Shown: positions 1-64,000 of the stretch, piece by piece
Position numbering within the stretch: position 1 is the first letter of the stretch
Layout of the letters: every line of letters begins with the position of its first letter
Made by a program: the position numbers and the translations under genes
NCBI RefSeq assembly: GCF_031769215.1
Contig: NW_026781994.1
Span: 186,001 to 250,000, forward strand
Direction: 5' to 3'
Origin: Ylistrum balloti
Lineage: Eukaryota
Length of the DNA stretch: 64,000 bases
The notes under the pieces: model-generated
Database searches by the model: none
Told to the model about the DNA's origin: nothing
The model's input: the letters and a program-made list of their open reading frames with translations, nothing else

Positions 1-664
1 CGCCTGGCGTACATATTCTAGACCGGAGAGGCAGTCATGCATCATTCAAGTAAAGCATGGCCAAGTCAGCAGACTCTAGCAGACAACACTTACTCCTATC
101 AAGTGGTTATCAAAGGTTCGAAGAACCTTTACATGCAACATGTTATGGGTGCTTTTAGTGCATCGTTTGCAGATTTTATTTGAGAGAGAAAGCAATATTT
201 GGCCAAATTAGCCATAGCCTACGATGGATGTTTACGTTTGTCTATTGTTTACAGTTCATATACAAAGGAAGTTATCTCTAATGCGAAAATGATAACGCCA
301 CTATATCAAGATGAGGTCGCTAAAGTATTCAAATTACTTCCTTCGAATATGTATCACTACACGTCATCCTTGTCGGTATATTGACTCCAAAAACTAGTTT
401 AAATGATGTTGGTATATTGTCTACTACTTTCACGCTAGTTTTAAATTTTGTCTATCAACAGCAACTTATGTGAATTGCAGATATTGTCAACTACCGTGAC
501 GTCACAGATGATGGCATTCCTTGTCGTCCCCTTTGAGTCACACTTTATACCATATATACAAAATGACGTCACAGGTTATAAAATGTATCCAATATGACGT
601 CATAATTACATGAATTTTCGACAAAACTTTGACATCAAATCGGACCACACAAATGATAACATAC

Positions 665-3600
665 CTCGATGTTTCCAGAAAATGACATATACGATGATAA
701 CTATGACAATTATGGCCCCTATCAGACAGAGGATGGCGACAAGAACGGCGGCGATTCCGGCCGGCGAGCTGTGGATGAAATATGGAAACACATGTTACTG
801 ACTACAACTCTATAGATAAAATTGTTTTCTGATTTCATATCGACCAACATCAATCGCCAAACTCTAATATTATATATTACAAGCAATCGAAATTTCTTTT
901 CGAGATTTCCATATCTCTAAAATCGTTGAAAAAAGTCTTATTGTATTTTCGTTAATAAGTATAGGAAACAATACCACCAAACAACGCATTTTTACAAGAA
1001 CTTTTTATTGAATCTTTCAACCCTTTAAAGGAGACATTTAACACCCAATAACCCTTTAGTAGCACATAGAGCCATGCATTCTTGTACTCTGATTTAAACA
1101 ATAATCCAAGGAACCGAACATTTCACACACAAGTCATGTTGATGAAAGTTGTCTTCAAAATACTTACAAACTGTTGCAGCAGTATTCGTTTGGTGCATCC
1201 CCACAGCACAAGTATTCTCCATAACAGACCCGAGGAGCAGTAGTCGATACGCGGATATTGGCTGCATTATAGGTGAAATATGAAACTGTTCCACACTCGA
1301 CATCAGCCTTCACCACGACTGCAACAAACATTTAAATCTAGCATGAAATCATGCTTTCAATGTATTCTTCAATAAAATATCTACAAAAACGTATAAACAG
1401 ACATTAAAATCACCTACAAAAAACTATGTACATTGATGTACATGCAGAGCGGTGTCCAGACGACTGAGCCCGATTCAATCCATGTTAAATTTTGTAAAGT
1501 TCCCTCTTCCTCATTACATAGCGTTCTCCGATGTTCGTGGTCGCGACATCGAGCAAGATATTTCATCCTTTAACTCTGGCTCGTGTGTATTGGGTTACTA
1601 TCAATCTCCTTGAGGATTACAATTTAAGTTAAGTAGAATGTATTATGACGAAGCATTATTCCAATCCGGTGTGTAAGCAGACCAATTGATACTTAACAAA
1701 TGTGTAACTTCTAGTTACTAGTTGTGCTTATTTTTTAAAACTGAATTTTCTGTGTAAATTGTTTTGGTTTTGAATTTCACAGGTAATCTTGTTATTTATC
1801 CAGCTATATCGACAACAATACAAATATATAAATAACTCCAATAGTGAGATGATAAAGGGCGACAACTCTAAATTTGCCAATTAAATTCATATGTAGCCAT
1901 ACGAAAATTAAGTAGAAAAAGAAAAGAAAAAACATACAAACAACGCAGTATATTTGTGCTATAGACTTGAGCAGATAACCATAACAAGTAAGTTGAGCCA
2001 ACGACGAAATATTATATGATTTTAGCACACATTGAAACCAATCTTTCTCAATCCTCCAAATCACCAGTGCCAATTCTTTATCATTTTAAAAGGTTTTCTC
2101 GTGATATACAGTACATGGGCAGCAATTTCAGGGAGAATGTGAATATCATAATCTCGACCTTCCCAGTATGTCCTTGCCCCGCAGCTTTTACAATGATAGA
2201 AATCACCAGAGGTTTTAGCTGAGAAGTTGACAATCTAGCATCCGTAATACCGTTATACAAACCACCCACGTTGCTTGAAATTCCGTTATGATTTCAAAGA
2301 CAGAATAAACCCGTAGCTCGAAATATTAATGGTTCTTTTTATATACTTTTTACAAACTAATAAGACACATTTTGAGATGCCAAGCGAAGTCCTTCCATTT
2401 CACTTTCCGATATATTGATAACGTCTTGAAAATGTCCATCGTATATTTCCATCAATTTTGGAAACCAAGCATACAGCAGACCACTTCTTCAGTTGCTTTC
2501 CTCTACTCTATTTCTTCCTTCAACGAAATCAAGATGGACAACTTTCCACCTAGCTGCATACGCATGGTGATTTTATTTTCTGTTTTGTGAATTTTCTATT
2601 TCTGAATAGCAACATCCCCATCGTATGGTGCTTACATGTCTCGGTTGATTCGATATTTCAGAGACTGTACCAAATATCATCCTTTTTGTGCAAGATGTCG
2701 GCGACTGACAGACGAACTCACAATACAGGGTTTCAAGGGATGCAGAATAAGGGGACATTTGAAAGTCATTATAATGTCTTATTTAGAAATAGGCTATTCT
2801 TGTGCAGCATGAAGTTGAACGTGTTTGATTATCAGTAACATGCGGTTTTGTCAATCTTTACCTTCTCTCTCTTAAGAGCGTGACATTACTTAATTGGATT
2901 GACCAAGATTTTTATGACGGGTTTCGTTCATGAAATAGAAGACGCTTACTCTTCCGGAACACCTTGTTTTAGTCTCTTTATATTTTTCCAGATGTCCCCT
3001 TGTAAACTTTTCTATTGTTCATGTTTGCCCAGTGACTTTGAATTAAAATTGTGTTGACAAACGGTAATAACTTTGTATATATTTAAAACATCGTCAATAT
3101 TTACCTCCATGTACACTCTGCAACCCCCGCTCTGATAGAAAAAGAGTATGAGACACACAGTACAGAAAGATGGGTTACAGACATCATAAATTGATGTTGT
3201 TCTCCAGGGTTTTCGTTTAGGAATAGCATTATAACGAAATGAACTATGTGTCTGTGAAGGTGTGACTAGATTACTTGTTAACCTCAAGTACAATAGATCG
3301 CGTGAATTTGTGAGTGTCAGTTTAATGTATCAAGAGAGAGTTTATCTTATTTGTAAACTGCCTTTAACTCAATCTTTAAATTCAAAATATACACCCGTCA
3401 TGACATTGACATACAATTTTTAATGTAGAATAGAAAACGATGACTCTATTAAATCGTATATCTAGCCTTAACTACTTACCTTATTTAAAAGAATTTTACT
3501 AGATCCGATAAAAATGACCATTGATGACAAATCCACTACCAGATATTCCAACAATGAATGGAGAGAAAAACAACGCATTCTGTGAGACATTGAGGCATCA

Positions 3601-5890
3601 TCAGCTGTGATCTCTATTAGAAAGAGTCCATTACATTTTATGGAAGATAGGTTCAAATACTTTTTATGTACTTTACTACATCAATGAAATTGTTATGATC
3701 GTACACCGGATAACGTATATAGGACAAAACCAATGGCCCCTGAAGGTCAAGTACACCGACCGACGAAGCCATCGCCCTCATGCTTTGTATGTCAAGTTTT
3801 CAATAGGTTTACCGATTTAACTAACATTTGTATTCGCCTAATGTTTTAGTGTTAACAATTGACGACCTTGTGAATGAAAGGTTCCACTTTCGATTAGTCA
3901 TAGTTTAACTCTAAAAAAAATAATAACAGACGAATGGATCAGAATGAAACACAGTGTCAAGTGTTTAGGCTTTGTTTGTGAGAAAGACGTGTCCGGTTTA
4001 GTGGGGTAGGTGGTTGGCGTGAGGGATGCAGGCGGGGAGAAAATGGTTCGTTTTGGAAATCTAATGTTCTTAGAAAGCTGAGATCACTGGCATGGCCATC
4101 TTGTGCTACTGTAGTTTTGTCTTTGTGAGAGACACTTTGACTCAATAGCAAGTTGTTTCGATGGCGTTGCCACAGCTACAACGAGACCCCGCCTGGTTTA
4201 CGCTGGTATAATCCCAGACAAACAAATACAACAGACTAAGTCTTACGTCAATTGTCAACATTTTGACCTGTTGTCCTGAACATCTTTTTAGCATTGTTTC
4301 TTGTTTTTAGTATAGCCCTTATATCACCACCTGTTCGTCGACTAGTACAGATTTCCCTGTTGTTGCACTGTACTCCGCCTTTTCTTCTTAACACTTGTGA
4401 AATCGGAACAAAATAATGGATTTTTTTCATTGATGATGAAGTGGTGGGTCATTGAAAAGGAAATGGGAAAACAACATGGTATTAAATATATGTCCATAAA
4501 GCTTACAAGACTTTTTTCAGTAGATTTTCTACATTAAGACACGATAACGTCAAGGTCTAAGTTAAACCCAGTGAGCTACAGCGTAATTCTTCATAACAAC
4601 AAGTTTTAGCCCGGACAATGATCCATGGGGAAATTGTATGGTAATTATAGCCTATTGAATGTTGTAGTGGTGGTATGTCATATACACAAGAATGTCGACT
4701 ATCGTATTGTGTCAAGGCACAGATTAGCCCTGCTGTTACAAATCCCTCTTTTAGAGTTTTTCGCTTTACAACTTACCGAACTGTTGTCCTTGCCGAACTG
4801 TTGGCCTTGCCGAACTGTTGCCGGAGTTTAGATTCATGTTTTCGTTACGTCTTGGAGTTTAAATAGTATTAGCTTCAAGTTGTAAAATGAACGGTATGGG
4901 TTTATATAGAGGGCGGATGAATCGGGAGAAATTGAAGAGAGACTTGATAGAAAATAGATTGTGGGTGTATATAGAAAAGAGAAAGTTGGATGTAACATGA
5001 ATGGGAGTGACAATGTGTGTTTGATAGTGTGTAGTACTTGCCCTGTCAATCAAGAAATTCGCACAGCATAAGACTATCCTACCTTAATAGAAAAGAAATG
5101 TTGCCATATGGAGGAACATTTCATTTGTGATTGAAAAATAGTGACGAAGCTCTTCAAGTAAAATTTTGTAAATATGGAAATATCATTAATTTTGCTGTTG
5201 GTAATGAAAAAATAATATATGACGCAAGTTATTTCAGAAAATTTCCGTTCCGTGAGGAAAGGTAGTCATTTAAATAATTCGCACGTTAGCATAGTCGCTT
5301 TCTGCGTCTCCGCTCTGATACAGTTAAAGTCTACATGTAGGTTATCTAGTGTATCTAATGACAAGATACATACATACATACAGACACATACATACAGACA
5401 GGGGGTACCCGAAGGTTACGTGATGAAACAACCCAGAGTGTTCGTTCGTAGACAGGCGGGGTTTACTTCCATGTTTGTATTTATACGAGTGACAAGAAAC
5501 TGTTGGACAGGGATGTGAGTTTTACGGTTAGTTAATTTCGGCAGCTGTGATTAACTATATCGCCGTAAAAGATCAGATGACATGCACAGAGAAGATAGTG
5601 ATACTTAGCTGTAATCGATACTAAGATCTCTAGATTGACACGTTCAGGACACTAAAATCTACATTAAACTTTGACGTATATGTGGTTGTATATTCAAACA
5701 GATTTGTTTTAAGTTTGTTACACAACATAGTAATAAGGGAAAACCTCTTGTTTACGTTTTGAACATCAGTGAATTAACACTAAACAAAACTACCAACGAC
5801 TCCCAGAAATACTAATTCCTCCCAAACATTAATCTTACCTGCGGCGAGCGTGAGAATTAGGGCGAGGGTTGCCCCTCCCCTTTCCGACAT
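665..5890 (-). CDS. Small Cys-rich single-pass membrane protein (Shisa-like / CYYR1 / WBP1-VOPP1 type), exons 1-3; C-terminal exon(s) not located
   Basis: Exons 5890-5839 (ATG...G|gtaag), 1318-1168 (ttgcag|...TT|gtaag) and 768-665 (ccacag|...G|gtatg); phases 1 and 2 are consistent. Translation: MSERGGATLALILTLAAVVVKA (signal peptide) DVECGTVSYFTYNAANIRVSTTAPRVCYGEYLCCGDAPNEYCCNSF SPAGIAAVLVAILCLIGAIIVIVIIVYVIFWKHR (TM + basic stop-transfer). The C..CCG....YCC ectodomain pattern is typical of the Shisa-like superfamily. Confidence 0.8.
2360..2970 (+). mobile_element. Penelope-like (Naiad-type) retroelement, decayed 3' RT fragment plus 3' motif
   Basis: Frameshifted peptides FHFTFRYIDNVL (YIDD motif), NFLFLNSNIP and YGAYMSRLIRYFRDCTKYHPFCARCRRLTDELTIQGFKG, followed by the conserved 3' motif (gacgcttactcttccggaacacc) at about 2900-2966. 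Confidence 0.75.
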
Positions 5891-6792
5891 TTTTAACATC
5901 TCCGTCCGGGATTTGGGGGATATTCTCACATCCACCCGATCAACGTATCACACCCTCCTCCGGTGTACGGATGTTACGCCTCGTCTCACACACATTAAAA
6001 CAGGTTTGCCGAGCTAACGTTACGGTAGAGTGTACACGTACACCCTGCTGACTATATATATCCCATTGTAAAAGATTTCAATTGTGCTGGCGTCGTGCTT
6101 TAAATACCACTAGACCCAATAGTTACCCATTTTTTGCGGCTTACCTGTTTCCATTTATCTTAAAGTCCGGTTTGGTAATATCATAGCTTATAAAATGTTT
6201 TACTTGAATACACGATTTCTCAATTATACAGGTACACGTGACACACAAATCTGTGTAATGTTGTAAATTTCTCTATATCAAAAGAGGCGAGTGCCGTGAG
6301 TAATCACTTTAACAGGTATGACGTGTACAATTAAACGTTTTGAACTGCCCTATCAAGTTAATTTCTCATCAAATATAAATTTTCGTAAAGTTTGTTCAGT
6401 ATCTATCTTATTTATTTCACTAATTCTTTTCTCCGTCTCGTTTCCCTACCATATTCAGTATTTTGAGTTTAAGTTTGTCGGGATTCATGAGGATAAGCTC
6501 TGATGTTGCTTCTCGGTTAAAAATGCAACTTTGCACTAAGTTAAAAGTTTTATCAATACATACAAATGTGAGATACTTAAATATCTCTCAATTTCATTCT
6601 AACATCTAGCGTGTCATTCATTGCACCGGGAGTAAAACAAAGGGAAGTAACTCTGAGAGACAAGAAATTCTCCAGCGTCACTCATCTTGCACATTTCAAG
6701 AGAAGGTAGATACACACTCTACAGATACACAAGCACACAAAATGTGCCACTAGAACAGATATTGTACATCTTTTCTATGTAAGAAACCTTAC

Positions 6793-7875
6793 CTGTCCTT
6801 CACAAGTAAGGTATACTTCTCTATGGCTTGGATTCAATAATTTTCCTGTACAAAATTTCTGGCAGAATATCATTTTCGACTTGTGATGCGATGTTCGACA
6901 AACACCAGGGCAAACAACTTTGTTTGTTAAACGCAATTGCTCTACAACTGCAATTGAAGCAAATATGAGCTCAACTATTGTATAAAATATAAAGAAAAAG
7001 AAAGTATTTGAGTTGTGTAGTCAATATAAGCGTCGGCTAGTGCAAAAGAAAATCTAGTTCATGTCATTTCATTAAGGGATATGACAAATCAACGTTTAAA
7101 TGGGATTCTTACTGCGTTCAGGTGCCCACCATAGTATAAGCAGGTATTGAGTTGACAAGCTGTATTTTAACAGTTTGCTAGTTATCGAAAGAACTTTATC
7201 CAATGGAAGACAGTTGATAAGTGTCTGTTTCGCGCAATATTAAGATATTTACTAAGGATATCCACTGGACTTGTACAGCCAAAGATGTTTTCGTTGTTTA
7301 TCAATTTCCGAACTACAGTATCACAGGGCTATTTGGGGACTTGTCTACTTTGTAGAAGCTGGTGTCTAATTCTGGAAACCTACAACTATGGGAGTTTATC
7401 TAATTTACATAACTTTTATAAAGAATACATTTTCTGCTCATCTGCTCGTTTGGTAATTTTACGTTTTATTTTGAACACAACAAACTGTCCTTCTTATTGA
7501 ACTTTATCGCTTACTCAAAAAATGTAATGGGTAAAAAACAGGGTTCGGTCAGACAAAACTATAATTTCAGGCCACTTTTACGACCTTTTTGGATGCTTCC
7601 GTTAGTTGGCATCATATATATTTCTATATTAGTCACTAGATGACATGTAATATGTTGTCACATTCAACATAAATAAATATTTCAAGTTTATGGAATGACG
7701 CACCAACCGAAATCAACTGTAAAATTGTAACACATCAGATTTTCTTGTCACCATTTTCCATGCAATTTTTTCGTATACAATTTCTATATAGTTTGACAAA
7801 GATTATAATGAGAACAAGGTAAGGTTATAAGAACAATTACAAATTTTACTTACATATCACCAATATTATTATCAT
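6793..7875 (-). CDS. Candidate second Cys-rich secreted/membrane gene (two exons, 3' end unresolved)
   Basis: Exon 6974-6793 has a strong polypyrimidine acceptor (tttctttttctttatattttatacaatag), a CAG|gtaagg donor and a single open frame. A 22-nt exon 7875-7854 (ATG...T|gtaagt) joins in phase to give MIIILVIFELIFASIAVVEQLRLTNKVVCPGVCRTSHHKSKMIFCQKFCTGKLLNPSHREVYLTCEGQ. No downstream exon found. Confidence 0.45.
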
Positions 7876-8469
7876 AAATCGTAAACATGTCTTTAAATTA
7901 CATATGTCAATAACCACGACCTCAGGACCTGTTCGATCTACTACAAAAACATATTTTATTAGTACACTACCAGTGAGAAAAAGTCAGTCTACATGATCAT
8001 GTTTGATTACAAGAGTAAACTGACAGTCTAGTTTAGCTTTAAGTTCATCTCACTCATAGTATCAATGATTTGATCCAAGTCAATGTGTTATTATTAGTAT
8101 CTGTTGCCGGCAACCTCCTGTTAATATCTATAATGTTCAGTCCAGCATCAAGCTCAAATTTACAGAGAGAAAATATATTGTGAAGAATTATATTATCTAC
8201 TTCTCTGTCATATTGCATATGTTTCGCTTATTTCTCGTGTAAGTCTGCCAGCCTTGGAATGATATTTTTACATTGTACTGTAACTTCACACCATACATAT
8301 ATGTATGTACTTATTTTAATTGGATATGATTTTCTTGTTTTGAACAATATGCTCTTTCATTGCATTGTTATTGTTGTTGATCCTTAAGACTCACAGCGAA
8401 TTCTCAGTAAACAATAATAAACTGTACAGAAATATGAGCTTACTCTATCTACTTCCATCTATGCTAGAT

Positions 8470-8720
8470 AACAAGGCCCGATGGCTTTAAGCAATCATTT
8501 GAGAGCTATTGGTCACAGATCAGAAGAGTCTGTGTCGTGCGTGTCTTGTCGTCCGTTGTCAATCCGTCCGTCCTTCCATACCCATCTATAAGTAATATCT
8601 TATTGTCACTTCTCATAAATAGGATAAAGGTTCTACACAGAGGTTTCGGGCCGTGAGAAGGATAAATCATAGGGGAACTGTGACCCATGTGACATACAAA
8701 ATGGCCGGTAGCTTGGAAAC
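8470..8720. mobile_element. Possible non-autonomous Helentron-type (HINE-like) repeat fragment
   Basis: Degenerate (gtcc)n microsatellite (gtcgtccgttgtcaatccgtccgtcc) and a caaaatggcc motif resemble bivalve HINE bodies; termini not defined. Confidence 0.3.
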
Positions 8721-8743
8721 AGTTTCGTGAAATATTCTATCCC

Positions 8744-8870
8744 TCTGGGCTTTACCTACGGACAAAACTAAACACAAAAATAAAATAAGAACTCATTCTG
8801 TATCTCTCTGGGCTTTAACTCCGGACAAAACAAAACACAAAAATAAAATAAGAACTCATTCTGTATCTCT
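8744..8870. repeat. Direct tandem duplication, about 63 bp x2
   Basis: ctctgggcttta...ggacaaaac.aaacacaaaaataaaataagaactcattctgtatct occurs twice head to tail. Confidence 0.85.
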
Positions 8871-9211
8871 TATCGTTATAGAGCTGAGATACTGGGAGGA
8901 AACTGATGCATTTAATTTTCGAAATTGTCTTGGTTCAAAGGTCAGATCTCTACATGAAACAATCAAAACATTCAGCTGACCTGCATCTTCTAATGACATA
9001 ACTATGCTTCTAGATTTCTAAGTTTGATGTCCCACTCAAGCTCTGAAAAAAAAAACAATCGGAAACTGATGGTATTCAGATTCTTTTTTTTTAAATTTTG
9101 ACACCATTCAGGTGAAAGAAAAAAAAGTTGACGTCAAAACCATAACATCAGTATGGTTAAGGAAAGACAACTCCTGGTAAAAAGTGTTCGATTCAAAACA
9201 AAAAGCCAATT

Positions 9212-9279
<68 letters not shown>

Positions 9280-9301
9280 AAGCAGCAGCAACAACAACAA
9301 C
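9212..9301. repeat. Compound (CAA)n(CAG)n trinucleotide microsatellite
   Basis: Run of caa units, then cag units, then caa units; no coding context found. Confidence 0.95.
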
Positions 9302-9734
9302 ACGAATACATGTAAATACAACCTCCCTGGTTTAGTACATTTTTTATTTAAACATATATTTTCTTCTCATACATCTATTTAAAGAGGAAAGGTGGCATCA
9401 ATTCAGCTTCATCAATTTATTTTAAATTACAGTTTCAACCCAACATGATAAATGAGTATGGATCTCAAGACAATGAAAACAACATCATCGCAAAATGAAA
9501 AAAAAAAAAAAAAGATGAAAAATTATAATAAAAGAAAAGGTTCATACAAGGTAAACTACATAAAAATGAAGACAATGAAAACAACATCATCGTTCCAATC
9601 CCATATTTCAACATAATTTAAACCACATATCGCTACATTAATTCTTTTTCGCATTGTAGTTCTTTCCCATCCAAAATCTTCATATATTTCTAAAAGCGAT
9701 TTCATAACTTTTGCAACAGATTTCGATGATAGTG

Positions 9735-11332
9735 TCATGAGTCTAGGACTGTTGGGTAGTTTCCCTGACCTTCTGTTACCGTCCAAGACAGATACTCTCG
9801 GTAAGATGGTGGCTTTTCAAGGTCCAACAGATAACCAGGTGGCTTTACACATTCTTCATACGAAGGCAGCAAAGTGAAAATCTGCATAGGTTTTCCTGAA
9901 ATGAGAAAAGATATATCTAATTCTGAAATGGAAAAAAGAAACAAAGCATACGACAGATTAAGCTCGCTCACTTAATTTGCATATCCGCCATCTTGGTTTT
10001 CGAATATACTATAAAGGCATTGCAGAAGGACCGAGAACTAGTGAATCTTAGAATTAAAGGGATCAGGCACATTTTTACCGGTCACTTATTGCACCTGACA
10101 CCGTTCTGTATGCATTAATATAATAATAATCATTGTTATTTTTCTGAGGTTCCCACGAGATTCACAAAACTGATTGAAGCGGTAAGCGCAATATAATCTT
10201 TTGTCGTCTTATTACAATTTACAGAACCGACTCGATATTTTCAGATTCCGGAAACAATACCGAAGACGATGCAGATGTTAAGGTTCTTAAGACCTTTGAA
10301 ATAGTTATTAATGCATTTGTGATCAAAAGTTGAAGGGGCCAGCAACGGGGTAACTAGATTTATAACTTGCAGGAACGGTCTGATGAAAAAAAACCCAGAT
10401 ATTCTGAACACGGTGTCACCTTTCAACCGCTTTCCCCAATAATGATTATATCTCTGCTGTGTAAGATGCCATCAGTGGAGCTATCACAGTGAGCGCTTGT
10501 AAAGCTATGGAAAGTCGAACACAGTCATAAATGTGACTGACGAATTTATTTTGAATACTACTGAACAAGCGCAATGGTCGAATAAACAGCATACATTTAC
10601 ATGCTCATACATTAAACTGCATAGACATTATTTACAAACAAAAAGAAATTAAGTTTTGTTTTGCCTCAACATCTAATATTGGAAACAGGATAAAGAAATA
10701 AAGAAAACTATAATTTTACCCTTTCCTACCCCCTGTTTCCATGCTTGCCGCCTCTCAAGATCTGGTGACGTCACGGGGTATTTTGACGACATTATCTCAT
10801 GAATATTAATGAGTTGAGGGAGCCTATTTCTCCACACGGAAAGAAAGAAAAGAAAGAATAAAAGAAAGAAAGAAAGAAAGAAAAGAAAGAAAGAACTGTA
10901 TTTTAAAAGAATACCTGTTTGGACCAGTACTATAGCATATTGATTGATGTTTTTATGCAAAATCGAAACTTCTTCCATTGAAAAAAATAATATGTATCAG
11001 TTGAAGATATAGAAAACATTTAATAATGACATTTTCTTACCAATATCAACAGACACATGGGGGGTTGCCACTTTTTCATTTTTGTCAAGTGATGTCACAT
11101 CCGGTTCCGGTAGATCACTCCTCCTTTGAGCTTGGCAGTACTTACATGTTAATAAGAATTTGAAAAGAAAATATCCAAAAATTAATACACCTGATACTGC
11201 AATACCAGCAAACGCTCCCAGATCTACTGACATGTCTCCTTTATTGCAAGTCCTTGAAACACAGCGATCCACCCCAGCTTGGACTCTCCTTCATAAGACA
11301 CAGAGAAAAACAAAGATTTGATTATATTCCAT
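9735..11332 (-). pseudogene. Single-pass membrane protein with PPxY tail (WBP1/VOPP1/Shisa-like); in-frame TGA at codon 14, so probable pseudogene, null allele or base error
   Basis: Exon 11332-11041 reads MEYNQIFVFLCVL*RRVQA GVDRCVSRTCNKGDMSVDLGAFAGIAVSGVLIFGYFLFKFLLTCKYCQAQRRSDLPEPDVTSLDKNEKVATPHVSVDI G|gtaag. It splices in phase 1 to exon 9895-9735 (tctcatttcag|GA KPMQIFTLLPSYEECVKPPGYLLDLEKPPSYREYLSWTVTEGQGNYPTVLDS*). TGA is at 11293-11291. Confidence 0.7.
10838..10895. repeat. (AAAG)n microsatellite
   Basis: Degenerate aaag/aaaag units in the intron of the PPxY gene. Confidence 0.85.
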
Positions 11333-11489
11333 TCATAAGCAACCAAACAGAAATAGACACCAGCTAACAAACTGAAAATCTCTCTTTGTCTATAAAATAG
11401 TAGTGCTGGCGTGCTCTCCTTTCTCACATTTTTGAGAAAATATGACTGCAGTAATGTTATGACAGTAGTTATAGTCTGTTCCTATTTAA

Positions 11490-13830
11490 CCTGTGTTGTT
11501 GTCCTGCCTGTTTACCTGTGTTGTTCTCCACTTGTTTACTTGTGCTGTTCTCCACCTGTTTACCTGTGTTGTTGTCCCACCTGTTTTACCTGTGTTGTTC
11601 TCCACCTGTTTACCTGTGTTGTTCTCCACCTGTTTACCTGTGTTGTTGTCCCATCTGTTCTACCTGTGTTGTTGTCCAACCTGTTTACCTGTGTTTTTCT
11701 CCACCTATTCTACCTGTGTTCTCCTCCTGTTTACATATGTTGTTGTCCAACCTGTTTTACCTGTGTTGTTTTCCACTTGTTCCACCTGTGTTGTTGTCCA
11801 ACCTGTTTACCTGTGTTGTTGTCCCACCTGTTCTACCTGTGTTGTTCTCCACCTGTTTACATATGTTGTTGTCTAACCTGTTTTACCGGTGTTGTTTTCC
11901 ACCTGTTCTACCTGTGTTGTTGTCCCACCTGTTTACCTGTGTTGTTCTCCAACCTGTTTTACCTTTGTTGTTGTTCTCCACCTGTTTACCTGTGTTGTTG
12001 TCCCACCTGTTTTACCTGTGTTGTTGTTCTCAACCTGTTTTACCTGTGTTGTTGTTCTCCACCTGTTTTACCTGTGCTGTTGTTCTCCACCTGTTTTACC
12101 TATGTTGTTCTCCGCCAGTTGTGTTGTTGTCCCACCTGTTTACATGTGTTTTTGTCCAACCTGTTTTACCTGTGTTGTTTTCCACCTGTTCAACCTGTGT
12201 TGTTGTCCCACCTGTTTACCTGTGTTGTTGTCCCACCTGTTTACCTGTGTTGTTCTCCCACCTGTTTACCTGTGTTGTTCTCCAACCTGTTTGCCGTTGT
12301 TGTTGTTCTCAACTTGTTATACCTGTGTTGTTGTCCCACCTGTTTTACCTGTGTTGTTGTTCTCCACCTGTTTTACCTGTGCTATTATTCTCCGCCTGTT
12401 TTACCTATGTTGTTCTCCACCAGTTGTGTTGTTGTCCCACCTGTTTACATTTGTTGTTCTCCACCTGTTTACCTGTGGTGTTGTTCTCCACCTGTTTTAC
12501 CGGTGTTGTTGTTCCCAACTGTTCTACCTGTGTTGTTGTCCCACCTGTTTACCTGTGTTGTTCTCCACCTGTTTTACCTGTGTTGTTCTCCACCTGTTCT
12601 ACCTGTGTTCTCCTCCTGTTTACATATGTTGTTGTCTAACCTGTTTTACCTGTTGTGTTTTCCACCTGTTCTACCTGTGTTGTTGTCCAACCTGTTTACC
12701 TGTGTTGTTGTCCCACCTGTTCTACCTGTGTTGTTCTCCACCTGTTTTACCTGTGCTGTTGTTCTCCACCTGTTTTACCTATGTTGTTCTCCGCCAGTTG
12801 TGTTGTTGTCCCACCTGTTTACATGTGTTTTTGTCCAACCTGTTTTACCTGTGTTGTTTTCCACCTGTTCAACCTGTGTTGTTGTCCCACCTGTTTACCT
12901 GTGTTGTTGTCCCACCTGTTTACCTGTGTTGTTCTCCCACCTGTTTACCTGTGTTGTTCTCCAACCTGTTTGCCTTTGTTGTTGTTCTCAACTTGTTATA
13001 CCTGTGTTGTTGTCCCACCTGTTTTACCTGTGTTGTTGTCCCACCTGTTTTACCTGTGTTGTTGTTCTCCACCTATTTTACCTGTGTTGTTGTCCCACCT
13101 GTTCTACCTGTGTTGTTTTCCACCTGTTCTACCTGTGTTGTTCTCCACCTGTTTACCTGTGTTGTTGTCCCACCTGTTTTACCTGTGTTGTTGTTCTCCA
13201 CCTATTTTACCTGTGTTGTTGTCCCACCTGTTCTACCTGTGTTGTTTTCCACCTGTTCTACCTGTGTTGTTCTCCACCTGTTTACCTGTGTTGTTGTCCC
13301 ACCTGTTTTACCTGTGTTGTTGTTCTCCACCTGTTTTACCTGTGTTGTTGTTCTCCACCTGTTGTACCTGTGCTGTTGTTCTCCACGTGTTTTACCTATG
13401 GGGTTCTCCACCTGTTGTGTTGTTGTCCCATCTGTTTACATGTGTTGTTGTCCCACCTGTTGACATTTGTTGTTGTCCCACCTGTTTACCTGTGTTGTTC
13501 TCCCACCTGTTTACCTGTGTTGTTCTCCAACCTGTTTGCCTTTGTTGTTGTTTTCAACTTGTTTACCTGTGTTGTTGTTCTCCACCTGTTTTACCTGTGC
13601 CATTGTTCTCCGCCTGATTTACCTATGTTGTTCTCCACCAGTTGTGTTGTTGTCCCACCTGTTTACATTTGTTGTTCTCCACCTGTTTACCTGTGGTGTT
13701 GTTTTCCACCTGTTCTACCTGTGTTGTTGTCCCACCTGTTTTACCTGTGTTATTTTCCCACCTGTTTTACCTGTGTTGTTGTCCCAATTGTTTACCTGCG
13801 TTGTTGTTCTCCACCTGTTTACCTTTGTTG
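11490..13830. repeat. 2.3-kb complex satellite built from acctgt(t)tt, (gtt)n and ctcc/gtccc modules, with higher-order duplications
   Basis: Units vary in length. The rare variant tccgccagtt recurs at 12111 and 12790 (679 bp apart); a 120-bp block repeats at about 13041-13320. The plus strand is nearly free of TAA/TAG/TGA, which produces ORFs in all three plus frames. Confidence 0.95.
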
Positions 13831-13844
13831 TAGTCAATTTTGAA

Positions 13845-14090
13845 GACCCAGGCAACATACTGATGAGTTTTCATGCTACTCAAAACCAACTTTACCCTAG
13901 CTCAAATGTCTTGGCGTTCCTGGCCACTAACAAGATAACGCTCATCCAACATGTAGCAGGAGGTAAACAGAGACACTGACCAAAACGTTACCGTAACATT
14001 GACAGCTGCCTCAACCAACTCAAAGAACGTTTGGAGAATGGTTCAGCTGATGCTATCCAGCACAGAGCATCCCGTCTTATATCTAAAGTG
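13845..14090 (+). mobile_element. MULE/Mutator-type transposase C-terminal remnant
   Basis: PRQHTDEF / FHATQNQLYPSSNVLAFLATNKITLIQHVAGGKQRH*PKRYRNIDSCLNQLKERLENG resembles the RTNN..EG.H ... Q...G....KY...D.RL..LK..L..G tail of invertebrate MULE transposases; contains a frameshift and a stop. Confidence 0.5.
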
Positions 14091-15249
14091 ATATTTTGTT
14101 AACTTGTAACAGTGGTTTATATTTGATGATGTGTTTGGATATTTTTAACAGTTTTACCAAAGGAGTATTCATTATCAGTTCTTATTATAGACTTTCTTAA
14201 TATCTCATGAGTGCATTTAAGGTTGTACATATATATATTTGAGTAAAATGTATGTTTGTGTATCTCAAAAATATGCAAACCTGTGCTACGACTTTCTCGA
14301 CATCTGCAGATCTCTATGTTAAATTGAAATAATGTAATACACACTATGAACAGAACAGGTAAGTATTCCACCTGTATATAGGTACTATATCAGAACAGTA
14401 TAGGAAATAGTCTACATGTTCAGAGGTATATCAGAGATTGTGTTTTTGTTGTTATGTTGGTAGTCATAAATGATAAGAAGAAATTTACGCTAAATGAAAA
14501 TTAAATGTTTTTTCAGCAATTCATTATCAGTTTATCATCAGCAAAACTCTGAAAGATATGATCACACAATCCTTAACTTCAAAAATGGTTCAAGCTAATT
14601 GTCAAAGGGACTTAATGGCTAGATATTCATTTCATAACTGATAAAAAGCATTATTTGTTTTAGATATCTGTTAAAAATCGTTTACTTTCTGCTAATCATA
14701 ATATTTTAAAATTTGCATAACCATTTTATTAACAACGAAAAAAAAATTAAAATAAAATAGTAGCGTCCCAACACTAATTAATATCATTATCGTTCGGAGA
14801 GTGAAATCAATGTCTTTGCACGTGCAATTTTAGATTCAGATTAATTCAAATTCTTTTATTTCGCTCTGTTTGAATTTAAATCAATTTTATTGCATAAATC
14901 TTACACAATAGGATCGGGCGCAAGTTGTCACAACTTATAAATGTCCTCTCCACAATACAATTATACATATACATAACTTAGCAATGACCTAAATAAATCA
15001 GTACATAAATGGAATTTTTCAAATTTTAAGTAAAGAAGAAAAAGGACAGTAAAGAAAAAAGGTGCAAATAACAGAAAGGAAATGGGATGTTGAGAATTAT
15101 AAATTAAAAAAAAAAAGAACAAAGTAGGTGCTCAGGGCTAGTCAAATGGCACTGTCGACATGTAGAAATATAATGACCTGTATATGTACTTACACAAATA
15201 TTTTGCTATCGATAATATTTTTTTACAAATAGCTTCATTTAATTTTACG

Positions 15250-17050
15250 TCCAAGGAATTATCACCATACATAAGGTTTTCATATGTAATTTTACCATAC
15301 CTAAAATGAATGTCTCAGCATTTTATTTCTTTCTACATTGTATAATGGACAACGAAAAATAAAATGTTTCCCGTCCACTACAGTAAGTCCACATCGACAG
15401 TACGGACTGTCAGTTAGATTAACACGGAATATATCATTATTAAGAATACTAACACCATTACGGATACGACAATGTAAAATATTAACTCTCTTTTCGCAGT
15501 ACTCTTTTAAAAATCTTCCCATATAAGGGTAATTTTGCTGGTCTGATAGAATTTTGAAGCTGTTTCAAAGTGCCGCTATTTCTTTTTTCTAATGACAGAT
15601 TTAACAATAAATTACAGGTGTTAGGAATGAAAGAAGACATAGTTAGACTAAGACGGTAATGGGGAATTTGATATTTATCTTTATTTCTGAAATTATAAGT
15701 GGACAAGTCATACACTTTCGGAGAAAGGAGAGACACAAGATAGTTTGGTGAATTACAAGACTGAATTCTATATAAAAGACAGAGTTTTTAAAAACACCCA
15801 AAGTTCTTTTAAGGATTACCAGTTTAAGCCTTGACATAAGAGTGATTTACAGGTAAAGATGGGCTAACCTGTGATAATTCTGACGGATTCATACTATGTA
15901 TTTTCAATAGCTTCTGTATCTCCTTCGTTCAGTTATCCTAAACTTCACAAGCATATTCTAGAAGAGACCTAATATACACAAAAAATGATTTTTAAAGAAG
16001 TTTCCTGTTTAGAGTATAGTTTAGGTTTCTAAGAGTTGACAAACAATTTTTAGGTTTATTTATAATGCTATCAATATGGACACTCCATTTGGTGTTTTCA
16101 CTAATGTTAACTCCTAAATGCTTATGAGACTTGACTAAGGGAATCGTGTTGCCATCAAATTCAAATTTAGGTTCATAAGGTAGGTTAACAAATGATAACA
16201 ATAATTATTCAGTTTTAAGTGGATTAAAAGACATTAACCATTTTTCGTACCAAAGTCTTAGTTGCTCTAAATCAAAATGATAACTTGCTCCAATTCTGCC
16301 AAATTTTTAGTTGAGTGTGCCAATGCTGTATCATCAGCGAATAGTCGAGCAAGTGATAGTAAAGTATCTGCAATATCATTAATATATGTAAGAAAAAACA
16401 ACGGCACTAAAACTGAACCATGAAGAACTCCAGCTTTAAGAATTCTTTCAATACACTTTTTCATAACAACTGATTTTTTCTCTCAGAGGGATAGTATCCA
16501 AACCATTTCAGTAACTTTCCTGTAATTTCATAATTTCCAAGCTTCAAAATTACTCCCCTGTGCTAAACACGATCGAAATCTTTCGAAAAAAACACAAAAG
16601 ATAATCGCTATATGTTCTTTATTATCTAGAGCAGCTGAAATTTTATAGTAAACTTCTATTAGCTGATGAGTAATAGAGTGGTTCGGAAGAAACCCAGACT
16701 GTAGTTTATACAACAAATTTTAATCAACAAAATAATGATATATATATTTATATAAGATACGTTCAAAAACTTTCCCAATACAGCTTAATAACGAAATTGG
16801 TGGGTAGCTTTCTGGAAGCTCAAAATAACATTTCTTGCAAAGTGGTATAACAAGAGCAAGTTTCCGAGAACATTGAAATTGGCATATGTTAAGAGACTCG
16901 TTAAATAAAATCGAAAGGGGTACTGCATTCTCATTGACTGCTAGTTTTAACATTGTATGGCTTATTCTGTATGGTCCTGAGGCTTTGTTTACGTCGTAAC
17001 TTTGAATAATATCTACTACGTCTTGGGGAGTGACATTTAACACACCTATA
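15250..17050 (-). mobile_element. Decayed 5'-truncated LINE reverse transcriptase (CR1/L2-like group)
   Basis: Successive fragments: KASGPYRISHTMLK, KLALVIPLCKK...YPPISLLSCIGKVFERI, LQSGFLPNHSITHQL, AGVLHGSVLVPLFFLTYINDI...LFADDTAL, KSHKHLGVNISENTKWSVHI, and a C-terminal CRCG....HFIFRCPLY zinc knuckle; many stops and frameshifts. Confidence 0.92.
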
Positions 17051-17741
17051 ATAAATAGGACAAGGATTCATAAGAGTTATCAGGGTCGGTAATAGATTGA
17101 AAATAATGCAAATTATTAATATTTAATAAATAACTATTTAATATTTTTGATTTCCAACGCGAGTTACCTCCCATCATCCACTCGATAATGTTCAGCCCTC
17201 TTAGACCTTTTGTTTTTACACCGGAAACGACCTTTCATTTCCGTTTTTTTCACGGTGAACAAGAGGAAACCCTCCCACCCTACCCCTTCATTTTGAATAG
17301 AGTCTGTGCCAGGTTTACTTTTCTTCCAGAGTCGATGTTGGATCCTAGCCATGATTGAAGGAAAGTGGTTGTGTGATGCAGATGACACATTATGAACTTG
17401 TGTTTGTCAGTCAGTAGGGCAAAACATATCGATGGACTGTTCTTTTCTAGATGTTGAAACTGTTCCTGGTTTTTTGTATATATTCAGTGTGTTGATTAGA
17501 ATGACAGGACTACGCTAACATCAGTGCAGTGAAGAATTATAATTAAAGTTAAATTTACTAAATATTTGATGATCATTGGTCACCCGTTGATCACAAAAAG
17601 GTTTCGAATAATGGTATCTCTTTGTTGTATATTTGTTCCACTGTACTGGTAATTTTCACTCTATTTGCATTGTCTTATACATGTTTGATTGTACTGGTAT
17701 TCATGCCAGTCGGGCCGTAATTGACCTTTTGATTTATGTAT

Positions 17742-18092
17742 GAGTGGTAATTGACCCCATTCTTGATTGATGTGTGGGCAGTAATTGACCCCATTCTTGA
17801 TTGATGTGTGGGCAGTAATTGACCCCATTCTTGATGGATGTGTGGGCAGTAATTGACCCCATTCTTGATGGATGTGTGGGCAGTAATTGACCCCATTCTT
17901 GATGGATGTGTGGGCAGTAATTGACCCCATTCTTGATGGATGTGTGGGCAGTAATTGACCCCATTCTTGATTGATGTGTGGGCAGTAATTGACCCCATTC
18001 TTGATGGATGTGTGGGCAGTAATTGACCCAATTCTTGATGGATGTGTGGGCAGTAATTGACCACATTCTTGATTGATGTGTGGGCAGTAATC
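17742..18092. repeat. 34-bp minisatellite, about 10 copies
   Basis: Unit gtgtgggcagtaattgaccccattcttgat(g/t)gat; copies start at 17772, 17806 and so on. Confidence 0.95.
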
Positions 18093-19449
18093 GACGCCCC
18101 TTGCTTGATGTACGGGTTCAATGTTTTGGTTAACAACACTTTGGAAGAAAAATGTAAAGATGGTCTACAGAAAGCGAATGACATATTTTTGAGTTTGGCG
18201 ATCACAGTAAGAAAATTGATCAAAATAAAAGTAGAAAAGAGATAAAGGAGTTATAAACTAAAAAGGGAAATAAAAGTTGTATTTGGTATACAATGAATTT
18301 TGAAGGATAGACCGATAAAGAGGCTTCGTTTACATTTAATCAAGCATTATTAGTAATATATAGAAACTTTTAATAACCCTATTTAAAAAGTACTCATTTA
18401 CAAAATAGAATTCATTAAACATAATTGTTTTCACCACGCGTGTGAATTTTAAGAATTTCTTAACAATAAAATCTAGACTGCATACAACCAACTCTACAAA
18501 GAAAGGTAAAGCTATACACCAAAACACACATGCATGAAGCAAAACACACGCCGACATACACAAACACGTCGTGGGAGAAACGTATAACCTTACTTAATGT
18601 TATCATTAATCTTATTATTACTTAAAGCACGACCAAGTTTAGAGAATTGTTTTAATTTATATGTATATATATTATGAGTAATTATCAAGACGATTTCTGA
18701 CAGTGCCAACGACTGAATTCCGTACATATGCCCGCCTCCTGACCACCACAAATTAGACAGTTCATTTGTCGGACGCAGAAACAAGAATTCAGTCAATGGA
18801 ACGATTATGAAACTCAAGTATTCATGTAGATTTTTTTCCCATTTTTGCTGACAATACGAGTACAACAAAAATGACATTAATCACTTTAACATCTGTATAT
18901 ACATAGGTATACACTCCCTAACGAGTTCATCCACCTACCCATGTACACATTCACTCAAATACTTCCACACATATATATGTATTACCTGTATTTGAAATGT
19001 ATATCAACATGTGCGCGCACATACGCACACACCCTTACACACTGACTATACAAAAAGTAATGATAATCATATTACAATGTATAATCATATCGTATGACAG
19101 CTGGAGTCCCGAGGACACACTTATGGTTGTAGATAACTAATGTATACGTAACACACTGTATTACAACTTGTCAATCTACATTCAGGCTACTCGAACCAGA
19201 AATAAATGAAAATTGAAAGGGGAAAACATAGAAAAATGTATATATAAGACCTCCATATTGCAAAAGTAAGCACAAACTGTTGCAGAGGTTGTATGCTTTG
19301 ATATACATTTTGACTAAGTATTAAATGTTACTCATCTATTTTAATCTACTCATCTTATTGTTTATCACTTTTGACCGCAATCTTCAACATGCTGTAACAG
19401 ATATTAAGCACCGATTTTAAAGAGTAGAAATTTGCCTAGCCGTCAATAG

Positions 19450-19900
19450 GTACATTTACAAACTACAGATATGTACGTCTGGAATATCGTTCGTGTTCAT
19501 CTGAAACGTCATTTTGCTGTTTGAACGTTGAATAGATTCTAAATGTTTTATTTTCTGTCTAAGAGCTGAGAGCTCGACATTCTTTGTTTCAATAATATTT
19601 TGTAGGATAGAAATTTGTTGTTCTATTTGGTGTTTAAAGTTAGTTTCCAAAGAACCAGACACAATGTTTTTTGATATATTCTTTATTTTCAAAGAAATGG
19701 CGCATTTTGTCATCTGGTAGTTTTGAATATTTTTTTTTCATTGAAGACACTGTCTAGCTTTTGCAACAGCTTCCGCCACGGAACGGCAAATATTTGAACT
19801 AAATGGTTTATAAAACAGGGGTCCGATACGGTTTGATATACTCTGTCCGTCTCACTAAGGTGAAAGCTGGAGTAGGCGCGAAATCGTGAATCGAAATACC
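19450..19900 (-). mobile_element. Possible LINE ORF1 (coiled-coil) remnant
   Basis: QIEQQISILQNIIETKNVELSALRQKIKHLESIQRSNS resembles the coiled-coil plus LEQYSRRNN junction of ORF1p; disrupted; weak similarity. Confidence 0.3.
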
Positions 19901-21635
19901 AGCAGACTGGTTAGCTTGACCAGGTGATTCATACTGTAAAAGAACGTTTCAGGTCTGTTTGGGAGGAATTGTGCGGTGAAATTTGATTAATGTCCCGTTT
20001 ATTTCCAGAATCAACTAATGGAACAGTACCTGTATGTAGATAGATAGGCTTGTTACCTGGTAATAAACGGGGTGCTTTGATTCACTGTTGATTAACTCAC
20101 CTGAGTGACCCTGAGCACCTGAGATTTTACCTGTATCGGTCATGTCCAGATAAACAGAAATTCAGTAAGTTCACGAAACTCCAACTACGAAAACTCACAA
20201 TACGCTACAAGAATGTCCACGGTACGTTGTAAGACGAGGGTATCCAAAAAATTAAGTATACAAGTTTATATGGATATGGTATTTTCAGAAAAACCTCACT
20301 CCAATCTTACTAGGCCATCTCATGACATCATATAGTGTGAAACAAGAGGTACTTTTACAAAGTAAGAATTGAAACATGGCTGGTAAATTAAGTTTTGGTT
20401 AATTACATAATTATACATAGTAAGAAATAATATCAAAACGGCAGGTGAAAACGAGGCTCCGAAAGGTCACGTCATGAACTTGGCCATTTCTGATCTAAAC
20501 AGCGATTGATGATAGACAAAACAGCGAGTGTCGACAAGCGTTAGTTTGAAACGGATAATCTTTTTTCAATTTCTCTCGGAGAGTGTTATAATTTTGTGAA
20601 GAATCGAATTTTAGTTTTAATCTTACAATGCTTGCCCGAAATCAAATGCATGGGAAAAAATGATGAAATCTAACCATTTAGTCCATTTAACGATAAAAAT
20701 CTTCTTAGGTTATCCATGATGGAATTATTAGTAAAACATTTTACCTTTTTCAATAAAAATGAATCTCTGTGCCTTGATGTGGTAAGCTCCGTATGAATAT
20801 TCTGTCGGTCCGCTTAACAGGAAACGTTGGTGTATAGAGCGCTTCAGGAACTCCAAACACAATACACTGTATATAGGGTACTTATCACATCCAGATGAGG
20901 AAACTGAAACTATATTACTTCCTTGTCTAAAGTAATAATAATAATTCACTCCCTGTCCCTATTTCGTACATACTTATTTTTGGATTGAAAGTATATCAAA
21001 TGGCAAGCAAGAACTTATCATTTGTTGATTAATATAACACCAATTGAAATTTGATATTGTCATTTATCGGAATTGTACCCATGTAATGAAAATAACCTGC
21101 AAGGCATTTCGAACGTGAATGTACGAAGGTGTAATCATTATATAACGCATGACTGTTTGTAAAGTGTCGTTGTCGCCATTGTCAATTCTTGGCGATGTAC
21201 GTTATGTACAGATTAAACACAAAAGAACGGCCAAGATATTAACATTAGAAAATACAACAGTTTATATTCACATGGTGGAACGAAATGTTTTTCTTGACAA
21301 ATGTTTCTACAAACTTCCTGTTTAAGCGATGAATATATTGTTACGGTTATATACTGTAGTATCATCATGCAAACTTGATCATAAAAAAGCGAAGAACACA
21401 AGTATTTTAACACCATGGTGTCCAAATTTGACGTTGTAACACAATGGTCGTCTGTGTATATTTGTATTAAAGAAACAGAAACCGAAAGTAAGTTTTCGTG
21501 TATGTCAATAATGTTTTTGTCAACGCAAAGTGAGATTGTACATGTCTATTTAGTGCATTTCTTTATCATTTCCGAATAACAAGACATGAACATGTCCAGT
21601 TTCTCAAACTTTTAATGTAATTACAAATATAATCA

Positions 21636-22693
21636 TATCAAAGGATAGGATGTTGCACGATATTAAAGGATAGGATGTTGCACGATATTAAAGGATAGGA
21701 TGTTGCACGATATCAAAGGATAAGATGCTGCACGATATCAAAGGATGAGATGTTGCACGATATCAAAGGATAAGATGCTGCACGATATTAAAGGATAAGA
21801 TGCTGCACGATATCAAAGGATAAGATGCTGCACGATATCAAAGGATAAGATGCTGCACGATATCAAAGGATGAGATGTTGCACGATATCAAAGGATGAGA
21901 TGCTGCACGATATCAAAGGATGAGATGCTGCACGATATCAAAGGATAAGATGCTGCACGATATTAAAGGATAGGATGTTGCACGATATCAAAGGATAAGA
22001 TGCTGCACGATATCAAAGGATAAGATGCTGCACGATATCAAAGGATGAGATGTTGCACGATATCAAAGGATGAGATGCTGCACGATATCAAAGGATGAGA
22101 TGTTGCACGATATCAAAGGATGAGATGCTGCACGATATTAAAGGATAGGATGTTGCACGATATTAAAGGATAAGATGTTGCACGATATTAAAGGATAAGA
22201 TGTTGCACGATATCAAAGGATGAGATGCTGCACGATATCAAAGGATGAGATGCTGCACGATATCAAACGATAAGATGCTGCACGATATCAAAGGATAGGA
22301 TGTTGCACGATATCAAAGGATAAGATGCTGCACGATATCAAAGGATGAGATGTTGCACGATATCAAAGGATAAGATGCTGCACGATATTAAAGGATAGGA
22401 TGTTGCACGATATCAAAGGATGAGATGTTGCACGATATTAAAGGATAGGATGTTGCACGATATCAAAGGATAAGATGCTGCACGATATTAAAGGATAGGA
22501 TGTTGCACGATATCAAAGGATGTTGCACGATATTAAAGGATAAGATGCTGCACGATATCAAAGGATGAGATGTTGCACGATATCAAAGGATGAGATGTTG
22601 CACGATATCAAAGGATAAGATGCTGCACGATATCAAAGGATGAGATGTTGCACGATATCAAAGGATAGGATGTTGCACGATATCAAAGGATAT
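21636..22693. repeat. 25-bp minisatellite, about 42 copies
   Basis: Unit aaaggat(a/g)(a/g)gatg(c/t)tgcacgatat(c/t); period 25 (21640, 21665...); one copy near 22510 is shortened by 5 bp; no spacers. Confidence 0.97.
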
Positions 22694-22973
22694 TACGATT
22701 TTTTAAATACACTGAATTATAGGGCTTGTACATCACCCCGCCTTGAGTTGAACATTTCTTTCGTTATCTTTCGATTTTCCCGTCATCATTAACGTGTCTT
22801 AGTGGAACGAAACAGCTGTATAATGCAGTTCAATAGGTCAGTTAATTGCTTGCGTTTATTGCACCTTATTTTAATTTAAGTTGAAGGTTGATATTCACTT
22901 GTGTATCCTCATATTGATTTTAACCTACTTTTGTATCATTTTTTCTGATATTAAAACGTAATCTTGTCCCTTG

Positions 22974-23223
22974 GGTGGTTGGTTGATAACGGACTCGCCT
23001 TTCACCTAGCCAACCGGGGTTCGATTCCCGGAACGGACGTGAAAAGGCCAGGGGTCACCTTGCCGACCACGTGGGTTTTCCCCGGGTATTCCGGTTTCCT
23101 CTCACAATAAGACCCCCCGCGCGCTTAAATCCGGGCCAACAAGAGTGATCAGTATAAGTTGACATAACTTGTTTCGCAATTCTTGTAAGATAAATAAAGT
23201 TTATATTTTAGATTTATATTTAC
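22974..23223 (+). mobile_element. tRNA-derived SINE with V/Meta-type central domain and 14-bp target-site duplication
   Basis: B box ggttcgattcc; core gtgggttttccccgggtattccggtttcctc; AT-rich tail; flanked by aatcttgtcccttg at 22960-22973 and 23224-23237. Confidence 0.85.
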
Positions 23224-24519
23224 AATCTTGTCCCTTGACATTCACTCGCCGTCCATTCCAAATGTTAATTTTGTGTATATCTACGAGGGCTTCGCCTCTC
23301 AGTTTTAAGTACCCACGGTTTCAATAAGGATATGCCTTTACCTTTCTTATTCATCTTGATTCTACAAAAAGCTGTGACTCAGAGCAATCCATAATATAAA
23401 TACTCTTGATTTGTTGTTTTATGTTAAATCACAAAAAAATCAATCACGTGTAGCCCCAACCATTTATTATCTAGACACTTTTCACAGATAACAATGCTGA
23501 GATTTTATTTTTAGAATACTTCATAATACAGATTAACGGTTATAGTGGATCAAGGAGACCGAGTCCAAACTCTATTGATTACCTTACCGTTTAAGTTTGA
23601 AACTCCTTCATTACAATGCATAAAGAAAATGGATTTTAAAAGTTCTCCGCGTTCTCAAATTTGCATCTGACATGAAAGAAATATTGTCACAGAATTATAA
23701 ATAGTGTACATACATTCTTTTAAATCATACAAAGATTTGAATTGTTAACAACAGTCCATTTACAACAATCCAGTAGAAAAAATATTCTTATGCCGATTCA
23801 AAACAGATCATTGGCATGTGACTTCACCGTCGCAATACAAACAAAACGAAGTTGTTTTAAGTTTTAAACTGTTTTTTTTTTTTACAAGTAAATGTCCAAA
23901 GAGTGATTAAAATTCAATTAAACATGATATGATTAAAACAACGAATTGACATTGACGAGACAACATGCATAATTCAAACAGGATCGTAGGTCTCGCGTTT
24001 TTGTTTTTGTTTTTTATCTACCAGACATTTTGGAGATGTTTGTGTCAATGCGTTTTATCAAACAAGTTCATCTATGATAGATATGAATGAAGACTATATT
24101 TTGTAAGCACATTTAATAATAAAAAGGAACACAGAGTTAATCCCCAAGCTATATTTCCGAAAATGAAATTCGAGTTCGCCTTCCACTACGAATATCAATT
24201 TGTAATGCTTTAGATATCTAAACATTATTATGCCGCCAATACCGAAAAACAGAGATTATCGGGTGAATGTTTTGACAGTATCAATTACCACCATATAAAT
24301 AACAATGTGCCTCGTTTTTACACAAACGCCATAATTATCTTTTACTTATTTGGTATGTCAAAATGACAAAATTGACAAAAAATAAACAAAAACAAAAATA
24401 AACAATGTCAACATGTCAACATATTCATAAATCAAATACAAATTCAATAAGACTTGGGCATGATCAAAAGGTGAAGAAAATAAATATCTACATAGAGATT
24501 CCCGATAAAAGCACAAGGA

Positions 24520-24900
24520 GAATTATCCCAAGTGTTCCGAAGGAGTAAGCGTCTTCTGCTTCATCGACGACACCCGCCATGTAGACCTTAATCAATCCAA
24601 GTAAGTAACGCCTCATTCACAAATAAGAAGATGGTCTACAACAATGGAATCAGCAGGCAAACCAACGAGCATCAAATGCGTCCAGCATCATGTCGCACCA
24701 AGATATAGGATATTTCTCAATGAGATCACTATGGCGACCATAAAAAATCGTCCTAATTTCCATCAACCTGTAACTTTTGAAACCCTGTGTTACGAGTTTG
24801 TCCGTCAATTGACGACTGCTTGATAATGGCCTTGAATACCGAATCAACAGTGGTATGTAAACAATACAGGTTGAGGAATCACAAAACATAGGACGCAACG
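24520..24900 (-). mobile_element. Penelope-like (Naiad-type) RT 3' fragment plus 3' motif
   Basis: LLIRYSRP...RQLTDKLVTQGFKSYRLMEIRTIFYGRHSDLIEKYPIS, then catggcgggtgtcgtcgatgaagcagaagacgcttactccttcggaacac. Confidence 0.8.
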
Positions 24901-25038
24901 CTCTTTGCTTTTCACATTATGTGCTGTCTACAGTTCTGTTTCATACAATTTTTTTTCTGGTTTTCTTTGATACATTTTTGCTCATAAAACTTTTGAAGGC
25001 TGCTATTGTTAGTTGAGAAACAGTATTTAGTAGAGTTA

Positions 25039-28000
25039 CTATGGAGATATTTTATACCAAACATTGCAGGCGATAGTGAAGTTCTTTGAACAAGATATGT
25101 TATTCCATCCAGCCGGATCACTTGATACCAGGATGACACAGTTTTGATTACCGCGGCCGTTAGGTTGACCACGCATCCACAATGGATTTTGTACTTCATC
25201 ACCAGGGCTCCAAACCCATTTATTCACCACACTCCTGTCGTTTAATGCAAGTAACAGTTGGCCAAATCCTGTAATGGTTGTGCAAATAGATAAAAATTGA
25301 AAGAGACATGTGTTGTTTAGTTCATTCCTCAAAATGTTTAAATTCTACGAAGATTTTCAACAATCTTAATAATACATAACGGTAGAATACCTGAAAGCAT
25401 TAACCCGATAGTCTGAATAGCAGGACTCGAAGGCTGAGTAGGTATGTGATATCCAAATGGTCATATAATGGTCAGTTATACATGATATTTCTCGGATCAA
25501 ATTTTTGCGATCGCGTCAATGATTACGTAATAGCGAAAATATCATCCCATGAGATATACAGATCTTTTCATGCTTACCCCTCTGTGCCATTTCCAATTTT
25601 AGGAATGCATTCACTTCATGGTCGTCAACCCTAATAGGTGCTGAATTCATCATCTTACAAAACTCCTAGACAAGTTATAGAAACATATTTATTGTTTTTG
25701 CATTAAACATTATTTATATTATACTAATATGAATTAGCATGGTACAAGCTATTTCATAAACCACGGTACATTAAGATACACATTGCTGTTTAGAAATTTT
25801 CATGATTAATTCAATCCTGTTTCCTGGTTAATATGAATATAAACGGGTCATACTTACCACATTCTCATGTGCAGTTCGTTCAATGCCCGGAAAAAGGTAA
25901 CACTTGTGCTTATAATGCACCCAATCCGCACCAGGACAAACATCTGCAAATATTATACATGTATTTATTATCACATGTTGAAACATGATTTATAAACTAT
26001 AACTAATTTGCAATTACTTTTTCCTCTAACAACGGATAACTTGTCTTTATATGCTAATAATAGAACTTTGTATAACGAGAATAATCGCTATTACTGAACA
26101 GTGTTTCTTCTTTACATCTGATAATGAAAGTCATCGTCTTTATACCGCGAATTTTCGAAACAAATGAACTACTGTACATGTAAAAAATGTAAAATGAAAT
26201 TTGAAGATATTCTCATAATGATAAATTGAAGTAAATTAAGACGAAATATTCCAAACTTAAATAACAGATGATCCCGTTTACCTACTTCCTGTTTGCCTTA
26301 CTCAGAATGAGTTAGATATAAAGAAAATATGTTATTGTTAACATTACTGAACAATCAATCACCCGTTTAGCAGTTGTCTTTAATTCTTTTATTGTTAACA
26401 GGAAGTTACAATACCACATCTATACTTGCTTCGATTTCAAAAGAGTTTACAACAACAATAACTACTATTCAGACGTACGCGGTTGCTTGGGAATCAATGA
26501 CATTTTAAAGTTTAGAACTCCAACTAATTAGCAGATTTTTTTCTAAAGATTTAAGTCACCTACAGGTATCTGATCTCTGATTACCTTGGCTAACGCAGAC
26601 ATGATGTCTATTTGCTATGTCGACACAAACTGCGGTCTCTGTACAGCTAACATGTGAACAACTGGAGTTTCCAATCTGAAAAACGTAAGCAACAGTGGAA
26701 CAATAGATCATTACATATTTTGGTTTGATTTGTCACTCTCATTCCTGCCAATCGGAAATAAATTACAATACGTTATACACAATTTTAAGATATAATGTTT
26801 GAATTATAGTATTGTATATTTAGTTTGTTTTCATATGTTGCCTGTTCTGCATCCAATCACGATTTCCAATTTTACATTAAACTGCACTCTACTACACTGA
26901 TAAAGCATTCTATTATGCACTTTCATGCACGTGTTTTGTGCCGTCATGTTATTTCTACCGATCATGTTTTGTCGAACACACGTCCAGCACGTTAAGCGGG
27001 ATGCAGATGACCGTCTGTTGCATGCTATGGAATAAGATGCATTCTAAATGGCACGGTATCGTACCTTTAACATTCTATGTTCTAGTTTTGATATCGAAAT
27101 TTAATTAAATAGTTATGGTACCTCAGAGTCCGTAAAATGGGGCAAAATATGAAGGAATGATTAATATGAATAATTCTGAAGATATTAGAGAGCAATAAGA
27201 CCAAGCTTTCAGACTTATAACCAATATTGTGAAAAAACCACAGCAAAAACCAAAAGTCACAATAGTGTTTTTACAGGAAATCTCTTTGTCCGCCTTCAAA
27301 ATGTTCTCATTTGCGAATGTTATATAACATTACATGGCGGGTGTCGTTGATGATGAAGAAGTTAACGTTTCAGGAAAGACTTATTCTTCTCAGACGTTTC
27401 CAAACTTCTCCGTGTATGAACGTGTTTGAAAGCATTAGTTTTAACTGTGATGGCAAGGTAAATGTACAATATTAAAACTTATTTCATTATAATAATTTAA
27501 TTTATCATATGAAGACCACACACTCTTTACGGTCAGCTATTCCAACTTTAGTTAAAGTCGTTGGAGTTATGTCCCTTGTATCTGTAGATTTAACTCTCTT
27601 GATGTTCATTACTTCATAGCCCTGCATTCGCCATTTTGCAAGGTCAAGCTTAGGCAGCAAAGAGATCAGTGGGCGTTTTAGTGAAAAAAATATCCCTCCC
27701 ACCCCTCCCGTTTTCATTTCAAATTCTGCTGTGCTTTTTTGTTTGTGTCTTTGCAGTGACCTGGACATCAGGAACCTATCTGTCAAGACTTGCAGTGACC
27801 TGGACATCAGGAACCTATCAGGAACCTATCTGTCAAGACTTCAACTACACTCCTTGCAGTGGCTCAGTTTTTTGCACTCTGACAACAGATTGCTTATTAT
27901 TTCCTGAATTTAATATTAATGCCTCACTTACTAGTTAACATCAGCTATTTTTGGAGGAATTTTCTGTACCCAGTTTCCTCCATTCTTATGCCGATTCAGT

Positions 28001-31000
28001 TGAAGTCATTGGCCTATATTCGCCATCTATATAAAATATTACATCCCTTGAAATAAATATGAACATAATCTGTATCAACTGTCTTGGTTATTTATTTAGT
28101 CTTCTTTTTGATAAGTGTTTATATTGTATAAGAAAATAAATTCTTTACCGCTCAAACAATAACGGAAGCATAAATCTTCCCTAAAGTCATCATCATCCTG
28201 CACCCTGTAGTGAAATTTCCATTTATGGATATCAACATCCCTGCACCCCCAACCTATGGTGTTTACATTTCGCACTTGATTCGATATCCTGTTCCCATTA
28301 TCACGATTTTCATACAAGAAGTCGTCAATTTGTGGTAAATCATGACACTGGGATTCAAAAGATGCAGGCTGATGAAAGTTATGGGAAGTTTTACGGTCGT
28401 CATCATAGTGATCTCATTGAGAAATATGCTTTCAAATTGTCCAATGTAGAGCTGGACGTGTTTGATGCTAGTTAGCTCGCCTGTTTGTTCCGTTGTTGTA
28501 TACCTAGTTCTCATTTCAGAACACGACATTAAATACTTGGATTGACCAAGGTTTACATGGCCGGTGTCGTAGATAAAGGGGTAAACGCTTACTCCTCTCG
28601 AACACCTGGTCTTATTCTCCTGTTTCTTTTCCAGGAGTCTGCTAGGACACTTTTGTATTTTATTTTTTTATTTCGTTTCTTCTTTAGTCACTTTTTTTCC
28701 CCGGAATCTAATGTGTTTTACTATGAAACTAGTGAATATCAAATTATTTACCAAAATCTTTTCCGACCAACTAGGTTTTTTCAGTACGCCTGCTGTATTA
28801 TAAATTCACCATACCCCTTGGCCAATATCATGATAGTTGAAATATATCATGTCTTAGACACAGCTGCATTTTAAATACACTCATATGTAAATACTTATTA
28901 CCATTTAGTTTGTAATGATTAAATGAGTTTTCATATGATAATATTTTTTATGATAATGACCATAGCGATGTTATCATAGAAATTCATAGGCTACTTTTCC
29001 CTTAAGTGATAACTTACTTCCGGAATACTTATAGGTTAGTTGCTTATGTACCGAGGAGATAACAGTCAATGATTTATGGTCTGGTATGGTTTTAAACAAG
29101 GACTAGGATATGGCTAGGATTCGAAGCTTAGCTATGACCCTTTTTCACCGACACCTTGGCCAATAGCAAGATACTTTAAAAATTGTCATTCCTAATACAA
29201 AGCTGTATTTTGAATACACTTGAATGTAAATACTTATTAAAGGTTACCCGATAATGATGACAATAATTTAAAAAATTCATATAAGTAACATGTGTTTAAG
29301 GGGTTCTGATATTATTATCGGCGAACACGTTAGTGCTTTTACATCATGTCGTTATCTTCCATTAATTCCATTAGTAGGATCCCTTTTCATCCGTGAATTT
29401 ACAAAAACAATCATGTTACGTAAAAATTACACCATATTAACAATTTGAAATCGAGCTTTCTTTTTTCACTGTTTATAGCTTTGATGTATGTATTATCAAT
29501 AAACGTTAATGGCATTTTCGCATGTGAAATATACCAAAGGGAAAATTGTACATAATAAATATACGTCTGACCTCACATTTGCTATTAAGCTAGTTTATGT
29601 AGCATGCATTTTAAATATCTATACTATCATGGGAGCATTCAGTTACAAATTTACAATGGGTGTGTTTAATGTGAATAAGATTACTGAGTTGATCTCCAGA
29701 TGAAGAGCCAGGGTCAACTTTGAACGGTTGGTCTCTGAACAGCTGATGAGTACAACATTGAATAATGTGAAAATATCATTTCCATTCAATAAAAAATCCA
29801 GAAAATAGTAAATAGGTATTGGGCAGCAGGTTAAATCCTATATAAATCCCCTTCCTGGAGCGTGGATAGCTGGATCTTAATTATCATAAGACATAATCCT
29901 ACATCACACAGTCCGTACGTTGATCATCTTTTTATAGCACAACAGAAAAATATAGATAACAATGGCCAGAAGGAACTACAGATACGTATTTCAATGTAAA
30001 ATAAGATGGCCACAAGGAATCAACCTGTCAACAAGATGACTTTCAACTGAAACATTGTTAATAAGAAACACATTTCTGCTGGAGATAAATTAGAAAAGGA
30101 AAGTAATGTAGGTTATCATGTCAAAGGTCTAGTGATAATTTCTGGTCTTGAAAGATGAAATACAATATAATATAGACTTTATAAGAGGTTCGTGTTCAGT
30201 GATGGTAGATGTCCCAGGTCCCCATAACGTCCTGAATGGTTAACAAACTCCTGTTTGTTTGTTCCCATCATACTACGTCTTCGCACTACTGTCCTCCAAT
30301 GTATTTGGGGTCTGATGATGGACAGCAAAGTTATACATACATTGTACAAAAACAAACACCTATTTCCTTAAAATTCATTCTTCCAATTTGTCATCACATA
30401 CTCACTTACATACACATGCACTCGAATCAAAAGACCTGCTCATCCCTGATTACAATTTTAATCATCTTCTTAAAACATCCAAAACAATCCATACAATAAC
30501 AGAAATGTACTGACCGTAAAAATATACTCCGAATTATTGTCATTAACTTTAAGTCAACCATCGTTCTTCGTTTTATCATCAAAGTTCCACTCAAATGCTT
30601 CTAAACATATACTAAGCAACCTATTAAGAGGAAGAAAATGTTTGGTATTATCAAATTTCCTAATTGAAAACATGTCAATATTAAACATTTACCCCATGTT
30701 CACATAAAAATATCTTTTTAGCAAATTGTTTTTTCTACGTCAACACAAATGAATACAGGCATACATGTTTTAAGGTGCCTTAATTGATTTTGCTTAAACA
30801 GTGTTTACTGCAATATCACAAATCGGTTGTAAAAGTAAATCCAACCCCGATATGTGTAAAGGAACGCAACCTTAGCACACAAAAATAGATTAGCATTTGT
30901 TTTACTGCGTGCTTATAATCAATATTAACATTTGAAATATCATGTTTAAAAGTTCAGGATTGAAACCAGTGAGAAGAATTCTACAGTCCGTATTTGTATA

Positions 31001-31743
31001 CTGAATTTTAAAATTTTACTCTTTCCAGTTCAATTCCATACATTTTTGTCATAATAGTTGTCAAATATTTAATATTTTGTTGAACATATGTGCAGCGTTC
31101 AGAAAGATCTTCATTGCCTAGCTGAAAATTGAGTCTTTTGAGATTTTGAGATTGCAAATTGTAAAATTCATTGAAGGTTGAGTTAAATATAGGTCCTTAG
31201 TATAAATGACGAGACAGCTGTTTACAATGAAGCAGATTTATTTATTATTTGGTTCTAATGTATCTAATTCGTTAGTTTCGTTAGTTTCATCACAAAAGAC
31301 AAAGCGATGCACTTCATATCAAATAAAAAAAGCTGTGTTACAGTTAAGTAGGTAAGGAGATTCCCATCGGGTGTGAAACGAAAGAAAGAAGAAAAAACCG
31401 AAAAAAGAGAAAAAAGACAAACATCATTTTCTTAACTCACCTGAACTGATTGGACATCGACAAGTGACGTCATTTTGCCCTTTTGCGCGCACGTCATCAT
31501 GAGGTCACAAGTCAATTGCTCCCGATCATGGTAAATTTTCTTACACAATTTGTACTTCTTACATAACGCGAGACACTGCAAAGGTCCAATAATGTCTAAA
31601 TGCAAGAAGGACTTGTAGTACCTGTTCGACTCATTGTCAACATGTAATACACTGGAACACTGCCCGTGTCCTGACACAAATAACAATGCTTTACATATGA
31701 CTGTTACTGACAGTATTAGATGCTGATTTGGAACACAGAACAT
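25039..31743 (-). CDS. Secreted PAN/apple-like + EGF-like + C-type lectin domain protein, about 266 aa, 5 coding exons
   Basis: Exons 31743-31441, 26675-26585, 25943-25858, 25665-25578 and 25268-25039; all GT-AG, phases 0,1,0,1, open frame. Signal peptide; PAN-like LQCLALCKKYKLCKKIYHDREQLTCDL; EGF-like CSHVSCTETAVCVDIANRHHVC; CTLD CPGADWVHYKHKCYLF...FC...WVW...LWMRGQPNGRGNQNCVIL...WNNISCSKNFTIAC. Confidence 0.9.
27950..28620 (+). mobile_element. Penelope-like (Naiad-type) RT 3' fragment plus 3' motif, inside lectin intron 1
   Basis: VKFPFMDINIPAP.YGVYISHLIRY...TLGFKRCRLMK...FYGRH.SDLIEKY, then ttgaccaaggtttacatggccggtgtcgtagat...cgcttactcctctcgaacacctgg. Confidence 0.78.
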
Positions 31744-33499
31744 CTTCAGCTTACAAGAGAGTTAAGTTCACTCAGATATAGTAGTCATCCAGAGCAGACA
31801 TCGTGACTTCTGTTGATAAGTTTTCAGTTCTTATGTTGATGATTCATTGCTATGTGGTAACGGGATTACGTAGAATAATGGTATAAATATTTATATGCTT
31901 TTAAGATCAACCATATACACCGGCATAGGCAAAAAGTCTCAAAGTCTGAATATTTACAAGCTGAAGACCCAATGGTAAATTATCAGACTTTTGCTCCGGA
32001 TTCATGCGACGTTAATCGGATTCCTCCATATTCATAATTACAAAATAATTGCATATCCTATTCACAATTGATCCAAAATGTCCTGAATTTTGTCATCTTA
32101 CATACATTTACCCATAATAAAAGCTATCGGTGTATTTTGGTTAAGATACTAATTAAAATATTACTGTAATTACAGTTACATGTACATGATATGTAAACAA
32201 ACAAGGCATCTACATTTACAACTGTAATTTCAGCACATGTTGAAAAGAATATATATTGTGTAGAAGTGACATGAGTCTAAGATACAGAATTATCGAGTTT
32301 TAACACATTTTTGCAATTGGTACCCGGTAATGTTTAATTCAGCAAATCGTGTGTATATATGTTAATGAATGATGCAGATCCTCAAACATTACATTTTTGC
32401 AATATTGCATGTATATCTCTTTTCCTAACTTTTGTTCATTTGAAAACCATTCTACACCGTTGGAAATATCTGTTTGAAAGAATTTCTATTCATAGTGATA
32501 TGTAGCACGAATTAAAACAATCATTTTGGTGCGTCTTGAAGGTTTCAAACTACAAAACATCATTTCATGTAAACTATTTAGTTCCCCAGGTTTGCCGTAA
32601 CCTACATGCCATGTTCTACTTTATTCGAATAGTGGCACAGCTCATGATATACACAGGAACTTGAAGTTGCTCTAAAATTATCTGATATAGGAATACTACA
32701 GAATGTATCTTATTACAGGGCTGCTGCATCTCCCTGTCTAGATTTGGACATTTCTTTTTCGGTCACATTATATTTCCTTAGTCGCCTCCAAGGCTTCCAA
32801 ATTTATACCTATAGCATCACTTAAAATCGTTCTAAAAGTACACATCAGCTGTATGGTACAGTTTGATTAATTGTTTGGCTCAACTATATCTAACTATAAA
32901 ATATTTATATAATCTGATTGTGATCCCTTCTGTTTTACTTTATCTGGTTGTGAATGATTAAGAAATGAACAAATATCGCCTGCGCTTTTCAAAACCCCTT
33001 TAGCTATCGAAAGCGTCAGAGGTTTGTCATACTGTGTGTTCTTCAACTTTTGTGGTATACTGGGTGATAACTTACACACCAAACAACATTTTGCAATTTC
33101 GTACATTTCCTGTCCGTATCAAAAAGTCACTCATAACACGAACACAACCATGAAATAAAAGTGATAAGGTTTTAAGGCTATTTAAGACATTAGATCCATA
33201 AATGGAAACTCAAGAGTAAGTCAAAGTAATTGACACCAATATGTCTCAGATTCACTTCTTTTTATCGTCTACAACAAGTGACATTTACGAATACATGATG
33301 ATGTTTTCTTTATTCCTTCTGCGTATAGTATCGCTTACAAGTATTATCTCACGAACAACCAAAGTGACGAAAACAACACGGCAATATCGACGGAGATTTT
33401 TTAAATGGCACGAGGGATCTAGGTCAATTCAAGAAGTAAGTAAAAAAAACTATGGTTATTGATAGTGAAACTACCTGACATAAAGGGAATCGAATGCAT

Positions 33500-36400
33500 C
33501 TGTTACGACCTAAAAACGCCTGGCTTTAGAGGCAGGCTTATCCCTATCTAGAAATGAAAAGATAGAGAAATCGAAAAGATCATTTGTGAAGGAGAAAGCT
33601 GTCGCTGCTGATTTCGCTGAAGGAAACACGGTTTGTTATTATGGGTAAGAAAGCACTATCAACTAAGATTTTTGTTATGAAAATGGGAACGTTTTCATAA
33701 TACTATGATTAGCTTTTGAAACCTTCTTGAGTGAAGGTTAATCAATTTTGTATAAACAGTGGGGCTCATTAGGCTGGACTTTATATCAGTGCATAAATGC
33801 AGAATGTTAATGCTCGACTTCTTGTAAATACCGAAGCAACTGTGATCATTCTCCCACGACAGATGCAAGAAAAAATTCCACATGAGTCACGAACGGTATT
33901 GAGAGAGATAAAAGGGGACCTTCCAGCGGCGTATGGCTCTCAGTTGGATGTGTCTGATGAAGGTGTCTTCTGTATTAGACCCATATAATACAACGCTTCC
34001 ACCTTTGAGACCGTAGAGTATCTGCCCACTACAAGAGGAAGTGGACCGAAAGGAGTTATTGATATGTCAACAAGCCTATGGTTATTAGACAAAGTCCTCG
34101 TCAAGAAGAAAGAGAGAGCACTGTGATATTGAGAGGACTATGAAGAAAGCTGAACGACGTAAGTATTCACGATGCATACCACTTACCACGGATACATCTG
34201 GATATCACTGGTTCTCTTCCCTCAATCTTAACGTCGGATGCTTGTAGGTAGAACTAAATGAAGATCGACCTAAGACGGGTTTTGGCGCTCGCATGGGTCT
34301 GTGCGATTTCACAGTTATGCCGTTTGGATTAATGTTAGCACCACCGACTTCGAACGGCTGATCTAAATTGAATAAGCCGGTTTCTAGTGGCAAATATGCA
34401 AAATCTATTAAGATTAAGAAGACATACTTGAACTAAGGAATAACTTGATTGTTGATATGCAGAAGACAGGTATTCGGCCGCCTGTCTGTCGCTGATATTT
34501 AACTTAAAGCTCACAAGTGTCATCTGCTTGGATAGAGAGTTCGCTACCTCGGACATGTAGTGTCTAAGGTGGGCATATCAAAAGATCCCGAGGAAGTACA
34601 AATAATGGATTGATGGCCGATACCGCCTACTGTCAAGGATGTACGGGTTTTCTAGGATATTGCAGCTGTTGTTGCTGCTTTGTGAAAGATTTCCCAGAAA
34701 TAACCAAGTACTTACACATGTAAAAGGAAAATGGAAAGACGTATGTGTGGGCACTAGAGAATTGTAAGAAGCCTTTCAGACACTCAAATACCAGTAACGA
34801 CGCAATAGGAGAGGCCCGTTGCAAAAATGGAACAAAATCTTACTTAGTCAGAGAGGCAATACTGTGTCACACGGAAAGTGTTTCTTGCTGTTGTGCATTT
34901 CTTCAAATACTTTTAACATTATCTTTACGGTAAGAATTTCGTGGTAGGAACCGACCACAATTCTTTGTTGGTTACTGAATTTCAAAGAGACTGAGGGTCA
35001 AATGGCTTGTTGTCTGCAGGCACTTAGCATCAACATCATGGTCATTAGACACCGACCTTGCAGCAAGCCCAATAATGCTGACAGTCTCAGCGAAATACAA
35101 TGTAAACAATGTTGATATGAACCACAGCATCAAGTGGTCGTTCAAGCATCAGGAAGAAGAACTGTACTTTGCTTCTGTTATGACAGTTAAGCCACAGGAT
35201 CAAGTGGTCAATCAAGTATCAGGAAGAACTGCACTTTGCTTCCTGCATGCCAGTTAAGTCTCAGTATCAAGTGGTCGTTCTAGTATCAGGAAGAACTGCA
35301 CTTTGCTTCTGTTATGACAGTTAAGTCACAGTATCAAGTCATCGTTCCAGTATCAGGAAGAAGAACTGCTCTTTGTTCTTGGCATGACAGTTAATGATGA
35401 TAGGGCAGAACTACAATCGGCCAGGAATACTCCAAAATGTGACAAGCTATGGCTTATGTTGCCCGCAGTGTGATAGGCGGACGAGTCCCTAGCAAATCAA
35501 TGACATTCATGCAATGTGCTGAGGCTGGTTTTTTTTTGTCATGGAAAGGATAGCCATAAAAACTCATTTTGAGCTTCCTCCACAAGCAATGACACCAAGC
35601 ATATTCTCATGATAGCAGGTTCCCACACGAAATTGAGGAGGTGACCTGTATATTTGATGTATCTTATGCTCTACATTCTGCTCCAAGCTCACACTCCGGA
35701 ACTGCGTTGTTCCAAGTGATGTGTGCATTTCTCTAGATCAACAAAGCATGCACTACGCATATCATCTACAGTCGAAGCTTTTCAACAAAACGGTTGTCAC
35801 GAAGTCCCTTCATGAATAATTATCATTACTAATTGTGAGGGATATTGTGATTCACGCTCCACTGAGCAAGGAACCATTCAACATCACAACTGAAAAATGT
35901 TTGGTAGAGAGACCGGTACTTGACATTCAGTTTGAGATGTCATGGTAAATGCAAACCATTCATCAGAATGAGTGGGTCTGGCAGCTGAAGGAGTGGATGA
36001 AAAAGACACATTAACATGTGCTCAAAAACATAAACGTACGACCTGACAGGACGCCAAACCTGAGATAAAGATGGGAAAGTTCCTACGAGATAACTGGAAA
36101 AGTGATGTCGCTTACAAAGTCAGATGTGGGTACAAGAGAAGAGTACAAGCGATGCATGCCGACGGAATGAGAAAGAGAAATCCACAAGAGATCCAGGAAA
36201 AATGATCAAGGGAGAAGAGCAGGATCTAAACGACAGGTGAGGCCGCCTAAAAAGGGAAAATAGTCAATACTTATTTTCTTCTATATTTTAAATAGCGAAA
36301 GGAGATTTATACATTTCTGTATGAGTTGTTTGTGTAATGCAAGAGGACACTTAAGTGTTTGACCGTAAATGGGGGTTTTTGCGGTCACTTGCATGCTTGA

Positions 36401-36950
36401 AAAGAGCTGACTCTGAGCAACAATAAGGTTAAACACAGCGAAAGCTGTGGTCTCGAAAACGGAAACATAATTAACAGAAAGGGGAGAAACCTGTGATTAT
36501 ACACCACCTAACAGAGATAATCAGAAAGGGCACTGAGAGGGCGCCGATAGCTAAAACGAGTTTGTACAATTCTGCAAAATCAAATAGAAAGAGATGCTCA
36601 GCAGACAGTACATGCGGTAGCCAACGCACCAATGCAAGTAGTGTCGGCCTATCTATAGTAATATATATATTAATCGGCAGCTCATGAGCTGTCAATGTGA
36701 ACGATCAAGGCATGCGATACGATTAGAGACCTGTCAGTTGGTACATGTACTGCATGCAGTCGAATGAATGCACTGAGCGATCAGTGGTCCATGAGTGCCA
36801 GTCTACATGTATGTAAAGCGGCTTGACAATAGACTTCGGGTGTAATGTTGTTTTAGTTCCGTGCTAATGATCTTCTAAGAATCTTTTTATCGGTGATACC
36901 ACTGTCTGCTTAACGAGTTCCGTAGGCGTAGGATACTTTCATTATTCATG
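33500..36950 (+). mobile_element. Decayed Ty3/gypsy LTR retrotransposon (RT, RNase H, integrase remnants, candidate PPT and 3' LTR)
   Basis: Frameshifted VLVKKK, DAYHLPRI, PKTGF...FTVMPFGL, KCHLLG*RVRYLGHVVS, WPIPPTVKDVRVFLG, LNFKETEGQMA...IRHRP...NADSLS and KHILMIA. Purine tract agaaaggggagaaac precedes TGTG at 36492. No 5' LTR recognised. Confidence 0.85.
35128..35398. repeat. About 67-bp tandem repeat x4 between RNase H and integrase remnants
   Basis: caagtggtcgttc.agtatcaggaagaactgcactttgcttc....atgacagttaag repeated four times with variation. Confidence 0.85.
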
Positions 36951-36984
36951 TTGTTCGAAAGCATGACCGAAATATATTGTTAAA

Positions 36985-37140
36985 AGGTTTGGTTTGATAT
37001 ATTGTTGTTTTACGTCCTGTTACCAGCCAGGGTTTTTTAAGGACATATCGGGTTAGATTGATGGAGGAAATTCGGAGTTCTAGAGTTCTAGAAGACAAAA
37101 TCTCTACACACAGGTGATAAAGACCTCTAGATCGCCATGG
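36985..37140 (-). mobile_element. Degenerate SINE 3' half (same general family as 22974-23223)
   Basis: ggtttggtttg...ttttacgtcctgttaccagccaggg...ggaggaaattcggagttc resembles the reverse complement of the SINE core and tail. Confidence 0.45.
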
Positions 37141-39203
37141 CGCGCTCCAATTTCAAGTTGTCCACAGTATACTATTCACTTGTCGTTTTGACTGATAATG
37201 ATGCCCAATCAATTGAACTCTTCAAATTCATATTCATTTTTTTTTCAAATTCAGCTTCATGGTTGATCAATATTTGCTTCTGTAAAATATTTTGTTTAAA
37301 TACATCGTATATGGCACGAACATTAATTACATAATGATCACTAGAAGTAGGAGGAGTTAAAACAGTATTTTTGAATGGGTTTAATTATATATCATTCACT
37401 ATTCATATTTGCATTCTATATAACCAGGATATATTTATCACATAATGCCCATGTTATCCAGTGAATACGTCCTTGTATTTTTCCGATTATGCAACTTGTG
37501 TGATATACCATGAAACGTTTTCCGTAGACTGCGCCATTTACAAATCAATTTTTAAATAGGTGTATCTTATTACGAAACAACTCCATGGTATCCAGAATTG
37601 TTATGACTTTCATATAATTATACAAAAGACCTACACTTAAATAGGACTTTTCAATACAAATAGAAATAGAGGGAATTAGATACAGTATGCACAGTACACT
37701 AACGCATACTGCTGATTCGTCAATGATACAATTTTTGTATATTGTTGAATCCTTAGAGGCGACTTAAGTTAATTAGATGATAGAAATGAACAGCGAGGTG
37801 CACTTATTCCAAGCATTGTACTTCAGTATATCTCATTTTCAGTATTGCAAGATTGAAAAAAGTTAAATAGATGAAATACATGTACTGTATACTTTACAAA
37901 TTCACATTCCATATGAATTACCTTCCAGAAGAAGTAAGAAGTCACTTTCAAAAATTAGATTTGGACGAAATAGATTTTCGTACATCTCAGTCAGATTATT
38001 AGTGATTAAAGAAAATATAATCACGTATATCCTTTCTGACAAAATATCATACATACGAAATAAGGTACAACTTGTATAATTTGTTTTGAAGTATTATCTA
38101 AATTAGTAGGTGTACATGTATTAATTTTCAATTTTAAATTTTTAATTCACTACTAGACCGCAGTTACAATAGATATTAAACATAACAGTATAATACAACC
38201 AAAAATGAGTTTGGTAATTACTAAAAAAATGAATGTTTATTTTATACTCCCAAACTAATAAGTTGGTAAAATAGGCTAACAGAAGGGTTCTAATTCTCTA
38301 CACACATCATTCACACTGTAATTTACTCGAACGTACAACATGGGTACAAATATGCATAAATTATAAAATCTAATTCATTTCAGGTAATGGACAATTACCT
38401 TTTATTGATAAAGACACACACAACTTTTTAAAGGAAACTTTCACCATTATTTGTTTTCGTTTCAGGACAAATATCTGTTAATAAAGGCAATGAACATCTA
38501 AGCACATACACATCACATTTATCTCCGTTTTGTAACAAATTGTGTATATACACGATGGTGCGTTTCCTTCACAAGGGAGATAACTTTTACATTCATTCGG
38601 CCTCTTTAACGGAAGTGAATACTCTCTGATAAGGACTACGTTACCATGTGCGGTGTACACGGATTTGGTTGCTGCTAAATCTCCTGACTAAGGTTTGTTG
38701 AGAAATCGATTGTGATGTCATGATATGGACAATACGAAATTAATTGATGATGGCACAACACATCTTTACTTTAAATCCTATAGTGATCTTGCTTTTAGAG
38801 TGTTTTGATCAGGAGTTATTGATTTCTTTTCTGTCAGTTGAGGTTTTCTGAAACTCGCCAAGCCTCACAAGAAAATAAATTAAAATCGTTTCATAAAGTG
38901 TAACATGAAATGAAAACTCATTTAACTTCTTGTTTATATTAAATAGAGTCTTCCTGAATTTTATTTATTTTAAATTTAGTCAAATGAGTCTAACAAAAGG
39001 CGTTAAAGAATCTTATCCTTTACTATCACATTTGAATAAATACACTTGAATAAGATTACATCTAGCAGTACTGGCACTGATTTTGCAATCTTCTGTTGTA
39101 AAACTATTTTATTGACTCGTGTTGTTTTCTATGTTCTATTGCTTCGACAAAAGACATGTGTAAACACTCATACCTTAAACAATTTAAACTTTCATGTCGT
39201 ATT

Positions 39204-42200
39204 TTATTCGATATTAAAGATTAAAAGCCTCTCTTCAAATCTTTGAAAAAGCTGCTCGTTTGTATTTTGTTTTGGCTGCGATAAATAATTTTCATTTTCA
39301 ACTTCTGGTTTTCGGTTTTCTCGATGTTTAGATCTTGAAGCTGAAAAACAATAAATATTATCTATAAGGTCACACATGCATTCAAACTTAACTTTGATTA
39401 AACAAAACATGCATGGATTCCTCACAAAATTATCTAAATGCTTATGTTTAACTAACCTTGCTGCTATTGATCTGTGTACAAAAATTTCTTAAAGACACAA
39501 CAGAGTTAACACAATCAACTTGTCGTTCATGTGTTACGATGTCAACTGCAGGATTTGTTTGAGATAAAGCGCATCTCAATCACAAATTCATTCAAGTTGT
39601 ATGTTCACATAGGACTATTGTATTAGGAACGCCACTGATTTGCCTTAACATTATTAACTTAATATTTCTAAGTTTTTCCAACCTACCTGCAAATTTCCGA
39701 TGTAAAACATAAACGCCAATAGTAATAAATATGGCAACTGATGTTATTGTCAATATCGACACTGAGGCAATTACACGAAAGTCTTTGGAGTGTTCCTCAG
39801 TCCTATAGGAACTGTTGACTTCAGTAGCAAATTTCTCCTCTAAAATATATGCAAAAAGGATGATTAATACTTGAGCTAGTTTAATACTTAATTTGTTGGC
39901 AGGTTTAAGACATTTCCAGGGTTATAAATACGACATCACGAAATAATTGCCAATTACCCATTCTTGCAAAATTCTTTGAATTGCGTATACAGCAGAGAGT
40001 TATACCCTTGGCTGTCACATCATTCTGGTGTGGAGTATAATGTATATGTCTAGACAACTCAACAAATTAAATGCTGCGGTTGCTATATTTTCCGAATCAA
40101 ATATATTCAAATTTAAGTCTGTTTAGGCAATCGAAGAAACGATGTTGAAGCTAAATGTCAATCATTAGATGTAATGAATCCTTCAGTCCAGCAAAACCAT
40201 TTGATTCTGTAATATTAAGATCATGAACAAAAATTAAATTATGATCAATTTGACCACTTTTTGAGCCGTTCGCGGTTCTCTATAGCAATTAGCCCCATAT
40301 CATAGCTTGAACTAATTAATAGTGACAAGCTTGGTTTGAGTACTTCAATACTAAAGAAAATTTGCCACAATTCTTGAAATAACATTCAGTGAAAATAATG
40401 TTATCAGTCCAGTGTTGGGCTCCAGACATATGTAAAGTCGAGTTTAACATATAGATAGTAATTTCTATTTTCTTTTTAAATTATTTGGTAATTATATGCG
40501 TCTTATTTCAATGCACCCCCGAATCGCATTCTTCGGAAAGGTGAATGTAAAACACTTGCCAGATGAAATGATGGGCGGAATTGAAAATGGCTGCGATCTA
40601 CTCCAGGCAATTGGAATCCGTCCAAGACAATGCACCTGTTGATAAAAAAGGTTTCCTTGTAGTTTTTAGATGCGTCTCTGCGTATATCGTTCTTTTTTCA
40701 TATTTTGCCCTAGTTTTGTTGAATATGAGTTTGGATTAGAAGTAAGTTCACATGTTGGTATTTCTTGCTGTTTTTGAAATATTTACCTCCACAAAGTACT
40801 CGCCTCTCCTGATTCTGTTGAATGTATGTGTATATGATGTAACTGTCCCCGGTATCTATAGCACAAAGAGAATGTTGAAATAGTTAACTGCAAACATGGA
40901 AAATTCTGTTACATCGTTCGTGGATGCTACTACTACTGTTTATAACAGCTGTGTACAAAAAAGGTAAGCCCTTAAACGAGCTTTGGCGAGCAAACTTAAA
41001 GATGATTTTCATAAAAAGTAATTTGAAATAAAAGCAAATTTTAAACGCATTTTATCATATAACTGAGGAATGTTAAATTTTGGCAGGATTTAAAGTAAAA
41101 TAAGGCAGAACTAAACCAAACGGAGGCAACCTATTTTTGCACTATTTTCAGTTCATAACAAAACGACATTACCAGTGTTATGGCAATCGACTTCTGAATA
41201 CGACATCCATTGAAAAGCGATTCAGAATATACAACAGAAGTGATTGGTTTTTTTTTTTTTTTTAAATATTACTTGGATGAATTTACTAGATGTGATGAAA
41301 TGTTATATGTGTAACAATATTCGCTAATTAGCCTATTTAACGAAAGAGAATCTGTACCTACGTCATATTTTTGTATTGGGTTCAATACATCATATGATGC
41401 TGGGTACTCGTACAAATGAATGCTATAGTTTGTGTTGCCTGCCGATAGTTGGTGAGGAAGAGGCTCAAAAACTACTTGGACAGTTTCATCAGCCAGGTGA
41501 ACCCCAATCGCCGGCTTCCATCCTGGACTTAATTTAGCACTCTTTGAAACTGAAATTAAAATGTGCATTAAAGACTTAAAGAGAATTACCATACACGTGA
41601 AATCGCCTTGTTTTCTGTGTGACATTTTATGGATTTCATATTATGATACTATGTTAAATGATATTCTATTCATCATTTTATTTCTTAATTATTCATATTT
41701 TATTAATTTATTAATTTATACAAAGGGTTTGTATGAAAAGGTAAAGCCTTAGGTTTTTCAATATAACTTTTACATGATAAGTTTTTCAATATAACTTTTA
41801 CATGATAATAGTAAACAATAATTTGGTATTTGGCTTTAAAGTGTTTTTATTCTGAACTTTTATTCAGTAATAACAATAAATATCTCTTTGTCAAAGTGGT
41901 TACCAAACAGTATAATTTCTTTCTAGACAAGTACCAATAATAGTTTCCTAAGTTACACGAAGTGCAATAATGCCAATATGAATTTAATAACACTTTATCT
42001 TAATTTGTTTTAACGCTGTTATAATGTTTTGTTTAAACTAATTATACCTTTGAGATCATAGTCAAATATTCTCAACACCACATGATATTATACAAGATTT
42101 CAAACTATAGTGTATTTAAGATTATTATAATATTGTTAGACCATGTTTTTAACATTACATTTTCGTATACCAATAGTAAGTTAAAAGTCATTTTATCAGG

Positions 42201-45200
42201 AAATGACCGATTCCGGTTATAAAAATGGGAGCCTATTTTGCAAAACCAAACAAAACTGGGTCCTTCTTATTACCAAATACAGTTAATATATTTGCTGTAA
42301 CGTATACTTCCCATAACTTCAACAAATACTAACGCAAACTCTTATCTCGAAAAATATATATATATCAATGTAAAACATATCAGAAGTACAATTATATCTT
42401 TGAATTATGCTTTCATTGGTAGAAGTCTGATTACTCTTACTACCTCTAAAATACAAAGTCCTTATGAAGCTTACTATTATAAACTGTAATGAAATAAGTC
42501 AGCACAGAGTGTTCTGGGGATAGCGGGGCGAGGATAAGGACGTACAAAAAACAGCCATGAAGATTGCAACTCGTCTGACAAGGTTCAAATCCTCTATATG
42601 ATAACTTTATATCGACTTTCTTCTGCAACAGAATACTGAGAATTAACAACAATGTATAATTGACCTTTTTCATTAAACCATGACCGTTAAAAATATTTAT
42701 GTGTGAAATCTTGAAGGCACTTTAATTATACCGAAGCGTATGTGCTCTTAAGTATGCAGTGCTCGTACTAATAGTGAATCGACAAGATACTTAACAATAA
42801 ATATGACGAGATGGCGTAACGTAACAATTAGAGCGAAAGCAGTTAGAATTGATGATTAACATCAGACAACTCCTGTCAAGTGCGTCTGCAAAATCACCAG
42901 TTCGACCTGTTTTTGCTAAATAATTAGTCCATCCATCACATAACACACCTCGGTCCCCATGACAAATGATGCCATTCCAAAGCATCCATTTCGGACAAAC
43001 AGGAAGAATTAGATACCGCAAATTTATATAATAGATTTAGTTGCAATATACAGCTCTTTCGTGTTTCTAAGTCTTGCAGTGATGATAAATGCTTAGTCTA
43101 ATGAATGCTAGGAGGCGATTGAGAACAATCTAAATTTATGAAAATAACTGTCAAAAAACCACATAGAGATATATCCCGAACTTCTGTACCTTGATAATCA
43201 GAGAAAGCGAATGAAAAAGATATAAGAATTGCGCAAGATAAATGGCAAAACCCTGATAGGGAGGTGTTCTTATCCAATATATTAGATCACTTCACAAAAC
43301 CGTAAAAAGTAAACAACCTGCGTGTGTTTTTGGGAACAGTGCCCATATTCCCATAAATTAAAATGTGACATACAGATTCATTTTACTAGACTACCAAGGT
43401 CTCAATATTGATAACCTAAATTCTTAGGTGGAATTTTACAACGTATGCAAATTAATGAACGAATCAGCCTGACTTAACAAGTTTCAAAATAAATAAATAT
43501 ATTTGAATCTTCGACAAGCCCACCTTCATCGTTTTATATTCTACCTACCTTATCATTAGTAATAACAAAGCAAAGTGTTTCAATTGCATGAATTCGTGTT
43601 TTCAATATCTTTGCGAATTTACTTAGACTCTTGAATTATTTATGTATAAAGTCCATATTACCAATAATCGTAAAACTATAAACAAAGTGATATCAACAAT
43701 TTGTATTTTCACTTGCACTTATAAACACTTATCTTTTTTTATCAGTACATACGCCTATACCTTACAAATAGCATATCTATTAAAAACAAATAATAAATAC
43801 ATGTACAATTATCATAACCTATTTATTCTTTAATTGTGGCCTATATAATCGTTTTCGTGATATTACGCTCAGCACAGCACCCACAAACACTCTTACACTC
43901 ACAAACACATACAAGATCAATCAATACTTTTTTATGATAGGGTCATTCATTCAGAGTACAAAACATAAGACAAAAAAAAAAAAAAAACTCAAACAAACAA
44001 ATAAACAATGATTTCTTTTTATGCCGGGGTATTTAATTAAGACCTTTAAATAAGAAATGCAATGGCTATGAATGAGTTACCTGTAGCGGGTTCTGTTTCA
44101 CTGACTTGAAGTGTACAATTCTTTGATCTGATAGCCAATAATAATATGGATCTCCTTTCATAGTTTCATTAGCAACGCTGGTCATATTCACTATCCAGAA
44201 GGCACCTAAACATAGAAAAAAACAGCAGTTATTTCAACGAGATATTCGACTTATTGAGGTATTAGTATCTCATAAGCAAATTATATTTACATGTGCAGTA
44301 TTCCAATAGCCGCCTCTCAAGTCAATCATTTCCGAAGTCTGTTTTGTTATTACTTTCAACCTTCGGAAAATGCTTTGTCCCTACCTGCGCGTGTAAAAGT
44401 ACATAATTCAAGATTATGTTTTTTTTTTTTTTAATTTATAACTTCAATTTATCATAAATCGACAGATTGGCGACATTCTTACGTAATACTGTCCTTCCAC
44501 ACGAATATGAATGAATTTTGATTGGATAGGCCTTTGAGGTATAGGGCACATAGTAAAGTCACATGACTGGATTGATTCGAAAAAACGGTTTTTGATCCAA
44601 CTCGAAAGGGAGGCATTACAGTATAAGGCGGCCGGTGTTCTCGTGAGACAATAATTGCAATTTTCAGCGCGTTGTGAAATATCGAATACCGTTCAATGTT
44701 TCAGCTGTTCCCATAATTGGATTTACTCCATCGTATAAGTTTTTTACGCTCAGTATAACTCAATACAAAATTCATATTCCCCAAATGTAAATATGAACAT
44801 TAACAATTATCAAAACAAACCTAAATGCATCTATTTCCTTCATTTAATCTTATATCGAAATAATAAAATTTTGTCTTTATGTTATGGAGATTTGCCGAAA
44901 ACTAAAGTAAGTGTAAGAGAGGACAGATTGAAAGCCCAGCAGTGCTGAGATCGTTCCTCTCTCACACATATTGTACAGTTTGAGACTTATCACTAACTTA
45001 AAACATATATCTCCTTGTATTAATATAGAATACATTGATTTTTAATAGAAAAATATTTATTATTGCTGTCCTTTTATAATTCGATGACAGCTCCACCTAC
45101 ATTTGTTCAACAACATCAACGTTATACATCACATATAACAGCCAAACACAACAGCATACCGGTAAAGTCATTACCTTAAGCTTGTGAATTATGACGAATA

Positions 45201-48200
45201 ATAATGATATCATGAAGTCAACAAAGCATGCTTTTGGCTGGCTTAGTTCACGTTTGTAAATATATTTTCACTGTGCCCTCTGTCAGTGAAGCAGGACATT
45301 CCTTCTTCAGTCAATGTCAGAGTTGTCAGTGTTGTTTTATCATAATACATCACCACATATTCACCGAAACAGTAAGTTTGGATGTGGTCACAATAAAGCA
45401 AAAGAAATTTTATTTCTCCATGTAAAGGTATTCCTATATCAATTGAAATTCAGTAATGTGTCACTATTATACGTTCCTCTTGTAGATTCGTGAAAAGATT
45501 TGTAACCTATTGAACACGGTGTTATATTCAAATAAACAAGAGTATCATTGGAATATTTAAGTATGTGCTTTATATCGGATGTTATACGCTTTCTATTGGG
45601 AAATGTCTCTGTCACCACCCTAGAATTTAATAAGGAAAAGTGCACTAAACCAAATTATATTTCAATTAACATCAGGTAGTAACTTCATTATCTTCAAAAC
45701 AGTTAAAGTTATTTGGAAAAAGATGAAAAATCCCCAACTACAGACAACGGAGAGCTCAGCTGTTAACATGAATACTGAAAGCGTGCCCTTATCTTGAAAA
45801 TTATGGAAACTGTCACCCTGTGAATGATGTGAAAATCTTTGTACACATATGTATGATTTTCGTGGTGCCTTTTGTTTCAGCTGGCACACTACATACTTGT
45901 GTGTTCATTAGTTATGCTTTCATTTTGACAATTTCAAATTTAATTTTACCTGCTATTTTGAAGCAAGACTGTCTACTGGTATACACGTACTTTTTACATC
46001 CATATTAGGCCAATAGAGAGACCAAGCAATGTCAAATTACATTGTACATCATTCTCGGTTGTAGTACAAAAAGAACAAAGGATTACAACTGTGTTTAAAC
46101 TGGTAAAGAAACGTACTTATGTTCGTCGCGTTGTATGAAATAACAATAGTGAGCACAGGAACTGTAGTAGCTCCATCTTTCTTGAGACTAGAAGACAACA
46201 TGGACACGTATGGCAGTTCTTTAACGAAGTCCGTATCTCCTTTCCTCTTCTTCTCTAAAATATTACATTTCTCCCATTCTAAAATATCACAAAAACAAAA
46301 AGTTCAATAATAACGTTAATAATGCAAACAATTCCAATATTTCAAAACAAGTTATGTGATGTTTTGTTTTTGAAAGGTCAGATGGCAGAAGAGAATTTAT
46401 AAAACAAGAAAATAAAACCATGTCGCTGCTGCAAATATCTTAATCGCTACAGAGCTCAAAATATGTATTATATGAATTATGCGTTTTCCCTTATTTCTAT
46501 CATTTTTTCGTTAGTGGCAAGGGTTCTTACTTATCTTTAAGGTGGAATTTGTTTCCAATATTTTTTTCACTGAAAGACAATAGAATGGTTCACGAATTAT
46601 ATGCAAAAATGTATGCTAATTTGATTTGACAAGTGCAACTCTCCATCGCAATCAAAAATGTCATTTTTGCAAGATTGCTTAAATCTTTTATTTTGTACTT
46701 TGACAAAACAATGTTTTGGCTTAGTAATCATATCTAAGATAGAAGGATTTCAATGTTCCTAATGTTGTAATTTTCATCCGAATGTCATTTGTTTTCAAAA
46801 ATCATTTAGCACACAAAAATATTTTATTTTTCAGTCATTAAATTAAAAAAAAAAGTAAAACTCTAGAGAAAATATTCTAACAACGGGAAAACATTGAAAT
46901 TGCCGACGCTAAAAACCAAAATGTAGAACACAAGGAAAACAGAGGGGCCACATACTCTCGCACATCTGTGATCAAGTGTGAAACAAAGCGTAGTCGAATT
47001 GACCATACCGCATTGTTATCTGTTGTAGGTTTTGGTCTATAATCTGTTTACCATCTCGTCACACTATTTACGACCTTAGATTAGAGTGCAACTGAACAAA
47101 GTTGGTCGATTTCGTACCATCTCGTACACTACGTACATCAGTGATTGTACACTCCACAGTGTTCATTTCTCTGATTACGGTGACCGTGTAATCATCGAAA
47201 TGTCACACTCTAATCTTCTACTGTTTGTGTTATAAGAACTTCTATTCTTATGGCAGTATAATATAAGATATTTGAAAACCGGGATCAGACATCAACAAGT
47301 TCAAAGTACTTTTACTAGTTATATGCTCCTGTCACAGTGCACTTTGTCTTATTTGGAATGAATCTTGCCATATATCATTTGTATACCTCGTTTATTGCTT
47401 TCCATGCAGTATGGTGGCGGCTTAAAGGAAGCAGGAGTCTGAAATGTAGAATAAATCTACATAGTATACCATTTTCAATTTGTAATTTATCTGCATCAAA
47501 CAGGTTATAAAAAACTTGGTTACACCATCACAAGCACAAACCATTTTAAATATTTTTTTAATACGCCTGATGGGTTTGCTGTTTATGTACTCTCTAGTTA
47601 TACAGAGGTCACGATATCCCTGTCGGTAGAGCTTTTGCCTACGTAAAAACCGGTGAAGATCCGCTGTGTGTGGTTCAACGCTCTCTGCCGATCGTCGCGA
47701 TAAGTGTTTCTCAGGATATGAATCGATTTATGCTGAAGTGGTCCGTCCTTGACAAACCACTTTTCACTTATTGTCCTGGCTGACATGCAGTGAACCGGTA
47801 GAATTTTTAGTCAGGTATGCACCAGCTAAAAATCCTGCCTATTAAGGATCCTAGTTGTTCATGGGTCGATAAACCTTAACAAACCCAGTTTTTAATGTGA
47901 TGCTTATGTATAAGAACACTACTGGCTGTTATGTTAAAAGAAACGAAACACAGAAAAAAGTATCGTTTGCAGAAAGCAGTCTGATAGCAACACTGTCTGA
48001 TTCAACAAGAGATGAAATTCTTTGATATAAAATTATGGGAATATAATTCGTCATTCTTATTTGAAAATAAATTAATTTGGAAGTGAAACTTTACATGTCT
48101 GTTAAGACATAAACAAAAGCTATCAGAGGAAAATAGCGATAAAAATAGCGGTATACCTAAAACCATGGAAACAACAGAACATATTAAACATGATAACTCA

Positions 48201-49307
48201 GCGAAGTGTCAAAGTGTGATTTGTGGTTCATAATTTGCTGTTGCTTTAACACAATTGCAGTCTATGCTTACTGTCCTTCCGAATCACCGTTTGCCCTTTT
48301 ATCCTCTGCTATTGCTGTATTGTTTCTTTATCTAAATGTTGCAAATTTTTTCTGCATTTAGATACAAGCATACTTTTGTTGTTGTTTCTATATCAAATAG
48401 AAACCAAAGGTAATCATACACTCCGATATTTATCAGTAACCAGAATAACCATGTCAAGGTTACTGAGAATTACGTAAACAAACAAGAAGAAAATACAAAC
48501 ATGTCAACATGACAAAAATCCGAACCCAATTTCAATAAAATTGGAGCAAAATAAAACCACTTTTAGACTAAAAAAATATCATCAGTTTTTTTCAACGGAT
48601 CTTAATCTATTCTGTTACTGGTTTATATTTGGGTATTACAGGATGGTAAAAAATGAAGGTATTTTGTGTGGTAAGTGTGTATCCACAGATGAGTGCACAC
48701 GTATTAAGTTCTCTGTCGACCTCGTTTTTTTATAATTTAGAATGTTGGACACACATGCTACTCTTACCAGAAGTGACATTCTTAAGAACAAAGGCTATGA
48801 AAGAGGATAACTACAAGGCTGGCCTGTGTTTTTGTTGATGGTTAACAAACAAAATGTACACTGATTTGATCATGTCCAAATCCTTCTTAACATGATGTAG
48901 ATAAATAGTTACCATATATACTGTATCACCCAAGTAGAATGAACAGACGGGTCTCGTAACTTCAATTCCGAAAAAAGTGAGGATTGCTTAGCCATGAACA
49001 TATCATTACAGATTTTAAAGAAAGTAATCACACAATGAGATATTTCTGTAAGACAAATGCATTTCAGTTCATTTAAATGTGGTAGTTTGAGGTGGAGTTC
49101 CTTAAACAAATATTTAGAGAACTAAGCACAATTTTTAACCTAAAACGGTTACAAGTGAAATGATAAATGACTTTAGCTTACCTGGCATTGCTTAGGTAGG
49201 CACGATATGTTCCTTCCAATAAAATCTCCTTGACACTCCACCGTCGTCCCAGTCGATGTGTTGAATAGCACAAACAAAACTTGAAGGATAGTGTATTGCA
49301 TTTTCAT
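39204..49307 (-). CDS. IL-17-receptor-like type I membrane protein, paralog B, about 411 aa, 10 coding exons, 45-aa tail, no SEFIR/TIR
   Basis: Exons 49307-49182, 47438-47387, 46278-46117, 44205-44081, 42622-42475, 41549-41362, 40855-40787, 40635-40560 (GC donor), 39839-39687 (TM: VIASVSILTITSVAIFITIGVYVL) and 39340-39204. Phases 0,1,1,0,1,0,0,1,1, identical to paralog A; open frame throughout. FnIII-like motifs VPVLTIVIS and WKPAIGVHLADETVQVVFEPLP...YSIHL. The family name is motif-based inference. Confidence 0.8.
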
Positions 49308-52300
49308 TTTACACTTCTATGGTGATATCCGTAGTGTTTTTTTGTATGACAAGCCGATGAAGATTTTGACTTTATATGTCCCCTTCTGAACAGTTCTCGG
49401 CTTGGGTATCATGTGATATTAAGGGCCCGTAGTGTAGACGATATCGCGTGATGCCATGACAATAGGAAGTACTGCAGTTTTTACAGATATAGAGCCTTAC
49501 ACTAGTTGTTTTGAGTTACTGACAACTGGCTTTCCATTCATCTTAGCTTAATAACGACGAAAGAAAACCATTTTTCATGTTGTCTTAGGGAGTGATAAAA
49601 AATTCGCATGTGTTATTACAGCAATTAAGGAATCATTTAATTATATCCCTGAAATAATTGACAACTAGTTGAACAAATGAAACTACAGTTTTAAACATAT
49701 CATTTACTCTCACCATCATGCATGCAATAAAAGGACACATTCCCTATCTAGAGTTACATAAATTGAATATTTCATAAACAGTTACAGGGTTCTCAGGTTT
49801 TGAGGAATATTTCCGCTCAGCATACATTATATCGCGAAAAAATGTTTGTTGCATTTTGAAATGCAGTCATTATACTTCATACTGGTTGTTATTATCCATC
49901 ATTTTAAGACTAAGAAATATAAAACCATGAACTTGTAGTGTCAGACTTTTGGTCATGTCATGAATGAATAACACTTGACTATTTTAAAACTTTCTGCTTC
50001 TTTTTGGATGCCTCTGTAACAAAATAAAGCAACATATTACCTCGCTTCCATAAATTCAAATAGAACATGAAAAGTTGGAGATGTCTGATGTTTAAGGAAA
50101 TGCACAGAAGGAAACTACGAAATTAGTCGTACGAATAGGTTGAATTAAGTCTAAACTTTACCTTTAGTAGGTATAAAAAATTATACATGTTACCTTTACC
50201 CTTAGAGAGAAACAATTGCAACAAACACCCATTATAAAATAGCTTTTTGCTTTCTTTGTACTTCAATATACTATCAAATGATAAATATTAATTCTAGATA
50301 CCTCTTCACGAATCCTTTTCATTAAAAATGCTTCATATTGTTGAAATAGCAATTGATTTCATCATTTATTGATTACATCTATTCCTAGTGAAAAATTATG
50401 CCACGCATGAATATTGTTATGGTATGTAGTTTTGGTCCATGATAAATAAGAGACCAACGAGGTGAAACTATAATAAAAGTTAAATAAAAGTCACACGAAT
50501 AGCAAGAAAATATCAACATGTATACATGATCATACCACAAACTCTGATTAAATAAAACTAGTGAAAATTATGAACATATACTTATAGATTTCTCAAAAAA
50601 AGCACAAAGAGAATAAGACCAGGTCTTCAGGAAGATTAAGCGTCTTCTGATTCATCGACAACGTCCACAAGCTTGAGTTAACAAAGACTTCAAGTGTATT
50701 TTCTTTTGACTAATTGACTTTCCACATATTGAAGTGTACATTATATAGAGCACTACATATAACATAGAAACGTGTTATTAACGGTCAATTAATATTACCG
50801 TTAAAGGTGTTTTTGAAGCTTTTTTTTTCTGTGCAAAACAGACAGCAAGTTTACTGGTCTAACGTTATAATATCTACCATGTACCGTTTCATATTTTCAG
50901 GCTCCACACGTTGCTTTATACCACAAACGCACTAAGGGCAGTGTTGCATGTCACTTTGCTGCTCATAAGTGCATATCCGCACCTTGTGACATGTGTATTT
51001 TTTTGTGTTTTCATCCCGGTTCTTCGATAGCTATGTTGAAATGAGTGATGTTAACTGAGATTAGATAATAGCACGAGAAATTAACTTTCATGAGTTACGG
51101 CTAGTTATGCATGAAACTACAACTTACTTTTCAATGATCGCTGGCTTGATTAGCTGTGCGGTTAACTATGATGACGGTACATGTGTATTGTTACTACAAA
51201 ATTCTGTCAATGTCTAGACATAACAAAAAATCGCACAGCACGGATACATCACGTCTTTAAATATATATATAGGATAAATTAAACGTATTTCTGTATGGAA
51301 TGTTTGTATATCAATAATATCATTGACGTCTTCGACGATGTTATGATGTTTAAAGCACTGAATGTTTGCACCCGAATATACACAACAATACACATAGTAT
51401 TAGGTTTGTATTGCATTGTAGACAATGTAAAGTGCTTACATTCTTTCTATAATCACGTAGTTCATAAAAAGGTAATATGTCGAAATTACACCATTGTTGG
51501 CATTTTTGTGTCATTTCAGTGAAATTTGGGAATATAAAAATCAGAAGAATGTACAGCTTTTTCGTTCCCATTTTAAGGTATGCACAAAATTATCGATAAT
51601 GTTGAGCACTGGTGATATCACGTGTGGTCTCACGTTACAGTCTCGGTACTTGCTAAGTGTGGACTTTTTATACATCCGTAATTGTCATGCATGTTGTAAC
51701 CAAGGGCCATCAATACGGTTAAAAAAGATCGTCAAAATAACGCGAGTTTCGTGCGTTTTAAGGTAGAACAGCATTAATAACCGACTTGCGAATATTTACA
51801 CATATATTTTGAAAATGAAGTACTCTTTGATATTCGTGAAGGATATTCTAGAACATAAAGCTGTTGTTAGAAAAATCTCCCTTCATATCAGAATCATAGA
51901 ACGCATCTAAGCTATTTTCGTTCAAACTTATTAACTAATATCTATAAAACTGCTAGGAAAACGCATCATGTCGCTGATCCGACTGCACTACGGACTATTT
52001 TACATTAAGACTCTTTGGGAAACAAAATATGTACCAACGAATTATTTCAAAAAAATATTTTGGTGCATCGAATCAAAAAGAAAACAACATAACACGGAGA
52101 TTAGCTTATTGTAACGCAATCTTAATAGAGATATATGCAATAGTTAGGCAAAACATACAGCAATTCAAAATTTCAGAAATGTGATGAAGTGTTCACCTAA
52201 AGTAATACAGTATACCATTCATATTATATCATGAAACTAACCCAATGTTTGCTTTTTGGACACTTATTTTATTTATAAATGAAATCGCACTCGATTACAG

Positions 52301-52569
52301 ACGTACAGGTTTACGCACTTAATTTTCATAAAGATGTTTAATATACATGCACAACAACTAGCTTGAAGAACAATGTATTAACACGCGAAACAGATTGCAC
52401 TGTGGCGTTTTTAATGACTAAGAATTCAAAAAAATTGTAATGTTTTCATGTTTCTCTGTCTCAGCATTTCTTTGGTCGTCCGCTGCAGCTTAAAACAACA
52501 CGTCTATGGCAAAAATGAACAAAAATAAGATTTACACGGGGACTCCTGAAAAAAATGCAGGGTTTATAA

Positions 52570-52830
52570 GTCAAGGCGTTCCGGAAGATTAAGCGTTCTT
52601 TATTTGATCGACAATACGCCCCATGTAAAACTTTGTCAATCTAAATCAGTATCGTCACGCTCTCAAACAAGCAACCAATCAAGCATCAAACACGAACAGA
52701 TTCTTATTGCACAAAAAAATAGAATATTTCTCAATGAGATCGCTATGACAAGTTTAAAGCTTCCCCACATTTTCCATCAAACTGCATCTCTTGAAACCCT
52801 TGATTATTGGGAACGGAAAAAATTACAATT
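52570..52830 (-). mobile_element. Penelope-like (Naiad-type) 3' fragment plus 3' motif
   Basis: Minus strand QGFKRCSLMENVGKL..HSDLIEKY, then the reverse complement of the 3' motif (gttccggaagattaagcgtt...gatcgacaatacgccccatgtaa on plus). Confidence 0.65.
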
Positions 52831-53495
52831 GTGACAATGAAATGCTTATAACACAAGCTTATGGAAAGCTATCCATTTTGGTTCCGTTGTAGGAATAGCA
52901 TCGAGCTAAGCAGCTGATGTAAAGGAGTCTGTGGTGTCCTTGATTTCCATATCTGATGGATATTTACGATGAAAATGGTAAAGAAATATAACAATTAAAG
53001 ACAAGACGTCATTAATACATCTGAAAGTCAAACTGAAGGTCTTTGTGACCTGTTTTGATCAATTCTTCAGTAAATTTACCCTCGTATGTAAAACAAAACG
53101 AGTCAGCCAACCTAGGACTGGATATCTTGACGGTGATTTATGAATATATCAATCAATACGCACTGATAGTATTTCGCTTTCAGTTGAAATAAAACCAAAA
53201 GTCTGTCTCTGATGGACTAAGGAAGACTTCAGTAAATAATGTTTACAGTGTGTTAACGAGGCATTCCTAGATACCCTCTCGGATATAATATTAGACATGC
53301 TAAAGAAAAGCGATGTTAAAGGAGAGGTCCTATATTTTGGAGAGGGGGTTCTGCTTTTAGGATTTAGTGCCTTGTAATTACTCTGTCTCGCATGGTCTTA
53401 TTTTGGCACTGCACACTGACGTTGTGATATATCTGTATCACAACAATATAATCCGAAACTGGATTGATTTGTGTTTCATACAACCTGTATGAACT

Positions 53496-56400
53496 TCACT
53501 TGACGTCATCTATACAACCATCGGGATAACAAAATGTTTCAAGTTTTTCAGCCAATAGATTTAACTGCGTATCTTGATCAGAATGTTGTGTGGATGTCAT
53601 TTCCAGATTATTGTTTGTGAATAAATTTTCTTCTTGAAGATTTCTATTCCTCAACTGTCGTGCTGAAATAGATTATATAAACAACTAAAATTTGTATGAA
53701 TCAGAACATGAATTAAATATTTGATTACACAGCGAACTTATTATTCAATTTTAAGGTAACACTAAGGACTGAACAACATCTGTACTTCTCATGATAAAAA
53801 TTATTTGACATTCATTTGATTTTTTTTTTTTTTTTTTTTTTATGATTATTGTTATTTTGTGTTGACAGTGATACCTTTGAATATGCGATAGCAAAACACC
53901 ACGACGACAGAAAGGAGTATCACGGTAACAGGTAATCCGAGAACGACACCAACTTCAATTCTGTGATCCGATGGAATAGCTATTCTAGGAATGAGCGATG
54001 GTTGTGGGCTTGAATACTCTTAACAAAGCAAAAGTAAAATACATTTTAACATATCCTTATCTGTATTCATCACAGATTTATAACATTGATCATCAAATAA
54101 TATGAATGAAGGCACATTTTAAATAACAGGTTTGGTGAGATTTGCATCATTTTGGTTGGTAAAAAAAGTGTTACGTTCCATTGCAACTGCAATACACAAA
54201 TATTTAAAGTATCCTCAAAAATGACAATTCGTGCCAGTCTTGTTTATTTGTGTTTTGTTATCATGAAGAATGAGGAAGGCACATATGGTGTACGAAAACG
54301 TCAATTGTATTTTGTGTCAAATAATTGAATATGTGATAAAAGCTGAATAATTCGTAACCATTGTGCAATAACGCGATATCATAAACATATACACTGCATT
54401 CGATACTACAATAAAGTCATTGTACAACATGAAAAAATTCAACTATCTTTTTAACATCACAAAATACGATGAACAACATGGAAACTATTGCAAAAGTACA
54501 AGCATCTTTTGCTTCATCGACGACACCCGACATGAAAGCATTAGTCCAAGTTAAAGTTAGTAATGTTACATTCTCAAATGATTCCTTGCAATTTTTGATG
54601 ACAGCGAAATTAAATATCCCGTGCAGTTTACAGTATTAAAAAGCATTAATATGAAGACTATTAACCTAATGCCCTTCATATAATATTAAATGAAATAAGA
54701 ATATTGATATGAAAATGTTATCAATAGGCATTAAACGAATTTTAATATCTTGTCGTCTAGATAAAAATAAAAATATCTTAACTGTCTGGGCACAATGTAC
54801 AGTACCTGGAAGGGTGAAGTCAGCCGATTTCACCCATGTTTTGAATGGACAGCTGTTGCAGTTCATATACTCTATCTGCAACGACATTATGATAACAGCA
54901 TATATACTAGCTTTTTAAAAGCATATGTATTAAATTGTAGTTCATCATTTGAACCGCATTATTCGAGTTAAGTAGTTCGAACAATGACGTTATGATTGCT
55001 TACTGCTCAAAATGTATATTTTAAATTAATAGCGATGGCAATAGCGATATGATAATCTATCCGATTGGAAAAAAATAACTGCAATTATAACTTGTTTGAT
55101 CTAAAGCAGATTTTCCTATCCACTGAAACCATTATGCTAAATTTAAAGTTTAAAGTCCTTACCATAACTTCATAAACACCATCAGGTTCATCGAAATCAA
55201 AAATACAATGGTTGTCATCACCAGCCTGAAAGGTTAAGAATATGTAAATGTGGCTCATACCTTGGAAACGCAACAAGAAAATAAGTAAATACCAACATAT
55301 AATTTGAAGCGATACACCGGCAAAGCTTCATCAAAGAACACCCCAGAGAAACAAGGAAGATGTGAGATTTGTTCCGAAAGATTAGGTATCGTCTATTTCA
55401 ACAACGGTCTCCGTCGCGTATTTTTACAAAATCGTTCATGTAAGTAAGTAATAACGTTTTATATAATCTAATTTATGTCAACATTACAATTTGATAATTA
55501 ATAATAATGTCTGGACAAAACTGGTACGAATTTTTGCAAAATTTGTAAATTAATTTATCAAATAAACAAAGAATTGTGTACCTAGATTTACTGGATACAG
55601 GATGTTTGATAAGAAACCCTGGTATGAATTAGACACAAAGTACAATACGTTCTTACCTTGTTATGTTTTACTGTCGTGCTCAATTTTACCTCCCATGTCT
55701 CCCAGTCCTGGAGACTGATTTTATAATACGTGTTATTGGTTACAAAGCGAAAGGGCAGAGGTTCAAAAACTACATGTATGCCTCGATGTTCTGGAAGAAC
55801 CGCTGTCATGATATTTGGTTTCCATTCATTTTCTTGGGTATCAGGCAAATACCGACCTAAATTGTAAATCGTTTAATCATTTAACGTGCTATTAATACGA
55901 CAAACATTACTGATTTTGATATTGATCCATATTAATAACAATCACAACAATTAACAATTTACTTAATAAGAGGAATCTTAAGGCACGGTCACGCCACTAA
56001 TCCTATGAGTGCCCAATAGTTTCTAAAAAAACATATTCTACTTACGATTATGCGATGTAACTTGGTAGGTTATACTTTGCCCCTGTAGATTTTGATGTCT
56101 TGACGATGTAAATATTGTAATAGTCAACAAATAGAGGTTCAGAAACACTTCACATTTTCCCCAAGTACAACGAACATTGCATGTGTCGAGATTTCCAAAA
56201 GTACTGCGGAAGGTACTCTTCTGAAATTGAAAAAAGAAATTGAATTAGGTTTCGCCTGATAAAATTATAAAGGTTTTCCATCCTCTAAAAACAGCATAGA
56301 AAATATCAAACTAAAATTTAATTGAACTGGAGCAAATTATGAGCAAAAGAAATAACACAAATACTCATGAAAATGAACAAAGAAAATAAGATCAATGCTC

Positions 56401-59400
56401 CAGAAAAGCGAGCCTTTTCTGCAATGTTATTGGAAAACTTGGCCAATCCCAGCAAGTGATACCACGTTCTCAAATGATAAAACAGTAATTATGTACTGTT
56501 TATTCCATAAATTATATTGAAAAATGATTTTAAAAAAAAACGCACTTCAATTTACAATCCTCAGATAAAAATATAACACAAATCATTGTTATAAATCGAC
56601 AAACTTTATCTGAAATATCCAAAAAAATCACACTGAATTTCGATAAAACAGCAATCTTACCTCCCTTCGGGCTATTTTGGGAGAATGTACTGGAAACTGT
56701 CTCCAGGTAGGAAATTTCTCATAATACGGATCAACGTAATACTCGTCAGAAACCTCCCTTGTACTTCTCAACAGTAGCTGCATTACAGCTATGCGGCAAA
56801 CAACAACATTCGCCAATATAATGCAGCAATATTTTCTCTAAAATTTGGGTATTTTTAAGTACGTGAGTTTAAAACACTAGAATTATGCATATAATTGTTT
56901 ATCCGTCAATTGGCATCGCTAATTGTTAGATAAAACATTTTTCAAAGAAATTTGCTATTAACGACGCATATGTGAACAATTTTTCAACTTAATATTCATA
57001 TTTGAACAGAAGATATTGTACTCTTATTATACAAAAATTGATATTTTTTTCCAGCATCTGACATCTTAATGTTAATTTTTTATACAGTTTTTCACAATTC
57101 CATTCAATGCTTGTAACCTTGTGGTATTGTTCTCACCAGCATTGTTGTTATCCGTTGGCAAGGATATGTCGATACTAAGTACAGGTTTAGTCTGCCCAGA
57201 TTCAAAGGATGGGGATAGGAAGATTCCAGTCACTAAAGGAATGGGAAGTTTGGCTCCGAAAGACACATCTTGAATAGGACTTGCCAAATGGAAACATCGT
57301 GATAACTCTGAAATGTGTATTAGTTTGATTTTTATAAATCGTATCCACCATGGAAAATGGGTTGAGGGTATATTTGTCATAATGTAACGGTCGGAAAAAT
57401 CACTGTTAGATGGATTTATACAATACTCACTGTCCTTGTATAGAGCTGTACAGCTGAGAGATGGCTCGAATTCGTATCTCTCCTGTCAAAATGAAGCAAT
57501 GCAAGCATTACGATGCATAAACGTTGTAAAACATGATTTTTTTTAATTTGCAGTTTTGTATCTTGTTCAAGCCATGAACTGGTTATTATATGTCCATTTT
57601 GATACCACACTCTTTTTGTTCGGGGCTGATGATATATCATGATATCAAAATAGTCATTTCACAATCTTTACAGAAGCAAAAAACAAAATTAATACAACAA
57701 ATAACAAATACTAACAATAAAAATAAGGAATTGATTGTAATTAATTACAATTTTAAAGGTAATTTAAGTCTTTTCCAGTTAGATTGCGGACAATACTTTC
57801 AACCGTCTTAATACTTCGCGATCATAAAAATGAACCGCGTAATCGCAAAAGCATGATCCCCGCTAAAATAACCGGCAATACGGTAGCTGGATAAAATTTT
57901 GTAAAAAACATATTTCTCTGATCATTTGTTCATCTATCAGTAGTGTATATAAGGTGTGTTTATGTTGATTTAGTGTACTCGTCGGGTAAACCTGCCTGTA
58001 CAGGTATTCACTGGGAGCCGAAGGGCACATAGACAATACAATGTTCACACTGAAGTAACTAACCAAAGTGTGCAGTTCAGATCGGTTTGGATCATAGTTG
58101 TAAGAAAATACTACTTTTTAACTTTACAGTGAATAACACGAACAAAAATAGCTTTAATAGTTATGAGCTTAAATAAATCTTTCTGTTTAATTTTAATGTG
58201 AATTGTAATGTATGATCGACGAAATTCTAAATATCATCTTATATCACGATAAGGATTTCTAAACAAGTTCGCAATACTTTTCACATTTAATCATGCAAGG
58301 GGTATGCTCCTGCATGAACTATTCTTATTTTGTTACTGTGAAAATGTATTTTTATGAGAACTTGATACATGTGAACGAGTATCGTGTTGATAAGAAAAAG
58401 GCCGTGGACACTGATCTTTCTCCTGTTATCTGATAGTACAAAAGCATTTACTTGTCAAAGAGGAAAGTGCACCGTGAAGCTAACCAACTAAACCTTTAAC
58501 TTTAAAAGTGCATTTTCTTTCTTACGAAATCATTATACACAAGTGTATAAACTAATTTCTCTTCCAAAACTAGTGTGTAATTATCATTATTATTTATTTA
58601 TTATTGATTTTTATTATTTTTTTGTAATGTTCTCGTTGTTGTGAGGTTTCCTGGTGGTACATTGTTTTAATTATTCACAGGATTGACACAGCTCTGAGAT
58701 GGGCATTTTTTCCCTTGTGAAGCTGTTTGCAAGGTTATGTGTCATAGATAAAGGAAAGAAAACCCTTCTATTTGGTATTCCTTTTTATCAAATGACAGAC
58801 TCTTTAGCTTTCTTTACAGAGCAAGATACATCAAGAAAATACCAACATGGCAACATAATCATAATTCATACTCATATTACCTCAAACTAAGGCAAAATAT
58901 GAACAAAATATTTTTTTTCTCAATTGGATCACTTTGCCGATCATAAAACCCTCCAATAATTTTCTTCAACTTACATCTTTTGAACCCTAGTGTTACTCGT
59001 TTGTCAGTTGGCAACTTCTTACACAAAAATCGTGATAATGAGAACATGCCATTGAATATCGAATCAGTTGTGACATAGATTGGATATGCAGGGATATTGC
59101 TACCCAGAAATGGAAAATTCTCAATATTCAGCAAACGTATAATGATTAAGTAATTCATTATTTAATTATGTAAAATTGAAACACATCTAACTCTAATCAT
59201 CAGAAGCATCAATTTGCGATTTTTAACTTCCCGTGATTTTTTTAAAAAATATTGTATATAATTGCGTGCAGTTAAATATTTCAAATGCATTCACTATCGA
59301 TATGTTTCACGTGAAAATTGACCGAGTGTGCTATTACAGGTAACAAAAGAATAAATTTAAGTTCCCAGAAACCGTAGCCCAAGCCTATATATTCACCTGC

Positions 59401-60739
59401 AGTGTAAACGTAAACTAACTTTTACCATTGCAATGAAAATACCTGTGTATAAACTATATATATATATGCATGTATAATCATATAACCGTTCCATTGACTT
59501 ATTCTAGCGATGTTTTGTAGGCTATGTGTTGATCGTGTGTACTCTAAACCATCTGATGAAAAATTGCTTAAATATTTCCTGGTACATTTAACATCGCATG
59601 TGTGTAATTACATGAAAGTATGCTCTAATGAACTACGAATGCCCACTAATTTTAATGATCAGTAACAAACTATCAAACTATCAAAGTTTATATCATAATT
59701 AGTATGAATGTTAATCCCTGAAACATCAATGTGATACTTTTTTCAGAAGAGTAAGGATACTTTAAGACAAAAGTATAATTATATAATCAGCGATAAAGGT
59801 TAGGATTGAGAGACATGTTCCTTCCAATTGCATGTCCTAAGAGGCAACTTATGTGGAAACTGCAAGCAGATTTAGTGTTCACAGTTATGTCCTCTACTTT
59901 GGAATAGAAAGATAGATAGATTGGTAGGTAGGTAGGTAGGTAGGTAGGTAGGTAAAAAACAAAAACGATGCACTCCTGATCACGTCTTTTTGTTTTGTTT
60001 TTTCTCCATAATTAAAGTCAGGCTATAATACCTGCACTGTTACGTCTGAGATATATTCATGTTTAGTACGAAAAGTCTTATATACTGAGCATATACGGAA
60101 AAACTGAACATGATACACAACAGCAAGAATACTATATTAATGTGTGTATTTTAAGTCAATTTTTTGTAGTATCTCGGAACTGAATACAAAGGGTAGATTT
60201 AGACTTCAATAACTATATATCAACATAAGGTCAAAGTCTCGATAAACATATCAGCTCTAAATGTACTTATCATGTAGGTATCTGTGGTGTATTTGCATGT
60301 CCATCACACACCAGATACATATCGCATCATACTAATATGAGAACGCCTTGATGGACATAACTTAAGACAAATGTACGAATTATTTCCTAAAGAAACTAAT
60401 CCAGATGATATACAAATATTTTTTTATTCCAGTCCTTTGCAGGTTCTACTTCTTCATCGCTATTTCCACAGCATGTGCTTGAGGTCGTGTTACACAGTGT
60501 GATGACTCAAATAAAAGTGTCGCAGTGTTTACAATGCTACCAGCTATACCGTATCATCGAGACATGACTACAATACTCACCATCTGACCTATCTTCTCTG
60601 TCTCACAGAGACTCCAATTCGGTTGACATTCCTGGTGGCTTCCCATCGGTGGGTCATTACACTTGTCCAAACTGAAAGTCAAACTGACCAATATAGTTAG
60701 AACAATGACTTGATACAAATTTCGCCTCCTTGTAAACAT
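53496..60739 (-). CDS. IL-17-receptor-like type I membrane protein, paralog A, about 442 aa, 10 coding exons, tail truncated at TGA
   Basis: Exons 60739-60581, 57482-57431, 57307-57137, 56788-56661, 56220-56046, 55856-55657, 55225-55163, 54875-54806, 54018-53875 (TM: VGVVLGLPVTVILLSVVVVFCY) and 53662-53496; all GT-AG and in frame. Signal peptide MFTRRRNLYQVIVLTILVSLTFS; FnIII-like KPVLSIDISLP and WKPNIMTAVLPEHRGIHVVFEPLP...YYKISL. The family name is motif-based inference. Confidence 0.82.
58880..59130 (-). mobile_element. Penelope-like (Naiad-type) RT 3' fragment, inside paralog A intron 1
   Basis: ENFPFLGSNIPAYPIYV...LGFKRCKLKKIIGGFYDRQSDPIEK. Confidence 0.7.
59908..59954. repeat. (GATA)n(GGTA)n microsatellite
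   Basis: gatagatagattggtaggtaggtaggtaggtaggtaggtaggta. Confidence 0.9.
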
Positions 60740-62067
60740 GTTGGCTGTAATTCTGTTGAGTCAAGGTGACCTGCTGACGTATTTAACAATTCTCTCGGCT
60801 GGCGGGACTGTAATAGGATCACACATACCCACATGGCCACCCGTCCGCATTTCCCTGTTTGTAACATGACTATTCAAATCGCTCTTTATTTACTATGGAG
60901 AGGAAATTTTACACCAGTTTTATATTTGTAAATTTGAGTAATTAAAATGGTAATGCATCATTAAGAGGCATTTGGTTCACGTAGAATCCAATACAAATTA
61001 AGTTCATGGCACTTCATGTTGAATTTGACCTTATCCTGATGGCATTTACATGCCCATGAATAACCATCTGAAAGCTGTCCAATGCTTATGATTATCAATT
61101 TAGGTCTTGTTATAAGATGAGTAAACCTCAGTCTGTCTACACAACTTTTAATTTCTCAATGCCTTTGGCAGTTTGCGAGCTGGTGACTTCGCCAAGGGAA
61201 CCTATTAGTTATGTCATACAGTGGCATGTATTAATAACAGAAGATTTAGGTACTATTGGCATTTGCCTAAAATCGTTACAGCGATAGAATACGGTATTGA
61301 TTAAGTTGATATCACGGATTGTTAAAACGTAAGCTGCATATGCATCCATCACAACGATATGTATTCGTTAGATTATGTAGCCCCCGTGAAGAAACAGTCT
61401 AAATTATACCATATATTGGGTTTAGTATTCTGTAAGGCTGTCACTACCTCTTCCACGAAAATGAGGGAAAGTAAACAAAAATAAGTAAAACATAAACTAA
61501 CAACCCCACCCCCAAAAAAGAGTGCACTTAATGACAGAAATTTTTCATAAAGCAATCTCAAAATTCTATCTGGCCCATCCATTATGATACAATATAGACC
61601 TATCCTTGTGTACTTCTGTGAATATTCAGATAATGATTTACCCCACGAAACGGATAGATGAACAAGAGATAACAACAGGTAAAATTTTAAGATAAAATCT
61701 ATATACCGTTTTTATATGTAAGTTCATTTAAGGCGAAACACTTCAATTCAAACTTAAATTCCCATTCTATAATCAACGTCAATAGTCCATGATACCCTGA
61801 CAATGATATATAGTGATTGTGTTGTGACATTGATTAATGCTGAATTTATGATCAAAAGTAATCATTAACAATATAACTTGTTGGTGGAGTAGGAACTCGT
61901 TTCTGAATAGTAACATGCTTCCTTGTTTTCACACCGCATGAGTGAGCTGACAGGTAGGTAGGTAAATACAGCCATTTTGATATACACGTATCTTTATGTA
62001 TGATCCAATCGAAGAGTGCCCGTCTTGAAATCAACACCGCAGCAAACAAGGCCGCTTAGGTATTAAA

Positions 62068-62538
62068 GGTCTATATAAGTTATATACAATATACATATTT
62101 ATTATAGATACAATCCATGAACCTTCATAGTTATATACCATATACATATTTATTATAGATGTAACCCATGAACCTTCATAGTTATATACAATATACATAT
62201 TTATTATAGATGTAACCCATGAACCTTCATAGTTATATACAATATACATATTTATTATAGATGTAACCCATGAACCTTCATAGTTATATACAATATACAT
62301 ATTTATTATAGATGTAACCCATGAACCTTCATAGTTATATACAATATACATATTTATTATAGATGTAACACATGAACCTTCATAGTTATATACAATATAC
62401 ATATTTATTATAGATGTAACCCATGAACCTTCATAGTTATATACAATATACATATTTATTATAGATGTAACCCATGAACCTTCATAGTTATATACAATAT
62501 ACATATTTATTATAGATGTAACCCATGAACCTTCATAG
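62068..62538. repeat. 51-bp minisatellite, about 9 copies
   Basis: Unit gaaccttcatagttatatacaatatacatatttattatagatgtaacccat; the 17-codon period explains the 174-aa ORF. Confidence 0.96.
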
Positions 62539-62729
62539 TGCCATGAAGAATACAAAATACTTTCTATCCAAACATGTATAATTTCCAGTCACATTAATTA
62601 TCATATTCATAGTAATCTGAAAAATAATTGAACTAATACTACCGGATAAACTCGTTTCAGGTTTTATTCACTCGAATTTTAGAATAGAATCTACAATGGT
62701 ATTTATCTAGAAATTTATTGACTACGTCA

Positions 62730-63205
62730 ATTTGAAATTAAGGACACAACTAACTTTTCAAAATCGGCTGCTGATCTCGATTTTTCCTGACAACAAACAC
62801 AACATGGACAGCTTTACATCAAGCTATATGATAAGCTTGGTGATTTGAATTCCTTATTCTGGGGTTGTTTTTTCTTTCCATTTCTGAACCCCTGCATACC
62901 TAACCGGTGATGTTAACATGTTGCAGTTGATTCGATATTCAAATGCTTCTTCCTGATATCAAGGTTTCTTGATAAAAGGGAAGCTTTTTGGTCGTCATAG
63001 CAATATCATTGAGAAATAGTGTATATCGATGCGATTTGAAGATGGGCGTATTTGATTCTCGTCAGTTTGCCTGTAGACTCCGTGGTCTAATACCTTGTTC
63101 TCAGTTGAGAACGTTACATTAATTACTGAAATTGACTAAGATTAACAAGGTTTTTGTCGTCAATGAAGCAGAAGACGCTTGATATTCCGGAACATGTGGT
63201 CGAAT
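62730..63205 (+). mobile_element. Penelope-like (Naiad-type) RT 3' fragment plus 3' motif
   Basis: EIKDTTNFSKSAADLDF...GQLYIKLYDKLGD...LQLIRYSNASS...GRHSNIIEK, then gtcgtcaatgaagcagaagacgcttgatattccggaaca at about 63150-63195. Confidence 0.78.
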
Positions 63206-64000
63206 TTTCCATATTCTTTTTTCAGAAATCCGTGTAAATCTGTCTGTTGTTTATAGTTTGGATGAATTTGAGACATAATTTGATTATAATTATGTTCACA
63301 TGTCGGTGTTTTCTTGCTCTTTAACTTAGTATGACACAGGGTCTTGTTTGCGGAAAAAATAAACGTTGGTGAAACAACTGCTATTTCAGCATTGAACTGC
63401 TTTCTTTTGACATTCAAAAACATCTGATTTCTTAGAAGATAGAAACATATAAATCAACGTCAGTGTTTCATGTTGAATTGCCTTTATCCCTTGGGCATTC
63501 ATATGTCCATGAATGTGAAATGGAAACAGTTCAATGCTTAAAATAAGCATTTATCTTGTTAAAGGGCATCGTGGTACTTTCGATATTCCTACACTTACTT
63601 GGCAGTTCATTAGTTGGAAATACACAACTGATTTCGTTAAGTTTACATCGTTGCAATGCCTGTTTTTCGATGGCAGTATTTAAAAAGTTTCCTTTCAAAG
63701 GATGCCAAGTCCATTGTTCGGATTACTACTCGCAAATGATTGTATATCATTGTACTTGAATTTTATGATGTTTGCAGTGCAATGAAAGTAGTTTTTCCTG
63801 GTAATGTTCATATAATTGATATAAATGTACAAGCCCACAGTACCTTTATGTATTTATAACAATGTTTTGTTCCATTTTCTCTCATTTTAATTCATGTTTC
63901 AGCTCTGCTGTGTTTAATTCTAAATTTATATCGAAAAGCGCTATGCATTGGTACCTTTTTACAGTCATCTATATACACTTAATACATTTTATATTGAACA

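Follow-up and report, generated by a model that had tools for sequence, protein, structure and literature searches.

A tandem pair of short-tailed membrane proteins in scallops: candidate non-signalling receptor chains possibly related to IL-17 receptors

Known receptor systems and the scallop locus

The IL-17 receptor family (vertebrate IL-17RA to RE, Caenorhabditis elegans ILCR-1/ILCR-2, and the mollusc IL-17Rs) provides the closest described counterpart to two adjacent genes, here termed A and B, in the stretch of Ylistrum balloti DNA analyzed (the window: 64,000 nucleotides, positions 186,001 to 250,000 of contig NW_026781994.1). IL-17 ligands are expanded in molluscs, the lineage of the host (PMC8353272, PMC11087794), and mussel IL-17Rs have been retrieved through SEFIR (PMC8353272), the domain that defines the family. 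In about half of genuine IL-17Rs the double-FN3 is too diverged for domain models, and a Torso-type double-FN3 has been proposed as the ancestor of the IL-17R ectodomain (PMC11087794). Like members of this family, A and B are type I proteins, with an ectodomain predicted to hold two FnIII-type domains (the first of them a low-confidence model), with Ig_ILCR1 matches below threshold and IL-17RA among the best Foldseek matches; unlike them, A and B lack SEFIR, possess an additional Cys-rich N-terminal cap, and have tails of 50-60 aa that bear conserved motifs of their own.

Non-signalling cytokine receptor chains and decoys (IL-6R-alpha, IL-11R-alpha, CNTFR-alpha, IL-13R-alpha-2, IL-1R2, and soluble IL-17RA/RC splice forms) resemble A and B in having a ligand-binding ectodomain akin to that of a signalling receptor (both features putative in A and B) and a short tail without a signalling domain; a long-tailed relative of A and B is encoded next door. 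However, the known examples are either members of different receptor superfamilies or soluble products of splicing, whereas A and B are separate, anciently duplicated genes for membrane-anchored proteins with conserved tail motifs. The tandem FnIII ectodomain predicted for A and B is also shared with the double-FN3 receptor tyrosine kinases (Torso, insulin/IGF1 receptor legs, Tie, Eph), and the FnIII legs of IGF1R/insulin receptor are the top Foldseek match for A, although A and B have no kinase domain, a much shorter ectodomain, and no match at the sequence level.

Gene structure, paralogy and conservation in scallops

A and B were confirmed as genuine tandem paralogs, both of them intact (Table 1). 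As an earlier note on this DNA had described, both are 10-exon genes with the same intron phases (0,1,1,0,1,0,0,1,1 in the rebuilt models), ectodomain and transmembrane exons that are open throughout, and low sequence identity to each other (23% at the protein level). In the A/B protein alignment, the positions of six of the nine introns agree to within 0-2 columns. Direct translated comparison of A and B with DNA-level tools detected similarity at one exon pair only (exon 6), and the paralogy became clear only after orthologs were added to the alignment; A and B can be aligned across the whole ectodomain, which has seven invariant cysteines and the motifs DPYY, VVFEP, and G-x-Y.

Every intron of gene A is bounded by GT-AG. 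The RefSeq protein of this gene (P0007; Ylistrum balloti LOC132545217, 411 aa) is an exact substring of the rebuilt product, beginning at Met32, so that the RefSeq model is imperfect in starting past the signal peptide; the ATG at 60739 is backed by ortholog N-termini (P0006 residues 2-48 against 60733-60593, 55% identity). Gene B is missing from the Y. balloti annotation, in which no gene is called for 10 kb after gene A, and protein searches found no Y. balloti gene B protein; nevertheless, its frame is free of stops and frameshifts over all 10 exons. The donor of gene B intron 8 is GC (exon-final G followed by gcaagt, 40559-40554) in place of GT, as it is in the Pecten maximus ortholog (L002:18953), and is the one exception to canonical splice sites in the two gene models. 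The joined A and B proteins were used solely for frame checks and local alignments, with database searches and folding performed on RefSeq P0007 and the orthologs.

Both A-type and B-type orthologs are encoded in Pecten maximus, Mizuhopecten yessoensis, and Argopecten irradians; these proteins are 403-495 aa long, have short tails, and are all annotated as "uncharacterized." The order of A then B on one strand was directly seen in P. maximus. Ectodomains of orthologs are 50-58% identical and tails 26-44% identical, with the C-terminal motifs kept; we report region-wise identity in place of dN/dS for ectodomain versus tail because protein identity among the orthologs is no higher than 45-60%, so that synonymous sites would be saturated. 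No papers naming the five LOC identifiers were found in the literature.

Table 1. Features of genes A and B in the window, with exons listed 5' to 3' (aa, amino acids; nt, nucleotides).
Feature	Positions	Strand	Content	Following intron	Basis
Gene A	53496..60739	minus	10 exons, 442 aa; RefSeq LOC132545217 ("uncharacterized")		Rebuilt from sequence
A exon 1	60581..60739	minus	Signal peptide and start of Cys-rich cap	Phase 0	
A exon 2	57431..57482	minus	52 nt	Phase 1	
A exon 3	57137..57307	minus		Phase 1	
A exon 4	56661..56788	minus	DPYY motif	Phase 0	
A exon 5	56046..56220	minus	C-x3-C-x4-C cluster and ITYQVT motif	Phase 1	
A exon 6	55657..55856	minus	Start of membrane-proximal FnIII (WKPNI...VVFEPLP)	Phase 0	
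A exon 7	55163..55225	minus		Phase 0	
A exon 8	54806..54875	minus	W-V-K-S-A-D-F	Phase 1	
A exon 9	53875..54018	minus	Membrane helix (residues 362-382)	Phase 1	
A exon 10	53496..53662	minus	Tail (53662-53499) and TGA stop (53498-53496)		
A-type C-terminal motif	53505..53534	minus	FCYPDGCIDD, conserved		Ortholog alignment
Gene B	39204..49307	minus	10 exons, 411 aa; architecture of gene A; 50-aa tail		Rebuilt from sequence
B exon 1	49182..49307	minus		Phase 0	
B exon 2	47387..47438	minus	52 nt, the length of A exon 2	Phase 1	
B exon 3	46117..46278	minus		Phase 1	
B exon 4	44081..44205	minus	DPYYY	Phase 0	
B exon 5	42475..42622	minus		Phase 1	
B exon 6	41362..41549	minus	Start of FnIII (WKPAI...VVFEPLP)	Phase 0	
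B exon 7	40787..40855	minus		Phase 0	
B exon 8	40560..40635	minus	AWSRSQPF	Phase 1, GC donor	
B exon 9	39687..39839	minus	Membrane helix (residues 338-361)	Phase 1	
B exon 10	39204..39340	minus	Tail and TAA stop		
B-type C-terminal motif	39207..39239	minus	FEERLLIFNIE		Ortholog alignment

Cytoplasmic tails and the neighbouring paralog

A and B each have an N-terminal hydrophobic leader and a single hydrophobic stretch in exon 9, which is a helix in the AlphaFold2 models, and are thus type I single-pass proteins. The tail lengths of 55 and 45 aa given in the earlier note are correct for the part encoded by exon 10, with the whole cytoplasmic tails amounting to 60 and 50 aa. Its claim that both receptors are without a signalling domain stands, as Pfam identified neither SEFIR nor TIR in the proteins, and there is no downstream SEFIR or TIR exon into which transcripts could splice: of 98 open frames read on the sense strand beyond the 3' ends of the two genes, none matches either domain in Pfam. 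In the downstream sequence of Ylistrum and Pecten, no open frame on the sense strand exceeds 109 aa, and in P. maximus the gene that follows B is convergent and 1.2 kb away. When the sequence that lies downstream of gene B in Pecten was compared with the window by tblastx, only repeat noise emerged.

Because SEFIR and TIR exons are absent downstream, we regard the short tails of A and B as real; they are conserved across four scallop genera. It is very improbable that they are artefacts of decaying gene copies or of a missed 3' SEFIR exon, a reading to which the unannotated gene B and the imperfect RefSeq model of gene A lend some weight, as does the search for sequencing runs containing this DNA, which found one DNA run (probably the source of the assembly) and no RNA run. 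Against it, both frames have remained intact over 10 exons despite ortholog divergence to ~45-60% identity, independently annotated orthologs share both the positions of the stops and the motifs that immediately precede them, the downstream regions of two species hold neither SEFIR/TIR nor long open frames, and no relic of the cytoplasmic exon of the neighbouring paralog described below was found past either stop.

The tails themselves carry conserved C-terminal motifs. Alignment of the A-type orthologs gives the consensus (F/L)x-Y-P-(D/N)-x-x-(I/M)-D-(D/E); in the B-type proteins, F-E-x-(R/K)-(LL/FF)-x-F-N is common to P0009 and P0004, and is absent from the M. yessoensis model P0002. The B-type motif resembles an acidic di-leucine sorting signal, and may have a sorting role. 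Conservation of these motifs argues against a purely passive decoy, and would favour a putative co-receptor or a putative sorted scavenger.

Immediately upstream of gene A, just outside the window, lies a third paralog (C), such that A and B occupy second and third place in a cluster (C, A, B) that was seen in two scallops. Paralog C follows the exon plan of the A and B ectodomains, bearing the family motifs in matching exon order, and for its exons 4-9 splice sites compatible with the A/B phases can be found. The final exon of paralog C codes for 231 aa in Ylistrum and for 291 aa in Pecten, giving a cytoplasmic domain of 230-290 residues; no SEFIR match to this exon was obtained in Pfam, in PADLOC (bacterial SEFIR-type models), or among PDB sequences. 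By eye, the exon bears some resemblance to SEFIR (PKVNILNMC..., ...TIVTICHHYG..., ...LICFSETD), a likeness that was not used as evidence. Paralog C is a candidate for the natural signalling partner of A and B, and since this long-tailed protein is encoded immediately upstream, a co-receptor role for A and B appears at least as likely as that of a decoy.

Ectodomain affinities and competing interpretations

The proposal in the earlier note that the ectodomains are IL-17R-like is upheld in part: the proteins have Ig_ILCR1 matches below threshold and IL-17RA among their Foldseek hits, but no curated IL-17R model at threshold. In Pfam, the curated IL-17R models IL17_R_N, IL17R_fnIII_D1, IL17R_fnIII_D2, IL17R_D_N, and SEFIR gave no match in the family proteins. 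Ig_ILCR1, a nematode IL-17R domain, scored 17.2-23.9 bits in three of the seven proteins, including both A- and B-type (P0002, E 4.7e-5, 23.9 bits; P0006, E 1.5e-4, 22.2 bits; P0004, E 5.5e-3, 17.2 bits), with every match below the gathering cut-off of 27 bits. When the seven proteins were scanned whole, no other family matched two or more of them, and in the domain-only scan Ig_ILCR1 alone matched both types, in a constant register (profile positions 2-88 of 114); PepSY was the one other family to recur, with far weaker matches (E 0.16 and 0.23) that were confined to the A-type. Pfam scans of single exon frames gave no matches, and PDB sequence searches with whole-family and second-domain profiles found no IL-17R.

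In Foldseek searches, IL-17RA ranked 2-4 (A) and 16-18 (B) of 350,542 PDB chains, albeit amid generic tandem-FnIII receptors, with alignments of ~280 columns at 13-16% identity. The membrane-proximal (second) domain has a confident FnIII fold, but a generic one, whereas the cap and first domain were modelled at low confidence (mean pLDDT 57-58, from an alignment of 7 sequences only). Together, the profile matches and structural models weakly suggest that A and B belong to the IL-17 receptor family.

With slightly less than even confidence, we posit that A and B belong to a cytokine-type double-FnIII receptor system, in which they would be the chains that bind ligand without signalling; this system is probably a very diverged branch of the IL-17 receptors. 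Each is predicted to be a type I membrane glycoprotein in which the signal peptide is followed by a Cys-rich cap, a pair of beta-sandwich domains (the membrane-proximal one being FnIII), a membrane helix, and a short tail that holds no signalling domain. Their ligand would be secreted, plausibly from among the expanded IL-17s of molluscs; A and B could pair with the long-tailed paralog C as co-receptors, or alternatively could capture and internalise the ligand as scavengers; the conserved tail motifs may serve in sorting or adaptor binding. The fuller proposal of a conserved scallop three-gene module derived from IL-17 receptors, in which paralog C carries a strongly diverged SEFIR-type domain and the SEFIR-less A and B act as co-receptors or internalising decoys for mollusc IL-17s, is possible, though on the unlikely side.

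Two other accounts of the ectodomains have to be weighed against these. A and B may be lineage-specific orphan membrane proteins with a double beta-sandwich, functioning in adhesion, recognition, or otherwise, in which FnIII is generic and the likeness to IL-17R arose by chance. This is consistent with Pfam evidence that lies entirely below threshold, with structural matches that are all to generic FnIII, and with searches of 1.84 billion representatives and 5.8 billion sequences, in which no relatives beyond scallops were found; however, that last result is weak evidence, because the exon-6 profile search overlooked even the neighbouring paralog C. Moreover, three divergent relatives match one IL-17R-derived model in one register, with no score from any other FnIII or Ig model, and for A the near-top Foldseek match to IL-17RA spans both domains; we judge an orphan origin unlikely. 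Somewhat less likely still is a reading of A and B as alpha chains of the class I cytokine-receptor-like kind, comparable to IL-6R-alpha, IL-11R-alpha, or CNTFR-alpha; in such chains a ligand-binding module of two FnIII domains sits on a short tail that does not signal, and the helical cytokine is presented to a separate chain that signals. Alpha chains are normally short-tailed, a C-x10-C pair precedes the first domain, and all B-type proteins have W-S-R-S-Q-P-F at the place of WSXWS, past a Y-x-V-E-V strand and before the membrane. Nevertheless, neither the B-type W-S-R-S-Q nor the A-type W-(V/A)-K-S-A matches WSXWS, and the C-x3-C-x4-C cluster appears to be at odds with the disulfide pattern of the cytokine-receptor module. 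There were zero Pfam matches to cytokine-receptor or fn3 models, while Ig_ILCR1 recurs, and the EpoR scores differed from those of generic FnIII domains by no more than 1 Z unit, and thus count as tied with them.

Mollusc receptors have been catalogued only through SEFIR (PMC8353272), and IL-17R chains that lack this domain would therefore be missed. On either reading of the ligand class, the locus holds an uncharacterised receptor cluster, detected only in scallops, for which exact gene models are now available, including one gene absent from the annotation. If A and B instead belong to the helical-cytokine receptor class, they would be candidate alpha chains. If derived from IL-17 receptors, they would represent the first IL-17 receptor chains that are gene-encoded and membrane-bound yet do not signal, and through them the way in which invertebrates tune IL-17 signalling could be tested.

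Gene models and scallop orthologs

The window has the base composition of AT-rich animal DNA. Manual modelling of its two tandem receptor-like genes, A and B, relied on open frames and splice sites, with the ortholog proteins as guide (see table). Introns of A and of B follow the phases 0,1,1,0,1,0,0,1,1, six of the nine lie 0–2 alignment columns apart, and the two proteins share 23% identity; the rebuilt models thus confirm the pair of 10-exon genes with matching phases and low identity described in the earlier note. The RefSeq protein of A (LOC132545217, 411 aa) is an exact substring of the gene A product from Met32, so the RefSeq model omits 60646-60739 (-) and with it the signal peptide; ortholog signal peptides align to 60733-60593, which supports the ATG at 60739. 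Intron 8 of gene B is a GC-AG intron (donor G|gcaagt), a splice site supported by the GC donor at intron 8 of the Pecten maximus ortholog. The Y. balloti annotation calls no gene at the position of gene B, and because its 411-codon frame is open throughout, B is an unannotated yet intact gene. The first 12 intron bases after exon 1 of gene A (60569-60580) equal those after exon 2 (57419-57430) on the minus strand (gtgagtattgta), a repeat that may reflect chance or a small duplication.

Features of the window and the adjoining gene C (window positions unless a locus is named)
Feature	Position	Strand	Description
Gene A	60739-53496	minus	10 exons, introns all GT-AG, 442 aa
Gene B	49307-39204	minus	10 exons, 411 aa, frame intact
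Gene C	stop ~65,671 (window-equivalent, outside window); Ylistrum locus L001:1-4976 (+), Pecten locus L003:1-4259 (+)	as A	long-tailed paralog
Tandem array	62078-62539		51-bp unit x 9; lies in the C–A interval
Tandem array	35123-35394		67-bp unit x 4
Tandem array	21635-22692		25-bp unit x 42
Tandem array	17747-18110		34-bp unit x 11
Open frame	16720-17043	minus	by eye resembles a retrotransposon reverse transcriptase fragment
Minisatellite	11481-13835		25-bp unit, ~93 copies; source of long, spurious plus-strand ORFs rich in Cys, Pro and Val

Exon 6 is the sole exon pair visibly similar between A and B, and its profile, run against 1.84 billion representative proteins, had just three scallop clusters as true matches; the remaining family proteins came from word-index searches of 5.8 billion proteins. 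A-type proteins are encoded in P. maximus (LOC117330542), Mizuhopecten yessoensis (LOC110461231), Argopecten irradians and Y. balloti, and B-type orthologs in P. maximus (LOC117330541), M. yessoensis (LOC110461239) and A. irradians. All carry the database name "uncharacterized", and a literature search by LOC identifiers returned no paper on genes of either type. A and B are also neighbours on one strand in P. maximus, with 2.5 kb between them. As detected, the family is confined to scallops, a soft boundary given that the exon 6 profile search missed even paralog C.

Affinity of the ectodomains

A-type and B-type proteins align over the entire ectodomain, with seven invariant cysteines and the common motifs DPYY, VVFEP-x-P and G-x-Y. 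Pfam searches of the family proteins gave nothing above threshold. Only one Pfam family, Ig_ILCR1 (the Ig-like domain of the Caenorhabditis elegans IL-17 receptor ILCR-1), recurred among the members when whole proteins were scanned. In the domain-only scan it matched P0002 (B-type; E 4.7e-5, 23.9 bits), P0006 (A-type; E 1.5e-4, 22.2 bits) and P0004 (B-type; E 5.5e-3, 17.2 bits) in a common register, all three below the gathering score of 27 bits. The sole other repeated match in that scan was PepSY, in two A-type proteins only (E 0.16 and 0.23). Generic fn3 and cytokine-receptor Pfam models did not score on the family proteins, and family profiles had no match among PDB sequences.

AlphaFold2 models, built from an alignment of seven sequences and with the Pecten ortholog P0009 standing in for the gene B protein in folding and searching, reached a mean pLDDT of 57–58; the membrane-proximal (second) domain reached ~80 and the rest was of low confidence. 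In Foldseek searches numerous receptors with tandem FnIII domains aligned to both domains: for A, the legs of IGF1R ranked first and IL-17RA ranked 2–4 (E ~2e-5, 14–16% identity), and for B, IL-17RA ranked 16 and 18, after transglutaminase barrels. The IL-17R-type ectodomains proposed in the earlier note therefore find partial support, from the IL-17RA matches and the recurrence of Ig_ILCR1, tempered by the sub-threshold scores of the latter and the ranking of generic tandem-FnIII receptors. Weak detection would be expected and is not counter-evidence, because in about half of genuine IL-17Rs the double-FN3 region is too diverged for domain models (PMC11087794). We consider an IL-17R reading of these ectodomains plausible but unproven.

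Short tails and the long-tailed paralog C

The tail lengths of 55 and 45 aa first reported count just the residues that exon 10 contributes; in full, the cytoplasmic tails are 60 aa (A) and 50 aa (B). Orthologs share 50–58% identity in the ectodomains vs 26–44% in the tails, and despite this lower identity paralog-specific motifs are kept at the tail ends: (F/L)-x-Y-P-(D/N)-x-x-(I/M)-D-(D/E) in A-type proteins, and F-E-x-(R/K)-(LL/FF)-x-F-N in three of four B-type sequences, the exception being M. yessoensis P0002. Independently annotated ortholog models have stops at the matching place. Pfam searches of 98 sense-strand open frames of at least 40 aa, covering the A–B interval (4.2 kb) and 15 kb past B, gave no SEFIR or TIR match, which, with the ortholog stops, upholds the claim that both genes lack a signalling domain. 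In Ylistrum the longest sense-strand frame downstream spans 82 aa for A and 109 aa for B; the Pecten values are 69 and 62 aa, and the next gene beyond B there is convergent, at a distance of just 1.2 kb. A search of sequencing runs for this sequence found a single run, of DNA. Judged at the DNA level, the tails are truly short. The only real Pfam match among the 98 frames was a C-type lectin exon of a different gene (Lectin_C, E 1.5e-4); by its sequence the frame is probably ~25042-25344 (-), which would make it part of a C-type lectin gene distinct from B and lying downstream of it.

Gene C adjoins A directly upstream and shares the exon plan of the A and B ectodomains; its product has 608 aa (Ylistrum) or 656 aa (Pecten). 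It has the motifs DPYY, SSVTYQFTVY and MHVVFEPIS in the family exon order, followed by a membrane helix, and translated comparison with the A and B proteins gives matches down to E 1e-4. For exons 4–9, canonical splice sites that suit the A/B phases can be placed, fitted to the expected phases rather than independently predicted. Its last exon encodes 231 aa (Ylistrum) or 291 aa (Pecten), vs 45–55 aa in A and B, with 41% identity between the two genera. The cytoplasmic domain had no match in Pfam, PADLOC or PDB sequences; by eye, an alternation of strands and helices in it may be reminiscent of SEFIR or TIR. No relic of this exon was found past the stop codons of A or B, which argues that the short tails are old and not recent truncations.

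Proposed role

IL-17 receptors possess a SEFIR domain, which A and B lack, and none of the curated ectodomain models of that family exceeds threshold on A or B; for these reasons we do not file the two genes in the IL-17 receptor family. Functionally they may nonetheless be comparable to chains of such a system that do not signal. We propose that A and B would be ligand-binding chains without a signalling domain of their own, pairing with the gene C product as accessory or co-receptor chains, a role favoured because the long-tailed paralog adjoins them and two scallop genera retain the cluster. Alternatively they may be scavenger decoys; the earlier note had suggested a membrane decoy or co-receptor module. 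The conserved C-terminal motifs of both tail types tell against a passive decoy. The B-type E-x-(R/K)-LL/FF looks like a sorting signal of the acidic di-leucine type, and this candidate signal would suit internalisation of bound ligand.

IL-17-type cystine-knot cytokines are the leading candidate ligands. Alternatively, A and B could be alpha chains of class I cytokine receptors binding a helical, IL-6-like ligand, in keeping with similarity to EpoR domain 2 and with W-S-R-S-Q in gene B at the WSXWS position, although this sequence departs from the WSXWS motif itself. The nearest known counterparts of A and B are the non-signalling chains of other cytokine families and the soluble splice forms of IL-17R; unlike the latter, A and B are gene-encoded and membrane-anchored, with conserved tail motifs. 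If they are IL-17R-like, a SEFIR-less chain of this kind would be new.
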